From: an uncultured Thermoanaerobaculia bacterium
Lineage (GTDB): Bacteria > Acidobacteriota > Thermoanaerobaculia > Multivoradales > JAGPDF01
NCBI GenBank assembly: GCA_964595975.1
Contig: CAZQTL010000001.1
Location: forward strand, 3,164-67,163
DNA length: 64,000 nucleotides
Reading direction: 5' to 3'
Part shown: piece by piece, positions 1 to 64,000 of the stretch
Layout: each line of letters starts with the position of its first letter
How positions within the stretch are numbered: position 1 is the stretch's first letter
The notes under the pieces: model-generated
Database searches by the model: none
The model's input: the letters and a program-made list of their open reading frames with translations, nothing else
Told to the model about the DNA's origin: nothing
Position numbers and translations under genes: made by a program

Positions 1-495
1 GATCAGCTTGCGGCGCTCCTGCGGCTTGCCGGAGAGGATGAGGCCGATCTTGCCCTGCTCGATCACGGAGTAGGCGCGGATGCCCAGGCCGGTGTCCATG
101 AGCAGGTCCTTGATCTCCTTGAGGCGGACCGTCTTGCCGTTCAGGCGGTACTGCGACTCGCCGCTGCGGAAGACGCGGCGGGCGATCGTCACCCGGCCGT
201 CCTCGCCGAGGCCGGCGCCGGCGAAGCTCTCGTCGGCGAGGAAGGAGAGCGTCACCTCGCCCATGCCGAGGGGCTTCCGCTTCTCGGAGCCGTTGAAAAT
301 GACGTCTTCCATCGTGTCGCCGCGCATCGACTTCGCGCTCTGTTCGCCGAGGACCCAGGTAATGGCGTCCGAGAGGTTCGACTTGCCGCAGCCGTTCGGT
401 CCGACGATGCCGGTGATGCCGCCGGCAAAGAGGACGTGAACAGGGTCGACGAAGGACTTGAAGCCAGAGACATCGAGGCGTTCGAGCTTGAGCAT
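1..495 (-). CDS. smc: SMC chromosome segregation ATPase, N-terminal fragment (gene continues past the window start)
   Basis: Reverse translation from the ATG at 495 gives MLKLERLDVSGFKSFVDPVHVLFAGGITGIVGPNGCGKSNLSDAITWVLGEQSAKSMRG... This contains Walker A GPNGCGKSN and the typical SMC head N-terminus. The frame stays open to position 1. It is absent from the ORF track because it is truncated. Confidence 0.9.
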   Translation of the reverse strand, partial: MLKLERLDVSGFKSFVDPVHVLFAGGITGIVGPNGCGKSNLSDAITWVLGEQSAKSMRGDTMEDVIFNGSEKRKPLGMGEVTLSFLADESFAGAGLGEDGRVTIARRVFRSGESQYRLNGKTVRLKEIKDLLMDTGLGIRAYSVIEQGKIGLILSGKPQERRKLI

Positions 496-579
496 TCCGG
501 AATCCCCAGAGAAGGGAGCGAAGCTAGCAGAGGCGAGCGCTAGGACACAACCTGTAGGGGTATTCTATGGAAAATACAG

Positions 580-1446
580 CTAGATATGGGTGTTTTGCCC
601 GGAATGGGCGCCCCTTTCCCGGCGGTGCTGCAGGTAGGCGAGGGCGCCGCTCGCGGCCAGCAGGAGGCCGAAGATGCAGACGATCGTCGGCCCGGTCGGC
701 AGATCCATGCTCTCCCACTGGGTCGAGATCAGGAGGCCGGCGACACCGGCGGTCAGGGCGACTGCCCAGCCGATGGCCAGGCGCACGGCGGTTCGGGCGG
801 AGAGCAGCGCTCCGCAAACCGCCGGGACGATGAGGTAGGAGAAGACCAGGTAGACCCCGGCGATGCGGACGAAGCTGGTCACCACCAGTCCGAAGGTGGC
901 GTAGAAGAGAAAATCCCAGAATCGGACGCTGATCCCCTGGCGCTCGGCTTCGTCGAGGTCGAAGGAGACCAGGTGGAACCGGCGGCGCAGCGCGAAGTGA
1001 AAGCAGCCGACGGCGGCGAAAAGGCCGATGGTGCGCAGCACTTCGCTGGCAGAGACCAGCAGGATGTTGCCGACCAGCAGGTTCTTGATCTCTTCGTCGC
1101 CCGCCGCCGTGCGCGACAGCACGAGCGTCGCCGCGGCCGCGGCGACGATGTAGAGGATGCCGATGATCGCCTCCTGCGGCACCCGCGGATGGCGGAATCG
1201 GGTGAGCGAGAAGAGCGCGGCGCCGGCGAGGGTGAAGGCGATCGCCAGGGCGTAGGGGAGCGAGCTGTGGTCGGGGTCGGCCCCGAGGAGGATCGCGGTG
1301 GCGATGCCGAGCGCCGCGATCTGCGCCAGGGCGAGGTCGACGAAGATGATGCCGCGGCCGACGACGTGCAGGCCGAAGTAGACCAGCATCGCCGGCAGGA
1401 CGACGAGCGCAACGAGGGGCCAGAGCCACAGTGTCAGGAGTTCCAT
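580..1446 (-). CDS. Metal ABC transporter permease (ABC-3 / ZnuB-MntB-TroCD family)
   Basis: 288 aa and hydrophobic almost throughout, with about 8 spans and the family-typical layout. Its start lies 10 nt downstream of the substrate-binding protein gene. Confidence 0.8.
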   Translation of the reverse strand: MELLTLWLWPLVALVVLPAMLVYFGLHVVGRGIIFVDLALAQIAALGIATAILLGADPDHSSLPYALAIAFTLAGAALFSLTRFRHPRVPQEAIIGILYIVAAAAATLVLSRTAAGDEEIKNLLVGNILLVSASEVLRTIGLFAAVGCFHFALRRRFHLVSFDLDEAERQGISVRFWDFLFYATFGLVVTSFVRIAGVYLVFSYLIVPAVCGALLSARTAVRLAIGWAVALTAGVAGLLISTQWESMDLPTGPTIVCIFGLLLAASGALAYLQHRRERGAHSGQNTHI

Positions 1447-1456
1447 GTCCGCCTCC

Positions 1457-2380
1457 TCAGGGCTTCGCTGCGAGGGCCTGCGCGATGCGCTTGACGTTGG
1501 TGTCGATCAGGTCGATGTAGGTCGCGGTCCCGGGCAGGGCGCCGGGAAACTGACAGACGTCGACCACCTGGGCGCCGTTGTGCGCGGCGACCGACTCGGC
1601 GGTCTTGCGGGGCTGGTAGGGCTCGAGCAGGAGCACGCGGATGTTCTGGGCCGCCATCTTCTCGATGACCTCCGCGAGGTGCGGGGGGGAAGGCGGTATG
1701 CCCGGCTTGGGCTCGAGAAAGGTGTTGGCTTCGAGGCCGAACCGGCGGCAGAAGTACCGCCAGGTGGGGTGGTAGGTGACGATCTGGCGTCCCCGGAACG
1801 GCGCCAGCGCCGCGGTCCACTCCTGCATCTTGGCGGTGAGCGCTCCGTCGAAGGTCGCCAGGTTCGCTTCGAAGGTGGCCTTGCCCGCAGCGTCGAGGGC
1901 GGTGAAGACGCGCGCCAGGTGCGCAGCGACGATTCTGGCGTTCTCCGGGTCGAGCATGAAATGCGGGTTGCCGGCGATGTGGGTGTCGCCCTGCGAACGG
2001 TCGGCGGTCGCCGGAATATCGACCAGCTGGATGCCCTCGGAAGCGACGACGTGACCGGGCGCGCCGGGGAGGATCCTGGCGTTCCGGGCGCCGTCGAGCA
2101 GGGGCGGCAGCCAGCCGACCTCGAGCTCGGCGCCCCCTTCGATCAGCACGTCGGCGCGGTTCATCGCCACGATCTGGCTGGGGCGGGCGTCGACGAAGTG
2201 GGGATCCTCGGTGGGTTTGGCGATCGTCGTGACCTCGACTCGGTCGCCGCCGACAGCGGTGGCGAGCGCGGCGTACTCCGACGTCGTGGCGACGACGCGG
2301 AGCGCCGCCCCGGCGTCGGCCGGTGCGATGCCCGAGGCGAGAGCGAGGAGAAGCGACGGAAGCAGGTACCGTTTGCGCAT
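1457..2380 (-). CDS. Metal (Zn/Mn-type) ABC transporter substrate-binding protein (ZnuA/TroA family)
   Basis: Signal peptide MRKRYLLPSLLLALASGIAPADA. His-containing motifs typical of cluster A-I binding proteins are present (EDPHFVDARPS, GNPHFMLDP, VTYHPTWRYF). It sits next to the permease gene. Confidence 0.85.
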   Translation of the reverse strand: MRKRYLLPSLLLALASGIAPADAGAALRVVATTSEYAALATAVGGDRVEVTTIAKPTEDPHFVDARPSQIVAMNRADVLIEGGAELEVGWLPPLLDGARNARILPGAPGHVVASEGIQLVDIPATADRSQGDTHIAGNPHFMLDPENARIVAAHLARVFTALDAAGKATFEANLATFDGALTAKMQEWTAALAPFRGRQIVTYHPTWRYFCRRFGLEANTFLEPKPGIPPSPPHLAEVIEKMAAQNIRVLLLEPYQPRKTAESVAAHNGAQVVDVCQFPGALPGTATYIDLIDTNVKRIAQALAAKP

Positions 2381-2393
2381 CGGAGGCCTCGTT

Positions 2394-3815
2394 TCAGAAC
2401 TTGTGCGCCGAATGGGCGCCGAGCAGGAACTCGAGCTGCAGCCAGAGGGAGTGCTCGTCGGCGGCGAAGGCGTCGCCGTGGTCGAAGTTGTACTGCAGGC
2501 GGAGCTTCGAGTATTCGGTGGGGAACCAGGTCAGCACCGGCGACAGGCGAAAGCGGTGGGCGAGGCCCGAAGCATCGGGCCCTGACGCATCGCCGGCCGG
2601 GGTTCCGGTGTCGCCGCCGACGCTGTCGGCGCGGATCCCGGCGACGAAGCCCGGTTTGAAGCCCCAGTTGACCTGCAGGTAGCCGCCCCAGTCGTCGAAG
2701 GAGGCAGCGCCCGGCGCGCCGGCGTCGGACGGAGCCGCCGAAGTGTCGGCGAAGAGGTCGCGATACATCAGCTCGCCTTGCACCTTGACGAACGGAAACC
2801 CCTTGAACGCGTTCGGTGCCTTCCACTTCCAGAACCCGTCGACGCCGTAGATGCGCGTCCTGCCGTCGGTGCCCGTGCCGTTCGGACCCAGCGCCGCCGA
2901 GGCCCCGACCAGCAGCGTCTGGGTGTCGCTGAGGTCGAAGGACGCCGCATAGCGCGGCACCAGCAGAAGGTCGGAGACGGTCTTGACGTCGCGATCGACG
3001 AGCTCGCGGCCGAAGAGGGTCTCGCCGGGAACGCCGCGAAAGCTCGACAACGTCTCCCCCTGGCTGTTCTGCAGCGTCAGGAAGGCCTCCGAGTAGAAAT
3101 CCGTCGGCAGGAGCCAGGAGAGGCGAGCGCCGACGGATCGCAGCCCGTCGGGTCCGAAGAAGCGACCGTTCACCAGCGGCTGGTCGACGAAGTCCCAGGA
3201 GTGCGGATGGCTCGGGTTGAGCCGGCCGAACTCGGTGAAGAACTGTCCGGCCTTGAGCTGCAGGCCGTGCGGCAGCGAGGTCGTCGTCGCGTACGCCTCC
3301 TCCAGCTCGACGACCGATTCGCCCTCCGGGGAGATCTGCAGGACGACGTTGGCCTGGCCGCGGAAGTAGGGATCGACCGCCCCCTCGAGGACGAGCTCCA
3401 GGTTCTGGACGGTGAATCCGCGCTGCGACGGGTCGTGCCCGCCCGGCTCGAGCGCCGGAACGTCGGTGGCGGTCGTGGCGCCGGCCGCGACCAGTCCGTC
3501 GAGCGAGAGATTCAGGAAGTTCTTGCCGCCGGCGCCCGAGACGATGGTGAGAGGCGCCGGGGCTGCCGGGGCCGGTACCTCGGCGGCCACGGCTGGCGGC
3601 GGCGCAGGTCCTGCCGCTGATGCGGAAGGGGCGCCGGCCGGAGACGCGAGAGAGGCGAGCTTCGCCTCCAGGGCGGCGAGGCGCGCTTCGTAGTCGGAGC
3701 GCAGGCGGGCGATCTCCTGGCGCAGCTGGCTGACGGCTTCATCGTCGGCGGCGATCGCCGGTGGCGAAAGCAGGACGGCGAACGCCGCCGCCGCGAGTAG
3801 GGCTCTTGCTTGCAT
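2394..3815 (-). CDS. Outer-membrane beta-barrel protein (porin-like) with an N-terminal coiled coil
   Basis: Start chosen at MQARALLAAAAFAVLLSPPAIA (signal peptide), with GAGGAG 7 nt upstream. The ORF track extends it to 3875. A heptad-like segment (AVSQLRQEIARLRSDYEARLAALEAKLASL) is followed by alternating-polarity strands, and the protein ends in ...GAHSAHKF with a terminal Phe typical of OM barrels. Confidence 0.6.
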   Translation of the reverse strand: MQARALLAAAAFAVLLSPPAIAADDEAVSQLRQEIARLRSDYEARLAALEAKLASLASPAGAPSASAAGPAPPPAVAAEVPAPAAPAPLTIVSGAGGKNFLNLSLDGLVAAGATTATDVPALEPGGHDPSQRGFTVQNLELVLEGAVDPYFRGQANVVLQISPEGESVVELEEAYATTTSLPHGLQLKAGQFFTEFGRLNPSHPHSWDFVDQPLVNGRFFGPDGLRSVGARLSWLLPTDFYSEAFLTLQNSQGETLSSFRGVPGETLFGRELVDRDVKTVSDLLLVPRYAASFDLSDTQTLLVGASAALGPNGTGTDGRTRIYGVDGFWKWKAPNAFKGFPFVKVQGELMYRDLFADTSAAPSDAGAPGAASFDDWGGYLQVNWGFKPGFVAGIRADSVGGDTGTPAGDASGPDASGLAHRFRLSPVLTWFPTEYSKLRLQYNFDHGDAFAADEHSLWLQLEFLLGAHSAHKF

Positions 3816-3912
3816 CGAATTCTCCTCTGCGCTGCCCGGCGGGCGAAGCGCGGTGAACGGTGGATGTCCAGGCACCGGCGCGGCGCGCCGGAGCCGGAGG
3901 CAGCGGAACCGT

Positions 3913-4296
3913 TCAGACGGCCGGAGGGCCGCGGGGCGAGGCGGAAGAGGGGAGGGTGGTGAACGGCGGCAGGAGCTGGGCAGACCGCTCCAGCTGGCGA
4001 AACGCCGCCGGCGCGGCGGGTCCGGTCAGGGTCGAGTGCACCCCGCGGCTCTGCGCCTGCAGGGTGCAGGTCGCGCAGGCTGGCTCCCGCAGCTCCTCCG
4101 ACCGGTCGAAGTGGTGGGGGATCCGCGGGTGCGCCGCCGCCGTGGCGACGAGGCCGCCCACTTCGATGGCGCGATGGTGGTTGGCGAGGTTGTGCAGCTC
4201 GAGCGCACCGCTCGCGCTGAGCAGCAGGCACAGGAGTATCGCCGCCTGGCGGAGAAGCCCGCTGGCTGGGCGGGGAACGCTGGCGATGGAGGACAT
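3913..4296 (-). CDS. Small secreted His/Cys-rich protein (hypothetical; possible metal-binding)
   Basis: The internal ATG at 4296, 7 nt after the upstream stop codon, gives MSSIASVPRPASGLLRQAAILLCLLLSASGA (signal-like). The mature part has 7 His in about 55 aa (HNLANHH, AAHPRIPHHF, GVH) and a CATC pair. The longer track ORF (to 4437) overlaps the upstream gene. Confidence 0.45.
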   Translation of the reverse strand: MSSIASVPRPASGLLRQAAILLCLLLSASGALELHNLANHHRAIEVGGLVATAAAHPRIPHHFDRSEELREPACATCTLQAQSRGVHSTLTGPAAPAAFRQLERSAQLLPPFTTLPSSASPRGPPAV

Positions 4297-4303
4297 CGAG
4301 CGC

Positions 4304-4915
4304 TCAGCTCCGGCGCAGGTTCTGCTGAAAGTCCTGGAAGTAGAAGCCGGCCCAGAGGATGAACGGCAGCGCCAGCTTGAAGGGCAGGTCGAGCAGATGC
4401 TTGCCGAAGCCCCAGAGATTCTGGGCGACCGGTCCATAGTGCTCGTTGCTCCAGGCGCCGAGCTGGGTCGAATAGACGAACTTCACCAGAAAAAAGACTA
4501 TCAGGATGTGAAAGACCACCGACACGAGCAGCGCCCAGCCGAGGTTCTCGACCCGGCGCCGGCGCTCGATTCCGGGCACGGCGAGGAAGAGCGCGACGGT
4601 CAGGATGAGGTTGAAATGCAGGTCGGTGATGCGGAATCGGTAGACGAAGCCGTCCTTGCCCGACAGGTCGCTGCGGGTCACCAGAACCTGGTGGGTATCC
4701 TGGACGTAGAGCCGCGTCACCGCCGGAAACTCCCCCGCCCGGCTGAGGCGCTCGCCGGCGAGGGCGAGAAACCGGTTGTAGAAGGGGGTGAAGATCACCC
4801 ATACGGCGACGGCCGGCAGGAGCCAGAGGAGGAGATTCCGGACGAGCCGTCCCGCCCACGATCCGGACACCGGTCGATTGCTGGTCGGACCTGCCATGCG
4901 CGGCGGCTGGCGCAC
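4304..4915 (-). CDS. Polytopic membrane protein adjacent to the exosortase (function unknown)
   Basis: 203 aa with 4-5 hydrophobic spans (LLLWLLPAVAVWVIF, LILTVALFLAV, WALLVSVVFHILIVFFLV, LALPFILWAGFYF). Only 1 nt separates its start from the exosortase stop codon. Confidence 0.55.
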   Translation of the reverse strand: MRQPPRMAGPTSNRPVSGSWAGRLVRNLLLWLLPAVAVWVIFTPFYNRFLALAGERLSRAGEFPAVTRLYVQDTHQVLVTRSDLSGKDGFVYRFRITDLHFNLILTVALFLAVPGIERRRRVENLGWALLVSVVFHILIVFFLVKFVYSTQLGAWSNEHYGPVAQNLWGFGKHLLDLPFKLALPFILWAGFYFQDFQQNLRRS

Positions 4916-4916
4916 C

Positions 4917-5501
4917 CTAGATCGACGGAGAGTTTCGCGGCTCGCTGGAGCCGCCGGGCGCTGCGCCGGAGAACCGGTTGGCCCAGAGGATCCACAACAG
5001 GACGCCCGAGAGAATCACCACGGTCTGCCAGATGACCGTGTGCGAGCTGTCGAACAGCTTGGGCAGGTACACACCGGTGAGGAACAGCGCCACCACCCGA
5101 ATGAGGTTGACCAGCTGGATGGCGAGGAACCCCAGTCCCACTCCGAGGAGGCGGGACTTCCAGGGCGCCGGAAAGGCGAGTACGGCGGCGAAGTAGATGA
5201 GCATCGCTTCGACCCCGTTGCAGCCGTTGCGGATGTTGACCGCGAAGCGCCCGCTGCGGATGATCGTGCCGCTCATCGTCGTCTGCTGACCGAGCAGGTT
5301 GAGTGTCGCGCCCCCGGCGCGCGCGATGGCTGCGGTGAACGGCTCGATGACGCGGTCGTTGACCGGATTCCAGGAGATGAGCGTGAAGCTCGCGCCGAGA
5401 ATCGCGACGAACAGGATCAGAAAGCCGAGCTCGCGTCGGTAACGCCGCCAGGCAGATTCAGGCGGTGCGCCGGGCGGTTGGGGGGAGGAAGGGGCTTGCA
5501 T
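4917..5501 (-). CDS. Exosortase/archaeosortase-family transpeptidase, short form
   Basis: 194 aa polytopic membrane protein. It carries the family's Cys, Arg and His signature positions: NIRNGCNGVEAMLIYF, QLVNLIRVVALFLTG and DSSHTVIWQTVV. Confidence 0.65.
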   Translation of the reverse strand: MQAPSSPQPPGAPPESAWRRYRRELGFLILFVAILGASFTLISWNPVNDRVIEPFTAAIARAGGATLNLLGQQTTMSGTIIRSGRFAVNIRNGCNGVEAMLIYFAAVLAFPAPWKSRLLGVGLGFLAIQLVNLIRVVALFLTGVYLPKLFDSSHTVIWQTVVILSGVLLWILWANRFSGAAPGGSSEPRNSPSI

Positions 5502-5589
5502 CGGTAGAGTCCCCCTGCGCGAGGGGGAGTGAGCCTACGACGCGGCGGCCGCGCTGTCCAGAATGCGCCTGCGGGCGCCGGGTGCTCAA

Positions 5590-5619
5590 TTGACAACCCC
5601 GGCGACCGGGCCATACCAT
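5590..5619 (+). promoter_or_regulatory. Candidate sigma70-type promoter upstream of pyrR
   Basis: TTGACA at 5590-5595, then a 17-18 nt spacer, then ATACCA/TACCAT at 5613-5619, about 30 nt before the TTG start of pyrR. This is a pattern match only. Confidence 0.25.
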
Positions 5620-5650
5620 CCCATCGCTCGATCACTCCGGTACTCTCGAC

Positions 5651-6205
5651 TTGTCCCTCGTCACCAAAGCGACCATCCTCGACGCCGCCGAGATGCGTCG
5701 CATCGTCCGCCGCATGGCCGGCGAGCTGGTGGAGGCCGAAAGCCGGCTGGAAGACCTGATGCTGATCGGCATCCGCACGCGCGGAGTGCCGCTCGCCGAA
5801 CAGCTGGCAGCGGACATCCTGCAGCTCGAAGGCAAGCGGGTGGCGATCGGCACGCTCGACATCACCCTCTATCGCGACGATCTTTCCCTGGTGGCGCCGA
5901 AGCCGGTGGTGCGCGAGAGCCACTTCCCGGAACCGATCGAAGATCGCATCCTGGTGCTCTGCGACGACGTGCTCTACACCGGCAGGACGGTGCGGGCGGC
6001 GCTCGACGCGCTGCTCGACTTCGGACGGCCGCGGGCGGTCCGGCTCGCCGTCCTGATCGATCGTGGCTGGCGGGAGTTCCCGATCCACGCCGATGTCGTC
6101 GGACGGAAAGTCCCGACCTCCGCCACCGAGGTGATCAAGGTCGCCTTCGAGGCCACCGACGGCGAGTCGAAAGTGCAGATTCTGGAGCGCAAGCCCGAGG
6201 CATGA
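5651..6205 (+). CDS. pyrR: Bifunctional pyrimidine operon regulator / uracil phosphoribosyltransferase
   Basis: 184 aa with a TTG start. PRTase PRPP loop [19 protein letters not shown] is present. The protein is PyrR-like end to end and is followed by pyrB and pyrC. Confidence 0.9.
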
Positions 6206-7197
6206 TCTCCTCCGTCGATCGGTCCGGCGCAGGATCGCCCGACCGGGCGTCGGGGGGCGATCCGGTAACCTGGCACCGCAAGGACCTGCTGGGCATCGCC
6301 GAGCTCTCCCTGGGCGAGATCGAGCTGATTCTGGCGACCGCGGAGTCGTTCACCGAAGTCGCCCATCGCCCAGTCAAGAAGGTGCCGACCCTGCGCGGCA
6401 AGACGGTGGTCAATCTCTTCTTCGAGCCTTCGACCCGCACCCGCGTCTCGTTCGAGATCGCCGCGCAGCGGCTGTCGGCGGACGTGGTGAACTTCAGCAC
6501 CTCGAGCTCGTCGCAGACCAAGGGCGAAACGCTGCGCGATACGACGCACAACATCGCCTCGATGTTCCCCGACTTCGTCGTCGTGCGGCATGCCCATCAC
6601 GGCGTGCCGGCGATGCTGGCCCGCGAGCTCGCCTGCGGCGTGGTCAACGCCGGCGACGGATCGCACGAGCACCCGACGCAGGCGCTGCTCGACGCCATGA
6701 CCATCCGCCGTCGCAAGGGCCGGATCGCCGGCCTGACGGTGGCGCTGGTCGGCGACATTGCCCACAGCCGGGTGGCGCGCTCGAATATCCATCTGCTCAC
6801 CCGGCTCGGAGCGCGCGTCCGCGTGGCGGGACCCCGCACCATGCTGCCGGCGGCGATCGCCACCATGGGAGTCGAGGTCTGCTACTCGATCGAGGAAGCG
6901 GTCGCCGGAGCGGACGTCATCGTGATGCTCCGCCTGCAGCTCGAGCGCCAGCGCAGCGTTCTCTTCCCGAGCCTGGGGGAGTACGCCAGCCTCTTCGGGC
7001 TCAACCCCCGGCGTCTGGCGCTCGCCGCTCCGGACGTCATCGTCCTGCATCCGGGGCCGATGAACCGCGGAGTCGAGATCACCAGCGAGGTCGCCGACGG
7101 CCCGCATTCGGCGATTCTCGAGCAGGTCGGGCAAGGAGTCGCGGTGCGGATGGCGGTGCTCTACCTTCTCGCCGGCGCGCGCAGGACGGCAGCGTGA
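6202..7197 (+). CDS. pyrB: Aspartate carbamoyltransferase catalytic subunit
   Basis: The ATG at 6202 overlaps the pyrR stop (ATGA). Motifs [23 protein letters not shown] and HPGPMNRG are present. Confidence 0.92.
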
Positions 7198-8540
7198 AGG
7201 CGACGCTGCTCACCGGCGGGCGGCTGATCGACCCGGCGCGGGGCGTCGACGGTGCGTTCGACCTCCTGCTCAGCGACGAGGTCGTCGCGGCGGTCGGCCC
7301 GCCCGGCACTCTGCGGGACCAGGCAGCTGCGGCCGCCGGAGCGCGCGCGGGCGAGGGGCTCGAAGTCATCGAACTGGCCGGCGAGGTCGTCTGTCCGGGG
7401 TTGATCGACATCCATGTCCACCTTCGCGAGCCGGGCCAGGAGGCCAAGGAGACGGTCGCCACCGGCGTCGCCGCCGCGGTGGCCGGAGGCTTCACGCGGG
7501 TCGCCTGCATGGCGAACACGCTGCCGGCCAACGACAGCGGCTGGGTGACGAGCGTCATCGTGCGCGCGGCGGAGGTCGCAGCGCTCGCCCGGGTGCATCC
7601 GATCGGCGCGATCAGCAAGGGGCTCGAGGGCAAGGAACTGGCGCCCATGGGAGCGATGGTGGCCGCCGGGGCGGTCGCCGTCTCGGACGACGGCCGGCCG
7701 GTGTCGAACGCGGAGTTGATGCGGCGGGCGCTCGAGTATGCGCAGCACTTCGGCATCCCGGTGATCCAGCACGCGCAGGACATGGATCTGTCGGGCGACG
7801 GCGTCATGCACGAAGGGGAATGGTCGGCGCGCTCCGGCATGCCCGGGATCCCGGGTCTGGCCGAGGACGTGATGGTGGCGCGAGATCTGCTGCTCGTCGA
7901 GGAGACCGGCGGCCGCTACCACCTGGCGCACATGTCGACGGCCCGCACCACGGGCCTGCTTCGCGACGCGAAGCGGCGAGGCCTGCCGGTGACCTGCGAG
8001 GTGACTCCGCATCACCTCCTGCTCACCGACCAAGCGGTGGTCGAGGCCGGTTTCGACGCCCAGTTCAAGATGAATCCGCCGCTGCGGGCGAGCCGGGACC
8101 GCGAGGCATTGCTGGCTGCGCTGGTCGACGGCACGGTCGATGCCATCGCCAGCGATCACGCCCCCCACACATCGGACGAGAAGTGCTTCGAGTTCGAGCT
8201 CGCGCCTTTCGGCATCCTCGGCCTGGAGACGACGCTCGCGGTCTGTCTCGAGCACCTCGTGCGTCCCGGCCACCTTGCGCTCGGCCGGCTCATCGAGCTC
8301 CTGACCGCGGGCCCGGCGCGGGTCCTCGGCCTGCCCGGCGGCAACCTGGCGCCGGGCTCGCCGGCCGACGTCACGGTCATCGATCTCGAGCGCCGCTGGG
8401 CGATCGAACCGAAGCAGTTCCGCAGCAAGTCGCGCAACACGCCGTTCGGTGGCTGGCCGGTGACCGGTGCGGCAGTGCTGACGATCGTCGGCGGCAGGAC
8501 CGTCTTCCGCCTCGCGCCGGCCTCTCCGGCGGCGCCGTGA
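7194..8540 (+). CDS. pyrC: Dihydroorotase
   Basis: 448 aa with a GTG start overlapping the pyrB stop. Motifs [14 protein letters not shown], ...CEVTPHHL... and ASDHAPH (amidohydrolase metal ligands) are present. Confidence 0.9.
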
Positions 8541-9355
8541 CCCATCGCGAGCTGCTCGAGGCCGGCATCGCCGCCGCGGAGGCGGGGGCCGAGGTTCTGA
8601 AGCGTTACTTCCGCAGCGGTGATCTCGAAGTGCGGACGAAGGCGCAGAACGACTTCGTCACCCAGGCCGACCACGAGAGCGAGGCCGTACTGGTGGCGGA
8701 GCTGCTGCGCCGCTTTCCGGACCACAGGATTCTTGCCGAAGAGGGGAGCCTCAACAGCGCGGCGACCGGCGACTACGAGTGGATCATCGATCCGCTCGAC
8801 GGCACGACCAACTTCCTGCAGGGCCTCCCCGTCTGGGCGGTCTCGGTCGCCTGCCGACGCGGCAGCGAGATCCTCGCCGGCGTCGTGCTCGACCCGCAGG
8901 GAGGCAACGTGTTCGCCGCTGCGCGCGGCGGCGGCGCTTTCTGGAACGGGCGCCGGATGCGGGTCTCCGACCGGCCCGCGCTGCCCGGCGCGTTTCTCGC
9001 CACCGGCTACCCGTTCCGCGCCAAGGGAGCGCTCGATATCTATCTCGAGCTCTTCCGCGGCATCTTCACCGAGGCCCGCGCCATCCGCCGCTGCGGCGCG
9101 GCGGCGCTCGACCTGGCCTATGTCGCGGCCGGCGTCTACGACGGCTTCTTCGAATTCCGCCTTTCGCCGTGGGACATCGCCGCCGGCGCCCTGTTGATCG
9201 AGCAGGCCGGTGGCGTCCTGACCGATCTGGACGGTGGCGATCGCTACCTCGTCTCCGGCAACGTCCTCGCCGGGAATCCCGGCGTCCACGCCGGCCTGCT
9301 GGCGAAGGCGCGCGAGAGGGCTTCGGAAGCGGAGCTCGACCGGCTCGTGCCGTGA
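8537..9355 (+). CDS. Inositol monophosphatase family protein (SuhB-like)
   Basis: GTG start overlapping the pyrC stop (GTGA). Motifs ILAEEG, WIIDPLDGTTNF and WDIAAG are present. Confidence 0.85.
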   Translation: MTHRELLEAGIAAAEAGAEVLKRYFRSGDLEVRTKAQNDFVTQADHESEAVLVAELLRRFPDHRILAEEGSLNSAATGDYEWIIDPLDGTTNFLQGLPVWAVSVACRRGSEILAGVVLDPQGGNVFAAARGGGAFWNGRRMRVSDRPALPGAFLATGYPFRAKGALDIYLELFRGIFTEARAIRRCGAAALDLAYVAAGVYDGFFEFRLSPWDIAAGALLIEQAGGVLTDLDGGDRYLVSGNVLAGNPGVHAGLLAKARERASEAELDRLVP

Positions 9356-10386
9356 GCCGGGAAGATTCGGTCGAGCTCCACCTTCATCCGCGCAATGCGC
9401 ACGGCCGGATCCGGACCCTGCGCCTCACCCGGCGCGGCCGGCGCATCGGATTGGCCCTGGTCGGGGTCTACCTGATCTTCGTCGCCGGCGGCCTTCTGCT
9501 GGCGCCGCGGACGATCTCCAACCAACTGCTGCAGCGCGAATACCGGCTGCGGGTCGCGCGCCGACAGCAGCTCGGTGAACGGCTGCAGGCGTTGGTCGAG
9601 CGTTTTGCGGAGCTCAGCCGGCAAGGCCAGGCGCTGCGCGAGCGGGTGGACCGGATCCGGCGGGTCTACGATCTGGCGCCGTCGGACGAGGGCGCCGCGG
9701 CGAGATTCCCGGCGCGGCCGACCGATCTTCCGCCGACGATCTTCGGCAGCACCATGGCTCAGGGCAACCGCCTGGAGACGGTGCTGCGAGTCGACCTCGA
9801 CCACACCGATCGCGTCCTCGCCCAGATCGAGGCGTTCGAGCGCGAGCAGCAGAGTTGGGTGCGCCAGGTTCCAGCGCGGTCCCCGCTGCGCGGCGAGGAC
9901 ATCGTGCTGACGAGCGCCTTCGGCAGCCGGCGCAGCCCTTACACGCGGGCGATGGAGTTCCACTCCGGCATCGACCTCGCGGCGCCCGCCGGGACGCGTA
10001 TCTTCGCCCCGGCTGCGGGCGTGGTGGCCTGGGCGGGCGCGGTCGAAGCGGACCGGCGAAACGACTGGTGGAGGCTCGGTCAGACCGTCGTCATCGCCAG
10101 CGGCGATACGTTCAGGACGATCTTCGGTCACTGTCAGGAGATTCTCGTGCGGCCGGGGTCGCGGGTCGAGGCGGGGGACCCGATCGCCACGGTCGGCGAC
10201 ACCGGCTGGACGACCGGCCCGCACCTGCACTACGAGATCCGCCGGCGGACGGGGGCGGGCTGGATGGCCGTCGATCCGCGCGACTACCTGCTCGACCGGC
10301 CGCTCGAAGAGCACGACCGTCCGCCGGCGGCGCGCAAGCCGAACAGCCTCGAAGCGCAGCCGCTGCCACCGCAGTTCCTGCGCTGA
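9352..10386 (+). CDS. M23 family metallopeptidase, membrane-anchored
   Basis: GTG start overlapping the previous stop. It has an N-terminal TM segment (IGLALVGVYLIFVAGGLLLA), a coiled-coil segment, and then HSGIDLAAPAGTRIFAPAAGVV and GPHLHYEI (the LytM/M23 zinc site). Confidence 0.85.
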   Translation: MSREDSVELHLHPRNAHGRIRTLRLTRRGRRIGLALVGVYLIFVAGGLLLAPRTISNQLLQREYRLRVARRQQLGERLQALVERFAELSRQGQALRERVDRIRRVYDLAPSDEGAAARFPARPTDLPPTIFGSTMAQGNRLETVLRVDLDHTDRVLAQIEAFEREQQSWVRQVPARSPLRGEDIVLTSAFGSRRSPYTRAMEFHSGIDLAAPAGTRIFAPAAGVVAWAGAVEADRRNDWWRLGQTVVIASGDTFRTIFGHCQEILVRPGSRVEAGDPIATVGDTGWTTGPHLHYEIRRRTGAGWMAVDPRDYLLDRPLEEHDRPPAARKPNSLEAQPLPPQFLR

Positions 10387-10414
10387 ATCGGGGCTCCGGC
10401 AGGAGCCAGACCCG

Positions 10415-10786
10415 TCAGGAGTCCTCGGCGTCCCAGTGGAAACGGTGCATCAGGCGGTGAAGCACCGGCGCGAAGATGATGCCGGCGGTGACCAGGACGG
10501 CCAGTCCGGAGTAGAGGGCGTAGAGTCCGGCGAAGAGCTTGCCGCTGGCGGTATGGGGCATGTCGACCGGACCCATTCCGCCGAGGATCATCGCCGCATT
10601 CAGGAAGGCGTCGATCCAGCCCAGATGCTCGAACCAGGCGTAGCCCGCCATGCCGAGGGCGAGGGACCCGGCGATGAAGCCGAAAGCGACGAAGAAGTGG
10701 ACGAACAGGCGGCGGCGATAGGCCGGGCGCGGCAGCAGCGGCCGGTCTCGGCGTTCGTAGCGGAACATCGCGTCAGCTCGCGCCAT
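10415..10786 (-). CDS. Small 2-TM ion-channel-like membrane protein (pore-loop architecture, non-canonical filter)
   Basis: 123 aa. Layout is TM1 (LFVHFFVAFGFIAGSLALGMAGYAWF), then a pore-helix-like GWIDAFLNAAMILGGMGPVD, then TM2 (GKLFAGLYALYSGLAVLVTAGIIF). This resembles the K-channel pore module, but ILGGMGP stands where T-V-G-Y-G would be. Confidence 0.45.
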   Translation of the reverse strand: MARADAMFRYERRDRPLLPRPAYRRRLFVHFFVAFGFIAGSLALGMAGYAWFEHLGWIDAFLNAAMILGGMGPVDMPHTASGKLFAGLYALYSGLAVLVTAGIIFAPVLHRLMHRFHWDAEDS

Positions 10787-11165
10787 CGCGGACCGGCGAA
10801 CGGAAGAGGGCGCGGCCGAACCAGATCGCGAAGAGGATGTAGACGCAGGTGAGGGCGACCAGCCCGGCCGGACGCTCGCCGCTGGCGACGGCGCGGACGA
10901 AGGCCAGCCCGACGCTGGTGAAGTGGAGGAGGTTCCCGAGCACCACCGGGCGATTGTAGATGCCGCCGACGATCATGTCGCGGACCGACCAGTTCAGCAT
11001 CGCAAAACCGAGATAGAGACCGCCGGCGACCTGCACCAGAAGGACCGCCGGCGAAGAGCCGCCGCAGCCCGCCTGGGCGACGAGCTCCTGCGGCAGGAAC
11101 GTCGCCGTCAGGCCGAGGACGCCGAGGGCGGCCGCGCTGAGGCTCATCATCCATTTCGTCGGCAT
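10773..11165 (-). CDS. Hypothetical 4-TM membrane protein
   Basis: 130 aa and hydrophobic throughout. It overlaps the downstream gene by 14 nt. I recognise no motif. Confidence 0.5.
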   Translation of the reverse strand: MPTKWMMSLSAAALGVLGLTATFLPQELVAQAGCGGSSPAVLLVQVAGGLYLGFAMLNWSVRDMIVGGIYNRPVVLGNLLHFTSVGLAFVRAVASGERPAGLVALTCVYILFAIWFGRALFRSPVRDGAS

Positions 11166-11252
11166 GGGCTCGTTTCGGCTCCAGGTTGAGGGCGGTGATT
11201 CTATCCTCGCAGCCTGCCGGTCCGCGGCGATCGACTTCGGTAGTATCTCGGG

Positions 11253-12302
11253 ATGCGAACCGACGGGGGAATGGATCGAGTTCCGCCGCGGACTCCGGGG
11301 GCCTTGCCCGTCGCCTGGACGGGGCGGTGGGCGGGGCTCCCGTGGAGCGGCGGGCTCTCGCCGGCCCAGATGGCGCCCGGCAGGAGGCGCTGGCGCCCGC
11401 TGCTGGCGTGGCTCGCGCTCCTGCTGGGCGGGCTCTTCCTGGCGGGGCTCGCCGCGCCGTTGATCTACGCGGCGCTTCTCGACCTGTTGCCGGAGGCGCG
11501 CTGGCCGTTTTCGCGCATCTTCAACCGCACGGCGATGGTGATCGCGGCTCTCCTTCTATGGCTCCTGCGCGAGCCGCTCGGCTGGAGTGCGATGCCGGCG
11601 CTCTTCGCCGGCCGGAGTGCCGCGGGCAAGATCGCCGAGGTCGCCGCCGGATTCGCCGCGGCACTCCTCGGAGGCGCCGCGGCCGTCTCCGCCGCCTGGT
11701 CCCTGGGTCTGCTCGGTCCGGCCCTGGCTCCCTACTCCTTCTTCGCCGGTCGCACGGCGAGCGCGTTCATCGGAGCGTTCGTCGTCGGCGGCATCGAAGA
11801 GACCACGTTTCGCGGGTTGATGCTCGTTTCGCTCGCCGCGACGGTCGGCTTTCCCGCCGCGGTGGTCGCGAGCTCCGGTGCCTATTCGCTGGTGCACCTG
11901 CTGGCTTCCGATCCGGCCCTCGGGCGGGAAGGATTCTCCATCGTCGCCGGCATCTCCTATCTCGTGCATGCCGTCGGCCGGCAGATCGAACCGGCTTCGC
12001 TGCGACCGCTGTTCGGCATCTTCCTCTGCGGCGTGGTCGCCGCGCTCGTCGTCCGGCGCCGCGGGACGCTCTATCTCGCGATCGGATTGCATGCCGGGTG
12101 GGCGTTCGCTTTTCAGGTCCTGCGCCATGCCACCCGCCCGCTGGTGGAGATTCCGGGGCACTCGTACCTCGCCACCCACCACTTTCTCGTCGGCACTTTC
12201 TGGGCCTGGGGAGGGGTGGTCGTCGGCGGGATCGCTGCCCTCGCCATGGCCTCCCTGATCGGGCCGGCGCGATCCGGCAGACCTTCACCGGCCTCGCCCT
12301 AG
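11253..12302 (+). CDS. CPBP family intramembrane glutamic endopeptidase (CAAX protease-like)
   Basis: Polytopic membrane protein with GGIEETTFRGLM (the EExxxR motif) and later His-containing helices (LVHLL, GLHAGWAFAF). The start is uncertain, as downstream Met codons at MDRV... or MAPG... are possible. Confidence 0.7.
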   Translation: MRTDGGMDRVPPRTPGALPVAWTGRWAGLPWSGGLSPAQMAPGRRRWRPLLAWLALLLGGLFLAGLAAPLIYAALLDLLPEARWPFSRIFNRTAMVIAALLLWLLREPLGWSAMPALFAGRSAAGKIAEVAAGFAAALLGGAAAVSAAWSLGLLGPALAPYSFFAGRTASAFIGAFVVGGIEETTFRGLMLVSLAATVGFPAAVVASSGAYSLVHLLASDPALGREGFSIVAGISYLVHAVGRQIEPASLRPLFGIFLCGVVAALVVRRRGTLYLAIGLHAGWAFAFQVLRHATRPLVEIPGHSYLATHHFLVGTFWAWGGVVVGGIAALAMASLIGPARSGRPSPASP

Positions 12303-13471
12303 CGCGGCCGGATGACGACCTTGAGCGCCCGCCGATCCTGCATGGCGCGCAGCGCCGCCTCGACCCGCGGCAGCTCCTCTTCCCGGGAGAGGAGGAGCCG
12401 GTAGTCCGAGCGTCCGGCCGCGAGGCGCGCGAGCGCGGCGCGGAAGCTGCGCGGCGTGTGATGGTAGCTGCCGAGCAACGCGAGCTCGTCGTAGTGGATG
12501 GGAAACGTGGACACTTCGATGCGATCCGCCGGAGCGCAGCCGCCGAAGAAGAGCGTCGTGCCGCCCGGAAGCGTCGCAGCGAGGGCGGTCGCCCAGCCGG
12601 TGACCGTGCCGGTAGCGTCGATCGCGACGTCGAACGCGCGATCGATCGACGAGTATTCATCGCTCCACGAGCGCTCGATGTGGATCGTCTCCTCCGCGCC
12701 CAGCTGGCGGGCGACTTCGAGGCGCAAGGCATGGGGATCGGCGACCGTCACGCGGTGCCCCTGCTCCTTCAGGACGGCGACGAAGAGCAGTCCGAGCGGT
12801 CCGGCGCCCTGCACGAGAATCTCGTGCCGTTCGGCTCCGGGGTCCGGGGTGCCCCCTCCGGACGCCGCCGTGCTCAGCCCGAGTCGGTCGAGGCCGTGCT
12901 CGACGCAGGCGAGCGGCTCGGCGAGCGCCGCGATCTCCGGTGCGAGACCGGCAGGCCGCGGATAGGTCGAGCGCTCGACGAACGGCGCCGGAACGAGCAG
13001 ATAGTCGGCATAGGCGCCGTTCAGGTAGCAGAGCCCGGGGCAGAGGTTCTCGCGGCCGCGCCGGCAGGCCGGACAGTGCCCGCAGGAGGCCGAATTCGCG
13101 ACGACGACGCCGTCGCCCTCGCGAAAGCGCAGCTTGCCGGCGGCCAAGCCAGCCCCGACGGCGACGACGCGTCCGGTCATCTCGTGACCGAACGGTCCCG
13201 GCACCCGGAGCATGCGCGGGTGTCCGCCGCGGCGGAAGACCTTGAGGTCGGTGCCGCAGGTCGTCGCCGCTTCGATCGCCACCAGGAGCTCGCCGGGCCC
13301 CGGTCGCGCGACCTCCACCTCGCGCAGCGCCAGCTCCTCGGGTCCGAGCAGGAAGATCGCGCGTCCATGGCGCGGCAAATCGACGGTGGCACCCCGGGTC
13401 CCGTGCGCGACCGCGGACGCTGCGGGAGCAGGCTCGAGGCCCGCGAGCCCGGGCGGGCGGGGCATGGTCAT
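12299..13471 (-). CDS. Zinc-dependent alcohol dehydrogenase family protein (MDR superfamily)
   Basis: Start set at MTMPRP (13471), which overlaps the upstream stop (ATGA). Motifs CGTDLKVF, GHEMTGRVV and a structural-Zn cluster CGHCPACRRGRENLC are present. The track ORF extends to 13588 into the upstream gene. Confidence 0.8.
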   Translation of the reverse strand: MTMPRPPGLAGLEPAPAASAVAHGTRGATVDLPRHGRAIFLLGPEELALREVEVARPGPGELLVAIEAATTCGTDLKVFRRGGHPRMLRVPGPFGHEMTGRVVAVGAGLAAGKLRFREGDGVVVANSASCGHCPACRRGRENLCPGLCYLNGAYADYLLVPAPFVERSTYPRPAGLAPEIAALAEPLACVEHGLDRLGLSTAASGGGTPDPGAERHEILVQGAGPLGLLFVAVLKEQGHRVTVADPHALRLEVARQLGAEETIHIERSWSDEYSSIDRAFDVAIDATGTVTGWATALAATLPGGTTLFFGGCAPADRIEVSTFPIHYDELALLGSYHHTPRSFRAALARLAAGRSDYRLLLSREEELPRVEAALRAMQDRRALKVVIRPR

Positions 13472-14535
13472 GGGTGGAAGGCTACCTTGAGCGCCCGCTG
13501 CTCGCGCGCCAGAGCCAGGCCGGTGGCGAAGTCGGCGAGCGGCAACCGATGGCTCACCAGTCGCGCTGGTTGGAGCCTTTCCTCGCACAGGAGCCGCCAG
13601 ATCGCCGCCTGTTCGGCGAGGCCGCCGGAGTAGGCGCCGACCAGACGCTTCTCGTACTTGAAGAGGTCGTTGAGAGGGAAGCCGGCCGCCTCGCCGGCGC
13701 GTCCGTGCGCGAAGAGGACCGCCGTCCCTCCGGGCCGCAGGGCCGCGAGCGCTGCGGCGGTGAGGGCGCTGCCGCCGACGCAGTCGAAGACGGCATCGGC
13801 GCCGCGCCCGTCCGGACTGGCCGCGCGCGCTGCGGCCAGGAGTCCGTCGCCGGGAGCGGTCGCCTCGTCCGCGCCGAGCTCGAGTGCAAGGCGCCGGCGG
13901 TCCTCGCGGGGATCGACGACGACGATGCGGACGACGGCGTCGAGGGCCCGCAGGACGAGGAGGTGGAGCAGCCCCATGCTGCCGCCACCGAGGATGGCTG
14001 CTACCCGTCGCTCCGGCTCGCGGCCTCCGGTTACCGCCTGCGGCGACGTCGTCTGGAGCACTGCGCTCTTGCCCACGCTGCGCAGGACGCAGGCGGCCGG
14101 TTCGAGGAAGAGGGCATCGAGATCACCGAGGCTGTCGGGAAGCCGGCGCGCCGTCGTGGCGAGGGCGCGCGCCCGGACGACCATCCGCTCGGCGAACCCG
14201 CCGGGAACGAGGAGGTTCTCGCGAAAGGCCGCACACTGGGTTTCGGCGCCGCTCCGGCAGTCGAAGCAACTGCCGCACGCCGCATGGTGCGGCACGACCA
14301 GGCGATCGCCGGCGGCAAAGGCGTCGACCTCCGCTCCGGTCGCGACGACCTCGCCGACGACTTCGTGGCCCAGTACCGTCCCGGGGGCCGCGCCGCCGGT
14401 CGCCAGCTTGAACAGATCGGTGCCGCACAGGCCGCTCCACCGCAGCTGCAGGACCAGCTCTCCTGGTCCCGGTTGCGGGTCGGCCAGCGACCCCCATCGC
14501 GGCTCGCCGCGGTCGTCGATCGTGACGGCGCGCAT
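13468..14535 (-). CDS. Zinc-dependent alcohol dehydrogenase family protein (MDR superfamily)
   Basis: 355 aa. Motifs GLCGTDLFK, GHEVVGEVV, CGSCFDCRSGAETQC and a Rossmann loop ILGGGSMG are present. Confidence 0.8.
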   Translation of the reverse strand: MRAVTIDDRGEPRWGSLADPQPGPGELVLQLRWSGLCGTDLFKLATGGAAPGTVLGHEVVGEVVATGAEVDAFAAGDRLVVPHHAACGSCFDCRSGAETQCAAFRENLLVPGGFAERMVVRARALATTARRLPDSLGDLDALFLEPAACVLRSVGKSAVLQTTSPQAVTGGREPERRVAAILGGGSMGLLHLLVLRALDAVVRIVVVDPREDRRRLALELGADEATAPGDGLLAAARAASPDGRGADAVFDCVGGSALTAAALAALRPGGTAVLFAHGRAGEAAGFPLNDLFKYEKRLVGAYSGGLAEQAAIWRLLCEERLQPARLVSHRLPLADFATGLALAREQRALKVAFHP

Positions 14536-14556
14536 CGCGGGGTATCATTCCACCAG

Positions 14557-15321
14557 ATGGAACGCCGTATCCACCGTCGGCTCGCCCGGCGCATCGAGCT
14601 GCGCTTCTGGCGCCCCGGTGAAGCGCAGGGGCACACGGCGTACACGACCAATATTTCGCAGAGCGGGCTCTTCCTGAACACCTCGATCTCCCTCATGCCC
14701 GGCGAGCGCCTGCGGCTCGAGGTCGTCGATCGCGAACACGGCTTCATCGCCGAAGGACGGGTCGCGAGAGTGCACCGCGTGGCCCTTGCCCTGCGCCAGG
14801 TCGAGCAGCAGGGCGTCGGCGTGCGCTTTCTCCTTCCGGAGGAGCTCGTCGAGGCTCTCGTGCCGCACGCTCGTCAGTCCGGGCCGGCGACCCAGGGCAC
14901 CAGACCGGCCGCCCCGGAGGAGCCCGCCGGCTCCGGCGGCGCGGGCGCGGCCGGAGCGCAGGACGACCCGGGCTCTGAGGACGGGGCTTCGCCCGAGCTC
15001 GACCGCGACAACGTCGTACCGGTCCATTTTCCGGATCCGTCGAGCTTTCTCTCGACCTACCACCGGGACATCAGCGCCGGCGGCCTCTTCGTTTCGACCC
15101 CACACCCGCTGGAGCTGCACGCGGCGGTCTGGATCGAGATGCAGCTGCCGATCCCGGGCGAGAGGCCACGACTCTTCGCCGCCCGGGTGGTGCAGCGCTT
15201 CGAGCCCCAGGCGGCGGTCGGCACCGGGAGGAATTTCCTGTCGGGAATGGCGGTTCAGTTCGTGGAGCCGGAGATGGTCCTGGCCGAGCTCAAACCGCTG
15301 CTGGCGGTGCTGAGGAGATAA
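14557..15321 (+). CDS. Tandem PilZ-domain protein (putative c-di-GMP effector)
   Basis: The ATG at 14557 gives MERRIHRRLARR...TTNISQSGLFL, which has the RxxxR and [DN]xSxxG motifs. A second PilZ-like half follows (HRDISAGGLFV). The two halves are joined by a Gly/Ala/Pro-rich linker. Confidence 0.7.
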   Translation: MERRIHRRLARRIELRFWRPGEAQGHTAYTTNISQSGLFLNTSISLMPGERLRLEVVDREHGFIAEGRVARVHRVALALRQVEQQGVGVRFLLPEELVEALVPHARQSGPATQGTRPAAPEEPAGSGGAGAAGAQDDPGSEDGASPELDRDNVVPVHFPDPSSFLSTYHRDISAGGLFVSTPHPLELHAAVWIEMQLPIPGERPRLFAARVVQRFEPQAAVGTGRNFLSGMAVQFVEPEMVLAELKPLLAVLRR

Positions 15322-15373
15322 ACTGCTTTGTCGCGGCGGTCCCATCGACCCCCGATCTACCAGGAGAATTCGC

Positions 15374-15811
15374 ATGCCTTATAGCCCGCTGTTGGTCCGA
15401 CCGATGCGCGAAGAGCTCACGAGCGCCGGTTTCTCCGAGCTGACGACCCCCGAGCAGGTCGACCGCCTGCTCGACGAGAAGCAGGGGACGACCCTGGTGG
15501 TGGTCAACTCCGTCTGCGGTTGCGCCGCCGGCGGCGCCCGCCCGGGAGCCCGGCTGGCCATCCAGGAGTCGCCGCGCCCCGATCGCCTGGCCACGGTCTT
15601 TGCCGGGCAGGATCTGGAAGCCACCGCCCGGGTGCGGGCGCGTTTCGGGCAGATCCCGCCGTCGTCGCCGTCCATGGGTCTGTTCAAGGACGGCGAGCTG
15701 GTCTGGTTCCTGCCGCGCCACCGGATCGAAGGGCGCGACGCCCTGGCGGTCGCGGCCGACCTGCGGGCGGCCTTCGCGGAACACTGCGCGTCCGTTCCGG
15801 TCGCCGGCTGA
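15374..15811 (+). CDS. BrxA/BrxB-type bacilliredoxin (YphP/YqiW, DUF1094 family)
   Basis: 145 aa. It begins MPYSPLLVRPMREELT..GF.EL.TPE.VD, and the redox motif VNSVCGCAAG is at the family position. Confidence 0.75.
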   Translation: MPYSPLLVRPMREELTSAGFSELTTPEQVDRLLDEKQGTTLVVVNSVCGCAAGGARPGARLAIQESPRPDRLATVFAGQDLEATARVRARFGQIPPSSPSMGLFKDGELVWFLPRHRIEGRDALAVAADLRAAFAEHCASVPVAG

Positions 15812-15849
15812 ACGCCCGCCCGGGGCGAGTGGAAACCTGCCGAGCGATC

Positions 15850-16131
15850 ATGGGGACGTTCCATCACGACAAGCACGAGCTGCACGGCATCACCGTCATC
15901 GTCGAGACCCACGGACCCGAGCTGTACATCGGGCGCTGCGACGACATCGTCGCCCAGGGGGTCATCCTGCGTGACGCCGACGTGCACCGCGAGGGAGATC
16001 CCGCCACGGCCGGCCCGAGCCGTGCCGAGTTTCTCGACCATGCCCGGCGCTTCGGCGCCTGGCCGAATCTGAAGCGCATCCTGGTTCCCGCCGAGAGCGT
16101 GCGCGAGATCCGCCGTCTGGGCGGCAGCTGA
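15850..16131 (+). CDS. Hypothetical small protein
   Basis: 93 aa starting from the ATG at 15850 (MGTFHHDKHELHGITVIVETHGPELYIGRCDD...). Its composition looks coding, but I recognise no motif. Confidence 0.45.
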   Translation: MGTFHHDKHELHGITVIVETHGPELYIGRCDDIVAQGVILRDADVHREGDPATAGPSRAEFLDHARRFGAWPNLKRILVPAESVREIRRLGGS

Positions 16132-16156
16132 GAGAACTTCGACAGGAGTCCATTTC

Positions 16157-17785
16157 ATGAACGGAATCGTCCGCGTCCCGGCTCCGGTCAACGAGCCGGT
16201 CCAGTCCTACGCCCCGGGCTCTCCCGAAAGGGCGTCTCTCAAGCGCCGCCTGGCCGAGATGGTGAACGAGCAGATCGAGGTCCCACTCGTCATCGGCGGT
16301 CAGGCCGTGCGCACCGGCAAGACCGGACGCAGCGTCTCGCCGCACGACCACGCGCGGACGCTCGCCGTCTATCACCAGGCCGGACGCAAGGAGATCGAGC
16401 AGGCGATCGCCGCCGCCACCGAGGCCTGGCGCGAATGGTCCGAGACGCCTTGGGAGGCGCGGGCGGCGGTTCTGCTGAAGGCGGCCGACCTGCTCGCCGG
16501 CCCCTGGCGCGACACCGTGAACGCCGCGACCATGCTCGGCCAGTCGAAGACGGTCTTCCAGGCGGAGATCGACTCCGCCTGCGAGCTCATCGACTTCTGG
16601 CGCTTCAACGCCCACTACGCGCAGGAGATCTACGCCCAGCAGCCGGTGTCGTCGCGCGGCGTCTGGAACATGGTGGACTTCCGCCCGCTCGAAGGCTTCG
16701 TCTTCGCGGTGACGCCGTTCAACTTCACCGCCATCGGCGGCAACCTGTCGACCTCGCCGGCCCTCATGGGCAATACCGTCCTGTGGAAGCCCGCGTCGAC
16801 CTCGATCCTGTCGAATCACTACATCATGCAGATCCTGATCGAGGCCGGGATGCCGCCCGGCGTGGTGAACTTCGTCCCCGGGCGCGGTGCCGACGTCGGC
16901 GATCCGGTTTTCGCCAGCGCCGCCTTCGCCGGCCTGCACTTCACCGGCTCTACCGAGACCTTCCACGGCATGTGGAACACGATTGCGACGAACCTGCCGC
17001 ACTACAAATCGTACCCGCGGATCGTCGGCGAGACCGGCGGCAAGGACTTCGTCTTCGCGCATGCATCGGCCGACGTCGACGCCCTCGCCGTCGCGCTGGT
17101 GCGCGGCGCGTTCGAGTACCAGGGGCAGAAGTGCTCGGCGGCTTCGCGCGGCTATGTTCCGAAGTCGCTCTGGCCGGCGGTCAAGGAGCGCGTGGTAGCC
17201 GAGGTCGAGGCGATCCGCATGGGCTCTCCGCTCGACTTCCGCAACTTCATGGCGGCAGTCATCGACGAGAGCTCGTACGACAAGACGATGGGCTACATCG
17301 ACTTCGCCCGGCGCTCGAACGAGGCGCAAATCGTCGTCGGCGGCAGCGGCGACAAGGCGACCGGCTATTTCGTCGAGCCGACCGTCGTGCTGACCTCGAA
17401 TCCGCACTTCAAGCTCATGGAGGAGGAGATTTTCGCTCCGGTGCTCACGCTCTTCGTCTACGACGATCGCGATTTCGAGGCGACGCTCGCGCTGTGCGAC
17501 ACCACCAGCCCCTACGCTCTCACCGGCGCGATCTTCGCCCGTGACCGGGCGGTGATCCAGCGCATGGCGACCGCCCTGCGCCACGCTGCCGGCAACTTCT
17601 ACATCAACGACAAGCCGACCGGCGCCGTCGTGGGACAGCAGCCGTTCGGCGGCGCGCGGGCTTCGGGGACCAACGACAAGGCCGGCGCGGCGGCCAACCT
17701 GACGCGCTGGACTTCGATGCGGACGATGAAGGAGACCTTCGTGTCGCCGCGCGAAGTCGCCTACCCGCACATGGCGGAGGAGTAG
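16157..17785 (+). CDS. pruA: L-glutamate gamma-semialdehyde (1-pyrroline-5-carboxylate) dehydrogenase
   Basis: 542 aa. Aldehyde dehydrogenase motifs VGETGGKDF and GQKCSAASR are present, along with the long-form PruA N-terminus (VPAPVNEPVQSYAPGSPER). Confidence 0.85.
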   Translation: MNGIVRVPAPVNEPVQSYAPGSPERASLKRRLAEMVNEQIEVPLVIGGQAVRTGKTGRSVSPHDHARTLAVYHQAGRKEIEQAIAAATEAWREWSETPWEARAAVLLKAADLLAGPWRDTVNAATMLGQSKTVFQAEIDSACELIDFWRFNAHYAQEIYAQQPVSSRGVWNMVDFRPLEGFVFAVTPFNFTAIGGNLSTSPALMGNTVLWKPASTSILSNHYIMQILIEAGMPPGVVNFVPGRGADVGDPVFASAAFAGLHFTGSTETFHGMWNTIATNLPHYKSYPRIVGETGGKDFVFAHASADVDALAVALVRGAFEYQGQKCSAASRGYVPKSLWPAVKERVVAEVEAIRMGSPLDFRNFMAAVIDESSYDKTMGYIDFARRSNEAQIVVGGSGDKATGYFVEPTVVLTSNPHFKLMEEEIFAPVLTLFVYDDRDFEATLALCDTTSPYALTGAIFARDRAVIQRMATALRHAAGNFYINDKPTGAVVGQQPFGGARASGTNDKAGAAANLTRWTSMRTMKETFVSPREVAYPHMAEE

Positions 17786-17795
17786 AACCGGGCGG

Positions 17796-18575
17796 ATGCC
17801 GCACCGCGTCGCTCTCCTCGCCGCGCTCGTCTGCTCGCCCTTCGCCCCGGCGGCGATGGCGGAGGAGAGCGCCGGGGAATCGCGATCCCGTGCCGGTCGT
17901 TTCCGGACGGCTCCGGTGACGATCACTTCGCCGCTCGCCAGCGACACGCTGCACGCCGGCGAGTCGATCGTGCTCTCCTGGCAGGCCCTGCCGGAGATCG
18001 AACGTCACGCGGGACTCGAGGAGTGGGAGGCGTTTCTCTCCCTCGACGACGGCGCGAGCTACACCGTTCGCCTGACCCCGCACCTCGATTTCGATCGCCG
18101 CAGTTTTTCCGCGACGCTGCCGCCGTTCGCCGCCCAGCGCGCGCGGCTGCTGCTGCGTTTCGGCGACGAGCAGGAGGAGCTCGAGTACGAGGTGCCCGGG
18201 GCGTTCGAGATTCGACCCGCGAGCGCTCCAGGCCGCGAACCGCTACTCCTCGCGCGCGGACGCGGCGAGCCGGCCCGGTTGGACGACGCGCTCGATCCGG
18301 GCGTCGCCATCTGGGTCGAGGCGACTCGTGACGGCCAGGCCGCGCGCCTCTTCGTCGCTGCGCCGGATGGTGCCGCTCTCGATGCGATCGAACCCCAGAG
18401 CTGGTTGGGGCTCCGCGTCGCGACCGCCTCCCCCGCGCCGCCAGAAGCCACCTCCGCTGAGCCTGCCACCCATCCTCTTACCGGTCTTTTCGCTTCGACC
18501 CCCACGGCTCTCCCCGCGGCGCCCCGCGCCGCGCCGAGCGAGCCCCGCCGCACCACCTGCCGCCAGAACGAATGA
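17796..18575 (+). CDS. Hypothetical secreted protein
   Basis: 259 aa. It has signal peptide MPHRVALLAALVCSPFAPAAMA and an Ala/Pro-rich C-terminus. I recognise no catalytic motif. Confidence 0.5.
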   Translation: MPHRVALLAALVCSPFAPAAMAEESAGESRSRAGRFRTAPVTITSPLASDTLHAGESIVLSWQALPEIERHAGLEEWEAFLSLDDGASYTVRLTPHLDFDRRSFSATLPPFAAQRARLLLRFGDEQEELEYEVPGAFEIRPASAPGREPLLLARGRGEPARLDDALDPGVAIWVEATRDGQAARLFVAAPDGAALDAIEPQSWLGLRVATASPAPPEATSAEPATHPLTGLFASTPTALPAAPRAAPSEPRRTTCRQNE

Positions 18576-18579
18576 GCCC

Positions 18580-18637
18580 GGGCGCACGCGAGGTGCGCCC
18601 GCCGCCGTCTCCGTTCGGATCCCGCAGAGGGGATCCG
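18580..18637 (+). terminator. Two tandem GC-rich hairpins after the 17796-18575 gene (possible intrinsic terminator or TBDR leader structure)
   Basis: Hairpin 1 is GGGCGCAC-gcgag-GTGCGCCC (18580-18600). Hairpin 2 is CGGATCCC-gcagag-GGGATCCG (18616-18637). Neither is followed by a U-tract. Confidence 0.3.
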
Positions 18638-18672
18638 TACCTAGCTCATGCCTTCTGCTGCAGGAGTGCTCG

Positions 18673-20856
18673 ATGTCCAGAACCTTGCGTCGTGCCTTGA
18701 CGTGTCTCGTCGCCGCGTTCGTCGCCGGTCGCGCGATGGCGGCCTTCGAAGTCCGGCTGACTCTGCCTGGCGGTGCTGCTGCCGCCGGCTTCACCGTGTC
18801 GATCGTCGGTCAACCGGTCACCGCTCTCACCGACGCCGAGGGACGGCTGTCTCTCGACCCCGCGCCAGCAGTGCCCTTCGTGCTCGTCGCCACCTCGCCC
18901 TCCGGGGAGACCTCGGCTCCTTTCGAGGTCGCGGATCCGGCGGTCGGGGAGATCGTCCTGCCGGAGGTGCTGCGGGAGAGCGTCACCGTCGTCTCCGGCG
19001 TCGCCCCCGGCATCGATCTCCTGCCCGCGGCGGCCGCCACCGTCGTCACTCGCGAGGAGCTCGAGCAGCGCGCGCCACAGCGCCTGTTCCAGGCTCTCGA
19101 GTCCGTCGTCGGGACTTCCAAGCTGGGGGATGGCGCCGACTCCGTTCTGGCGGTGCGCAACCTCGGCCGCGGTCGCACCCTGATCCAGATCGACGGCGCG
19201 CGCGTGACGGCCGAGCGCCGCGCCGGACCCTCGGCGACCTTCGTCGACCCGGCGGCGCTCGCCTCCGTCGAGGTCGCCAGGGGGCCCGGCTCCGTGGTCT
19301 ATGGCTCGGACGCTTTCGGCGGCGTGGTCAACGCGGTCACCCGCGACCCCGACCTCGACCGGTTCACGCTCCGCTACGGCGTCGAGGGGTCGTTCGACGC
19401 CTCGGACGAGGCCTCCGGTTTTCTCTCGGCATCGCTGCCGGTCGGCGCGGGGGCTCTGCTCGTCGAAGGGCAGTACCGGGATGCCGGCGACTTTCAGTCC
19501 GGCGGCGGCGAGGAGATCTTCAACTCCGGCTACACGACCTACGGCGGCGCCCTGCGTTACCTCCTGCCGCTGACCGCGGGCCGGCTCCGCCTGGGCCTGA
19601 ATATCGATCGCGTCGAGGATCTCGGCAAGGCGGCGATCGACTCGCGGCAGATCCGCGCCTACTATCCGAAGGAGGACTCGGACCGTCTGACGGCGTCCTG
19701 GATCGGCTCCGCGGGCGCCTGGGACGCGCTCGAGGCTACTGCCTTCTACGGCACCTACGACATCGTCCTCGATCGCGACCGCGCTCCGACATCCTCCGCG
19801 AACCGGCGAATCGACCGTGCCGACACCCGCGCGAAGGATGCTTCGGCGCGATTCGTCGCCGGCCGGCCGCTCGCGGGCGGGCGTCTTCAGGCCGGACTCG
19901 ACCTGGTCACACGCTTCGACCTCGAGTCGGTCTTCTCACAGATCCGCTATGCGGCCGACGCCGCGACGGTCGTCCGCGTCGATCTCTTTCCGGCGATCGA
20001 CGACGCCCAGAAGCTCGACTCCGGCCTGTTCGCGACGTGGAGCCGGCCGCTCGCCGACCGCGTCTCGCTCGCCCTCGGCGCCCGCGGGGACTATGTCGAA
20101 ACCGAGAACCGCGGGGGCTACTTCGGCGATCATTCCGCCGACGCCAGCGCCTTCTCGGGAAACCTCTCCGTCGCTTTCGGACCCTACTCCGGCTGGACGA
20201 CCACCGCGCAGCTGGCGCGCGGCTTCCGGACGCCGACGCTCTCGGACCTCTACTTCCGCGGGCCCTCCGGGCGCGGTTTCGTCATCGGCAACCCGGAGCT
20301 CGAGCCCGAGACGAGCCTGCAGTGGGACCTCGGCACGCGCTGGCGCAGCGGCACGACGGCGGTCGGACTGTTCGCCTACCGGTACGAGATCGACAACCTC
20401 ATCGAGCGCTACAGCGCCGGCGACAACTTCCAGTTCCGCAATCGCGGGCAGGGCACCATCGAGGGCATCGAGGCCGAGATCCAGACGACGATCGGCGACG
20501 ACTGGAGCCTCGAGGGCGGTATCGCGGTCTCGGACGGCAGCACGGACGGCGGAGCCGAGATCGACGACATCGCGCCGCCCAACGGCTGGGTGACGTTGCG
20601 TTACTCGTTTTCCCGCGCCTACGTCTTCGGGCGCGTCACGAGCTTCCTCTCCCAGGACGAGCCGGGGCCGACGGAGCTCGAACGCGACGGCTACACGCTG
20701 TTCGATGCCGGCGGTGGCTTCCGGTTCAGCGAGGCGATCGAGCTCCGGCTGATGGTGCGCAACCTCGGCGACAGGCGCTACTACGCGGCGGCCGACAACG
20801 CCGCGGATCTTGCCACCGGCCGGGTCGTCTCGCTGGCGGTGTCGGGAGGTTTCTAG
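18673..20856 (+). CDS. TonB-dependent receptor with N-terminal carboxypeptidase-regulatory-like domain
   Basis: The ATG at 18673 gives signal peptide MSRTLRRALTCLVAAFVAGRAMA. Plug-domain motifs follow (VVTREELEQR, IDGARV, VEVARGPGSVVYGSDAFGGVVN). A long beta-barrel ends in ...LAVSGGF. Confidence 0.85.
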   Translation: MSRTLRRALTCLVAAFVAGRAMAAFEVRLTLPGGAAAAGFTVSIVGQPVTALTDAEGRLSLDPAPAVPFVLVATSPSGETSAPFEVADPAVGEIVLPEVLRESVTVVSGVAPGIDLLPAAAATVVTREELEQRAPQRLFQALESVVGTSKLGDGADSVLAVRNLGRGRTLIQIDGARVTAERRAGPSATFVDPAALASVEVARGPGSVVYGSDAFGGVVNAVTRDPDLDRFTLRYGVEGSFDASDEASGFLSASLPVGAGALLVEGQYRDAGDFQSGGGEEIFNSGYTTYGGALRYLLPLTAGRLRLGLNIDRVEDLGKAAIDSRQIRAYYPKEDSDRLTASWIGSAGAWDALEATAFYGTYDIVLDRDRAPTSSANRRIDRADTRAKDASARFVAGRPLAGGRLQAGLDLVTRFDLESVFSQIRYAADAATVVRVDLFPAIDDAQKLDSGLFATWSRPLADRVSLALGARGDYVETENRGGYFGDHSADASAFSGNLSVAFGPYSGWTTTAQLARGFRTPTLSDLYFRGPSGRGFVIGNPELEPETSLQWDLGTRWRSGTTAVGLFAYRYEIDNLIERYSAGDNFQFRNRGQGTIEGIEAEIQTTIGDDWSLEGGIAVSDGSTDGGAEIDDIAPPNGWVTLRYSFSRAYVFGRVTSFLSQDEPGPTELERDGYTLFDAGGGFRFSEAIELRLMVRNLGDRRYYAAADNAADLATGRVVSLAVSGGF

Positions 20857-20857
20857 C

Positions 20858-22234
20858 CTAGGCGTTCGCGCGCCGCAGATACGCGTAAGCCGGCAGGCCG
20901 AGCGCCACGAGCCCGAGTCCGAGCAGCGACTCGACCGGGCGCTCGGCCACCGTATTGACCAGCAGCACCGCCATCGCGCCGAGGAAGGCGATCGGCACCC
21001 ACGGGTAGCCCCAGACGCGGTAGGGCCGGACGGCCTCGGGCCGCCGGCGGCGAAGCACGAAGACCGCGGCGCCCGCCAGGACGTGGAAGAGCACCGTGAC
21101 CAGGACGGCGTAGGTATAGAGCTGGCTGTAGCTGCCGGAGAGCGTCAGCAGCACCGCCCAGAGGCTCTGCGCCCAGAGGCTGCGGGCGGGAACGTGGCTG
21201 ACAGGGTCGATCCGCGCCAGCGAGCGGAAGAAGAGCCCGTCTTCGGCCATCGGATGGTAGATCCGTGAGCTGTAGAGAATCGTCGCCGCCAGGCAGCCGA
21301 AGGTCGAGATGACGACCGCCGCCGCCAGCCACTGGCCGGCGGCCCGACCGAGGAGGATCGTCGCCGCAGCTTCGCCGATGCGCGATTCACCGGCGATTTG
21401 GGCGACCGGCATCGCCCGCAGGTAGACGAAGTTGATCAGGATGTAGAGGCCGGTGATGATCGCCGTACCGCCGATGAGGCCGAGCGGGAGCGATCGCCCG
21501 GGGTTCTTCATCTCGCCGGCGGAGAAGGTCAGTCCGTACCAGCCGTCGTACGTCCACAGCGCGGCGATCATGGCGACGCCGAAAGCGGCGAGGAGGCCGC
21601 TCGCGGGCAGCGGAGCGGCGAGACCGAGCACGCTCCTGGCGGGGACGAGGTAGCCGAGGAGCGCCACGCCGACGATGGCGCCCATCTTGATCACGGTCAT
21701 CACGTTCTGGACCGCCGCCCCCTGTTTCAGGCCGAAGTGGTTCACCGCCGTGAGCACGAGGATCGCCGCCGCGCCGACGATCTGCACGCCAGTCAGGTTC
21801 CACGTCCAGCTGCCGATCGTCTGCGTCGCCAGCACGTTGGCAGTCGAGGAGTAGGGGAAGAACGCGCCGAGATACTCGCCGAAGCCGACGGCGATCGCCG
21901 CGATGCCGCCCGACATCATCACCAGGAAGCAGGACCAGCCGTAGAGGAAACCGGGCAGCGGGCCGTAGGCCTCCTTGAGGAAGAGGTAGATCCCGCCGGC
22001 GCGCGGGAACATCGCGCCGAGCTCGGCGTAGGTCAGCGCCCCGGCGAGCGACAGCAGACCGCCGGCGAGCCAGACCAGGATGAGCATGCCGCCGTGCGGC
22101 AGGACCTTGGCGATGTCGGAGGAGACCAGGAAGATTCCGGTGCCGATGACGCTGCCGACGGTGAGCAGCACGCCGTCCCAGACACCCAGACCCCGCACCA
22201 GCTCGCCGCGCGGTGCAGCACTCTCTTTGGACAT
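20858..22234 (-). CDS. APC family amino acid permease
   Basis: 458 aa with about 12 TM segments. The N-terminal signature LGVWDGVLLTVGSVIGTGIF is typical of amino acid/polyamine/organocation transporters. Confidence 0.8.
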   Translation of the reverse strand: MSKESAAPRGELVRGLGVWDGVLLTVGSVIGTGIFLVSSDIAKVLPHGGMLILVWLAGGLLSLAGALTYAELGAMFPRAGGIYLFLKEAYGPLPGFLYGWSCFLVMMSGGIAAIAVGFGEYLGAFFPYSSTANVLATQTIGSWTWNLTGVQIVGAAAILVLTAVNHFGLKQGAAVQNVMTVIKMGAIVGVALLGYLVPARSVLGLAAPLPASGLLAAFGVAMIAALWTYDGWYGLTFSAGEMKNPGRSLPLGLIGGTAIITGLYILINFVYLRAMPVAQIAGESRIGEAAATILLGRAAGQWLAAAVVISTFGCLAATILYSSRIYHPMAEDGLFFRSLARIDPVSHVPARSLWAQSLWAVLLTLSGSYSQLYTYAVLVTVLFHVLAGAAVFVLRRRRPEAVRPYRVWGYPWVPIAFLGAMAVLLVNTVAERPVESLLGLGLVALGLPAYAYLRRANA

Positions 22235-22296
22235 TGGGGCGGATCCTACACGGGCCGGGCCGCGGTTTCCCGCCTTGCGTTACACTTTGAAAAATC

Positions 22297-23508
22297 ATGT
22301 CCGACACCGACCTGCTGCAGATCGTCGATTCCGAGATCGGGACTCTCGCGCCGGTCGATCTCGCCGCCGAGCTCGTGCGCATTCCGAGTCACCCCGGAAT
22401 CGAGCGACAGGAGGAGCGCGTCGTCATGGCGTTGGCGCGCTTCTTCGGCGAGCGCGACCTCGGCGTGCAGCTCGAGGAGGTTCTCCCCGGCCGGGCCAAC
22501 CTCCTCGTCAGCATCGGCGGCGCGCGCCCCGGCCCGCATCTGCTCCTTTGCGGACACACCGACACGGTGCCTCTCAACACCGGCGATCCCGGTGTCGGTC
22601 TGTCGGGCGAGGTTCGCGAGGGGCGGCTCCTCGGCCGCGGTGCGGTGGACATGAAAGGGGCGCTCGCCGCGATGGCGACAGCGGTCGTGTCGCTGTCGCG
22701 TCACCTGCCGGCGGGCCGGGTCTCCTTTGCCGCGGTCATCGACGAGGAGATGGAGAGTCTCGGCGCCGAGCAGCTGGTCGACACCAGCTTCCGCGCCGAC
22801 GGCGCGGTGGTCGGCGAACCGACGCAGAACCGGATCGCTCTCGGGCACAAGGGGCTCGAGTGGCTCGAGGTTCACTTCCAGGGGCGCTCGGCGCACGGCG
22901 GCACTCCCGAGAAGGGGGTCAACGCGGTGTCGGCGGCGGGCATGTTCCTGGCGATGGTCGAGAACGAGCTCAAGCCGCGCCTGCTGGCGCGGAGGCATCC
23001 GATTCTCGGGCCGCCGACACTGAACTTCGGAACGATCCGCGGCGGCGACCAGCCGTCGACGGTCGCGGCGACCTGCCTGCTGACGCTCGATCGCCGCACG
23101 GTACCGGGAGAGAACTTCCAGAGCATCGTGGCCGAGTTGACCGACCTCCTGGAACGCGTCGAGCGCGGCTTCCCCGGTCTCCACACCGTCGTGCGCCGCG
23201 TGCAGGGCGGCATGGGCAACCTCCTGCACGTCGCGTTGGTGACGCCTCCCGAGGCGCCGCTCGCCATGGCTGCCCAGGCCGCCCGGCGCGGCGTCTGCGG
23301 CGAGGTCGGCGAGCTGACGACCTTCCCCGCCTGGACCGACGGCGCCCTGCTCTCCGGCTACGCCGGGATCCCGACGATCATCCTCGGCCCCGGCGAGCTC
23401 TCGCTCGCGCACTCTCCGCGCGAGTCGGTGCCGGTCGGCGAGATCACCGAGGCCGCCCGGATCTACGCCCACCTGGCGCTGGCATTCTGCGCCGGGGTAG
23501 GGATGTGA
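22297..23508 (+). CDS. M20 family metallohydrolase (ArgE/DapE/ACY1-like)
   Basis: 403 aa with motifs GHTDTVP, GRGAVDMKG, IDEE and GRSAHGG. Confidence 0.8.
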   Translation: MSDTDLLQIVDSEIGTLAPVDLAAELVRIPSHPGIERQEERVVMALARFFGERDLGVQLEEVLPGRANLLVSIGGARPGPHLLLCGHTDTVPLNTGDPGVGLSGEVREGRLLGRGAVDMKGALAAMATAVVSLSRHLPAGRVSFAAVIDEEMESLGAEQLVDTSFRADGAVVGEPTQNRIALGHKGLEWLEVHFQGRSAHGGTPEKGVNAVSAAGMFLAMVENELKPRLLARRHPILGPPTLNFGTIRGGDQPSTVAATCLLTLDRRTVPGENFQSIVAELTDLLERVERGFPGLHTVVRRVQGGMGNLLHVALVTPPEAPLAMAAQAARRGVCGEVGELTTFPAWTDGALLSGYAGIPTIILGPGELSLAHSPRESVPVGEITEAARIYAHLALAFCAGVGM

Positions 23509-24851
23509 AGCTCAAGGTCCCGCACACCTTCGTCCTGCTGTTCGCGCTCGTCGTGCTGGCGGCGATGGCGACGTACTTCCTGCCGGCGGGGGAGTATCTG
23601 CGCACCGAAGTCGGGGGGCGCAAGCTCGTCGATCCCGAGTCCTATCGCCCGATCCCGGCGCACCCGGCAGGTCTGGGCGACGTCTTTCTCGCCTGGCCGC
23701 GCGGGCTCGCGGCGACGGCGTCGATCGTCTTCTACATCTTCATCATCGGCGGCGCCTTCGGCGTGCTGCAGGCGACCGGCGCGCTCGACGCGCTCATCGC
23801 CGGCGTGGTCGCGGCGGCGCGCGGGCGGGGCGAGGTCATTCTGCCGGCGCTCATGTTCCTGTTCGCCCTCGGTGGCGGCACGATCGGCATGGCGGAGGAG
23901 ACGCTGCCGTTCCTGCCCGGCCTGGTGCTGCTCGCCCGGCGGCTGGGATACGACGAGGTGGTCGGCGGGGCGATCGCCCTGGTCGGCGCCGGCGCCGGCT
24001 TCTCGGGCGCCTTCATGAACCCGTTCACCGTCGGCGTCGGACAGGCGATCGCCGGTCTGCCGCTGTTCTCGGGCATGACCTATCGGCTGATCGTCTGGTT
24101 TGTGCTGACGACGGTGACGATCGTCTACGTCTCCTGGTATGCGCGCCGACATCGCATCGCGGTCGCGCCCGCGGACCCGTCCGCCCCTGCCGCCGTCCGC
24201 CTGGGCGGGCGCCAGGCCGGCGTGCTGCTGATCCTTCTCGCGGCGTTCGTTCTGCTCGCGGTCGGTTGTCTGCGCTGGGAGTGGGGGCTGCTCGAGCTCT
24301 CCGGCCTGTTCATCGCCGTCGGCCTGCTCGGCGGCCTCGTTGGCGGGCTGGGTGCCGACGGTACCGCCGAGGAGTTTCTCAAGGGGGCGGCGGGCTTCGC
24401 CGGCGCCGCCCTGGCCGCCGGCCTGGCGCGCGGCGTGCTGGTCATCTTCGACGCCGCCCGGGTCACCGACGGCATCCTGCACGCGATGGCCGAGGCGGTG
24501 CGCGGACTCCCGGCAGGAGCGACGGTCGCCGGAATTTACGTCGTGCAGATCGTGCTGTCGTACATCGTGCCCTCCGGCAGCGGTCAGGCGGCGCTGTCGC
24601 TGCCGATCCTCACGCCGCTCGCCGACCTCACCGGCGTCACCCGGCAGACCAGCGTCCTCGCCTACCAGTTCGGCGACGGCTTCTCGAACATCTTCACCCC
24701 GACGCAGGGCTACTTCATGGCCGGCCTGGCGCTCATCGGCGTGCCGTGGACCCGCTGGGCGAAGTTCCTCTGGCCGCTGCAGGTCATCTGGCTGCTCCTC
24801 GGGCTCGCTTTCCTGTTGATCGCCCAGGCGATGCGCTGGGGTCCGTTCTAG
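23505..24851 (+). CDS. YfcC-family (DcuC/AbgT-like fold) membrane transporter
   Basis: GTG start overlapping the M20 gene stop. The N-terminus VKLKVPHTFVLLFALVVLAAMATYFLPAGEY is characteristic of YfcC-type carriers. The protein is polytopic. Confidence 0.7.
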   Translation: MKLKVPHTFVLLFALVVLAAMATYFLPAGEYLRTEVGGRKLVDPESYRPIPAHPAGLGDVFLAWPRGLAATASIVFYIFIIGGAFGVLQATGALDALIAGVVAAARGRGEVILPALMFLFALGGGTIGMAEETLPFLPGLVLLARRLGYDEVVGGAIALVGAGAGFSGAFMNPFTVGVGQAIAGLPLFSGMTYRLIVWFVLTTVTIVYVSWYARRHRIAVAPADPSAPAAVRLGGRQAGVLLILLAAFVLLAVGCLRWEWGLLELSGLFIAVGLLGGLVGGLGADGTAEEFLKGAAGFAGAALAAGLARGVLVIFDAARVTDGILHAMAEAVRGLPAGATVAGIYVVQIVLSYIVPSGSGQAALSLPILTPLADLTGVTRQTSVLAYQFGDGFSNIFTPTQGYFMAGLALIGVPWTRWAKFLWPLQVIWLLLGLAFLLIAQAMRWGPF

Positions 24852-24861
24852 GAGTCCGCCG

Positions 24862-26184
24862 GTGCCGCATCGCTTCCCCGACAGCGCCGTCTTCTACCGC
24901 AAGCTGCGGCACGACTTCCCCCTGGCGGTGCGCGCGACCGGCGCGTGGATCGAGGACGAGAGCGGCCGCCGCTGGCTGGACGCCTCGGGGGGCGCGGTGG
25001 TCGCCAACCTCGGGCACGGCGGTCCGCTCGCCGGCGAGATCGCCGAAGCGGTGGCGGCCGAGATCCGCGGCCTGGGCTACATCAACGGCACCCAGTTCAC
25101 CCATCGCGCGGTCGAAGACCTGGCGCGGGAGCTGACGGCTCTCACTCCAGGCGATCTCGACTTCGCCTACTTTCTCGCCAGCGGATCGGAGGCGATCGAG
25201 GCGGCGGTGAAGCTGGCGCGACAGTTCCAGGTGGAATCGGGAAGGCCGGAGAAGTGGAAAGTGATCTCGCGCGTGCCGTCGTACCACGGCAACACCCTGG
25301 CGGCGCTGGCGCTCTCCGGCCGCGAGCATTACCGCACGATCTTCGGACCGCTGCTCCTCGACCTGCCGCGGATCCCGGCGCCCGACATGTACCGCGATCC
25401 GCTGGGGCCGGGGGCCACCGGCGCCGCGCTCGAAGCGGAGATCCTGCGCCACGGGCCCGAGACCGTGGCGGCGTTCATCGCCGAGCCGATCGGCGGCTCC
25501 TCCTCGGGAGCGACGGTGCCGTCGCGCGCCTACTGGGACAACGTCGCCGCCATCTGTCGCCGCTACGACATCCTGCTCATCGCCGACGAGGTGCTGTGCG
25601 GCATGGGGCGAACGGGGCGGATGTTCGCCTGCGAGCATTTCGACCTCCTGCCCGACATCCTGGTGCTCGGCAAGGGGCTGAACGCCGGCGCGCTGCCGCT
25701 CTCGGTGGTGGTCGCCCGCCGTCCGCTGGTCGAGCTCCTCGCGGCGGGCAGCGGCGCCTTCAATCACGCCCAGACCTACTCGCATCAGCCGGCGCTCTGC
25801 GCGGCGGGGCTCGCGACGCTGCGCGCTCTCGTCGCCGAGCGGCTCGTCGAGCGCGTCGCGCGCCTCGAGGCGCCCTTTTTCGGCGGACTGGCGCGCCTGC
25901 GCGAACATCCCGTAGTCGGAGACGTTCGCGGCAAGGGTTTCCTCGCCGCGCTCGAGTTCGTCGCCGACCGCCCGTCGAAGCGGCCGTTCGAGCGCGCCGC
26001 GCGCTTCGCCGAGCGCTTCACCGAACGCGCGTTCGCCAACGGCCTGATCGTCTGGCCGAACGCCGGCAACGTCGACGGCACGAGCGGCGACCTGGTCATC
26101 GTCGCGCCGCCTTTCACCGCCACCGAGGACGAGCTCGAGGAGATTCTCCGCCGCCTCGACAGCACCCTGAAGGAGATGAAATGA
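24862..26184 (+). CDS. Class III (omega-type) PLP aminotransferase
   Basis: 440 aa. Motifs SGSEAIEAAVKLAR and IADEV..G.GRTG are present. The layout matches the aspartate aminotransferase family I/III omega-transaminase type. Confidence 0.8.
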   Translation: MPHRFPDSAVFYRKLRHDFPLAVRATGAWIEDESGRRWLDASGGAVVANLGHGGPLAGEIAEAVAAEIRGLGYINGTQFTHRAVEDLARELTALTPGDLDFAYFLASGSEAIEAAVKLARQFQVESGRPEKWKVISRVPSYHGNTLAALALSGREHYRTIFGPLLLDLPRIPAPDMYRDPLGPGATGAALEAEILRHGPETVAAFIAEPIGGSSSGATVPSRAYWDNVAAICRRYDILLIADEVLCGMGRTGRMFACEHFDLLPDILVLGKGLNAGALPLSVVVARRPLVELLAAGSGAFNHAQTYSHQPALCAAGLATLRALVAERLVERVARLEAPFFGGLARLREHPVVGDVRGKGFLAALEFVADRPSKRPFERAARFAERFTERAFANGLIVWPNAGNVDGTSGDLVIVAPPFTATEDELEEILRRLDSTLKEMK

Positions 26185-27767
26185 GCCAGGCCCGCCGCAT
26201 CACCTACACATCGACCGCCGCCGACCCCGAGTTCCGGGCCACTTTCGACCGCGAGCTGGCGCGCGTTCGCGCGCGCTTTCCTCTCGCCCTCGGGGGCAAC
26301 GTCGGCGAGGGTCCGGTCGAAGGTCTGCCGGAGCACCCTGTCGTCTCGCCGATCGACACGCGCCTGGTCGTCGCCGAAGTCGCGATCGCGATGCCGGGAG
26401 AGGTCGACGCCGCCGTCGGCTTCGCCCGCTCCGCCTTTCCCCGCTGGCGGGCGCTGGCGTGGGAACGCCGGGTCGAGATCGTGCGCGAAGCGGCCGAGCG
26501 CATCGCGGCGCGCAACCTCGAGCTCGCCGCCTGGATGCTCTACGAGGTCGGCAAGACCCGCCTCGAGGCGATGGCCGAGGTCGAGGAGTCGGCGGACCTG
26601 TTGCGCTACTACGCCGAGCGCCTCGAGGCGAATGGCGGCTATCGCCGGCCTCTCGCCCGCATGAGCCCCGCCGAAACCACCGAGAGCGTGTTGTTGCCCT
26701 ACGGCGTCTGGGCGGTCGTTTCACCGTTCAACTTCCCGTCGGCGCTCGCCGCCGGGATGATCGCCGGCGCCCTCCTCGGCGGCAACACCGTGGTCTTCAA
26801 GCCGGCGCTCGATGCGCCGGTCACCGGCGAGCTTCTCTGCGAGGCCTTCTGGGGAGCCGGCGTGCCGCGCGACGCATTGCAGCTCGTGCACGGCCCCGGG
26901 GCGACGATCGGCGCGGCGCTGCTCGCCGACGAGCGTATCGCCGGCATCGCCTTCACCGGCTCGTCCGAGATCGGCATGCAGATCGTGCGGGCTGCGGCGG
27001 AAGGGGCGGCCGGCAGCGGTCCGCGCCCGGTGGTGGTCGAGATGGGGGGCAAGAACGCCTGTCTGGTCACCGCCACCGCCGACCTCGACGCCGCTGCGGA
27101 GGCGGTCGCACGCTCCGCCTTCGGCTTCGGCGGCCAGAAGTGCAGCGCCTGTTCGCGGGTCTACGTCGAGCGCACCGTGTCCCGCCCGTTCCTCGAGCGG
27201 CTCCTGGCGCGGGCGCACGCGATGGAAGTGGGCGACCCGGCCAGCGGCGACCCGGCGCTCGGGCCGGTCATCCGCCAGGGCGCGGTGGCGAGCTTTCGCC
27301 GCTACGTCGAAGGCATCGCCGCCTGCGGCGGCGAGATCGCCTGCGGCGGCACCGTGCTCGACCAGGGGCCGCTCGCCCACGGCTTCTACGTCACGCCGAC
27401 GATCGCCCACCTGCCGGACGCCGAGCATCCGTACTTCGCCGAGGAGATGTTCCTGCCGATCCTCCTGTTCCAGGAGGTGGAGGACCTGGCGGAGGGGATC
27501 GCGCGCGCCAATGCCGTGCCCTACGGTCTCACCGCCGGCCTGTTCAGCACCGACGAGCGGGAGAAGGAGTACTTCCTGGAGCGGATCGAGGCGGGGGTGA
27601 TCTACGTCAACCGGCGCAGCGGCGCGACGACCGGCGCCTGGCCGGGGATCAACCCCTTCGGCGGCTGGAAAGCGAGCGGAGCGCCCGGACCTGCAGCGCT
27701 CGGCCCCGACTACCTGTTGAACTTCGTCCGCGAGCAGAGCCGAACGGTGAACGGCTTCGGCGGGTGA
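26181..27767 (+). CDS. Aldehyde dehydrogenase family protein
   Basis: The ATG at 26181 overlaps the aminotransferase stop (ATGA). Motifs FKPA, VEMGGKNA, GQKCSACSR and PFGGWKASG are present. Confidence 0.85.
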   Translation: MSQARRITYTSTAADPEFRATFDRELARVRARFPLALGGNVGEGPVEGLPEHPVVSPIDTRLVVAEVAIAMPGEVDAAVGFARSAFPRWRALAWERRVEIVREAAERIAARNLELAAWMLYEVGKTRLEAMAEVEESADLLRYYAERLEANGGYRRPLARMSPAETTESVLLPYGVWAVVSPFNFPSALAAGMIAGALLGGNTVVFKPALDAPVTGELLCEAFWGAGVPRDALQLVHGPGATIGAALLADERIAGIAFTGSSEIGMQIVRAAAEGAAGSGPRPVVVEMGGKNACLVTATADLDAAAEAVARSAFGFGGQKCSACSRVYVERTVSRPFLERLLARAHAMEVGDPASGDPALGPVIRQGAVASFRRYVEGIAACGGEIACGGTVLDQGPLAHGFYVTPTIAHLPDAEHPYFAEEMFLPILLFQEVEDLAEGIARANAVPYGLTAGLFSTDEREKEYFLERIEAGVIYVNRRSGATTGAWPGINPFGGWKASGAPGPAALGPDYLLNFVREQSRTVNGFGG

Positions 27768-27789
27768 TCGCGGCGTCAGGCTCTGTCCG

Positions 27790-28056
27790 CTACTGCGCCA
27801 TCGCGCCCGAGAAGGCGCCGTACATGCTCAGCGCGCTGCCGAGGGCGGCGACCACCGCGCAGACCAGCCAGCGCAGGAACGGCGTCTTGCAGGCCGCCCA
27901 GTTCTTGGCGATGTAGACCAGGATCACGAACGGGATCAGCAGGCTGCAGAGTCCCCAGCCGAGGCTGGTCTTGAACGCCATGATCAGGATCTGGATCGTG
28001 AAGATCAGTGCGCCGATGCCGCCCACCACCGAGAGAATCATGCCGAGAGTTCCCAC
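27790..28056 (-). CDS. Small 2-3 TM membrane protein (hypothetical)
   Basis: Trimmed to the GTG at 28056, with GGAGGAGA just upstream (or the ATG at 28041). The product reads ...MILSVVGGIGALIFTIQILIMAFKTSLGWGLCSLLIPFVILVYIA... The upstream part of the track ORF (to 28323) is Arg-rich and looks non-coding. Confidence 0.5.
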   Translation of the reverse strand: MGTLGMILSVVGGIGALIFTIQILIMAFKTSLGWGLCSLLIPFVILVYIAKNWAACKTPFLRWLVCAVVAALGSALSMYGAFSGAMAQ

Positions 28057-28351
28057 TTTTTCTCCTCCGCGATACGAACCGGCCGACTTCCGCCACGGGC
28101 AGGCGCGCCGGAGCACCCCTCCGGGGTCGTCTGCTCGCCGAAATCCGGCCTGAATTTGCTGACTGCTACTAAGAACGTGAAGACGCGGAAAATGGGGACA
28201 GGCCGCCCCGGCTTTACCGGGGGGCGCCCGTCGGGCTAGAGTTGGCGCTCCTGTAGCCCCTGCGCTACGCCGTCCGGTTCGGGTCCGCGGTCTGCCGCGG
28301 ACGCGCCGACGGGCCTCAGCCACCTCACGCTACGACCTCACGCGAGAGACC

Positions 28352-29074
28352 ATGGGACGCATATTCGAGACTCGCAAGCACGTGATGTTCGCCCGCTGGG
28401 ATAAGATGTCCAAGGCGTTCGCGCGCATCGGCAAGGAGATCACCATCGCCGTCAAGGCGGGGGGGCCGAACGCCGATACCAACCCGATGCTCCGCCGGGT
28501 CATGCAGAACGCCCGCGCCGTGAACATGCCGAAGGACAAGGTCGAATCGGCGATCAAGAAGGCCTCCGGCCAGAACGCCGTCGCCTACGAGGAGGTCCTG
28601 TACGAGGGCTACGCTCCGCACGGCGTCGCGGTGCTGATCGAGACCGCGACCGACAACACGGCCCGGACCGTCCCCAACCTGCGCACCCACTTCAACAAGG
28701 GGAACGGCAACCTCGGCACCACCGGCAGCGTCGCCTTCCAGTTCAAGCGCATGGGCGTCTTCCGTCTGCATCCCGAGAAGATCGACCAGGAGGCGCTCGA
28801 GCTCGAGCTGATCGACCACGGCCTCGAGGAGATGGGCGAGTCGGTCTCCGACAAGGGCGAGCCGCAGCTCGTCATCCGCGTCGCCTTCAACGACTTCGGC
28901 GTGATGCAGAAAGCCCTGGAAGACAAGGGGATCACGCCGATTTCCGCCGAGTCGGAGTACATCCCGCTGACCACCGTGGAGCTGCCGGAGAAGCAGGCGA
29001 ACGAGGTTCTCAAGCTCATCGACGTCCTGGAACAGGACGACGACGTCCAGAAGGTCTTCCACAACCTGGCCTGA
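28352..29074 (+). CDS. yebC: YebC/PmpR family DNA-binding transcriptional regulator
   Basis: 240 aa. It shows a full-length YebC signature ([30 protein letters not shown]..., ...[14 protein letters not shown]...). Confidence 0.9.
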
Positions 29075-29086
29075 TCCGCCGGGGAG

Positions 29087-29965
29087 CTAGGAGCGCGGCA
29101 GCTCCGGCAGCAGGTGGGGGCGCCAGAGCGGTTCGGCCAGCTCCGGGCGAAAGAAGCCGAAGTGCCCGATCCGGCGCAGCCCGAGGTCGGCGGGGGCGAA
29201 GCGCTTCATGTTGCGCCGGGCGCCGCTGTAGAAGCGATGCAGCGACTCGGTGTTGCGCTCGGACATGAAGTCGTCGTCGGTGAACGAGAACGAGACGATC
29301 GGCGTCGTGACCCCTGCGTAGAGCCGCCGCGCGAGCTCGCCCTCGACGCCGACCGCATATTCAGGGTGCAGGCACCAGCGCCGCCACTGCGCCATCACCC
29401 CCTTCGGCAGGTCGCCCACCATCTTCAGACGCTTGCCGGGGAAGTAGCCGAAGAGCGCCAGCGAGGTCGGCACGACGCCGTACCAGAGGAGGCCGGCGAA
29501 ACGCCGCAGCCGCGGCGAGTTCTCGCGCCAGTAGCCGCTGCCGCTGGCGACGGTGACCATCCTGGCGACGGCTTCTCGATTGGGTACGAAGGGCAGAATC
29601 TGCCCACCCAGGCTGTGCCCGAGCCAGGAGAGGGGCTTCCCGGGGGCTTCAGCCAGGGCGAGATCGACCATGGAGGCGCAATCTTCCCGCGCCCAGTCGA
29701 GCAGACCGACCTCGAAGCCGCGCAGGGAGCGCCGGTGCTCCGGAGGGCGGGAGAGCCCCACGCCGCGATAGTCGAAAGTGAGAGCGACATAGCCCTCGCC
29801 GGCGAGCCACCTGGCAAGCGGCGCGTAGAAGCCCTGGGAGACCCCCATGGCCGGAACGAGGAGGACGGCTCCCCGGAGAGCGGTCCCCGGGCGGAAGAGC
29901 CGCGCCACGAGGTGTTGCCCGGCGGCGACCTCCACGGCGCGCTGCTCGAACGCCTCACCGTCCAT
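29087..29965 (-). CDS. Alpha/beta-fold hydrolase
   Basis: Start set at MDGEAF (29965). The nucleophile elbow GHSLGG is present and the overall layout is alpha/beta hydrolase. The track ORF's extra 73 N-terminal residues look non-coding. Confidence 0.7.
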   Translation of the reverse strand: MDGEAFEQRAVEVAAGQHLVARLFRPGTALRGAVLLVPAMGVSQGFYAPLARWLAGEGYVALTFDYRGVGLSRPPEHRRSLRGFEVGLLDWAREDCASMVDLALAEAPGKPLSWLGHSLGGQILPFVPNREAVARMVTVASGSGYWRENSPRLRRFAGLLWYGVVPTSLALFGYFPGKRLKMVGDLPKGVMAQWRRWCLHPEYAVGVEGELARRLYAGVTTPIVSFSFTDDDFMSERNTESLHRFYSGARRNMKRFAPADLGLRRIGHFGFFRPELAEPLWRPHLLPELPRS

Positions 29966-30026
29966 ACGCGACAGATTAGGACGCCGGCCTTTCCATCGCA
30001 AGCGCGAGCCGGTTAGAGTCCGCCGA

Positions 30027-30695
30027 ATGTTCCTCGGGCATTTCGCCGTCGGGCTCGGTGCGAAGCGGGCAGCACCGGCGCTCTCGCTGGGTCTCCTGTT
30101 CGCGGCGGCGCAGTTCGCCGACCTGCTGTGGCCCAACCTGGTGCTCGCCGGAGTCGAGAAACTCGAGATCGTGCCCGGTGCCACGGCGGTGAATCCGCTG
30201 CGTTTCGTCTCTTATCCCTGGTCGCACAGCCTCGTCGCCCTCGTCGCCTGGGGCGTCCTGCTGGCGGTGCTGGCGGTCCTGCTGCGCAAGGGGCGCCTCT
30301 TCGACGCCGGCATGGTGGTGGCCGTGGTGGCCAGTCACTGGCTGCTCGACGTCGCCTCGCACATTCCGGACATGCCGGTGACTCTCACTGGAGAGACGCG
30401 GCTGGGATGGGGGCTCTGGCGTTCGCTCCCCGCCACCCTGGCGGTCGAAATGCTGCTGCTCGCTGCGGGAGCGGCGATCTACCTGCGCTCGACCCGGGCG
30501 CGCGACCGGGTCGGGTCGCTCGGCCTCGCGGTCCTGCTGGTGCTCCTGGTCGCGATCTATGGCGCCAGCCTCGTCGGTCCGCCGCCGCCTTCGCCCCAGG
30601 TCGTGGCGTGGAGCGCCGAGGCGATGTGGCTGTTCGTGCTCTTCGGCTGGTGGGTCGACCGTCACCGCGAGACGCGTCCTCGCCCAGCCGGCTGA
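30027..30695 (+). CDS. Membrane-embedded metal-dependent hydrolase-like protein (YdjM/DUF457-like)
   Basis: The ATG at 30027 gives MFLGHFAVGLGAK... The protein is polytopic with conserved His residues (SHSL, SHWLLDVASH). Confidence 0.45.
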   Translation: MFLGHFAVGLGAKRAAPALSLGLLFAAAQFADLLWPNLVLAGVEKLEIVPGATAVNPLRFVSYPWSHSLVALVAWGVLLAVLAVLLRKGRLFDAGMVVAVVASHWLLDVASHIPDMPVTLTGETRLGWGLWRSLPATLAVEMLLLAAGAAIYLRSTRARDRVGSLGLAVLLVLLVAIYGASLVGPPPPSPQVVAWSAEAMWLFVLFGWWVDRHRETRPRPAG

Positions 30696-30722
30696 CGCCG
30701 GCCGCCCGGCGACCGGGGCCGG

Positions 30723-32285
30723 TCAGTGCCCGCCGGCGTCGTCGGGCACGGTCAGCCAGCGGGCGAGCAGGAAGACGGCCGCCATGATCGCGTAGCCGCC
30801 CACCCAGGGCCAGGCGGGGGTGAGCGAGACGACGGTATCCGAAGCGACGAAACGATAGGAGTGCAACAGGCCGGCCGCGGACAGCGCGGCGGCGATGCCG
30901 CACCAGAGGGCGGCGAGGGCGAAGCGGCGCTCGATGATGGCAACGGTCGCGGCGGAGAGGATCATCGCCGTGAGGATGAATCCCTGGTCGAGCGCGAAGG
31001 CGCCGTGCGCCCAGGTGTCCGAGCCCAGGAACGACGCGATCAGCTGCTCGCCGAACGGCGGTCCGCCCGGCAGGCCGACGCCGGCGGCGCGCAGGCCGTT
31101 CTTGAGCTGCAGCGCTCCCCAGGCGGCGACCCCGGGGAGGAGACCGACCACCACCGCCGGGGCGTGCTCGCGCGGTGTCGCCTGGAAGGCCTGGGCGGTG
31201 ATGACGATGCCGATCCAGAGCACGATCGCCATGCCGGCGTCGATCGGCACGGCCCACGCGATCCAGGCGAGACCTCCGGAGAAGCAGACCAGGGTGAAGA
31301 AGCCGGCGTTCAGGATCGAGTAGCCGGCGCGCGCGCCCATCGCCTTCCAGCCGGGATGGCCGATGTAGATCGTCGTCGGAAAACAGGAGCCGAACAGGGC
31401 GGCGGCGAGCGTGCCGAGGCCGTTGACGGCGAGCGCCGGACGGGTCGGATAGATGTCCCCGGCGGCCTCGGCCGACTCGATGTTCTGCATCGAGCCAATC
31501 ACGTTGAACAGCCCCATCGGCAGGATCACGGAGAGGTAGACCAGCCAGTCTCCCTGCATGGCGGCGAAGAGCTCGCGCAAGACCGGCAGCGGCAGGTGCA
31601 GCTGGAACGAACCCTGCGGCAGCGAGCCGACCGGTGCGATGCCGGCGGCCCAGGCGAGGGCGGTGCCGACGGCGACGGCGATCAGTCCGCCGGGCAGCCC
31701 GCCGCGGAAGCGCACTCTGCCGAAGTAGACCAGCAGGACGATGGCGAGCGTGGTGAGGCCGACGATCGGCCGGGCGTAGGTGCGGAACAGAAAGCCGAGC
31801 GAGATGAAGGTGAGAGCGATGCCGGCCAGGGTCGAAAGAAGCGCGGCCCGCGGAGTCGACCTGCGGATGCGTTCCGCGACCAGTGCCCCGGCGAGCTCGA
31901 TGAGCCCCGACCCGATGCAGGCCACGAGCCCCGCCTGCCAGGCGATCGTCGACGGGTCGGCCGCGCCGGCCGCTTCTGCGGCGAGCTTCGCCGGCAGCAT
32001 GACGAGGAAGACATAGGCAAACAGCGAAACCGTGTTGATGCCGTAGGGCAGGGCGCAGACGTCGGTCCGGCCGGTCCTGCGGGCGAGCGACATCGCCAGA
32101 CGGGCATAGTAGAGATTGCCCACCAGGAGCGAGACCGCCGCGCCGGGCAGAATCCGGCCGTAGACCAGCTCGACCGGGAAGCCCAGGACACCGCGGCAGA
32201 GGGCGTCGATGACCAGCAGCTGGACCAGGTTGTCCAGCGCCAGGCCGAAGAATCCGTCGATGTCGCCGCGGGTCATCCACTTCAT
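30723..32285 (-). CDS. NCS2/AzgA-like nucleobase-type permease
   Basis: 520 aa and polytopic. The N-terminus MKWMTRGDIDGFFGLALDNLVQLL, and later GSMQNIESAEAAGD, resemble the AGZA xanthine/uracil permease-like subfamily. Confidence 0.55.
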   Translation of the reverse strand: MKWMTRGDIDGFFGLALDNLVQLLVIDALCRGVLGFPVELVYGRILPGAAVSLLVGNLYYARLAMSLARRTGRTDVCALPYGINTVSLFAYVFLVMLPAKLAAEAAGAADPSTIAWQAGLVACIGSGLIELAGALVAERIRRSTPRAALLSTLAGIALTFISLGFLFRTYARPIVGLTTLAIVLLVYFGRVRFRGGLPGGLIAVAVGTALAWAAGIAPVGSLPQGSFQLHLPLPVLRELFAAMQGDWLVYLSVILPMGLFNVIGSMQNIESAEAAGDIYPTRPALAVNGLGTLAAALFGSCFPTTIYIGHPGWKAMGARAGYSILNAGFFTLVCFSGGLAWIAWAVPIDAGMAIVLWIGIVITAQAFQATPREHAPAVVVGLLPGVAAWGALQLKNGLRAAGVGLPGGPPFGEQLIASFLGSDTWAHGAFALDQGFILTAMILSAATVAIIERRFALAALWCGIAAALSAAGLLHSYRFVASDTVVSLTPAWPWVGGYAIMAAVFLLARWLTVPDDAGGH

Positions 32286-32319
32286 GCCGGTCTCTCCCGC
32301 TCGCGCTCCGGATCCGGGC

Positions 32320-34737
32320 TCAGTTCGGGTTCGGGCCGCAATAGTCGAGGTTGGTCTCGATATCGAGGTTGGTCGGGAAGTCGACCCCGAGCGCGTTCTG
32401 CTGGCTGTAGACCTTGCCCGTCCAGGTGTCGGTGATCGTCAGACTCGCCGAGACGTTGGTGAGGCCGGCGATCGAGACCCAGGTGTTGCCGTTGTAGCTG
32501 CAGGCGTCGACCAGCTTGAACAGCATCTCGTAGTTGGTGCCGTTGAAGAACCAGGCGTAGCCCGAGCCCTCGTTCTTCTTGATCAGGTGAGCGTAGCCGC
32601 TGCCGCCGTTGAAATCGCTCCAGGTCCCCTGGACGCGGAAGCGGCCGTTCTGCAGGCAGATCGACCGATCGCCGTCGGGCACGCACGGCGCGATCAGGGC
32701 GGGATCGGTTCGTTCGATGAGCTGCGGAACGCCCGGCGCGGGCAGGTCGTCCCTCGTGTCGATGGTCTCCGCCGCCGGGCCGCTGCCGTCGCAGCGGAAG
32801 ATCGTGTCGATGTCGAGGTGGCCGTTGGAGTTGTAGCCCAGGGGGTTGTGGTACGTCAGGGTCTGCAGCGTCGCGGTGTCGCGGATGACGAGATCCATTT
32901 CGACGTTCGACAGCGCCCGCCAGAAGACCCAGTAGCTGCCGGTGCTGCCGCAGCCGTTGATGATCTTGACGATGAGCTCGTTGCTCTGGGCGTTGAAGAA
33001 CCAGAAGTCGCCGGACTGGTTCGAGAGAACGGTCGCCCGGCCCTGGCCGGTGCGGTTCTGGAAGTCGCGCCAGGTCACGCCGATGTTGAACTTGTCGCTC
33101 TGCAGGCAGAGGGTGGTGGCGTCGGGAGTGCAGGCGTCGGCGGGCTCCTCTTCCGGCAGGCCGGAGAGATAGAGCTCGACCTCGTCGTTGACGTCCTCGT
33201 CGGCGGCGTAGAGGACGTCGTAGTTGTTGGTCGGCGAGATCTCGTAGGCGGGAACCTGGATGTAGGAGATCACGACCTCGCCGCCGGCGACCTGCCTGCC
33301 GCTCACGTTCTCCACCGTGCCGCCGGCGATCGGCGCGCGCAGCAGCTCGTCGACGCCGTCGTCGTCCTGGTCGGCGCCGTAGACCACCCACGCGCCGTTC
33401 GGGCTGACGCGGAAGTTCTGCACGTCGCCGCCGGAAACCAGAGAGCGGTTGAGCTTCACGGCGGCGCCGCCTGCGAGCGGCGCACTCCAGAGCTCGTTCA
33501 GGGTGTCGACCTCCTGATCGGCGCGATAGACGACCCGGGCACTGTCCGGGCTGACCTCGAAGTCCAGCACGTCGCCCCCGGCGACCAGCGCGCCATTGAG
33601 CCGCACGGCCGTTCCACCCGCCACCGGAACGCTCCAGAGCTCGTCGACGGTGTCGACGTCCTGGTCCGCGCGATAGACCACCCGCGTGCCGTTGGGGCTG
33701 AGGAGAAAGTCGCCGGCGACGTCGCGCGCGGCGCTGAGGGCGCCGTTCAGCACGGTTGCCGTGCCGCCGCCGATCGGCACGCTGTAGAGCTGGAAGAGGA
33801 AGGCCTGCGCCTGGTCGGCGCGGTAGACGACCCGCGAGCCGTTGGGGGTGATCAGGAACCCGCTCGAGACCGACCCGCCGGGAGGCAGCGCACCGCTCAA
33901 CGCGATCGGGACGCCGCCACCGATCGGCACGGCAAAGAGCTCGTGCGACTCGTCGACGTCGGCGTCGGCGCGATAGACGACCGTCGCGCCGTTCGGGCTG
34001 ATCTGAAAGTCGCCGTCGACGGCGCCGCCCGAGACGAGCGTAGGACTGAGCTTGACCGCATCTTCGAGCGGTCCGTCCGCGGGAACGCTCCACAGCTCTC
34101 CGTTGCCGTAGGCCGTGGCGACGAGCTGGAAAACGACGGTCGAGCCGTCGGGGCTGACGCGGTAGGCGTCAACGTCCCAGGCGGAGCTCTGGTTGGGGTC
34201 GAGGCGCACCGAAGCGCCGCCGGCGATCGGCACGCTGTAGAGCCCGAAGGTGTTGTCGGTGACTTTGTCGGCGACGTAGAAGACCCGGTCGGAGGTGGGG
34301 GAGATCAGGAAATTGATCACATTCCGGCCGTCGGCGAGGTTGAAATTGAGGCGGGTCGAGGCGCCGCCGCCGATCGGAACGCTGTAGAGCTCCGTCTTGC
34401 CCGGCGTGTCCTGGTCGACCATGTAGACGACGCGGGCGCTGTTGGGGCTGATGGCGAAGGCGACGTGCTGGCCGGAGGAGAGGACGTCGGACAGCCGCAC
34501 CGGCGCGCCGCCGGCGAGCGCGACACTCCAGAGCTCGAAGGCGCCGTCGGTGATCGCGTCCTGGCCGTAGACGGCGTAGAGACCGTTGGGGCTGAACTTG
34601 GGGTGCGTCTTGGTGAAGTCCACCGCGCTGAACGGATGCCCGGCGCTCAACTGTGTCGAGGAAGCGGCGGCGGGGGCGGCGGAGCCGCCGAGGACCAGGA
34701 CAATGAGTGCCGCGCAGGCCGAGAAGTTTCTGGACAT
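32320..34737 (-). CDS. Secreted multi-blade beta-propeller protein (TolB/PD40-like repeats) with two copies of a 4-Cys C-terminal domain
   Basis: 805 aa with signal peptide MSRNFSACAALIVLVLGGSAAPAAA. About ten ~49-aa repeats follow the pattern SP[ND]G..VVY.AD......EL[WY]SVP[IV].GG...[RK]L. The protein ends in two ~120-aa Cys-containing modules. Confidence 0.75.
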   Translation of the reverse strand: MSRNFSACAALIVLVLGGSAAPAAASSTQLSAGHPFSAVDFTKTHPKFSPNGLYAVYGQDAITDGAFELWSVALAGGAPVRLSDVLSSGQHVAFAISPNSARVVYMVDQDTPGKTELYSVPIGGGASTRLNFNLADGRNVINFLISPTSDRVFYVADKVTDNTFGLYSVPIAGGASVRLDPNQSSAWDVDAYRVSPDGSTVVFQLVATAYGNGELWSVPADGPLEDAVKLSPTLVSGGAVDGDFQISPNGATVVYRADADVDESHELFAVPIGGGVPIALSGALPPGGSVSSGFLITPNGSRVVYRADQAQAFLFQLYSVPIGGGTATVLNGALSAARDVAGDFLLSPNGTRVVYRADQDVDTVDELWSVPVAGGTAVRLNGALVAGGDVLDFEVSPDSARVVYRADQEVDTLNELWSAPLAGGAAVKLNRSLVSGGDVQNFRVSPNGAWVVYGADQDDDGVDELLRAPIAGGTVENVSGRQVAGGEVVISYIQVPAYEISPTNNYDVLYAADEDVNDEVELYLSGLPEEEPADACTPDATTLCLQSDKFNIGVTWRDFQNRTGQGRATVLSNQSGDFWFFNAQSNELIVKIINGCGSTGSYWVFWRALSNVEMDLVIRDTATLQTLTYHNPLGYNSNGHLDIDTIFRCDGSGPAAETIDTRDDLPAPGVPQLIERTDPALIAPCVPDGDRSICLQNGRFRVQGTWSDFNGGSGYAHLIKKNEGSGYAWFFNGTNYEMLFKLVDACSYNGNTWVSIAGLTNVSASLTITDTWTGKVYSQQNALGVDFPTNLDIETNLDYCGPNPN

Positions 34738-34849
34738 TTCGACTGCCTTTCCGTGAGGCGGAGTGCTTCATTCGTGGAGAACTTGCTTCGTCTGCGGAAG
34801 ATAGCGGAGGTGGGCGCTGGCTGAAAGGGGAGAGCGACAGTGGACCCGC

Positions 34850-35076
34850 TAGGGTTCGGGGGCGGCGGAAGCGGCGTCGATAACCGGCAGGTACAGGAAT
34901 CCATCGGCGATCTCACTCCACGGAGCCCTCCGGGGCAACATGCCGAAGGCCAATGCGACGAAGTCCTGAAGTCCTCCCCGGCCAGCCTTGAAGGAGCACA
35001 GATTTATCCATCCAGCGGGAAGGCCTCGACTCTGGAGCTCGGCTTCGAGGACATCCCGGCGAGTCGGCGCTCTCGG
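34850..35076 (-). pseudogene. 3' remnant of an erythromycin-esterase-like paralogue (last ~75 codons only)
   Basis: The reverse frame reads PRAPTRRDVLEAELQSRGLPAGWINLCSFKAGRGGLQDFVALAFGMLPRRAPWSEIADGFLYLPVIDAASAAPEP*. This aligns with the C-terminus of the intact gene at 35631-36956 (...RQDVLEAALQDRDFPAGWVNLRAW...FVALAFGMLPRKAPWAEVADGFLYLPVIDAASASPAP*). There is no start codon, and the fragment begins directly at the toxin gene's stop codon. Confidence 0.7.
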
Positions 35077-35379
35077 CTAGACCTGCGCAGTCGACCCACG
35101 ACTCGTGTGCCAGAGAGCGACGATCTGAATGCTGTCGTCGCTGGCCACGCGGTAGTAGAGGTAGTGACGGATGCGGTAAAGGTGGACTCGCCGCACAGAT
35201 TCGAGCCCGGGATCCAAGGCCGGAGATCCGACGTCAGGCTGCGAGCTGATCAGGAGAAATGCCCGTTCCAACTCGGTGCGGACCAGATCCGGGGCCGACC
35301 GCCGGTTCTCGATCCACCAGTCGTTCGCCTCGCGGATCTGTCTTTTGGCATCGGAAGTGACGCGAATGCCGAGTGCCAC
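35077..35379 (-). CDS. Type II toxin-antitoxin system toxin, RelE/ParE family
   Basis: 100 aa. The ParE-like pattern is present (...A..QIREANDWW..., RRVHLYRIRHYLYYRVASDDSIQIVALWH). It lies 3 nt downstream of a small acidic antitoxin-like ORF. Confidence 0.8.
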   Translation of the reverse strand: MALGIRVTSDAKRQIREANDWWIENRRSAPDLVRTELERAFLLISSQPDVGSPALDPGLESVRRVHLYRIRHYLYYRVASDDSIQIVALWHTSRGSTAQV

Positions 35380-35382
35380 GCT

Positions 35383-35601
35383 TCAGCGCTTGAGCTCGTC
35401 GAGGAGCGTCAGCCCGTCCGAAAGGTCGTCGCTGTCGGCCTGAGCGATCGAGATACGAAGCCGTTCTTGCTCCTCCGCGGAGAGGCGAAATCCCTCTTCC
35501 TCGCCGTCCGGCACAAGCACCACCAGCGTGGCACCTTCCTTCGCCGCGCCCTCGGGCAGCTCCAACCGGCCATCCACCACCTCGGCGCTGAGGACTCTCA
35601 T
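35383..35601 (-). CDS. Putative antitoxin of the ParE/RelE pair
   Basis: 72 aa and acidic. It sits immediately upstream of the toxin, in typical antitoxin-toxin order and size. Confidence 0.6.
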   Translation of the reverse strand: MRVLSAEVVDGRLELPEGAAKEGATLVVLVPDGEEEGFRLSAEEQERLRISIAQADSDDLSDGLTLLDELKR

Positions 35602-35630
35602 GGCGGCATTCTACGCTCCCTCTGAGGAGG

Positions 35631-36956
35631 CTAAGGCGCGGGGGAGGCAGAAGCGGCGTCGATGACCGGCAGGTAGAGAAACCCGTCGGCAACTTCGGCC
35701 CAGGGGGCCTTTCGGGGCAACATGCCGAAGGCCAGCGCGACGAAATCGCCCCGATTCTCCGGATCTGCTTTCCAGGCGCGCAGATTCACCCAACCGGCAG
35801 GGAAGTCTCGATCCTGCAGCGCCGCCTCGAGAACGTCCTGGCGATCGGACGGAACGCAGTGCTCGCGCTCGCCGCTCCTCCACACGTGCTCTCCCGAGGT
35901 CGTCATCAGGGAGAAGAGGCGATCGCCCAGGCTCTCGGAAAGATACTGTCCCATCGGGCGCTCGCCCGGGTTGGCGAGCTCGTCGCCGTCCCAGACCTCG
36001 GCGAGAGTCCGTGCGTTGTGCAGGTTGGCCGCCCACACGATGATCTTCTCGCCGGGGAAGTGCGCCCTCAACCAGGTCACGCTGTCGGCCATGGTGCGAT
36101 CGCGGATCAGCGGGATTTCGGGATCGCCCGGGTTGCCCAAGCGATAACGAGCCAAGGCATCCACATGCACGAGCACCTGTTGCCAGAACGCGTCCTCCGG
36201 GCTCACCGGCCAAGCCGGGAGGCTCGCCAAGCACGAGGTCGAGATTCGGAGCGCAGCGGAAAGTGGCGCAAGCTGGGCTCGCTGTTGCGCGGGCGCCTCT
36301 TCTCTTAGTTCTGCGAGCTCCACCAAGGAAACGCGGATCGTTTCGGTCCAGGACGATGAGCAGCCTCTTGCAGCGAGGTAGGTCACAGCTTCGGAGACGA
36401 AGCGCAGCGCCTTCTCGGGAGTGCCGCCGTTGATGAAAGCGGGATCGACGCCGGCGAGACGCAGGGGGCGGTCGCCCTTCATCTGCGCCGCGAGATAGCG
36501 GAAGAGCGGCGCTCCGTGCCGCTTCGACCACCCGCCATGGACGCCCTCCGCGAGGACCGTTACCGGGTCCGCCGCATTCTGCGCATCTTCCCAGGCCCGC
36601 GTGGTGCCGTAGAAGGAGGCCTCGTAGGCAAGGATGCTGAAGCCCAGGCGGGCGTGCAGGAACCTGACCAGCCGGGCACGCGCCGCCACGCCCGTATTCG
36701 ACCCGTGAAGCGGCTCGCCCAGAAGGACGACTTCGACCCCGGCGAGCGCCCTCTCGAGGCTCTCAAAGTCGGAGAAATCCGTATCCTCCGGATCGATGCT
36801 GCGAATTGGAGAAAAATGGTCGGCAGCCTGCGCTGCATAGCCGACCTTCGGCAGGCTCGAACCGCAACCGGCGAGTGACAGTCCCAGGGCGCCCACCAGA
36901 CCGAGCAGGGACCACAATCGCGCCGCAGGGTCGTTCCATTGCCGGTCTTTTCTCAT
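35631..36956 (-). CDS. Erythromycin esterase (Ere/ChaN-like) family lipoprotein
   Basis: 441 aa with a lipobox (LSLAGC). The motif VVLLGEPLHGSN matches the family's E-x-x-HG motif, and AANLHNAR occurs later. Confidence 0.65.
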   Translation of the reverse strand: MRKDRQWNDPAARLWSLLGLVGALGLSLAGCGSSLPKVGYAAQAADHFSPIRSIDPEDTDFSDFESLERALAGVEVVLLGEPLHGSNTGVAARARLVRFLHARLGFSILAYEASFYGTTRAWEDAQNAADPVTVLAEGVHGGWSKRHGAPLFRYLAAQMKGDRPLRLAGVDPAFINGGTPEKALRFVSEAVTYLAARGCSSSWTETIRVSLVELAELREEAPAQQRAQLAPLSAALRISTSCLASLPAWPVSPEDAFWQQVLVHVDALARYRLGNPGDPEIPLIRDRTMADSVTWLRAHFPGEKIIVWAANLHNARTLAEVWDGDELANPGERPMGQYLSESLGDRLFSLMTTSGEHVWRSGEREHCVPSDRQDVLEAALQDRDFPAGWVNLRAWKADPENRGDFVALAFGMLPRKAPWAEVADGFLYLPVIDAASASPAP

Positions 36957-37139
36957 ATCTTCGCCAGGTGGCGCGGTCTCTGCAGTTTCCTACGAGGCCG
37001 GAGGCCGCGACGTTTACAGCGAGAGGCTCCTCTGATCAAGGTCGCGGCGCAGAAAGCTGAACCTCGCGGCGGGGCTCTCTTTCTCCTCGTTGGCAGTGCA
37101 CAGCATGTCCAGGTCGCTACTTCTGTCCCGGCCCGGCTC

Positions 37140-38117
37140 CTACTGGAAGTACATCGAGTAGCCGTAGGTCCATTGATGGGCTAGAAGGTAGCCCCAGAGT
37201 GCGCAGCCGCCGACGTACATCATCACTCCGATCGCTGCCAGGAGGACGCCCGATATCCAGCTGCGACGGAGCAACCGCCAGACGCTCCCGGCCAACGCCA
37301 GTGCCAGCAAGACACCCAGGGTCCACGTGATCACCAGCAAGGACTTTTCGACCTCGCGTTCCGGATGGAACTCGGCGAGCGAGGCCAGGAGCAAGGCTGC
37401 CTTCCAGGCGGCGAAGACCGCGGTCGACAGGACAACAAGGCGGAGAAGGGCGGGCTTCACTCCTTCGCGGCGGATCTGCAGGGCTGTGAGGGCGAGAACG
37501 AGACCCAGGACGAGCCACCTCGAGAAACGGAGGTACGGATCCACTTCACTCCTGGGTCGGTTCCCCAGGGTCTCGAAGGGTGAGGCCAGCCGATAGACCA
37601 CGAGCCCGCTCTTGACGAAACGCAGGACCCGGTGGACGCGGGACTCGGCAATCCCTTTCTCCGCCGAAGGATACGAATGCGCCGGAGTGCCCAACAGCTC
37701 TCGGTCCGCTGACGAGACGCCGTCCCAGGGTTGAGTGGGGGTGCAGTACCAATCGACCAAATAGTGTCCAGCGTCGGTCCGGTGGGCGAAAACCAGGTAG
37801 GACTCGCCCGTGCGCAGGCCCGGACTGCAGAGGCCTGCGTAGACGTCGACGGTTCTCTGTTCCAGCCCGAGTCCGGTCCACATTTGTTCAACGTGAATGC
37901 GATTACGAGTGATCAGATCAAAGTAGTCGCCGGGCTCGATACCGGGGCTCGGCCAGACAGATGTGACCGTGCCCTGAATCAAGACATCTGCGGTCGGCCG
38001 CGCTTCGCTGATGGACTTGATCTCGCCGCAGGTACATGCATCTGCTTCACTCGCGATGGTGGCGCACGCGATCGCGATCAGTCCGACGCAGGCGTGCAGG
38101 CAGATGCTCTGCCGCAT
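37140..38117 (-). CDS. TIMP/NTR-like N-terminal domain fused to a multi-TM C-terminal domain (hypothetical)
   Basis: Start set at MRQSICLHACVGLIAIACATIASEADA (38117). The predicted mature N-terminus is C-T-C-G, followed by ...ADVLIQGTVTSV. The C-terminal half has about 5 hydrophobic spans. Confidence 0.5.
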   Translation of the reverse strand: MRQSICLHACVGLIAIACATIASEADACTCGEIKSISEARPTADVLIQGTVTSVWPSPGIEPGDYFDLITRNRIHVEQMWTGLGLEQRTVDVYAGLCSPGLRTGESYLVFAHRTDAGHYLVDWYCTPTQPWDGVSSADRELLGTPAHSYPSAEKGIAESRVHRVLRFVKSGLVVYRLASPFETLGNRPRSEVDPYLRFSRWLVLGLVLALTALQIRREGVKPALLRLVVLSTAVFAAWKAALLLASLAEFHPEREVEKSLLVITWTLGVLLALALAGSVWRLLRRSWISGVLLAAIGVMMYVGGCALWGYLLAHQWTYGYSMYFQ

Positions 38118-38207
38118 TGTTGTCCGCCGTCTGAACTGATCCCTCCTGTCCTTGAACATTGGATCTCGCGGGCGGGAGAGAGGCGTTTCGACGAAGTCCA
38201 CACACTC

Positions 38208-38972
38208 CTACAAATACAGCCGCTTCGGGTCGAGGTCGTGACGGAGGAGCTGAAGCTCTTCGGCGGTGGGCGGGGGGGTGGTGGAGAGGTCGGGGGCGAC
38301 CTGAGGCTCCCAGCCGAGGTTCTCGCGCACGCGGTCGAGGGTGACGCCGGGGTGGAGGCTCGTGACGCGCATCTCGCCGCCGGCGAAGTCGTAGACCGCG
38401 AGGTCGGTGATGACGCGCTGCGGGCCGGCGCCGCGCATGCCGAGCCGCTCGCGCTCGCCGGGTACCGACAGGTGTCCGGGGCTGGTCACGAAGTCGATCT
38501 TCGCCGGGAAGCTCTTCCTCGATTGCGCAGCGATGCACAGCACCCGCCGGGCGTTGATGGCGATCTCGCAGGCTCCGCCGCTCCCCGGAAGCCGCACCTT
38601 CGGATGCGCGTAGTCGCCGATCACGGTGGTGTTGAGGTTGCCCCGGCGGTCGATCTGCGCCCCCTGCAGGAAGCCGACGTCGATCTTGCCGCCCTGGAGG
38701 TAGTTGTAGAAGATCTCCGACATCGAGGCCACGGCGATCGAGTTGGTCACCAGCGCCGGGTCGCCGATCGACACCGGGATGCGCTCGGGGACGGCTCCTA
38801 CCGCGCCCGACTCATAGATCAGGACGAGATTCGGCGCGTGCAAGCGGCGCGCGAGATTGCAGGCGAGATTCGGCAGGCCGATGCCGACGAAGACCACCTC
38901 GCCGTCCCGGAGCTCGCGCGCCGCAGCCGAGACCATCAGCTCCGAAGGCGTGTAGCCGGGGTCAGTAGCCAT
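38208..38972 (-). CDS. CoA-transferase subunit B (family I, 3-oxoacid/glutaconate CoA-transferase type)
   Basis: 254 aa. Motifs VFVGIGLP...ESG and LPGSGGA are present. It overlaps the subunit A gene by 11 nt. Confidence 0.8.
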   Translation of the reverse strand: MATDPGYTPSELMVSAAARELRDGEVVFVGIGLPNLACNLARRLHAPNLVLIYESGAVGAVPERIPVSIGDPALVTNSIAVASMSEIFYNYLQGGKIDVGFLQGAQIDRRGNLNTTVIGDYAHPKVRLPGSGGACEIAINARRVLCIAAQSRKSFPAKIDFVTSPGHLSVPGERERLGMRGAGPQRVITDLAVYDFAGGEMRVTSLHPGVTLDRVRENLGWEPQVAPDLSTTPPPTAEELQLLRHDLDPKRLYL

Positions 38973-39897
38973 AGTTCACCGGCGCCGAGAACTGCTCCCG
39001 CGCCCGCAGGCGGGTGAGGCGCTCGCCCATCTTGCGCACGTACGCCGCGCGATCGGGCAACCCGTAAACCCACTCGTCGAGCCAGGCGTCGAGTTTCGCC
39101 GCCTCCTGCGAGATCTCCCGCCAGGCGACGTAGGAGTCGTTGTCGCGGTCGTAGAAACCCTGCGCGAACGACGGGTGGCAGCCCCAGGGCTCGTGCACGA
39201 CCGCCGAGACGATGAAACCCGGGAGGAGCGTGCGGTTGGGGTCGGCGCGGACGACCGCCTCGTCGACGATCTCCTCGGCGACGACGATCACCTTGGCGGC
39301 GGCGAAGGCGGCCTCCTTCTGCACCCCGAGGAGACCCCAGACCTGGCAGTTGCCGGCCGCGTCGGCGCGCTGCACGTGGATGATCGCCACGTCCGGATTC
39401 AGCGCCGGCACGGTCGCCAGGCGCTCCCCGGTGTAGGGGCATTCCACCTCGCGGATGCGCTCGTTGACCCGTGGCAGATCGCTGCCGCTGAAGGTGCGGA
39501 GCGGCAGGAAGGGGAGCCGCGCGGCGCCCGCCTGGAAGCGCGCCACCATGCCGAAGTGCGAATACTCCTCGAGCTCGAGCGGGTGGGGGATCCCCAGTTC
39601 GACCGCCCGGCGCAGCGCGTAGAGCGGTCCGGCGCCGGGATTGCCGGCCCACGAGAAGACCAGCTTCCGCGCGCAGCCGGCGGCGATCATCTGTTCGTAG
39701 ATCAGATCGGGCGTCAGCCGGCAGAGCGTGAGGTCCCGCTTTCGCTGGCGGATGATCTCGTGCCCCGCGGCGAACGAGATCAGGTGGGTAAAGCCCTCGA
39801 TCACCACGACCGCGCCGTCGTCCACGAAGCGGCGCACCGCTTCGGACATCGACATCAGCTTCGACGCGCCCACGGCGGCAGGATCGGAGAGGCTCAA
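38962..39897 (-). CDS. CoA-transferase subunit A
   Basis: 311 aa. It has a family I alpha-subunit-like N-terminus ([24 protein letters not shown]) and is paired with subunit B. Confidence 0.8.
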
Positions 39898-40072
39898 GAA
39901 AAGCTCCAGTAAAGGAAGGCCATCGAATCGACGTCGAGTCTACCAGCCGATCCCGGGGGCGAAGCGACCACAGTTTCGAGTCGTCGCGCCCCGCGCCGGA
40001 GGCGCAACGGCCTGGGTTGCGCGCTGGCGCGCGCCTTGCCGTGGGCGGGGGCCTGTGCGAGTCTTCGCGGTC

Positions 40073-41824
40073 ATGAGCCACGGCGGAGATCGCATCGCGG
40101 AGGTCCTGCAGCGGCAGGGAGTGCAGACGCTGTTCACGCTCTGCGGGGGACACATCTCGCCGATCCTCGTCGGCGCGAAGGCGCTCGGCATCCGCATCGT
40201 CGACACGCGGCACGAGGCCGACGCAGTCTTTGCCGCCGACGCCACGGCGCGCCTGACCGGCATCCCGGGAGTCGCCGCGGTCACCGCCGGACCCGGTCTC
40301 ACCAACACCATCACGGCGGTCAAGAACGCCCAGATGGCGCAGTCGCCGGTGGTCATCCTGGGCGGCGCCACGGCGACCGTCCTCAAGGGGCGCGGATCGC
40401 TGCAGGACATCGACCAGCAGGCGCTGATGGCGCGGCACGTGAAGTGGATGGGGAGCGCCCGTCGGGTACGCGAGCTCGCGCCGCTGCTGGAGAGCGCCTT
40501 CGCGGTCGCCCGCGACGGGGTGCCGGGTCCGGTCTTTCTCGAGTGCCCGGTCGACCTGCTCTACCCCGAGAGCACGGCGCGCGAGTGGTACGGCGTGCTG
40601 CCGAAGCCGGGAGAGAAGCCGCCGGCGCTCGCCAAGCGCCTGGAGCGCTGGTATCTCACCCGCCACCTCGACCGCGTCTTCCACCGGGCCGGGGAGGCCT
40701 GCCTTCAGGCACCCCTGCCGGCGCCGCCATCGCCTTCCGGCGGCTCGCTGCGGCGCGCTGCGCGGGCGCTCTCCCGAGCCGACCGGCCGCTGCTCGTCGT
40801 CGGCTCGCAGGCGATGCTGCACGCCCTCTCCGCCGCCGAGCTGCGGCGGGCCATCGAGCTCCTCGGCCTGCCGGTGTATTTGTCGGGCATGGCGCGCGGT
40901 CTCCTCGGCGCCGCGCATCCGCTGCTGCGCCGCCACAAGCGGCGAGAGGCCCTGCGCGAAGCCGACTGTGTCGTGCTCGCCGGTGTCCCGGCCGATTTCC
41001 GGCTGGACTACGGCCGCCACGTCGGCCGCCGGGCGACCCTGATCGCGGCCAACCGCAGCGCCGAGGACCTGGAAAAGAACCGGCGCCCGAAAATCGGCGC
41101 CCTCGCCGACCCGGCGCTCTTCCTCGGCGAGCTGGCGGAGCAGGCCTCCGGACTGCACGCCAGGTGGCGGGAATGGCTCGACCGGCTGGCGCAGCGCGAC
41201 GACGAGCGCGAGCGCGAGATCGCCGGCCAGGCCGAGGCCGCTCCGGATCCGGCAGCGAGCGGGGTCAGCCCCCTGCGTCTGTTGCGGGACCTCGATGCCT
41301 TCCTCGGCGACGACGCGGTGCTGGTCGCCGATGGCGGGGATTTCGTCGGCACGGCCTCCTACATCGTGCGCGCCCGCTCGCCGTTCGCCTGGCTCGACCC
41401 GGGGGTCTTCGGCACCCTCGGCGTCGGCGGCGGTTTCGCGCTCGGCGCCAAGGTCGCGCGGCCCGACGCCGAGGTCTGGATCCTCTACGGCGACGGCTCC
41501 GTCGCCTACAGCCTGATGGAGTTCGACAGTTTCGTGCGCCACCGCATCCCGGTCATCGCCCTGGTCGGCAACGACGCCTCCTGGGCACAGATCGCCCGCG
41601 ACCAGGTCGCCGTGCTCGGAGATGATGTCGGCACCGTCCTCGCCTCGACCGACTACGAGCTCGCGGCGGAGGCGCTCGGCGGCAAGGGGCTGGCGATCGA
41701 CCACGCGGACCAGATCGCCGACGCCTTCGCGCAGGCGCGAGTCTGGGCGCGAGCCGGACATCCGGTGCTGCTCAACGCCCGCCTGACCCGCTCGGAGTTC
41801 CGCAAGGGCTCGATCTCGCTCTGA
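40073..41824 (+). CDS. Thiamine-diphosphate enzyme of the acetolactate synthase-like / 2-hydroxyacyl-CoA lyase (ILVBL/OXC-like) group
   Basis: The ATG at 40073 starts the protein. The Pyr domain reads [54 protein letters not shown]. The C-terminal PP domain carries the TPP motif [14 protein letters not shown]...GNDASW. Confidence 0.75.
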
Positions 41825-41833
41825 ACGGGGCCC

Positions 41834-42721
41834 TCAGTCGGGGATCGGCGGCGGCGACGGCCCGCGCTGCAGGAGAACCCGGGCGGCAAGGGCCACGATC
41901 ATCAACGCCCCGCCCGCGGAAGCCAGGGCGCTCGGCCGTTCCCCCGCTGACAGCCAGGTCCAGAGCGGGTTGAGCACCGGCTCGAGCAGCACGAGCAGGG
42001 AGACCTCGAGCGCCGGCAGGCGCTGCAATCCGCGCGCGAAGAGCCAGTAGGCCAGACCGATCTGGACGACCCCGAGGTAAAGGATCGCCGCAACGTCGGC
42101 GGACCGGATTGCCGTCACCGGCAGGGCGAGCGGCAGGGTGGCGACGAAGGCGAGGGCGTTGCCGAGCACGGTCGCCGCCAGCGAGCGGTCGTTGCCCGGC
42201 CCGGCATCGCGGGACAGGCGGCGCATCGTGACCATCATCAGGGCGTAGAACAGGCCCGACGCGAGGGCGAAGAGATTGCCCAGCTCCGGCCGCGGCGCCG
42301 TCGCGGCGGCATCGCGCGGCCCGAGGAAGACCAGGGCGAGGCCCACTGCGGCGAGCCCCACGGCGGGCAGATCGGCGAGCCGGATCGGCTCCTTGAGCAG
42401 CAGCGGTGCGAGCAGGAGGATCCAGATCGGCGCCGTCGACTGGAGGAAGATCGCCGCCGCCGAAGTGGTGAGCTTGGTAGCGAGCACGAAACAGACGAGG
42501 GTCCCGGCATAGGCGACCGCCGCCGGCAGGAGGTCCAAGCCGAAGCCGCGCCGGGCCGCCGGCAACAGGAGCACGAGGGCCAGCGCCGCCACCGCCGAAC
42601 GGAAACCGGCGACCTGGAAGGCCGTGAGCGCGGTCCCCTTGATCGCCGCGCCGCCGGTGGAGAAGAGCGCGGCGGCGGCGATCACCGACCAGCGGCTGCG
42701 GCCCAGCGAGAGTTCCGCCAT
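41834..42721 (-). CDS. DMT superfamily (EamA-type) transporter
   Basis: Start set at MAELSLGRSRW (42721). The protein has 10 TM segments in two EamA-like halves. Confidence 0.7.
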   Translation of the reverse strand: MAELSLGRSRWSVIAAAALFSTGGAAIKGTALTAFQVAGFRSAVAALALVLLLPAARRGFGLDLLPAAVAYAGTLVCFVLATKLTTSAAAIFLQSTAPIWILLLAPLLLKEPIRLADLPAVGLAAVGLALVFLGPRDAAATAPRPELGNLFALASGLFYALMMVTMRRLSRDAGPGNDRSLAATVLGNALAFVATLPLALPVTAIRSADVAAILYLGVVQIGLAYWLFARGLQRLPALEVSLLVLLEPVLNPLWTWLSAGERPSALASAGGALMIVALAARVLLQRGPSPPPIPD

Positions 42722-42755
42722 CTCCGCAATGCTATCTTCGCCGCACCCCGATCCC

Positions 42756-43505
42756 ATGTTTCCGCTGCGAGATGGCATTCCCAGCCGCCGCTTTCCGGCC
42801 GTCACCCTCGCGCTCATCGCTGTCAACGTCCTTCTCTTCCTCTATCAGCTGACGCTGCCGGAGGAGAGCCTGACGCAGCTCTTCTATCTCTTCGGAATCG
42901 TGCCGGCGCGGCTCAGCGATCCGGGCTGGGCGGCGAGCGTGGGCTATGCCGGCAGCGGCTGGTTCTCGTTCCTTTCGAGCATGTTCCTGCACGGCGGCTT
43001 CCTGCATCTCGCCTTCAACATGTGGACGCTGTGGATCTTCGGCGACAACGTGGAGGACCGGCTGGGGCGCGGGCGCTTCCTGCTCTTCTATCTCGCCGGC
43101 GGACTTGCCGCCGGCGGTGTGCAGTGGGCGATCGACCCGGCTTCGACGGTGCCGACGATCGGCGCCTCCGGCGCCATCGCCGCGGTGCTCGGAGCCTACC
43201 TCGTGCTGTATCCGCACTCGCGGATCCTCACTCTGATCCCGATCGTCTTCTACCCGCTCTTCGTGCACATCCCGGCGCTGGTCTATCTCGGGATCTGGTT
43301 CCTGCTGCAGCTCACGAGCGGCCTCTCGGCCTTCGGTCCGGCGGCGGGCGAGGCCGGCGGAGTCGCCTGGTGGGCGCACGTCGGCGGCTTCGTCGCCGGC
43401 ATCGTGCTGGTCTGGGTCCTGACGCCCCCGGAGGCGGAGCAGCTCCCCGGTCCGGCGCGGCATTTCATCTATCCGGTGCCGCCGCCGCGCGGCCGGTGGA
43501 GCTGA
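42756..43505 (+). CDS. Rhomboid family intramembrane serine protease
   Basis: Start at MFPLRDGIP (42756). Motifs HLAFNM, GASGAIAAVLGAY (GxSG) and WAHVGGF (catalytic His helix) are present. Confidence 0.85.
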   Translation: MFPLRDGIPSRRFPAVTLALIAVNVLLFLYQLTLPEESLTQLFYLFGIVPARLSDPGWAASVGYAGSGWFSFLSSMFLHGGFLHLAFNMWTLWIFGDNVEDRLGRGRFLLFYLAGGLAAGGVQWAIDPASTVPTIGASGAIAAVLGAYLVLYPHSRILTLIPIVFYPLFVHIPALVYLGIWFLLQLTSGLSAFGPAAGEAGGVAWWAHVGGFVAGIVLVWVLTPPEAEQLPGPARHFIYPVPPPRGRWS

Positions 43506-43527
43506 GCGCTGCCGGGCCTTGCCGCGC

Positions 43528-44687
<1,160 letters not shown>

Positions 44688-44691
<4 letters not shown>

Positions 44692-45650
44692 GAATGCGCT
44701 CCGGAGAGAATTTCGAGATAGACCTGCGGATCGACGTTGCCGCCCGAGACCACGCAGCAGACGCGACGGTCGCGGAAACGCTCGGGCGCCGTCAGCACGG
44801 CGCCGGTGGTGAGGGCGCCGGTCGGCTCCGCCTTGACGTTGGCGAGAGCCGAGAGGAGGCGGACGGCTTCGCGGATCTCCTCCTCGCCGACCTCGACGAT
44901 GCCGGCGAGGCCGTCCTTGAGGATTGCCCAGTTGTGGATTCCGAGGGACAGGGTACGGGCGCCGTCGGCGATCGTCGCCCCCTCCCGCTCGGCCTTGACG
45001 ATGTGGCCGGCGCGCAGCGACTGCGCGCCGTCGTTGGCGAGCAGCGGCTCGGCTCCCCAGACCGCGGCGGACGAACCGGCTTCGCGCAGACCCTGCACCA
45101 TGCCGGCGGTCAGTCCGCCGCCGCCGAGCGGCACCACGACATCGTCGAACGGCCGGCCGGCGCGGGCCAGCGCGGCCAACTCATGTCCGAGGCTGGCGTT
45201 GCCGGCGATCACCAGCGGATCGTCGAAAGCGCTGCCGAGATAGGCGTCGGGGTGAGCGGCGAAGACCTCCGCGACCTTGGCGGCACGGGTTTCCTTGCGG
45301 GTGTCGACGAAGACCACCTCACCGCCGAAGCTCCGCACGGCGTCGACCTTGACCTGGGCGGAAGTCGCCGGCATGACGATGATCGCCCGCTTGCCCGCGA
45401 GCTGCGCGGCGCGCGCCAGCGCCTGGCCGAAGTTGCCGGACGAGGCGGCGATGAGCACCTCGTTCGGCACGTTCGCCGCGACGTTGGCGGCGGCGCGGAA
45501 CTTGAAGCTCCCGGTCTGCTGGAAGGTCTCGACGGCGAGGAAGAGGTCGACCCCGAGCCGCGCCGCGAGGCGCGGCGCCTCGACGATCGTCGTCGGCCGG
45601 GGCGTGAGGGCCGGGTTCCGGGCGCTCGCGGCGGCGGTGTCAGGGGCCAT
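44688..45650 (-). CDS. PLP-dependent serine/threonine dehydratase family protein
   Basis: Start at MAPDTAAA (45650). The PLP-lysine motif [11 protein letters not shown] and the glycine loop PLGGGGL are present. Its stop overlaps the cax start (ATGA). Confidence 0.75.
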
Positions 45651-45921
45651 GGCCGGGCATTCTATCGGGCGGGAAGAAAAAGAAATGCCTGTTCCATGTG
45701 GGTCCGGCCGGCGCGCTCGACGCGCGCTGCGCGAAAGGCTGCTGGTAAAGGGGGTGGTCGCGCTGCCGCTGTGGCGAGCCCGGGCTGTCTGGGGCGCGCG
45801 GACTCTGCAGGCTCGCGGATGCTGCGGGGGTGGCGCCTGCGGTACGATCTCGAGGCGGGCGGCACGGCCTGCCCGAATCCGATCCCCTGCTTCCGGCTGA
45901 GTCCGACCTGGAGACCTTGCC

Positions 45922-48006
<2,085 letters not shown>

Positions 48007-48033
48007 GGGGCATCCTCGCAGGCCGGGGGCGGA

Positions 48034-48176
48034 GCCTCGGAAGGGCTCGCCTCCGGCCGCGCTCATGGGCTAGCGACCGGTCGAGGTCGCTGGCGCATCT
48101 GGGGCTTCGACCCCTGCCTGCGGTCGGCGCTGCGGCGCAGCCCGGTCGCGCGACCTCCGGCAAGCCCTTCCGAGGC
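48034..48176. repeat. Long nested palindrome 1 (intergenic)
   Basis: A perfect 14-bp outer stem pairs GCCTCGGAAGGGCT (48034-48047) with AGCCCTTCCGAGGC (48163-48176). It encloses the motif GCTCATGGGCTAGCG-25 nt-GGGGCTTCGACCCC (48061-48114). Confidence 0.6.
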
Positions 48177-48241
48177 TGCGCCCCCGTCCCACCCAAGGTG
48201 AAAAGAAATTCGGGTTCCGTCCGCCAAGAGCGGTGGAGGAG

Positions 48242-48390
48242 GGGGAGGGGTCCAGCGGAAATCCGGGCGGGGCGCCCGGGCTGAGCTGTGGCAGCGACCT
48301 CCACGGGGGGTCGAAGCCCCGCCGGCTCCAACGACCGCGAGAAGACGCTAGCCCATGAGCCCGGCCCGGATTTCCGCTGGGCCCCTCCCC
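48242..48390. repeat. Long nested palindrome 2 (intergenic)
   Basis: A 27-bp outer stem with one mismatch pairs GGGGAGGGGTCCAGCGGAAATCCGGGC (48242-48268) with GCCCGGATTTCCGCTGGGCCCCTCCCC (48364-48390). It encloses the reverse complement of the palindrome-1 inner motif: GGGGTCGAAGCCCC at 48307-48320 and CGCTAGCCCATGAGC at 48346-48360, with the same 25-nt spacing. Confidence 0.6.
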
Positions 48391-48410
48391 CGACCGAGCG
48401 GCCAGACACG

Positions 48411-48444
48411 AAAAGGGGACACCCGCCGACCAGCAGGTGTCCCC
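48411..48444 (-). terminator. Rho-independent terminator of the S1 protease gene
   Basis: On the minus strand the sequence reads GGGGACACC-tgctggtcggcg-GGTGTCCCC followed by TTTT. It lies 26 nt downstream of the stop codon at 48470. Confidence 0.65.
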
Positions 48445-48469
48445 AGGGAAAGCTACCGAAGACCGGCGA

Positions 48470-50284
48470 CTACGGGCAGGTGAACGCGTCCACGTCCCCC
48501 TCGGTCGTCGGCAGATGGTTGAGCGGGTTGAAGTAGGTCACCTGCTCGAGGGTCGACATCTTCGTCACCCGCACCCGGTACTCCTGCGAGGTCAGGCCGC
48601 TGACGAAGACCCAGTAGCGGTTGAACGGCTCGACACAGGCGTCGACCATCTTGATCCCCATCTCGAAGTTCGACGCATTGAAGAACCAGAAGAAGGCCGA
48701 CTCGGTGGACTCGGCGCGCTCGCCGTTGAACGCCATCACCTTGCCGCTGCCGGCGCTCGAGGCCGTCGTGTAGTCGACCTCGACCTTGAACTTACCGCCG
48801 AGCAGGCAGGCGGTGTCGGCATCGCGGATGCAGACGCCGCCACTGGGAGAGAGGTAGGGCGCCAGAAGAGGATAGGAAGTCGCGAAAGCGCCGTCGAGGA
48901 TGTTCTCGTCGGTGCCGCAGCCGTCCGGAGGATTGCCGCACGAGCCGAGGAGCTGACCGACGATGACGCCGTCGGCGCGCATGACGGGCGAACCCGAGCT
49001 GCCGCCGGAGATCCCCGTGCCATCCAGATTCACCGAATGCAGGAAGTTGGTCGTCGTGATGCCCGCACAGGCGAAGCCCGGCGTGTCGTCCAGCTGATGC
49101 TTCGAATAGGACTGCGCCAGGATCGCGTCGTCCAGGTCGCGCACCGGATGCGAGAGGCGATGGAGGATCGTTCCGTCGGCCGGCCGCACGCTCGTCCAGC
49201 CGAGATAGACCGCGCCGACGGGGATGTCACCCGGATCCACGGCGCGGACCAGCGTGACGTCCGTGTCCTCGGAGGTCGCCACGAGGTCGGCGCCGAGCGG
49301 CCCGTAGCTGCCGGTCGTGGCGCCGCCGCCGCAGCTGGTATTGCGGAAGAAGAAGAAGGTGTCCATCGACAGGGCGGAGGCCTGGCTGCCGACGCAGTGG
49401 TTGGCGGTGAGCAGCCAGGGCTGTAGCGTCGACGGGTCGTTGTCGCCGATCAGCGCCCCGGAGCAGGTGTAGAGGTTGCCGGCGTCCTCGAAGAGGTACT
49501 GGAAGACCCCCTTGCGCGCGTTGGCAATGCCCGGGAAGTCGGTGGCGTCGAAGCACTCGCCGTTCTGCAGGCAGCCGTCGGCCTCGGGCAGCCGGACGTC
49601 GCCGGCCTCAGCGCCGAAGGGAGTGACCAGCTCGTGGACCCGAGCGATCCGGAAACCCTGACCGTCGCCGATGCTCCCAGCGGGCAGCTCGACCTCGAGG
49701 TAGATCCGCTCGCCGTTGATCGTCGGCGACAGGAGCGTCCCGTCGCTGCGCAGCCGGCGCAGGTCGAAGGCGCGCGCTTCGCCGCCCATCGCATAGGCCC
49801 AGAGGCGCGTTCCGGCGGGGAGGTTCACCTCCGAGAGCTCCAGCCGCAGGGCTTTCGCCTCGCTGACTTCGACCGACGTTCCCCAGACCCAGTTGCCGTT
49901 CGCGCGGCGGGCGACGAGGCCGCCGCCGACCCGCCGGCCGAGCCGGGCGGCGAACTCGCCGCCGTCGTAGCGCAGGTCGAGCGGTGCGCCGAGGGCCCGG
50001 CCGAAGCCGACCCGGGGGGGGCGTCGACTGTCCTCGTTCCAGGCCGCGAGCGCCGCGAGCTCGGACGCAGCCCCTTCTCGCGCCGGCGCGAGCGTCGCTA
50101 CCGCCGCCAGCGACAGCGCCTCGGCGACGCGCAGCGGCGCCTCCACCGCCTGCCGGGCCGGGAGGAGCGACGGATCGGGGGTGTAGGCCGCGACCTCGAC
50201 CGCGGCGCCAGGCGACGACAGCGAGAGAAGCAGCGGGCCGGCGGTCAGCAGCATTGCAGCGAGACGAGAGCGCATCATGGACAT
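48470..50284 (-). CDS. Secreted trypsin-like (S1 family) serine protease with a 4-Cys C-terminal domain
   Basis: Start at MSMMRSRLAAMLLTAGPLLLSLSSPGAA (50284, with AAGGGAG upstream). The catalytic His is in LLTANHC and the catalytic Ser in ISGGSSGSPV. The C-terminal 120 aa are homologous to the modules in the 32320-34737 protein. The track ORF (to 51523) runs out of frame into glgP. Confidence 0.75.
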   Translation of the reverse strand: MSMMRSRLAAMLLTAGPLLLSLSSPGAAVEVAAYTPDPSLLPARQAVEAPLRVAEALSLAAVATLAPAREGAASELAALAAWNEDSRRPPRVGFGRALGAPLDLRYDGGEFAARLGRRVGGGLVARRANGNWVWGTSVEVSEAKALRLELSEVNLPAGTRLWAYAMGGEARAFDLRRLRSDGTLLSPTINGERIYLEVELPAGSIGDGQGFRIARVHELVTPFGAEAGDVRLPEADGCLQNGECFDATDFPGIANARKGVFQYLFEDAGNLYTCSGALIGDNDPSTLQPWLLTANHCVGSQASALSMDTFFFFRNTSCGGGATTGSYGPLGADLVATSEDTDVTLVRAVDPGDIPVGAVYLGWTSVRPADGTILHRLSHPVRDLDDAILAQSYSKHQLDDTPGFACAGITTTNFLHSVNLDGTGISGGSSGSPVMRADGVIVGQLLGSCGNPPDGCGTDENILDGAFATSYPLLAPYLSPSGGVCIRDADTACLLGGKFKVEVDYTTASSAGSGKVMAFNGERAESTESAFFWFFNASNFEMGIKMVDACVEPFNRYWVFVSGLTSQEYRVRVTKMSTLEQVTYFNPLNHLPTTEGDVDAFTCP

Positions 50285-50355
50285 CTCCCTTGTTCGAGGC
50301 TTGTCTTGGGTTCTGAACGCGGCCTTGCGGCCCCCTCGCGAAGCGGAAGCAAGTT

Positions 50356-52575
50356 CTAGACCGGGCCGGCCGGCGCGGCCATCTTCTCGAGCAGGCTGGC
50401 GTAGGCCGTTTCGGTGTAATCGCGCACCATGCGGTCGCTGGAGAACTTCGGCGTGATGGTGGCGATCGCCTCCTTCATCCGTCGCAGCCACTCGACCGGC
50501 AGGCCGGCCTCGTTGCGGTCGTAGTAGATCGGCACGATCTGCTCCTCGAGCAGGTCGTAGAGCGCCAGGCCGTCCTCGCGGTCGGTCTTCGCTTCGTCGG
50601 CCAGCGGCTCCTTGCCGGCCGAGGTGTCGCGGGTCGGATCCTCCGCCGCGCTGCCGATGACCCAGCCGTTCTCGCCGTCGTAGCCCTCGGGCCACCAGCC
50701 GTCGGCGATCGAGCAGTTGAGGGCGCCGTTCATGGCGGCCTTCATGCCCGAGGTCCCGGAGGCTTCGAGCGGCCGGCGCGGGGTGTTCAACCAGACGTCG
50801 ACTCCCTGAACCAGCATCCGCCCGACCCGCATGTCGTAGTCCTCGACGAAGAAGACCTTGCCTTTGAGCGCCTCGGACTGCGACAGCTGGAAGATGTGCT
50901 GGATCAGCTCCTGGCCGGCCTTGTCGGCGGGATGGGCCTTGCCGGCGAGCAGGATCTGGAGCGGCCGCTCGCTGTCGCCGACCAGCTTGCGCAATCGATG
51001 CAGGTCCGAGAACAGAAGTCCGGCGCGTTTGTAGGTGGCGAAGCGGCGGGCGAAGCCGATCGTCAACACTTCCGGATCGAAGGTGTGCTCGAGCTTGCGC
51101 AGCTCGGCCGGCGACAGGCCATGGCGTGCGAACTGGTCGCGCAGCCTGGAGCGCAGGAAGCGGGCGAGGTGGCGTTTCTGGGCAAGGTGGACCTCCCACA
51201 GCGGTCCGTCGGGCGCGGCGAGGATGGCGTCGCGGCCCTCGGGGCTGGTCACGACCTGCGGCCAGCGCTCGCCGAACCAGCTGGTGAAGAGCTCCTGCAG
51301 CTCGATGCCGAGCCAGCTCGGGGGATGCACGCCGTTGGTGATGGCGCGGATCTGCTCGGCCTCCGGCCGGTTCGCCGGAATCACATGATGCCACATCTTG
51401 CCCGAGACTTTGGCGTTGATCTCGGAGACGCCGTTGATGCGCGAGCTGGTGCGGATGGCGAGCGCCGTCATGTTGAGCGGCTGGTTGGGCTCGCCGTGGT
51501 CGTTGTTGCCGAGCCCGAGCCACTGCTCCGGCTCGATCCCCAGCTCGCCGCAGAGCGGATCGAAATAGGCGCGGATCAACGGCGCATCGAAGACCTCGTT
51601 GCCCGCCGCCACCGGGGTGTGGGTGGTGAAGACCGAAGTCCGCCGGAGCTCGGCGATCGCGCTGTCGAAGCTCTCGCCGCGCTCCTTCATCCGCCGGCGC
51701 AGGCGTTCGAACTGCAGGAAGGCGGAGTGCCCTTCATTCATGTGCCAGACCGCCGGCTCGATGCCGAGCGCCTCCAGGGCGCGGGCGCCGCCGATGCCGA
51801 GCACGAGCTCCTGCGCCAGTCGCATCTCGCGCCCCGGCGTGTAGAGGATGCTGGTGATCGGGCGGTCGGCCGAGTCGTTCTGGGCGACGTCGGTGTCGAG
51901 CAGCAGCAGCGGCACGCGTCCGACGAGGGCGATCCAGACCTGCAGGTGCAGCTCGCGGCCGCCGTAGGGGATCGACACCATGACCGGCCGCCCGGTGTGG
52001 CCGGCCGCCGGACGCAGCGGCAGGCGGGAGAAGTCGTGTTCGGGATAGATGTGCTGCTGGCGGCCGTCAGCGTCGATGTTCTGATGGAAGTAGCCGTTGC
52101 GATAGAGGAGCCCGACGCCGACCAGCGGCACGCCGAGGTCGCTGGCGCTCTTCAGGTGGTCGCCGGCGAGGACTCCCAGGCCGCCGGAGTAGAGCGGCAG
52201 CGACGGATCGAGGCCGTACTCCATGCAGAAGTAGGCGATCGGTCCGTCGAGATCGGGATGCGTCTTCGCGAACCAGGTTTCGGCGCTGCCGGCCATGTAG
52301 CTCTCGAACATCCGGATGACCTTCTGATACAGGCCGCGGAAGTGGTCGTCCTCGAGTTTGGCCTGCCAGTGGTCGCGGTCGAAGTTGATCAGCAGCTGCA
52401 CCGGGTTGCGGTACAGCGACCAGGCGCGCCCGTCCATGGCGGCGAACAGCTCGCGCGCGGCGGGGTTCCAGGTCCACCAGAGATTGCAGGCGAGGTCGTA
52501 GAGACCCTGCACCTCGCGCGGCAGTTCGATGCCGGCGATGTGCAGGCGTGGAAGCTTCGTGAAGTCGGGCGGCAT
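50356..52575 (-). CDS. glgP: Alpha-glucan (glycogen/maltodextrin) phosphorylase, GT35
   Basis: 739 aa. The PLP-lysine region EASGTSGMKAAMNG is present, and the protein is phosphorylase-like over its full length. Confidence 0.85.
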   Translation of the reverse strand: MPPDFTKLPRLHIAGIELPREVQGLYDLACNLWWTWNPAARELFAAMDGRAWSLYRNPVQLLINFDRDHWQAKLEDDHFRGLYQKVIRMFESYMAGSAETWFAKTHPDLDGPIAYFCMEYGLDPSLPLYSGGLGVLAGDHLKSASDLGVPLVGVGLLYRNGYFHQNIDADGRQQHIYPEHDFSRLPLRPAAGHTGRPVMVSIPYGGRELHLQVWIALVGRVPLLLLDTDVAQNDSADRPITSILYTPGREMRLAQELVLGIGGARALEALGIEPAVWHMNEGHSAFLQFERLRRRMKERGESFDSAIAELRRTSVFTTHTPVAAGNEVFDAPLIRAYFDPLCGELGIEPEQWLGLGNNDHGEPNQPLNMTALAIRTSSRINGVSEINAKVSGKMWHHVIPANRPEAEQIRAITNGVHPPSWLGIELQELFTSWFGERWPQVVTSPEGRDAILAAPDGPLWEVHLAQKRHLARFLRSRLRDQFARHGLSPAELRKLEHTFDPEVLTIGFARRFATYKRAGLLFSDLHRLRKLVGDSERPLQILLAGKAHPADKAGQELIQHIFQLSQSEALKGKVFFVEDYDMRVGRMLVQGVDVWLNTPRRPLEASGTSGMKAAMNGALNCSIADGWWPEGYDGENGWVIGSAAEDPTRDTSAGKEPLADEAKTDREDGLALYDLLEEQIVPIYYDRNEAGLPVEWLRRMKEAIATITPKFSSDRMVRDYTETAYASLLEKMAAPAGPV

Positions 52576-52623
52576 GGTGCGGATTCTCTCTTTCCCTGTT
52601 GGGCAGTTCAGACTGTGACCCAG

Positions 52624-54435
52624 CTAATCTTCGGGTGGCCGGGCCCACTCCGGTTCGAGGTCGGGAAACGGCATGTCCCCCTCGACCCATCCCGGAAGCG
52701 CGCGAGTGCGCGGACCCAGGTCGATCAGCTCCCGCAGGCGGGAGCAATGCTGGCGAAAGCGTTCCTCGGCATAGTCGCCGCCCGTCCCCATAGTCACCAG
52801 GAACGGCCAGTCGGAGGCGGCGGCGAGCAGCATCTGGTTGAGAATCGCCCGCCGCCACTTCCGCGGCCCGCCCCAGCGCACCGCCGCGAAGGCGTGGCGC
52901 TCGAGGTCGGCGAGCTCGCGCCAGAACCACTCGGTCTGCGGGTTGACCCAGACGCGATGATCGCCACTCGCGCCCCAGGAACCCTCGGCGAAGAAGGCGC
53001 GGCGCAGCAGCGGATGGCTCGCCAGCTCGCGGTCGGGAGTGGTCGCCTCGACCGCCGCGCCAGGGGCCGCGAGCTCGAGGACCTTCTCGAGCCAGATCGG
53101 CCCTTCGAACCACCAGTGTCCGAAGAGCTCGGCGTCGAACGGACAGCAGATCAGTCCGTCGTTCATGCCGTCGAGTCCGGTGGCGAGCTCGATGAAGTGC
53201 TCGGCCTGCTCCTGGGCGCGCTTGCGCGCCTCTTCGGGCCAGTAGACGAGCTTGTCCATGAGGTCGGCTTCCGGATCGGTTACCCGCCAGAGCCGCAGCC
53301 CCGAGGGCCACTGGCGCTTGTGGAAGTCGAGGAAGGCGCCGTCTCCGGGATAGCCGCCCTGCCGCGACCAGACCTGGGCGGCGGTGCGCGCGTCGCGCAG
53401 GAACGCGGCGACGGCGCTCTGCCGGATCCAGTAGGGGTGGGGGTGCGGTCCGGAGGGCTCGACGATCTCCTCCGGACGCGTGTTGGCGCCGTAAGGGAAA
53501 GCGGGGTCGCCGCGCCGCAGCAGGTGGGCGTCGACCACCGTCCAGCGCATCCCCTGCTCGGAGAGGAACTGCTCGTTGCCGGGCCGCCCCTCCTCGAACG
53601 CGCCCGTCACCGGGTGTTGCCACGGCCCGCCGGGGCGGTAGGCGCACTCGGGCATCCAGCAGCCGCGCGGGTCGTCGCCGAACAGCTCGCGATGCTGCTC
53701 TTTGCCGGTGCGCAGGGCGAGCCGGATCAGTTTGGTGGTGTGGGCGAGCGGCAGATAGACGTGCGTCCCCGCCGAGGTGGCGAGCTCGAGGGCTCCGCTC
53801 TCGCCCAGCCGGGCGAGCGTCGCCACGAGGTCGTGGTCGAAGCGGTCCCAGATGGCGCGCAGCCGTTCGAACTCGCCGTGCCACCAGAGAGCGAGGGGGT
53901 GCTTGCGCCGTGCCTCCCAGGCCGACTTGGTGCGCTCGGTGAGATAGCGCTCGACGACCGCTTCGGTGCGCCCGTCGGCGAGCATCGCGGCGAGGATCGG
54001 CGTGACTTCGAAGGCGAACAGATGTCGCCGCCCGCGCGCGGCGAGGCGATCGGCCAGGTCGAGCAGCGGCAGGTAGCAGTGCACGATCGCCTCCGCCAGC
54101 CAGTCCTCGCCGTGCGGCCAGGTGCCGTGGCCGAGAACCCAGGGCAGGTGCGCGTGGAGGACGAAGGCGAGGCGGCGCGGCTGGCCGGCCGGGCCGGGTG
54201 CCGCCGGGTGCGGCGCGAGCTCCGGCAGCGGCTCGAGCAGCGGCCGCTGCAGGAACTGGATGCGGATCTCCTCCCGCTCCACCGGAATGGCCGGAAGCGG
54301 CGCGCGCCCGGCCTTCGGCTCCGGCCTGGCCGGCGCCTTCGGCGCGCCCTTCGCTGCGGCGGGGGGCCGGGCGACGGTCCCGGTCGCGGGCGGGCGCTTC
54401 CCCGGCGCTTTTCCCTTCGGTTTCCTGGGGCTCAT
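52624..54435 (-). CDS. GH57 family 1,4-alpha-glucan branching enzyme with a ~95-aa basic Pro/Ala/Lys-rich N-terminal extension
   Basis: The ATG at 54435 overlaps the DHH gene stop (ATGA). GH57 motifs VLHAHLPWV, CWMPECAY and FDAELFGHWWFEG are present. The track ORF (to 56988) is a read-through artefact. Confidence 0.8.
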   Translation of the reverse strand: MSPRKPKGKAPGKRPPATGTVARPPAAAKGAPKAPARPEPKAGRAPLPAIPVEREEIRIQFLQRPLLEPLPELAPHPAAPGPAGQPRRLAFVLHAHLPWVLGHGTWPHGEDWLAEAIVHCYLPLLDLADRLAARGRRHLFAFEVTPILAAMLADGRTEAVVERYLTERTKSAWEARRKHPLALWWHGEFERLRAIWDRFDHDLVATLARLGESGALELATSAGTHVYLPLAHTTKLIRLALRTGKEQHRELFGDDPRGCWMPECAYRPGGPWQHPVTGAFEEGRPGNEQFLSEQGMRWTVVDAHLLRRGDPAFPYGANTRPEEIVEPSGPHPHPYWIRQSAVAAFLRDARTAAQVWSRQGGYPGDGAFLDFHKRQWPSGLRLWRVTDPEADLMDKLVYWPEEARKRAQEQAEHFIELATGLDGMNDGLICCPFDAELFGHWWFEGPIWLEKVLELAAPGAAVEATTPDRELASHPLLRRAFFAEGSWGASGDHRVWVNPQTEWFWRELADLERHAFAAVRWGGPRKWRRAILNQMLLAAASDWPFLVTMGTGGDYAEERFRQHCSRLRELIDLGPRTRALPGWVEGDMPFPDLEPEWARPPED

Positions 54436-55517
54436 GGCAACTGGCGCTCCGGCGGCTCGGGAGCGGCGAGCTCGACCTTGGCGAGATCGATCGCCGCGAG
54501 GCGCTCCGGGTTCTTCTTGAGCGCCCGGGCGAAGCGCAGGGCGAGCATACGTTCGATCGCCCGTCCGCCGTCGGCTGCGGTCTTCGGGATGGTGACGAAA
54601 CCCCCGGCCATGGTGCCGTGGCCGCCCCCCTTGCCGAGCAGGCCGATCAGCCGCCGCATGAGATTGCCGGCGTCGGCGCGCGCATTGGTGGTGCGGATCG
54701 AGAGGTAGACGCGGTCGGCGTGGCTGCCGGTGCACAGCGACCAGGTCTTGCCCTCCATGCGGAGAAGCAGATCGGCGATCTCCGGCACGATGTCGGGTTG
54801 GTCGACCTCGCCCAGGTTCGAAACCACGAGGTTGCCGACGCCGGCCAGGTTCTCGAGCGCCCGGTGGAGGTTGCGGAAGTAGACCAGCGGCAGGCGGGCG
54901 CTCTGGATGCGCGCCAGCATCCGTCGGTCGATGTGCGGCAGCAGGGCGTCGAACGCCGCATGGTCCGGGCCGGCCGCCTCGCGGCCGAAGTCCTGGGTCT
55001 CCGAGCGGATGGCGTAGACCAGGCCGGTGGCGAGCGCCCGGGAAGGCTTCAGTCCGCTCGCGTCGAGGTACTCGGCGAGGATCGTGGCGGTCGCGCCGTA
55101 GCGCGGACGCACGTCGACCGTGGCGGCTGCCAGCGTCGACTTGCGCAGCGGGTGGTGGTCGATGACCAGGTCGGGGACGATGGTCTTCGGCAGTTGCGAA
55201 TTCCCCGACCAGGGCTGGCAGTCGATCATGGCGAACGAGCTGTAGTTCCGCTTGTTGACGTTGCGCAGATGGGAGAGCGGCAGCCTCAGGCTGCGGACCA
55301 TCTCGCGGTTCTCGGCGCGGCCGATGATGCCGCCGTAGGCCACCGTGACGGAACGCTTGAAGCGCCGCCGCAGGATGAGCGCCAGGGCCGCGGTGGCGGC
55401 CAGGGCATCGGGGTCCGGGTTGTCGTGAGTCAGGACGAGCCAGCGGCCGCGCTTCGGACTGGCCTCGATCCGTTCCGCGAGGGCGGCGAAACGGACCCTC
55501 GTCTCCTCGGTCGACAT
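54432..55517 (-). CDS. DHH/DHHA1 family phosphoesterase (NrnA-like)
   Basis: 361 aa. Motifs LVLTHDNPDPDALA, IDHH and GKGGGHGTMAGG are present. Confidence 0.8.
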   Translation of the reverse strand: MSTEETRVRFAALAERIEASPKRGRWLVLTHDNPDPDALAATAALALILRRRFKRSVTVAYGGIIGRAENREMVRSLRLPLSHLRNVNKRNYSSFAMIDCQPWSGNSQLPKTIVPDLVIDHHPLRKSTLAAATVDVRPRYGATATILAEYLDASGLKPSRALATGLVYAIRSETQDFGREAAGPDHAAFDALLPHIDRRMLARIQSARLPLVYFRNLHRALENLAGVGNLVVSNLGEVDQPDIVPEIADLLLRMEGKTWSLCTGSHADRVYLSIRTTNARADAGNLMRRLIGLLGKGGGHGTMAGGFVTIPKTAADGGRAIERMLALRFARALKKNPERLAAIDLAKVELAAPEPPERQLP

Positions 55518-55608
55518 GGGCCCCGGATTGTAGCAGCGGCGCTGCTGCGCTCCTGGCCCGCGCTCCGCTATACTGCGGCGCGCATCCTGTTGATCGAGAC
55601 GCCTTTCC

Positions 55609-56829
55609 TTGGCCCGAGTCCTCTTCCTTTCGCCCGGCTATCCCAGCGAGATGCCGCATTTCGTCCGCGCCCTGGCCGAGGTCGGCGCGGAGGTCCTGGG
55701 CGTCGGTGACCAGCCAGCGGGGACGCTCGCGGCCGAAACCCGGGGCGCCCTGACGGACTACCTGCGGGTGCGGACGCTGTGGGACGAAGCGACGCTGGTC
55801 GAGGAGGTCTCGCGCTGGCTCGCGGGCCGCACGCTCGACCGGGTCGAGTGTCTGTGGGAACCCGGCATGCTGCTCGCCGCGCGACTGCGCGAAGCGCTGC
55901 ACGTTCCCGGACTGACGGTCGCCCAGACCGTGCCCTTCCGCAACAAGGAAGAGATGAAGCGGCGGCTCGACGCCGCCGGGATTCGCACGCCGCGCCATCT
56001 GACGGCGGTCGACGAAGCCGGAATCCGCGCCGCCGCCGAGCGCATCGGCTTCCCGCTCATCCTGAAGCCGATCGACGGCGCCGGCTCGGCCGACACCTAC
56101 CGGGTGACCGACGCAGCCGAGCTCGAGCGCGCCCTGCCGAAGGTGCGGCACGTCCGGGAGCTCTCGGTGGAGGAGTTCATCGACGGCGAGGAGTACACCT
56201 TCGACACGGTGTCGATCGCCGGCCGTCCGGCCTACTACAACATCGCCTGGTACCGCCCCCGGCCGCTGCGGGCGCGTTCCGAGGAGTGGATCAGCCCGCA
56301 GGTCGTCGCCCTGCGCGACCCGGACCAGCCGCAGCTGCGGGGCGGCGTCGAGATGGGGTTCGACGTTCTGGCGGCGCTCGGCTTCGAGTCGGGCTTCACC
56401 CACATGGAGTGGTACCAGAAGGCCGACGGCGAAGTGGTCTTCGGCGAGATCGGCGCGCGGCCGCCGGGCGCCCATCAGGTCGACCAGATGAACTATGCCT
56501 GCGACATCGACGTCTTCCGCGGCTGGGCCGATGCCGTCTGCTTCGGTCGCTTCCGCGAGAACGTGCGTCGGCGCTACAACGTGGCGACGATCTACAAGCG
56601 CGCGACGGGCGAAGGGCGGATCCAGCGCATCGAGGGGTTCGAGGAGTGGAAGGCCCGCCACGGCGCGGCGCTCGTCTGGGACAACCTCCTGCCGGTGGGT
56701 GCGCCGCGCCGCAACTGGAAGCAGACCCTGGTTTCCGACGGCTTCGTGATTCTCCGGCATCCGGATCTCGCCGTCACCCTGGCCATGGCCGACGAGTTCG
56801 GCGCGGATGTGCGGCTCTTCGCTGCGTAA
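55609..56829 (+). CDS. ATP-grasp domain protein, paralogue 1 of 3 (unassigned carboxylate-amine ligase)
   Basis: 406 aa with a TTG start. ATP-grasp core motifs are present: GFPLILKPIDGAGSADTYRV, VEEFIDGEEYTFDT and HMEWYQKADGEVVFGEIGARPPGA. Confidence 0.75.
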   Translation: MARVLFLSPGYPSEMPHFVRALAEVGAEVLGVGDQPAGTLAAETRGALTDYLRVRTLWDEATLVEEVSRWLAGRTLDRVECLWEPGMLLAARLREALHVPGLTVAQTVPFRNKEEMKRRLDAAGIRTPRHLTAVDEAGIRAAAERIGFPLILKPIDGAGSADTYRVTDAAELERALPKVRHVRELSVEEFIDGEEYTFDTVSIAGRPAYYNIAWYRPRPLRARSEEWISPQVVALRDPDQPQLRGGVEMGFDVLAALGFESGFTHMEWYQKADGEVVFGEIGARPPGAHQVDQMNYACDIDVFRGWADAVCFGRFRENVRRRYNVATIYKRATGEGRIQRIEGFEEWKARHGAALVWDNLLPVGAPRRNWKQTLVSDGFVILRHPDLAVTLAMADEFGADVRLFAA

Positions 56830-56845
56830 GAGAACAAGGAGAGAG

Positions 56846-58066
56846 ATGTCATCGGTCGTCTTCGTCGCGCCCTTCTTTCTCGACACGACGCTGCGCTTCG
56901 TCGAGGCGGTCGCCGATCTGCCCGGCGTCCGCACCGGTCTGATCAGCCAGGACCCCGCGGAGCGTCTCCCGCCGGGCCTGCGGTCCAAGCTCGCGGCGCA
57001 CTACCGCATCGCCGACGGACTCGATCCGCAGCAGATCGCCGACGCCGTGCGCGGCCTCGCGCGGCAGATCGGTCCGCCGCAGCGGCTCATCGGCGCCCTC
57101 GAACAGCTGCAGGTGCCGCTCGGCGAGGTGCGCGATGCCCTCGGCATCGACGGGATGGGCGCGGAAGTGGCGAAGAACTTCCGCGACAAGGCGCGCATGA
57201 AGACCGTGCTGCAGCGCGCCGGCGTGCCCTGCGCGCGCCACCAGCGCGTGACCAGCGACGCCGAGGCCTGGGGCTTCGTCGAAGGCGTGGGCTATCCGGT
57301 GGTGCTCAAGCCGACCTCCGGCGCCGGGGCGAAGAGCACCTTCCGCGTCGGCGACGCCGGCGAGATGCGGTCGGCGCTGGCGCAGGTCCGGCCGTCGCCG
57401 GAGCGCCAGGCCGTGGTCGAGGAGTTCGTCGTCGGCGACGAGTTCTCGTTCGACACCGTTTCGATCCGCGGCCGGCCGGTCTGGCACTCGCTCTCGTACT
57501 ACCTGCCGGCGCCGCTCAACGTCGTCGACAACCCCTGGATCCAGTGGTGCGTGCTGATTCCGCGCGAGATCGACCACCCGCGCTTCGACGACATCCGCCG
57601 GGTCGGCTTCCGCGCCCTGGAGGTGCTCGGCATGGGCACCGGCCTGTCGCACATGGAGTGGTTCCGCAGGGCCGACGGTTCGGTGCTGGTCTCCGAAGTC
57701 GGCGCGCGGCCGCCGGGGGCGCAGATCACGTCGCTGATCTCCTACGCCCACGACATCGACTTCTATCGCGCCTGGGCGCGCCTGGTGGTGAAGGAAGAGT
57801 TCGATCCGCCGCCGCACCGGTTCGCTGCCGGCGGAGCCTACCTGCGCGGCCAGGGCCAGGGGCGCGTCCGCGCGGTGCACGGCCTGGCCGAGGTGCAGCG
57901 CGAGCTCGGACAGCTGATCGTCGAGGCGAAGCTGCCCCAGGTCGGCCAACCGCAGTCGTCGAGCTACGAGGGAGAGGGGTATATCCTCTTCCGCCATCCC
58001 GAGACGGCGGTGGTGGAGGCGGCGCTGAAACGCACGATCTCGACCGTGAGAGTGGAGCTGGGATGA
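56846..58066 (+). CDS. ATP-grasp domain protein, paralogue 2 of 3 (diverged member)
   Basis: The ATG at 56846 is preceded by AAGGAGAGAG. Motifs GYPVVLKPTSGAGAKSTFRV, VEEFVVGDEFSFDT and HMEWFRRADGSVLVSEVGARPPGA are present. Confidence 0.75.
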   Translation: MSSVVFVAPFFLDTTLRFVEAVADLPGVRTGLISQDPAERLPPGLRSKLAAHYRIADGLDPQQIADAVRGLARQIGPPQRLIGALEQLQVPLGEVRDALGIDGMGAEVAKNFRDKARMKTVLQRAGVPCARHQRVTSDAEAWGFVEGVGYPVVLKPTSGAGAKSTFRVGDAGEMRSALAQVRPSPERQAVVEEFVVGDEFSFDTVSIRGRPVWHSLSYYLPAPLNVVDNPWIQWCVLIPREIDHPRFDDIRRVGFRALEVLGMGTGLSHMEWFRRADGSVLVSEVGARPPGAQITSLISYAHDIDFYRAWARLVVKEEFDPPPHRFAAGGAYLRGQGQGRVRAVHGLAEVQRELGQLIVEAKLPQVGQPQSSSYEGEGYILFRHPETAVVEAALKRTISTVRVELG

Positions 58067-59286
58067 CCATGAACGTGCTGATGCTGTCGCCGGGATATCC
58101 GGCCGAGATGCCCTACTTCACCCGCGGGTTGTCGCTCGTCGGGGCGAAGGTGATCGGGCTCGGCGACCAGCCGAAGGAGATGCTTCCTCCGGTCGCCCGC
58201 GAGCACGTCGCGCATCATCTGCAGGTGCGCTCGCTCTGGGACGAAGCGGCGGTCGTGCAAGAAGTGCAGCGGCTGGCCCGCCAGATCCGCATCGACCGCG
58301 TCGAGTGCCTGTGGGAACCCGGGATGATCCTCGCCGCGAAACTCCGGGAAGCGCTGGAGCTCCCCGGCATGACGGTCGCCCAGACCATCCCGTTCCGCGA
58401 CAAGGAGATCATGAAGCAGCGCCTGGACGCGGCCGGCATCCGGACTCCGCGCCATTTTCGCGCCAACACCGAGGATCAGGTGCGCGACGCCGCGGAGCGC
58501 ATCGGCTATCCGGTCATCGTCAAACCGATCGCCGGCGCCGGCTCCGCCGACACGCACCGCTGCGACTCGCGGGCCGAGCTCGAACGCGCCCTGAAGCTGT
58601 CGAAGCACGTCCAGGAGGTCTCGGTCGAGGAGTTCATCGAAGCGGAGGAGTTCACCTTCGACACCATCTGCGCCGGCGGCAGGATGTACTTCGAGAACAT
58701 CTGCTGGTACCGCCCGCGGCCCCTCATCCAGCGCCAGAACGAGTGGATCAGCCCGCAGACCGTCTGCCTGCGCGAGCTTGACGTGCCCGATCTCGCCGGC
58801 GGGCGGAAGATGGGGCGGGAGGTCCTCGCGGCGCTCGGCTTCGAGACCGGCTTCACCCACATGGAGTGGTACCGGAAGGCCGACGGCGAAGTCGTCTTCG
58901 GCGAGATCGGCGGCCGTCCGCCGGGGGCGCGCACGGTCGACATCATGAACTACTGCACCGACAACGACACCTACGTCGGGTGGGCGGAGGCCGCCTGCCT
59001 CGGACGGGTCGAACGCCGCTTCGAGCGCAAGTGGAACGTGGTGATCACCTTCAAGCGCGCCCGCGGCGAGGGCCGCATCCAGCGCGTGGCCGGCCTGGAG
59101 AAGTTGCTCGCCGAGTTCGGCCGCTATGTCGTCGAAGTCGACCTGACTCCGATCGGGGCGCAGCGCCGCAACTGGAAGCAGACCCTGATCGGCGACGGCT
59201 ACATCGTCGTGCGGCACCCCGACCTCTCGACCGCCCTGCACATGGGCGAGCGCATGGCGCAGGACGTTCAGCTCTTCGCCGGCTGA
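58063..59286 (+). CDS. ATP-grasp domain protein, paralogue 3 of 3 (close to paralogue 1)
   Basis: The ATG at 58063 overlaps the previous stop (ATGA). The protein is colinear with paralogue 1 throughout (e.g. DRVECLWEPGMILAAKLREAL, RLDAAGIRTPRH, RRNWKQTLIGDGYIVVRHPDL). Confidence 0.75.
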   Translation: MTMNVLMLSPGYPAEMPYFTRGLSLVGAKVIGLGDQPKEMLPPVAREHVAHHLQVRSLWDEAAVVQEVQRLARQIRIDRVECLWEPGMILAAKLREALELPGMTVAQTIPFRDKEIMKQRLDAAGIRTPRHFRANTEDQVRDAAERIGYPVIVKPIAGAGSADTHRCDSRAELERALKLSKHVQEVSVEEFIEAEEFTFDTICAGGRMYFENICWYRPRPLIQRQNEWISPQTVCLRELDVPDLAGGRKMGREVLAALGFETGFTHMEWYRKADGEVVFGEIGGRPPGARTVDIMNYCTDNDTYVGWAEAACLGRVERRFERKWNVVITFKRARGEGRIQRVAGLEKLLAEFGRYVVEVDLTPIGAQRRNWKQTLIGDGYIVVRHPDLSTALHMGERMAQDVQLFAG

Positions 59287-59334
59287 GCGGCGACCTCCAG
59301 GGACCGTCGAACGCCGACTCGACACGGGACAGCC

Positions 59335-60954
59335 ATGGCCAAGACCGTTCTCTTCTCGCGCCTGCAGCGCCTGTTCGCCCTCTCCCGCGCCGCGCATCGC
59401 ACCGGCGTTCCGCCGCGCGAGGCGCTCGATCGCGCCCGCTCTGGCCCGACCCGTCGCGAGCTCGTCGCCGGTGCGACCGTCGTCGGCGCCGGCCTCGCGC
59501 TCGGTTGCGACCGCGTGCGCTCGCTGCTGCCGCGCAAGCTCGGCGGCGCGGCCCGCGAGGTGGCCATCGTCGGCGGTGGCATCGCCGGACTCACCTGCGC
59601 CTGGCGGTTGACGCAGGCGGGAGTGGCCGCGCGGATCTACGAAGCGCAGGACCGCATCGGCGGCCGGATGTGGTCGCTCACCGGCGCCTTCCCGGAGGGG
59701 CAGGTGTGCGAGCTCGGCGGCGAGCTGATCGACACCGGCCACGAGCGGATTCGCGCCCTGGCGGCGGAGCTCGGCCTCGAGCTCGACGACCTGTCGCTCT
59801 ACGAGTCCGGCCTGGCGAGGGATCTCTTCTGGTTCGACGGCCGGCAGTACGGCGACGCCGAGGTCGTCGAGGCCTTCACGCCGATCGCCGGGCGGATCGA
59901 TGCCGCCTGGGAGGCGATCACCGGCGAGACGGTCTCCTATCGCGAGCCGAATGGCGGCGAGACGATCGACAACCAGTCGATCGCCGAGTGGCTCGATGAA
60001 GCCGGGTGCACCGGCTGGTTTCGCAAGCTCCTCGATGTCGCCTACACCACGGAGTACGGCCTCGAGATCGGCGACCAGTCGGCGTGGAACCTGCTGATGA
60101 TGATCGACACCGAGCCCGATCCGTTCAAGGTGTTCGGCGACAGCGACGAGCGCTTCCACGTGCGCGGCGGCAACGACCTCATCCCGCGCCGTCTCGGCGA
60201 CCGCCTGGCCGGGCGGATCGAGACCGGCGTGCGCCTCGAGGCGGTGGCGGCGAAGAGCGACGGCTCCTACGTCCTGACGATGCGCCGCGGGGCCTCGACA
60301 TCCGAGGTCGCCGCCGAGCACGTCGTGCTCGCCTTGCCGTTCACTCTGCTGCGCGACGTGCGGCTCGACCTCTCCTTGCCGGCGATCAAGCGCAAGGCGA
60401 TCGCGGAGCTGGGTTACGGTACCAACGCCAAGCTGATGGTCGGATTCTCCGACCGCGTCTGGCGGCAGCCGCGCGCCGGCGGCGGTGGGGTGTCGGGGCG
60501 CGCACCGGGCTCGAACGGCAGCGTGCTCACCGACCTGCCGTTCCAGCTCACCTGGGAGGCGACGCGAATGCAGCCCGGAAAGGCCGGGATCCTGGTCTGC
60601 TACACCGGCGGCGAGCGCGGCGTCGAGCTCGGGCAGGGCACGTCCGCCGCGCAGTCCGAACGCTTCGCTCGCGAGCTCGAGCGGGTCTTCCCAGGGGTTT
60701 CGGAGCGGCGGCTGGGCGAGGCCCGGTTCCACTGGCCGAGCTTCGAGTTCACCCGCGGCAGCTACGCCAGCTATCGCGTCGGCCAGTGGACGACGATCGG
60801 CGGTGCCGAAGGGGAGCGGGTGGGGAACCTGCATTTTGCCGGCGAGCACACCTCGGCCGACTTCCAGGGCTTCATGGAAGGCGGCTGCGAGTCCGGCGAG
60901 CGGGCGGCGCGGGAGATTCTCGGCGATCTCGGCATCACCCCGCCGGCGGCGTAA
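59335..60954 (+). CDS. Flavin-containing amine oxidase family protein with Tat-like signal and lipobox
   Basis: 539 aa. TRRELVAGATVVGAGLALGC combines a twin-arginine, a hydrophobic region and an L-A-L-G-C lipobox. The FAD dinucleotide fold is VAIVGGGIAGLTCAWRL...YEAQDRIGGR, and the C-terminal FAGEHTS motif is present. Confidence 0.75.
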   Translation: MAKTVLFSRLQRLFALSRAAHRTGVPPREALDRARSGPTRRELVAGATVVGAGLALGCDRVRSLLPRKLGGAAREVAIVGGGIAGLTCAWRLTQAGVAARIYEAQDRIGGRMWSLTGAFPEGQVCELGGELIDTGHERIRALAAELGLELDDLSLYESGLARDLFWFDGRQYGDAEVVEAFTPIAGRIDAAWEAITGETVSYREPNGGETIDNQSIAEWLDEAGCTGWFRKLLDVAYTTEYGLEIGDQSAWNLLMMIDTEPDPFKVFGDSDERFHVRGGNDLIPRRLGDRLAGRIETGVRLEAVAAKSDGSYVLTMRRGASTSEVAAEHVVLALPFTLLRDVRLDLSLPAIKRKAIAELGYGTNAKLMVGFSDRVWRQPRAGGGGVSGRAPGSNGSVLTDLPFQLTWEATRMQPGKAGILVCYTGGERGVELGQGTSAAQSERFARELERVFPGVSERRLGEARFHWPSFEFTRGSYASYRVGQWTTIGGAEGERVGNLHFAGEHTSADFQGFMEGGCESGERAAREILGDLGITPPAA

Positions 60955-61020
60955 ACCGCGTAGAATCCGACCCGTTCGCAATCGGGCGTGCGCAGGCAGG
61001 AGCGGAGGGCGGGTCGACCG

Positions 61021-61863
61021 ATGGGGCTCAAAGAGGTCCTGAGCAAGCTCAAGCTGGTGGAGGTCACGGAGCCCGCCGAACCCGAGCCCGGGCTGGGCGG
61101 CGCTGCCGCCTCGGGGCGCGCGCCGGCCGCTTCGCGGTCCGATCCGCCGGAGCTCGCGGAGCTGCTGCGCAATCTCCCGCCGCCGAAGCCGATCGACGAG
61201 GCGGCGCTGGCGAAGCGACGCCGCGAGGGAACGGCTCCGGCGCCGCAGCGTTCTGCCGGAGCGGCGCCAGCCGCCGAGCGTTCGGGCGCAGCTTCTGCTG
61301 TGGTCGAGGTCGGGAGCGGAGCTGCCGCTGCCGCGCAGACCTCCGACGACGAGCTCGAGCTACCCGACTTTCCAGAGGTCTACCGCGCCGCCGGCATCGG
61401 CGAGCCGCCGCACGGCTTCACCGCCTTCAAGATCCTCGAGATGCTGCAGAGTCCAGGCCTCGCCGAGCTCGCGCCGCAGGCCAAGGCGGCCGCCCTCGCC
61501 GGCTTCCTGAGGATGAACCCCGGCGGACCGGTGGCGATCGGCGAGGTCATCCAGGACGCCGTGCGTCGCGATCAGGCGCTCGACCGCTTCGAGCAGTTCC
61601 TGCAGGCCAAGCTCGCCGAGCGCCAGGCCGCGGCGGAGCGCGCCAACGCCCGGCTCCAGGCGGAGATCGACGCGCTCACCGAACGTCACCGGGCGACGAT
61701 GGCAGCGAACGTGCGCGCGGTTTCCGAGCTCACGGCGCGACTCGCCGAGTGGAGCGCCGCCAAACGCGTCGAAGAGCGCAAGCTCCAGTCCGCCGTCGCT
61801 CCGTTCGTGGACGGCAATCCGATCAGCACCGATTCCGCCGGCGGCACGAAGTCCGGCTCCTGA
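61021..61863 (+). CDS. Hypothetical protein, first gene of the PspA/IM30 operon
   Basis: The ATG at 61021 has GGAGGG 11 nt upstream. The protein has an amphipathic N-terminus (MGLKEVLSKLKLVEV), an Ala/Pro-rich linker, and a helical/coiled-coil C-terminal half (AERQAAAERANARLQAEIDALTERH). Confidence 0.55.
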   Translation: MGLKEVLSKLKLVEVTEPAEPEPGLGGAAASGRAPAASRSDPPELAELLRNLPPPKPIDEAALAKRRREGTAPAPQRSAGAAPAAERSGAASAVVEVGSGAAAAAQTSDDELELPDFPEVYRAAGIGEPPHGFTAFKILEMLQSPGLAELAPQAKAAALAGFLRMNPGGPVAIGEVIQDAVRRDQALDRFEQFLQAKLAERQAAAERANARLQAEIDALTERHRATMAANVRAVSELTARLAEWSAAKRVEERKLQSAVAPFVDGNPISTDSAGGTKSGS

Positions 61864-61874
61864 GGAGAACTTCA

Positions 61875-62633
61875 ATGTTCAGTCGTCTCGTCCGTGTGAT
61901 CAAGTCCTGGCTCGGCTTCTTCATCTCCTATGCCGAAGACCCCGAGGTCATGCTGCAGGAGTCGATCGAGGAGATGCGCAACACGCTGCCGAAGCTGAAT
62001 CAGATCCTGGTGACCACCCGCGCCACCGAGATTCGGCTCGAGCAGGACCTGTTGGAGGCCCAGCGCAAGGAGAAGTCGCTGGTTGCGTCCATCAAGACCG
62101 CTCTCGCCGACGGCAGTCCGGAAGCCCGGCGCCTGGCGGAGGACGACGCCTCTACGCTGCAACAGGTCCGCCTCGAAGTGCAGTCGACCACCGAGCAGCT
62201 CGAGGCGGCGAAGAACGCCTTCGAGAACGCCAAGCTGTCGGTCGACGACATCAAGGAGAAGCTGCGCCAGAAGATCGAGCAGGCGCGCAAGGCGATCGCC
62301 GAGTCGAAGAAGGCCGAGGTCATGCGCAGTGCCGCGAACGCCCTGGCCGAGCTCGACACCTACGGCACGGCGGCGACCACCGACAAGTATCTCGACCAGA
62401 TCCGTCAGAAGGTGGCGGAGTCGAAGGCCTCGGTCGAGGTCGCGACCGGTGGGCTCGACACCGAGCGCATCAAGCTCGAGCGCAAGTCGCGCCAGCTGCA
62501 GGCGCAGTCGATCCTCTCCGAGTTCGAGGTCGAGATGGGCATCAAGAAGCCCGACGCGGTCAAGGAGGCAGCGCCGTTCCCGGCCGAGAGCGCGAGCCAG
62601 GCCACCCCCCAGAAGCAGCCGGAGCGCGGCTAG
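61875..62633 (+). CDS. pspA: PspA/IM30 (Vipp1) family protein
   Basis: The ATG at 61875 is preceded by GAGGAG. MFSRLVRVIKSWLGFFISYAEDPEVMLQESIEEMRNTL matches the PspA N-terminal helix plus the AEDPEKML-type motif. The rest of the protein is long coiled coil. Confidence 0.85.
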   Translation: MFSRLVRVIKSWLGFFISYAEDPEVMLQESIEEMRNTLPKLNQILVTTRATEIRLEQDLLEAQRKEKSLVASIKTALADGSPEARRLAEDDASTLQQVRLEVQSTTEQLEAAKNAFENAKLSVDDIKEKLRQKIEQARKAIAESKKAEVMRSAANALAELDTYGTAATTDKYLDQIRQKVAESKASVEVATGGLDTERIKLERKSRQLQAQSILSEFEVEMGIKKPDAVKEAAPFPAESASQATPQKQPERG

Positions 62634-62645
62634 GGTCGCCAGCGT

Positions 62646-63515
62646 TTGAGCTTCCTCGAACGTCATCCCGCCCTGAAGAAGGCGGTCGCCAACCAGTACC
62701 AGGCGATCCTCGCCGCGGGCGCGATCGGGTTTTCCGCGGTCACCCTCTCGCCGCTGCCGCTGATGCTCTGGGCGGGGCTGCAGATGATGACGCTGCCGTT
62801 CCTCGTCGAGCGGCTCAAGCGACGCCTGGAGATCGAACGCAAGTTCGCCGCCCGCGAGGCCGTCGAGATGTCGCAGGACCAGCAGCTCGCCGCGCTGCCG
62901 GCGGCGGCGCGCAATCGCCTGCAGCGCGTGCAGCAGCTGTGCGAGCGCATCCAGTCGAATTACAAGGGACTGTCGCCCGCCAGCCAGGGGGTGATGGCCG
63001 ATCAGGCGGCGAAGTTCGACGCCGTGCTCGCCTCGTTCCTGCGCCGCCTCTGGCTGCTGCAGAAGTACGACGAGATGGCGGCGGCCTCGGACGACGGCCG
63101 GGTGCGCCAGGAGATCGAGCGCCTCGACCGCCAGCTTTCGACGGCGGAGCTCGCGCCGCGGGTTCGCGAGGCGCTCGAGAAGAACCTCGAGATTCAGCGC
63201 CAGCTCGTCCTGGCGGTGGAGAAGAACGAACAGAACAGCGCCGCCCTGGCGGCCGAGCTCGATTCCCTCGAGGCGCTGCTGCAGCTGCTGCTGCAGAAGT
63301 CGGTCGCCGCCACCGACGCCACGGCGTTCTCGGCCGAGATCGACGACGTGCTGGCGCAGGTCGAAGCCGACCACGCGTCGGTGGAGGAGATGGAGCGCAT
63401 GCTGGGCGCGCTGCCGCAGGTCGAAGAGCGCGAGCCGCTGGGGCCGCGGTTGCGCCTCCCGGTCCTGCCGCCGGTGCCGCCGCCTCCGCCGGAACGGTCG
63501 CGGAGCCGGCGATGA
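62646..63515 (+). CDS. Membrane-anchored coiled-coil protein (hypothetical), PspA operon
   Basis: 289 aa with a TTG start. It has an N-terminal hydrophobic hairpin (AILAAGAIGFSAVTLSPLPLMLWAGLQMMTLPFLV), about 200 aa of heptad-like helix, and a Pro-rich basic tail. Confidence 0.55.
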   Translation: MSFLERHPALKKAVANQYQAILAAGAIGFSAVTLSPLPLMLWAGLQMMTLPFLVERLKRRLEIERKFAAREAVEMSQDQQLAALPAAARNRLQRVQQLCERIQSNYKGLSPASQGVMADQAAKFDAVLASFLRRLWLLQKYDEMAAASDDGRVRQEIERLDRQLSTAELAPRVREALEKNLEIQRQLVLAVEKNEQNSAALAAELDSLEALLQLLLQKSVAATDATAFSAEIDDVLAQVEADHASVEEMERMLGALPQVEEREPLGPRLRLPVLPPVPPPPPERSRSRR

Positions 63516-64000
63516 GTGACGCGCCGGCCAAGGGCTTCTTCAGCAGCCTCCCCGGTTGGGCGGCGACGCTCGCCCGGACGGTGGCCGCGAAGCAGGCGAA
63601 CACCTTCGTGATCCACGGCCTGCCGGCCGATCTCATCCCGGTGCGGCAGGAGTCGGGGCTCTCCTTCCAGCTGCTCGACAACTTCCTGACCGAAGTGCTG
63701 TTCGCTTCCTGGCCCTCCCGCCTGACTTACAACCGCGCCGAGGGCCTGGGCTTCGCGACGCCGCAGGCGAAGCAGCATTTCATGGAGCGCCTGAAGGCCT
63801 ACGACGCGGTGCACGGCACTTCCTGGGGCGAGGCGCTGCCGCGCGACGCCGCCAACGCCTTCGCCCTGCTCGACTCGTATTTTCGCCATTGCGCGACCCT
63901 CGCACCCGCCCGGCCGGTGGTGCTCCTCCTGCCGTTCGCCGAAACGCTGGTCCCCAACGGCGAGGCGTCCTACCGCACGCCGGAGGATCGCGCCGTGCTG
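63512..64000 (+). CDS. Hypothetical protein, 5' part only (possibly the degenerate N-terminal domain of an ATPase); runs off the window
   Basis: The ATG at 63512 overlaps the previous stop (ATGA). The frame is open to 64000 (163 codons). No Walker A motif appears in the visible part. Strand-like segments TFVIHGLPADL and VVLLLPFAETL are present. Confidence 0.5.
   Translation, partial: MSDAPAKGFFSSLPGWAATLARTVAAKQANTFVIHGLPADLIPVRQESGLSFQLLDNFLTEVLFASWPSRLTYNRAEGLGFATPQAKQHFMERLKAYDAVHGTSWGEALPRDAANAFALLDSYFRHCATLAPARPVVLLLPFAETLVPNGEASYRTPEDRAVL

Follow-up and report, generated by a model that had tools for sequence, protein, structure and literature searches.

Gene organisation of the ligase locus

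Three consecutive genes coding for ATP-grasp ligases, followed by one coding for a flavin amine oxidase, lie on the forward strand of the window (the whole stretch of 64,000 nucleotides that was analysed). P1 (55609-56829), an A-type ('A-prime') ligase of 406 amino acids, begins with a TTG in the ORF list; P2 (56846-58066), with an ATG start and likewise of 406 amino acids, is of the B-type; and P3 (58063-59286; 407 amino acids) is the canonical A-type ligase. The product of the oxidase gene (59335-60954), 539 amino acids long, has a Tat signal, and its Cys58 is probably the cysteine of a lipobox. All four gene calls were backed by both the ORF list and a GC3-based gene caller, with GC3 values from 0.91 (the value of P1) to 0.93.

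The stop codon of P1 (TAA, 56827-56829) is followed by a 16-nt spacer, gagaacAAGGAGagag, up to the P2 ATG at 56846. Direct reading of this spacer places an AAGGAG ribosome-binding site for P2 at 56836-56841 on the forward strand, as originally predicted. The TGA of P2 (58064-58066) and the ATG of P3 (58063-58065) overlap as ATGA, so that the predicted start of P3 inside the P2 stop codon could also be read directly, which supports translational coupling; with the alternative in-frame ATG at 58069 (MNVLM...), the start favoured by most homologues, there would be a 2-nt gap instead. The spacers of 91 bp 5' of P1 and 48 bp 3' of P3 are too short to hold a precursor-peptide ORF, in agreement with the predicted lack of one. 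About 35 nt 5' of the P1 start, a -10-like hexamer, TATACT (55569-55574, forward strand), is a candidate promoter element of the trio operon and was found in the intergenic region of six of the seven trio lineages. A consensus scanner detected no full sigma-70 site in the region, so that the promoter role of the hexamer stays putative.

P1 and P3 share 245 of 403 residues (61%, E = 0) in a gap-free alignment, while identities are 34% between P1 and P2 (E = 1e-70) and 32% between P2 and P3 (E = 2e-66). Judged by these comparisons, the paralogy of the three proteins is far beyond chance. The initial description of three full-length, colinear homologues of about 406 amino acids, P1 and P3 being more than half identical and P2 diverged with the ATP-grasp core retained, therefore holds, and the PF02222 ATP-grasp model of Pfam matched P1 with 29.5 bits (cut-off 27) and P2 with 40.2 bits. 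That the ligases stand outside the characterised subfamilies was borne out by an NCBIfam profile search, in which all matches fell far below the cut-offs and no curated family model was reached: the L-amino-acid ligase (LAL) models BacD and DdaF gave 33 bits versus 850 and 36.5 versus 840, respectively, LAL_C2 was below its cut-off, and TIGR02068 (cyanophycin synthetase) gave 34-39 bits versus 850. None of the more than 7,600 homologues of P2 is a named protein.

A widespread B-A pair with an amino-acid-ligase fold

Relatives of these ligases are carried by 597 of the 600 scanned stretches of the species genome collection, and the resulting spread of at least 597 species in many phyla is a lower bound. 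The unit conserved across phyla is not the trio but a pair, in which a B-type gene (P2) is directly followed by an A-type gene (P3). A B-type gene is present in 75 of the 82 loci compared, and the B-to-A junctions (n = 71) are tight, with a 4-nt overlap in 27 cases and no more than 17 nt in 55. The B clade comprises 64 sequences, including P2. A-type proteins are 55-66% identical between phyla, and clustering at 50% shrinks the family to nearly one cluster, with only 241 representatives at E <= 1e-30. P1 is nested within the A clade, differs from the canonical A-type at only three highly conserved positions and has orthologues only in Thermoanaerobaculia/Holophagae loci and two MAGs. It is a second A-type copy, which originated in the Thermoanaerobaculia/Holophagae lineage and was retained by purifying selection, and P2 and P3 are the local copy of a widespread, tightly coupled cytoplasmic ATP-grasp enzyme pair. 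The fixed A-B-A' set of the original prediction thus gives way to a basic unit of B and then A, P1 being a class-level extra A in place of which other phyla have a third paralogue, of a C-type clade, beside the pair (49 of the 82 loci).

When the A-type profile was compared with PDB sequences, the best match was the LAL BL00235 (E = 5e-25), followed by RizA (E = 1e-21). AF2 models of P3 and P2 (pLDDT 90.8 and 91.8, respectively) were placed by Foldseek nearest to the same enzymes, P3 matching RizA (E = 1.3e-27), BL00235, YwfE/BacD and then PurT/PurK, in this order, and P2 matching RizA and BL00235 best. This top tier (RizA, BL00235, YwfE/BacD) had TM values of 0.74-0.83, and a second structural tier consisted of PurT, PurK and 4DIM, a structure named as a GAR synthetase. 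All three clades (A, B and C) keep the catalytic set K154, E189/E190, H266, E268, E281 and R285. According to the models, P2 and P3 have the fold of L-amino-acid ligases, with the ATP/Mg and catalytic residues intact. With the solved LALs (RizA 4WD3, BL00235 3VOT, YwfE/BacD 3VMM/3WNZ), the window ligases have in common the three-domain ATP-grasp fold, the LAL-type C-terminal region, the E-x-G/A-x-R catalytic motif and a length of about 400 amino acids; however, identity is just 14-20% in the Foldseek alignments and, unlike LALs, the window family forms a fixed B-A pair plus third paralogue and is extremely conserved between phyla.

With RizA, BL00235 and BacD as the nearest solved structures, and RizA and RizB as a precedent of two LALs working in succession, the product could be a secondary-metabolite dipeptide antibiotic such as bacilysin (BacD) or rhizocticin (RizA/RizB). 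We consider this highly improbable, since a distribution over so many species and phyla at about 60% identity is unlike that of patchy, fast-evolving biosynthetic clusters, and since tailoring, export and resistance genes are absent from surroundings which, unlike those of LALs in antibiotic clusters, consist of glycogen genes and hydrolases. The second structural tier, together with the label 'GAR transformylase' given to the ligases in the source annotations, would suit a role in primary metabolism in the manner of PurT/PurK, with a small non-peptide substrate (for example, formylation, carboxylation or acylation of an amino-sugar or cofactor intermediate), and high conservation is consistent with core metabolism. 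Although PurT and PurK resemble the window ligases at a TM of about 0.7 and in length and domain order, their models score 18-45 bits, far under cut-offs of 318-502, and purine or cofactor genes are absent from the neighbourhood. Three or four paralogous ligases with hydrolases are also a better match for a product that is put together from several units and taken apart again, and a metabolic role of this kind is therefore improbable.

Glycogen genes, hydrolases and a possible product

In the window, the trio operon and a glycogen operon on the reverse strand (DHH-GH57-phosphorylase, 50356-55517) are divergently transcribed; the latter was recognised by Pfam matches for the DHH/DHHA1 protein gene (54432-55517) and the GH57 branching enzyme gene (52624-54435), these two overlapping by 4 nt, and by homology for the alpha-glucan phosphorylase gene (50356-52575). 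The same divergent layout exists at L003, L006, L007, L085, L088 and L091. Among the 82 pair loci, GlgA, GlgC, GlgB, phosphorylase or GH57 genes lie within 10 kb of the pair in 22, representing at least six phyla, and are often directly divergent from the B-type gene. This linkage, absent from the original prediction, is the strongest contextual signal and, together with the cross-phylum conservation of the pair, points to a peptide-like compound tied to energy storage.

Besides the C-type ligase, the 82 loci contain genes for Est245 (46), Est394 (43), an S51-like protein (38), AG417 (25) and M20 (17), and in representatives of these proteins an N-terminal signal peptide was not obvious by eye. 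The relationship to S51 is a distant one, with a best Pfam E value of about 2e-6, a putative catalytic His that is not invariant and no match among PDB sequences. A comparable arrangement is the cyanophycin system, in which a storage polyamide is made by ATP-grasp chemistry in two distinct ligation steps and broken down by a family S51 peptidase and then a dipeptidase, as the S51-like protein and M20 dipeptidase of related loci might do. However, CphA is one protein of about 900 amino acids with ATP-grasp and Mur-ligase-like domains, whereas the ligases here are separate proteins of about 406 amino acids with no Mur-like domain; the S51-like protein is very divergent; and, unlike the cyanophycin system, related loci carry esterases.

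We tentatively propose, with somewhat less than even confidence, that the pair are amino-acid-type ligases for an amide-linked, peptide-type reserve compound tied to glycogen. Polymerisation of amino acids through ATP-grasp chemistry is known from RizB-type LALs, RimK and the G domain of cyanophycin synthetase. Each enzyme would activate a carboxylate as an acyl-phosphate and join it to an amine, and B and A (plus A-prime here or the C-type elsewhere) would work on amino-acid-type building blocks either one after the other or assembled in a hetero-oligomer. The amide-linked product would most likely be a short peptide or an oligo- or poly-amino-acid reserve compound whose synthesis and breakdown run in parallel with those of glycogen; in other phyla, its degradation would fall to the S51-like hydrolase, the esterase-family hydrolases and the M20 dipeptidase, all cytoplasmic and co-clustered. 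Against this proposal, no S51-like, esterase or AG417 gene is present within the 64-kb window, and the glycogen linkage may reflect co-regulation instead.

Esterases are, moreover, unexpected for a pure polyamide, and their presence could indicate ester bonds or a glucan substrate. An alpha-glucan (glycogen or maltooligosaccharide) might be esterified or amidated with amino acids or short peptides that cytoplasmic CE1-like esterases remove, as ATP-grasp enzymes can form esters, e.g., D-Ala-D-Lac ligase. The interleaving of glycogen genes with the cluster at L069 (GlgC-C-S51-Est394-AG417-Est245-GlgA-B-A) and L078 (C-GlgA-B-A-GlgB) would agree with such decoration, as would the weak best matches of AG417, which are D-Ala-D-Lac and D-Ala-D-Ser ligases, and the domains of Est394, where an E-set N-domain (Enterochelin_N, E = 5e-7; faint CBM_20) is joined to an esterase domain of PF00756 and the PDB relatives include CE1 ferulic acid esterases. 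We nevertheless regard it as unlikely: the nearest fold relatives are all amine-to-carboxylate ligases, the E-set N-domain is just as good a match to enterochelin esterase, an enzyme for serine esters and not for glucans, the window is without these esterases, and bacterial glycogen is not known to be aminoacylated.

High cross-phylum conservation, with nearly a single cluster at 50% identity, is typical where enzymes contact conserved macromolecules and would be compatible, too, with a macromolecular substrate such as a protein. The ligases might then add amino acids to a conserved protein, possibly an enzyme of glycogen metabolism, in the way of RimK or tubulin-tyrosine ligase, with conceivable reversal by the co-clustered S51-like and M20 peptidases. 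The probability of this is low, since fold and sequence are nearer to free-amino-acid ligases than to RimK, LysX or tubulin-tyrosine ligase, the RimK/LysX models give only 25-37 bits versus cut-offs of 143-276, and the loci show no conserved gene for a small carrier or target beside the pair.

The flavin amine oxidase

The flavin amine oxidase expected 48 nt after the trio was confirmed as such by its match to PF01593 Amino_oxidase (189.6 bits versus a Pfam cut-off of 19.8), and the nearest PDB entries are monoamine oxidases (E = 1.5e-26). Its N-terminus (...GPTRRELVAGATVVGAGLALGC...) has the twin-arginine motif and lipobox that had been recognised at the outset. All 17 orthologues have the twin arginines without exception, and the lipobox Cys is aligned in 14 of the 17; it is displaced by a few residues in P0278, and P0316 and P0324 are without it.

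In the original prediction, trio and oxidase belonged to one pathway, an amine metabolite being made inside the cell by the trio and oxidised outside by the Tat-exported lipoprotein, or the reverse (salvage). The short gap between P3 and the oxidase gene, in which no terminator-like site was found, speaks for this, as does the position of the oxidase directly 3' of the trio in four of the seven trio lineages, namely the window, L091 (85% identical), L088 (63%) and L085 (61%). However, it is missing from this position at L003, L007 and L006, even though the P3 orthologue of L006 is 95% identical, and none of the 82 pair loci in other lineages has it. Orthologous oxidases (56-63% identical) are also found without the trio, beside an aldehyde dehydrogenase gene at L090 and adjoining methyltransferase and Pyr_redox_2 genes at L089. 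As the flanking PspA and DHH genes are as well conserved as the oxidase, inherited gene order alone can explain the synteny. Furthermore, the oxidase is exported, whereas ATP-dependent ligases are necessarily cytoplasmic, and the operon has no exporter. The proposed link is therefore weak, and a common pathway seems to us a slim prospect. The oxidase is probably a separate periplasmic module, exported by the Tat route, and probably stands outside the core of the ligase system; in some relatives it would have inherited gene order, and perhaps also a transcript, in common with the trio. It matches the flavin amine oxidases of PF01593 (MAO, putrescine oxidase, L-amino-acid oxidase) over the full length and has the FAD Rossmann motif in common with them, but differs from these in its Tat signal, which in most orthologues is accompanied by a lipobox, and in a conserved N-terminal extension of about 35 amino acids ahead of the RR motif.

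The operon and its enzyme family

The operon consists of three ATP-grasp genes on the forward strand, P1 (55609-56829, TTG start, 406 aa), P2 (56846-58066, 406 aa) and P3 (58063-59286, 407 aa), followed on the same strand by a flavin amine oxidase gene (59335-60954, 539 aa), all taken from the ORF list. In the four genes GC3 amounts to 0.91-0.93, as in coding sequence of this ~70% GC genome, which together with the ORFs indicates that they are real genes. P1 and P3 are 61% identical without a single gap, P2 shares 34% with P1 and 32% with P3, and all three pairwise alignments have E values of ~1e-66 or lower, in agreement with the original prediction of three homologous ORFs, two of them more than half identical and P2 diverged. 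The predicted junctions match the sequence as well: the TAA stop codon of P1 is followed by a 16-nt spacer with the ribosome-binding site AAGGAG and the ATG of P2, the TGA of P2 and the ATG of P3 overlap as ATGA (another ATG lies two codons downstream in P3), and 48 nt separate P3 from the oxidase. While these observations stood, the interpretation attached to them was supported in part only, as detailed below. A scan for sigma-70 promoters and terminators revealed nothing usable within the operon, and with Rfam neither a riboswitch nor any other RNA was detected in the window or in four related loci.

Pfam matches of P1-P3 were restricted to generic ATP-grasp domains, barely over the gathering score (PF02222: 29.5, 40.2 and 37.6 bits for P1, P2 and P3 versus a cut-off of 27). 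No NCBIfam model came near its cut-off, the top ones being PRK07206 and PRK02186 with 64-85 bits versus 302-625, and scores for the Ddl, RimK and LysX models of this collection were far below theirs, so the earlier failure to place the proteins in a characterised subfamily is borne out by profile searches. AlphaFold2 models of P3 and P2 (pLDDT of 90.8 and 91.8) show a three-domain fold with a central ATP-grasp domain, and their top 50 Foldseek matches are all ATP-grasp enzymes. RizA and BL00235 occupy ranks 1-3 and lead the list together with YwfE/BacD (TM 0.74-0.83), followed by PurT and PurK. Similarly, a profile of the A-type clade, to which P3 belongs, matched BL00235 (3VOT; E = 5e-25) and RizA (4WD3; E = 1e-21) among PDB sequences. 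The structural comparison proposed originally thus identifies L-amino-acid ligases (LALs), enzymes that build di- or oligopeptides from unprotected L-amino acids, as the nearest characterised ATP-grasp relatives of P2 and P3.

Although characterised LALs are the closest relatives in fold and sequence, identity to RizA, BL00235 and BacD is only 14-20% in the Foldseek alignments, and scores remain below the cut-offs for BacD (NF053745, 33 versus 850 bits), DdaF (NF041595, 36.5 versus 840) and the LAL_C2 domain (PF18603, 17.6 versus 29.4). Cyanophycin synthetase differs in that its ATP-grasp G domain is joined to an M domain of the Mur-ligase type, whereas P1-P3 have a single-domain architecture of ~406 aa and reach 34-39 bits with TIGR02068 (cut-off 850). 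Scores were also low for PurT (TIGR01142, 17.6-40.5 versus 502 bits) and PurK (TIGR01161, 23.7-35.7 versus 318 bits). As noted before, no precursor-peptide gene of the graspetide/RiPP type adjoins P1-P3, the spacers being 91, 16, -4 and 48 nt, and clustering of ORFs of at least 100 aa revealed no small ORF family conserved beside the pair of P2- and P3-type genes. The ATP-grasp hallmark comprises a Lys, a Glu-Glu hinge, two acidic Mg ligands and an Arg. K154, E189/E190, H266, E268, E281 and R285 (P3 numbering) are conserved in at least 93% of the members of each of the family's three clades; since ATP-binding, Mg-binding and catalytic residues are kept in all of them, no paralogue looks like a dead subunit. 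P1, P2, P3 and their relatives are a new, uncharacterised family inside a known superfamily. Nothing on this family was found in the literature covered, which did not extend to the 2009 amidoligase survey.

A conserved ligase pair and two routes to a third ligase

Over 7,000 homologues each were obtained for P3 and P2 (8,000 candidates scored), all unnamed or with generic names, and relatives are encoded in at least 597 of 600 scanned stretches of a one-genome-per-species collection. They occur in Acidobacteriota, Actinomycetota (including cultured Pseudonocardia and Actinoplanes), Planctomycetota including Brocadiaceae, Chloroflexota (Dormibacteria, Limnocylindria), Eisenbacteria, Gemmatimonadales, Rhodothermaceae and proteobacterial MAGs. 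A-type proteins are 55-66% identical to P3 across phyla, and a library clustered at 50% identity held only 241 representatives at E <= 1e-30, mostly fragments; as judged from these comparisons, conservation is unusually strong for a LAL-like enzyme.

Synteny was assessed at 82 loci, where a B-type gene (the clade of P2; 52-66% identical to it) is directly followed by an A-type gene, B being present in 75 of them. At 27 of 71 B-to-A junctions the genes overlap by 4 nt (ATGA), and at 55 they lie within 17 nt. The conserved unit is this B-A pair and not the trio: a fixed A-B-A' set, as first supposed, is present in the window, but the basic unit across phyla is B then A. The pair, present in hundreds of species and known from thousands of metagenomic copies, ranks with the better-conserved bacterial protein families of no assigned function.

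A neighbour-joining tree of 162 sequences resolved clades A (62), B (64) and C (36), with A sister to C. In 49 of the 82 loci a third paralogue of the C type is present, mostly divergent from B. A three-ligase set thus recurs, reached by two evolutionary routes (an extra A-type copy, A-prime, or a C-type gene), and the earlier sense that three ligases matter was correct in part. P1, the A-prime gene, falls within clade A in the same tree, and its orthologues are confined to Thermoanaerobaculia/Holophagae (L003, L006, L007, L085, L088 and L091) and the MAGs L049 and L079. A-prime and A are 58-65% identical within each trio genome, each being 63-75% identical to its own orthologues, and among the highly conserved positions only three distinguish A-prime from canonical A. 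Taken together, these data indicate that P1 is an old, class-level duplicate maintained by purifying selection.

Some loci depart from the usual arrangement. A-type genes without a B-type gene within 10 kb were found in L010, L051 and L049, and therefore the two are not strictly obligatory neighbours; in L049 a P1-like A-type gene directly adjoins GlgA, with the module described below located downstream. In L086, from a 9.3-Mb genome, a transposase (DDE_Tnp_ISAZ013) lies between B and A and a second one past A (6791-12922), a natural disruption of the pair. An apparent B-A fusion of 662 aa (P0082), whose junction is of low complexity, proved to be an artefact of a frameshift and lends no support to a complex.

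Glycogen genes, accompanying module and proposed function

The strongest contextual signal of the pair is its linkage to glycogen genes, which mark 22 of the 82 loci in at least six phyla (GlgA 11, GlgB 8, GlgC 6, phosphorylase 4, and also GH57), compared with ~1% of random loci expected by chance within 10 kb of such a gene, a rough and not a computed estimate. Further cases were seen besides those counted here. B frequently has GlgA or GlgC as its immediate divergent neighbour (L001, L008, L012, L027, L040, L055, L067, L069, L072, L077, L078 and L087), and GlgB is often directly 3' of A (L011, L023, L025, L032, L044, L078 and L084). In the window, an operon for a DHH/DHHA1 phosphoesterase, a GH57 branching enzyme and an alpha-glucan phosphorylase (50356-55517, reverse strand) is conserved in the six related trio loci; the DHH gene overlaps the start of the GH57 gene by 4 nt and the phosphorylase gene comes next. 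This operon and the trio diverge across a 91-bp intergenic region, an arrangement also seen in all six loci. When window positions 55518-55608 were aligned with the corresponding regions of L003, L006, L007, L085, L088 and L091, two -10-like hexamers stood out: TATACT (55569-55574, forward strand), ~35 nt before P1 and present in six of seven trio lineages, and the conserved TACAAT (TACAAT/TAGGAT-like; 55527-55532, reverse strand). Only ~10 nt separate the latter from the DHH start codon, suggesting a transcript of the glycogen operon that has no leader or a very short one. The gene just past that for the phosphorylase (48470-50254, reverse strand) encodes 594 aa with a Trypsin_2 domain and an N-terminus resembling a signal peptide.

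In 49 of the 82 loci, belonging to Actinomycetota, Planctomycetota, Acidobacteriota, Eisenbacteria and proteobacterial MAGs, the pair is accompanied by a module of varying gene order, made up of the C-type ligase, a divergent S51-like protein, Est394, Est245 and AG417 (examples among L011-L084 are L039, 6600-16100, L069 and L078). Of ten S51-like proteins, eight match PF03575 (best E = 2.2e-5), and the serine in AWSAGAM is invariant, the putative His not being so; searches against the PDB by sequence and profile gave no meaningful match. Est394 combines an Enterochelin_N/E-set N-domain with PF00756, its PDB relatives being enterochelin esterases and CE1 ferulic acid esterases, and Est245 is a second, weaker PF00756-like hydrolase. 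AG417 is a fourth, remote ATP-grasp protein with weak best matches to D-Ala-D-Lac/Ser ligases, and in Actinomycetota a PRK07907-type M20 dipeptidase is often added. Representative module proteins have no obvious signal peptide when inspected by eye, and the module is taken to be cytoplasmic. The 64-kb window contains no C-type ligase, S51-like protein, esterases, AG417, GlgA, GlgB or GlgC.

Each ligase would form an acyl-phosphate and transfer the acyl group to an amine, with B and A, together with A-prime or C, acting in succession or as a heteromer and giving a peptide-like product. Glycogen genes, a cyanophycinase-family member, PHA-depolymerase/CE1-type esterases and a dipeptidase form a recurring storage theme, and for this reason we tentatively prefer, at somewhat less than even chances, a reserve compound of the peptide or polyamide type whose regulation is shared with that of glycogen. 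Modification of proteins, action on a small non-peptide substrate and classical antibiotic dipeptide synthesis all appear less likely. The esterases of the module and the interleaving with glycogen genes would also fit a role of the glucan itself as acceptor of the ligases, which we consider improbable next to the peptide or polyamide reserve. Carried further, the B-A(-C/A-prime) set and its S51-like and esterase partners might make and recycle an undescribed reserve, either a poly-/oligo-amino-acid or depsipeptide store or an amino-acid/peptide-decorated glycogen. Such a reserve would share its regulation with glycogen and be widespread among phyla of soils and sediments, such as Acidobacteriota, Actinomycetota, Planctomycetota, Chloroflexota and Eisenbacteria; as a whole this proposal is rather unlikely. 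No system found corresponds to the pair with its module and its link to glycogen genes, the 2009 amidoligase survey lying outside the comparison. Once identified, the product might turn out to be a novel storage or stress compound of abundant, mostly uncultured soil phyla, and might give a new substrate class to the ATP-grasp ligases, enzymes of use in enzymatic peptide synthesis. Since cultured Actinoplanes and Pseudonocardia isolates carry the family, the question of the product can be addressed at the bench. Elsewhere in the window (20858-27767), genes for an amino-acid permease (reverse strand), an M20 peptidase, a DcuC/AbgT-like carrier, a class-III aminotransferase and an aldehyde dehydrogenase form what looks like a cluster for uptake and catabolism of a dipeptide or an N-acyl/omega-amino acid.

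The amine oxidase and the downstream region

The oxidase carries a full-length PF01593 domain (189.6 bits, residues 83-529) with an FAD-binding motif, as well as NAD_binding_8 (47.6 bits), and its nearest solved relatives are monoamine oxidases. The twin-arginine motif noted before is upheld by an RR invariant in 17 of 17 orthologues, while the lipobox was sustained less uniformly, its Cys being aligned in 14, shifted in one and absent from two. Export is likely, as is lipidation in the window genome. N-terminal to the Tat motif lies a conserved extension of ~35 aa (M..RTPLFR.L.R.L.LAR...; 59335-59450), unusually long for a Tat n-region.

As in the window, an oxidase gene is found 3' of the trio in L091 (85% identical), L088 (63%; a methyltransferase gene intervenes) and L085 (61%), but not in L003, L007 or L006. 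Synteny is patchy rather than absent throughout. In L006, whose P3 orthologue is 95% identical to that of the window, the X291/PspA genes directly follow the trio. At the 82 pair loci the oxidase is absent from all, and orthologues elsewhere (56-63% identical) adjoin an aldehyde dehydrogenase or methyltransferase gene. A methyltransferase gene lies closely upstream of the oxidase in L088 (directly) and in L089 (with a Pyr_redox_2 gene intervening). On either side, the PspA and DHH genes are equally well conserved in this class, and therefore inherited gene order suffices to account for the adjacency of trio and oxidase. Moreover, the ligases depend on ATP of the cytoplasm, while the oxidase would be exported. 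Given the patchy synteny, the empty count at pair loci and the different compartments, a direct link between trio and oxidase in one pathway, as originally hinted at, is very improbable.

Downstream, conserved genes of unknown function lie on both sides of a PspA/IM30 gene (61896-62633), one encoding a protein of 280-291 aa (no Pfam match) and the other a protein of 289 aa (weakly DUF7760-like). This region (61021-64000) looks like a conserved membrane-stress operon, and in L088 and L091 its genes are followed by one for an AAA ATPase.

Follow-up and report, generated by a model that had tools for sequence, protein, structure and literature searches.

A conserved PspA operon with a two-domain AAA+ ATPase in Thermoanaerobaculia, a candidate membrane-remodelling module

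The analysed stretch of DNA (the window, 64,000 nucleotides from an uncultured Thermoanaerobaculia bacterium) ends in four genes on the forward strand, namely g1 (61021-61863, an ORF of 280 aa), the PspA gene (61875-62633, 252 aa), g3 (62646-63515, 289 aa, with a TTG start) and g4 (63512-64000), of which the window end leaves the first 163 codons. By the ORF coordinates, g1 and PspA are separated by 11 nt, PspA and g3 by 12 nt, and g3 and g4 overlap by 4 nt, which is exactly the spacing that an earlier sequence-only reading of this DNA had given for four close-set genes. The overlap and the two short gaps are suggestive of translational coupling and would support the view of these genes as a module. 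The metagenome contig L001 matches the last 10 kb of the window at 99.66 % identity and was used to extend g4; the full-length gene encodes a two-domain AAA+ ATPase of 583 aa. This gene anatomy is established. A FAD amine oxidase (59335-60954, forward strand, 539 aa) is encoded upstream; it is a recurrent neighbour and stands outside the four-gene core. The same reading had recognised none of the classical Psp or Lia partners. Indeed, hmmscan against Pfam and NCBIfam found no PspB/C/D/F, LiaI/F/G or Toastrack domain in g1, g3 or g4, and the precomputed Pfam annotation of L001 contained no PspB, PspC, PspD, LiaI/F or Toastrack within +/-10 kb.

The second gene had been called a clear PspA/IM30 homologue, and PF04012 matched its product over aa 2-213 of 252 with E=1.9e-19 and 70.6 bits (cutoff 33.9). 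The profile search against the PDB returned the Vipp1/PspA chains 7o3w, 8qhv and 6zvr over aa 1-204 (E=4.6e-8). Judged by these profile matches, the protein is a PspA/IM30 homologue within the ESCRT-III superfamily and belongs to the PspA/Vipp1 branch rather than the Snf7 branch. Its helix alpha0 (aa 2-19, FSRLVRVIKSWLGFFISY) is amphipathic, with muH 0.58 and a mean hydrophobicity of 0.28, and is conserved in orthologues. The C-terminus carries the motif SEFEVEMGI, which reads (S/Q)EFE(V/A)EMGI across lineages.

The g3 protein runs from an N-terminal hairpin through a helical coiled-coil body and the motif SVEEMERMLG to a Pro-rich, basic C-terminus. The hairpin corresponds to a hydropathy peak at aa ~19-55 (nt 62700-62810) with basic residues on either side, and its KD17 of 1.76 is borderline for a membrane segment. 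The AlphaFold2 model was all-helical (pLDDT 72.8 overall, 80-93 for aa 80-250) with a disordered Pro-rich basic tail, and the coiled-coil body is predicted to be cytoplasmic. The length, the helical coiled coil and the Pro-rich tail described before were recovered, and it is the membrane hairpin of that description that is borderline. Across lineages the C-terminal motif is V(E/R)EME..(L/M), followed by the disordered tail. The g3 family comprises 467 cluster representatives at E<=1e-3, and g3 matched no Pfam or NCBIfam family. Homology of g3 to PspA or Snf7 gave no significant signal: there was no Snf7 or PspA_IM30 Pfam match among 83 family members, no ESCRT-III chain among the PDB profile matches and nothing at E<0.1 when the model was searched by Foldseek, and hhalign of the g3 family against PspA gave a collinear alignment (g3 95-241 / PspA 2-178) with E = 0.012-0.055 and a probability of 1-3.6 %.

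The g1 protein is an orphan that had no match in Pfam, NCBIfam, the PDB (profile) or Foldseek, and no homology to PspA or Snf7 was detected. Foldseek, which had been proposed for the partner proteins, matched neither g1 nor, at E<0.1, g3. The AlphaFold2 model of g1 (mean pLDDT 73, above 90 for the long helix) showed a low-confidence short N-terminal helix, two linkers rich in Ala and Pro that are disordered, a conserved small domain of helices at aa ~115-170 and a single helix of ~90 residues at aa 173-264. The 280 aa, the Ala/Pro linkers and the C-terminal long helix agreed with the sequence-only reading, whereas the amphipathic label of the N-terminal helix is weakly supported by its muH of 0.29. 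In the family alignment the N-terminal motif MGLKEVLSKLKLVE and the C-terminal motif AVAPFV..NPI[ST] are conserved.

The last ORF had been described as a P-loop-NTPase-like fold without a Walker A motif, the active domain being expected past the window end. The first part of this description is right because the profile of aa 1-290 matched the AAA domains of AFG2, FtsH, paraplegin and p97 in the PDB (E = 5.5e-5 to 5e-3) and the P-loop lacks GK[ST]. This degenerate AAA domain, of which the window contains only part, has FVIHGLPADL (nt 63605-63634) as its degenerate P-loop and VVLLLPFAET (nt 63917-63946) as its degenerate Walker B. The P-loop site of the N-domain is (F/Y)xxHGxxxDL in the family, and its main variants among 74 members are without GK[ST]. 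The hhalign comparison of the N-domain with the C-domain was in the correct register, with an E of 0.018 that alone is not significant. As expected, the active AAA domain (aa ~320-530) is located past the window end, and it was read on L001 (L001:10867-12618); the full-length protein matched PF00004 with E=1.4e-23, plus AAA_lid_3. It contains a variant Walker A (GPVGSAKT), Walker B (DEAD), a pore loop (MWVG) and arginine fingers (RQGR), all of which are invariant in 16 orthologues. Among the 74 family members, Walker B DEAD, pore loop 1 (M/Q)W(V/Q)G and the arginine fingers KRQGRAEE are invariant, and the canonical Walker A GPVGTGKT is found in 47/74. GPVGSAKT, in which Ala replaces the Gly preceding Lys, belongs to the own lineage of this bacterium, and the sensor-1 position in the family is A, C or S instead of the usual Asn. 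The domain identities and the intact motor motifs are established; because the Walker A is a variant and the sensor-1 Asn is replaced, ATPase competence of g4 is presumed. The motifs of the active domain are hallmarks expected of a substrate-threading unfoldase, and a protein with an inactive N-tier and an active C-tier is built like those two-tier AAA machines in which one tier is inactive.

The NCBIfam scores of g4 were 83 bits for CDC48 (cutoff 803), 73 for FtsH, 64 for PAN and 43 for CdvC (cutoff 650), and its best 60 PDB matches were all of Cdc48/p97/VAT type or related (AFG2, NVL, Rix7, 'vesicle-fusing ATPase'), with no Vps4 among these 60. No MIT domain was matched by Pfam, aa 1-290 being occupied by the degenerate AAA domain, and no HTH was detected by Pfam or NCBIfam. 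Orthology of g4 to Vps4/CdvC was considered and rejected, given the lack of an MIT domain and a CdvC score below those of CDC48, FtsH and PAN. On these comparisons g4 appears analogous, not orthologous, to Vps4.

The g1-PspA-g3-g4 order was kept in 37 species-level Thermoanaerobaculia genomes at loci ascertained through g3, and g1 lies upstream of PspA in most g3-ascertained loci. In 35 metagenome loci chosen via the ATPase alone, each reaching 4.3 kb or more upstream of it, PspA was found in 26, g3 in 21 and g1 in 10. Synteny of the partners with PspA elsewhere, which the sequence-only reading had named as a check, was thus found in both samples. The four-gene order persists in a divergent lineage (L046/L050) in which the identity is 32-34 % for g3, 36-37 % for g1 and 50 % for the ATPase, and g3 is directly upstream of the ATPase in this lineage as well as in the g3-ascertained and the ATPase-ascertained loci. 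Overall, the g1-PspA-g3-ATPase order spans protein identities from 97 % down to 32-57 %. It could be argued that PspA fortuitously adjoins a housekeeping AAA+ gene and coiled-coil ORFs that are unrelated to it, since no domain is recognisable in g1 or g3 and helical ORFs of low complexity are frequent in DNA with 70 % G+C. But g1 and g3 are conserved families with invariant motifs, and the order kept over this range of identities and the frequency of PspA in loci chosen via the ATPase make chance adjacency very improbable, effectively refuted by synteny. The gene order recurs across dozens of genomes and metagenome contigs that are independent of one another, which argues for more than chance, and the conserved linkage itself is established. 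The linkage has exceptions. Neither PspA nor g3 was nearby in 8/35 ATPase loci, so the ATPase family is not obligatorily tied to PspA; among the genes near the ATPase in such loci are those for a PEGA-domain Ser/Thr kinase, a hybrid histidine kinase and a DeoC aldolase. A further subgroup (L055-L063) has g1, PspA and the ATPase without g3, and g3 therefore cannot be essential to the core reaction.

The amine oxidase matched Amino_oxidase, DAO and NAD_binding_8 in Pfam, and its N-terminus combines a Tat-like signal (TRRELV) with a hydrophobic stretch and with the lipobox LALGC. Orthologues with 42-43 % identity are directly downstream of the ATPase in L046 and L050, and orthologues also occupy this position in L077, L078, L080 and L083-L085. 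The Tat motif and the lipobox are present in the amine oxidases of all three lineages (3/3). The amine oxidase and SBP+LysM genes lie beside the module in two deeply divergent lineages in rearranged positions. Other variants of the ATPase locus have SBP+OmpA, or an enoyl-CoA hydratase plus CNNM/CorC, as neighbours. An alternative is that the module is an assembly chaperone for the insertion or export of envelope proteins, with the amine oxidase and the peptidoglycan-binding solute-binding protein (SBP) as candidate clients and g4 as a foldase or holdase, not a disassemblase. Retention of both genes in two divergent lineages and the shared Tat motif and lipobox speak for it, and Ravi et al. (PMC11237479) read PspA-AAA+ associations as chaperone-like assembly machinery. 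However, most ATPase loci have neither client (the amine oxidase is found in 10/80 and the SBP+LysM protein in 6/80), the neighbours differ in the other variants, and the intact pore loops indicate threading or unfolding instead of holdase activity. We regard the chaperone alternative as improbable.

We slightly favour ATP-driven remodelling of PspA polymers by g4 as the most likely mechanism. PspA would form its polymers on the inside of the cytoplasmic membrane, in which g3 would sit by its short hairpin with the long coiled coil pointing into the cytoplasm. The AAA+ protein g4, which is soluble, Cdc48-like and made of two tiers, the N-terminal one degenerate and the C-terminal one active, would most likely bind the conserved C-terminal tails of PspA and/or g3, thread them through its pore loops and extract subunits, so that the polymer is disassembled, recycled or remodelled at the expense of ATP. 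Such an action would be analogous to that of Vps4 on ESCRT-III and derived from another branch of the classical AAA clade. Elements like the conserved C-terminal motifs of PspA and g3 are what AAA unfoldases and MIT-type adaptors recognise. We infer which protein is the substrate and whether the effect is assembly or disassembly, and likewise the roles of the two partners: g3 is probably a membrane anchor or nucleator and possibly a co-polymer partner, and g1, a dimeric-looking coiled coil whose short terminal motifs are conserved, probably serves as an adaptor or regulator. Several points count against ATP-driven remodelling of PspA by g4. Besides the ATPase loci that lack PspA or g3, the variant Walker A and the replaced sensor-1 Asn, the ATPase has no MIT-like recognition domain, and weak ATP hydrolysis and partner-independent membrane remodelling have been reported for PspA itself (PMC11746142).

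The relation between PspA and g4 could also be the reverse. PspA, with g1 and g3, may regulate g4 by keeping this Cdc48/FtsH-like ATPase in an inactive state at the membrane; once released by envelope stress, g4 would extract or unfold other, damaged membrane or secretory proteins in a quality control like that of Msp1, Cdc48 and FtsH. E. coli offers a parallel in PspF, whose AAA+ domain is bound and inhibited by PspA. For the PspF system, the role of PspA as AAA+ adaptor and inhibitor is established (PMC7619361), and g4 scores nearest to the Cdc48, FtsH and PAN unfoldases, not Vps4/CdvC. The family members without PspA imply that the ATPase can have other clients, and exported proteins (the Tat-lipoprotein amine oxidase and SBP+LysM) recur beside the module. 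On the other hand, the conserved core has no protease domain or partner protease and g4 itself carries no membrane anchor; PspF and PspA make contact through a surface loop of bEBP-type AAA+ domains, an equivalent of which would have to exist in g4, and the conserved, disordered C-terminal tails of PspA and g3 suit substrates or recruiters more than inhibitors. We consider such regulation of g4 by PspA rather unlikely, and remodelling of PspA by g4 is preferred.

The arrangement of PspA with a two-domain AAA+ protein is already in the literature. Ravi et al. (2024, mSystems, PMC11237479) described "PspA ... TM+Snf7 -> inactive-AAA+AAA" operons by comparative genomics, with Clostridium sp. BNL1100 (AEY64320/AEY64321) and Ca. 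Handelsmanbacteria (OGG56892) as exemplars, and reached the same reading; no experimental work on such operons was found in the literature. As in the operons described there, PspA here adjoins a two-domain AAA+ protein with an inactive N-terminal copy, a membrane-anchored helical protein ('SIG+TM+Snf7' there, g3 here) is directly upstream of the ATPase, and extra coiled-coil proteins and a solute-binding plus peptidoglycan-binding protein are nearby. The Snf7 label given there to the TM protein was not recovered for g3 (hhalign probability 3.6 % at most). Loci of the L111 type match the Handelsmanbacteria layout given there (PspA -> SBP+OmpA -> g3 -> ATPase; PMC11237479), and g4 is equated with the ATPases of that paper (AEY64320.1 and the neighbour of OGG56892.1) by architecture and this gene order. 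The present operon differs in having LysM instead of OmpA as the peptidoglycan-binding domain, no ABC transporter, the Walker A variant GPVGSAKT, and the additional g1 family and Tat-lipoprotein amine oxidase, neither of which was found mentioned in the passages of that paper considered here.

The locus shares features with several known systems. Like the ESCRT-III/Vps4 (CdvB/CdvC) systems found in archaea and eukaryotes, it encodes a superfamily polymer protein beside a classical-clade AAA+ unfoldase with intact pore loops, and the conserved tail motifs of PspA and g3 could serve recruitment; unlike them, it has a polymer protein of the PspA/Vipp1 and not the Snf7 branch, no ESCRT-I or ESCRT-II winged-helix components, and an ATPase with an extra degenerate AAA tier and no MIT domain. 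With PspF-PspABC(DE) and LiaIH-GFSR it shares a PspA/IM30 effector with an amphipathic helix alpha0, and the classical Psp/Lia systems likewise have an AAA+ partner (PspF there) and small membrane partners recruiting PspA, whereas g4 belongs to the classical AAA clade rather than to the sigma-54 enhancer-binding proteins. The best sequence matches of the active domain of g4, with E about 1e-29 over the whole protein, are Cdc48/p97/VAT, AFG2, NSF and Pex1/6, two-tier machines with tandem AAA domains, some of which have one catalytically weak or inactive tier. But g4, at 583 aa, is considerably shorter, lacks a double-psi barrel N domain, is far under the family cutoffs (83 vs 803 bits for CDC48) and has a genomic context dedicated to PspA.

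The four-gene set is somewhat more probably than otherwise a self-contained envelope-stress and membrane-remodelling module of this Thermoanaerobaculia (Acidobacteriota) bacterium. A bolder reading, possible at most, is a complete and independently evolved bacterial counterpart of ESCRT-III/Vps4, in which a composite membrane polymer of PspA, nucleated by hairpin-anchored g3, would be recognised by its MIM-like C-terminal tails and remodelled or disassembled by a Cdc48-derived two-tier unfoldase with g1 as adaptor, and which in the own lineage would be wired to periplasmic sensing or metabolism via the Tat-exported amine oxidase and the peptidoglycan-binding SBP. Vps4-like activity has been regarded as absent from bacteria in a review (PMC7619361), and such an independent counterpart, if true, would overturn that position. 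The PspA-g3-g4 operon is a good candidate for the missing bacterial ESCRT-III/Vps4 counterpart.

The four genes near the 3' end of the window form a compact plus-strand cluster, which consists of g1 (61021-61863, 280 aa), a PspA homologue (61875-62633, 252 aa), g3 (62646-63515, 289 aa, TTG start) and the ATPase gene g4, which starts at 63512 and is cut at the window end after 163 codons. According to the ORF list, the translations and, for PspA, the PF04012 match, the successive genes are separated by 11 nt and 12 nt and then overlap by 4 nt; the ORFs, spacings and PspA identity had been described accurately in the sequence-only reading. The G+C content of this region is about 70 %, at which both the promoter scan (0 promoter-like sites in the cluster) and the terminator scan (terminator-like sites not above shuffled controls) are uninformative. 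The long overlapping ORFs on both strands, such as 52624-56988 (minus strand, 1454 aa) and 57964-60981 (1005 aa), are artefacts of the 70 % G+C; where they appear, a GH57/branching-enzyme gene and a DHH/DHHA1 phosphoesterase were called on the minus strand of the matching contig.

An exact-sequence look-up of g3 retrieved metagenome contigs with the same locus, including L001, which matches the final 10 kb of the window at 99.66 % identity and reaches about 11 kb further. The full-length g4 on this contig (L001:10867-12618) encodes 583 aa. No Pfam or NCBIfam family matched the g4 fragment inside the window, and the full-length protein contains an AAA domain (PF00004) at aa 328-453 (E=1.4e-23) with an AAA lid after it, which bears out the prediction that the active domain would lie past the window end. 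In 16 orthologues none of its motifs varies: GPVGSAKT for Walker A, VVIDEAD for Walker B, MWVG for pore loop 1 and KRQGRAEE for the arginine-finger pair. Across 74 more distant relatives the Walker B and the arginine fingers are still invariant, the pore loop reads (M/Q)W(V/Q)G, and the usual sensor-1 Asn position holds A, C or S. The Ser-Ala variant of Walker A is a lineage peculiarity, because the canonical GPVGTGKT was found in 47 of these 74 relatives and GPVGSAK(T/S) in 27. The best solved relatives of g4 among the matches listed were Cdc48/p97/VAT and AFG2. Since the NCBIfam scores (CDC48 83 bits, FtsH 73, PAN 64, CdvC 43) were all far under the family cutoffs, g4 is assigned to the classical AAA clade and to no named family; judged from its sequence, it is not a Vps4/CdvC orthologue. 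A role as a PspF-like transcription activator was rejected, as g4 falls in the classical AAA clade rather than the NtrC type and has no recognisable HTH. A defence-system reading was also rejected: the only PADLOC matches were weak generic AAA ones (TRIP13, IetA) for g4 and a coiled-coil one (JetC) for PspA, and g1 and g3 had none.

The N-terminal part of g4 is, on profile evidence, a degenerate AAA domain. A profile built from aa 1-290 of 16 g4 orthologues matched the AAA domains of AFG2, FtsH, paraplegin and p97 in the PDB (E = 5.5e-5 to 5e-3), and these matches are properly in register and take in Walker B, sensor-1, the arginine fingers and the lid. The P-loop position is occupied by FVIHGLPADL and the Walker B position by LLLPFAET, and GK[ST] occurs in none of the main family variants, in agreement with the earlier suggestion that g4 begins with a P-loop-like fold that lacks a Walker A. 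The claim rests on the PDB profile matches because the hhalign comparison of the N-domain with the C-domain (internal duplication), which was in the right register, was not significant alone (E=0.018).

The identity of PspA is clear, with a PF04012 match (E=1.9e-19) well above the gathering score and a family profile which matched the solved Vipp1/PspA chains 7o3w, 8qhv and 6zvr over aa 1-204 (E=4.6e-8). Its N-terminus is the strongly amphipathic helix alpha0 (muH 0.58), and the C-terminal motif (S/Q)EFE(V/A)EMGI is kept even in lineages in which PspA is only 57 % identical. The g3 protein contains two short hydrophobic segments at aa ~19-55, parted by SPLP, with a borderline maximum 17-residue Kyte-Doolittle mean of 1.76. 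Basic residues flank the pair on both sides, which suggests a hairpin whose two ends are cytoplasmic. The AlphaFold2 model from a 32-sequence alignment was all-helical (pLDDT 80-93 for aa 80-250), and the C-terminus has a conserved V(E/R)EME..(L/M) motif and then a Pro-rich, disordered stretch that ends in basic residues. At E<=1e-3 the family counts 467 of 1.84 billion cluster representatives, and no Pfam or NCBIfam family matched g3. In Ravi et al. (PMC11237479) the gene at this position is labelled 'SIG+TM+Snf7', but a Snf7/PspA relationship was not reproduced here for g3: no Snf7/PspA Pfam match was found among 83 family members (scans of 32 and 51), the g3 profile found no Snf7/PspA relative among the PDB sequences, and Foldseek of the model against the PDB returned only generic helical bundles and coiled coils (best E 0.23). 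The hhalign comparisons of g3 with narrow and broad PspA alignments gave a probability of 1-3.6 %, with the best alignment collinear with PspA alpha0-alpha4. The g1 family is an orphan one, for which a word-indexed search found more than 500 relatives. Apart from disordered linkers, the parts of g1 are an N-terminal conserved motif (MGLKEVLSKLKLVE), a small conserved helical domain, a single helix of ~90 residues predicted at pLDDT >90 and the C-terminal conserved motif AV(A/G)(P/H)FV..NPI(T/S). Pfam, NCBIfam, the PDB profile search, Foldseek and hhalign against PspA returned nothing for its identity.

A g3-profile scan of one genome per GTDB species gave 37 loci, in which g3 is present by construction. 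Nearly all carry the label Thermoanaerobaculia or Acidobacteriota, with one labelled Holophagales and one Burkholderiales, and the order g1-PspA-g3-ATPase is kept in almost all of them. The g3 ascertainment was corrected by a metagenome scan ascertained on the ATPase, which found at least 561 relatives; 80 loci with 43-93 % identity were kept, and 35 of them had 4.3 kb or more of sequence ahead of the ATPase and were informative. PspA was present in 26/35, g3 in 21/35 and g1 in 10/35, while 8/35 had neither PspA nor g3. The ATPase family is widespread and is PspA-linked in about three quarters of the informative loci, and chance adjacency of these genes is effectively excluded.

Several layouts of the locus were observed. 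Type i, g1-PspA-g3-ATPase, is that of this window and L007-L043. In type ii (L055-L063, L067, L068) the layout is g1-PspA-ATPase, and because g3 is absent from the whole locus it is dispensable in some close relatives; the ATPases of this subgroup are 73-77 % identical to g4, and PspA is followed directly by the ATPase at a 4-nt to ~50-nt spacing. Type iii (L046, L050, L077, L078, L084) has g1-PspA-g3-ATPase-amine oxidase-SBP+LysM, where SBP is a solute-binding protein. Type iv (L096 type, some contigs from TARA marine samples) reads PspA-small PspA-tail-like protein-g3-enoyl-CoA hydratase-CNNM/CorC-ATPase, and type v (L111 type) reads PspA-(SBP+OmpA)-x-g3-ATPase, the layout published for Ca. 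Handelsmanbacteria. In type vi the ATPase adjoins a Ser/Thr kinase-PEGA protein (L086), a hybrid histidine kinase (L095) or DeoC (L091), in each case without PspA. The kinase at L086:2390-4879 is an 830-aa protein with a C-terminal PEGA domain and precedes the PspA-less ATPase, and a large ORF of ~800 aa lies upstream of the ATPase in L100 and L109; this may point to another role of the ATPase family, one tied to signalling. The small type iv protein (156 aa, L096:1432-1902, plus strand) occupies the same position between PspA and g3 in L093, L098, L099, L106 and L107, some of them TARA marine. Its similarity to the C-terminal part of the PspA profile is weak (E ~1e-6); it contains VKLEMGL, resembling the PspA tail motif EFEVEMGI, and it may be a free-standing tail or decoy. 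Distant g3 relatives (~26-31 % identity) at L044:2344-6187 and L047:1840-5492 have no PspA or ATPase nearby and sit behind a VWA plus solute-binding protein and a second SBP_bac_11 protein; the family of hairpin-anchored coiled-coil proteins is conserved in one further setting at least.

The amine oxidase gene lies just upstream of the module (window 59335-60954, plus strand), and a gene for an SBP_bac_3+LysM protein lies 2.5 kb downstream on the other strand (L001:15182-16147, minus strand). Orthologues of both, 41-44 % identical, are found immediately downstream of the ATPase in the divergent type iii loci. The amine oxidase N-terminus carries a Tat-like signal (SGPTRRELVAGATVVGAGLALGC) made up of an RR motif, a hydrophobic stretch and, at its end, a lipobox cysteine. 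These features are common to all three amine oxidases, and because the 42 % identical L046 and L050 orthologues share the Tat-like signal and the lipobox, this flavin enzyme is considered a conserved neighbour of the PspA-ATPase module and a predicted periplasmic lipoprotein. The module could act as a chaperone for the assembly or export of envelope proteins, for example this Tat amine oxidase, a role which we regard as improbable. The tRNA-Leu(GAG) of 93 nt called by ARAGORN inside the amine oxidase CDS (59823-59915, plus strand) is almost certainly spurious, a product of the G+C-rich coding sequence. In the SBP_bac_3+LysM protein the solute-binding domain is of the amino-acid type and is fused to LysM, a peptidoglycan-binding domain, at the C-terminus, and the protein is conserved near the module in two divergent lineages (orthologues at L046:6293-7399 and L050:6967-8046); it parallels the PBPB+OmpA protein of Ravi et al., which is also present in L111. 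Directly upstream of the amine oxidase are three tandem paralogous ATP-grasp genes of 406, 406 and 407 aa (window 55609-59286, plus strand; L001:2964-6641), with intervals of 16 nt and 48 nt and a single overlap of 4 nt, and with weak NCBIfam similarity to cyanophycin synthetase, D-Ala-D-Ala ligase and RimK-type ligases. The trio is confined to close relatives of the window locus, and because it is present only in these it is read as a separate cassette, probably for peptide or amide ligation. The next gene after the ATPase, 60 nt further on (L001:12679-13722, plus strand), encodes a 347-aa protein that carries five Sel1 repeats and, in a zinc-ribbon-like N-terminus, two CxxC pairs (CERCG ... 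CAVCG); it is likewise present only in the closest relatives.

The locus therefore joins a PspA-type polymer-forming protein, a coiled-coil protein with a predicted hairpin anchor and a two-tier AAA+ protein in tight, conserved linkage, with one ATPase tier dead and the other apparently live with its pore loops intact. The locus belongs to the class of PspA-linked double-AAA operons that comparative genomics had already defined. Ravi et al. (PMC11237479) described such operons in company with coiled-coil proteins, a PBPB+OmpA protein and a divergent Snf7 protein anchored in the membrane, and they proposed ATP-dependent membrane remodelling comparable to Snf7/Vps4; compared with the class as outlined there, the window lineage adds the g1 family, the Tat amine oxidase, LysM for OmpA and the Walker A variant. 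The association is thus already published, and this kind of system is experimentally uncharacterised: literature searches found no experimental work on a PspA-partnered classical AAA ATPase family. A 2025 review reported that bacteria appear to lack a Vps4-like ATPase (PMC7619361), Makarova et al. (2024) confined ESCRT systems (ESCRT-III with Vps4) to archaea and eukaryotes (PMC10936438), and for the remodelling of PspA-type polymers structural work invokes chaperones or the weak ATPase activity of PspA itself (PMC11746142).

We consider it somewhat better than an even chance that PspA and/or g3 are threaded by their conserved C-terminal tails through the ATPase, which would extract subunits and thereby disassemble, recycle or reshape the membrane-bound polymer, with g3 as the putative membrane anchor and g1 as the putative adaptor. 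The likeness to ESCRT-III/Vps4 would be one of working, as g4 has no MIT-like recognition domain and falls outside the Vps4/CdvC subfamily. The Ser-Ala Walker A of the window's lineage and the existence of PspA-less and g3-less variants of the ATPase locus also speak against a Vps4-like model. PspA might instead be a PspF-style inhibitor of the ATPase, which would act on other membrane clients; this we hold to be unlikely, though less so than the chaperone role. The compact four-gene system makes the disassembly or dynamic remodelling of bacterial ESCRT-III-like polymers such as PspA and Vipp1 directly testable, by reconstitution of ATP-driven PspA remodelling. If remodelling by the ATPase is confirmed, the pairing of an ESCRT-III-type polymer with an AAA+ unfoldase would have arisen at least two times, and the system would provide a handle on membrane repair in the abundant, little-studied Acidobacteriota.
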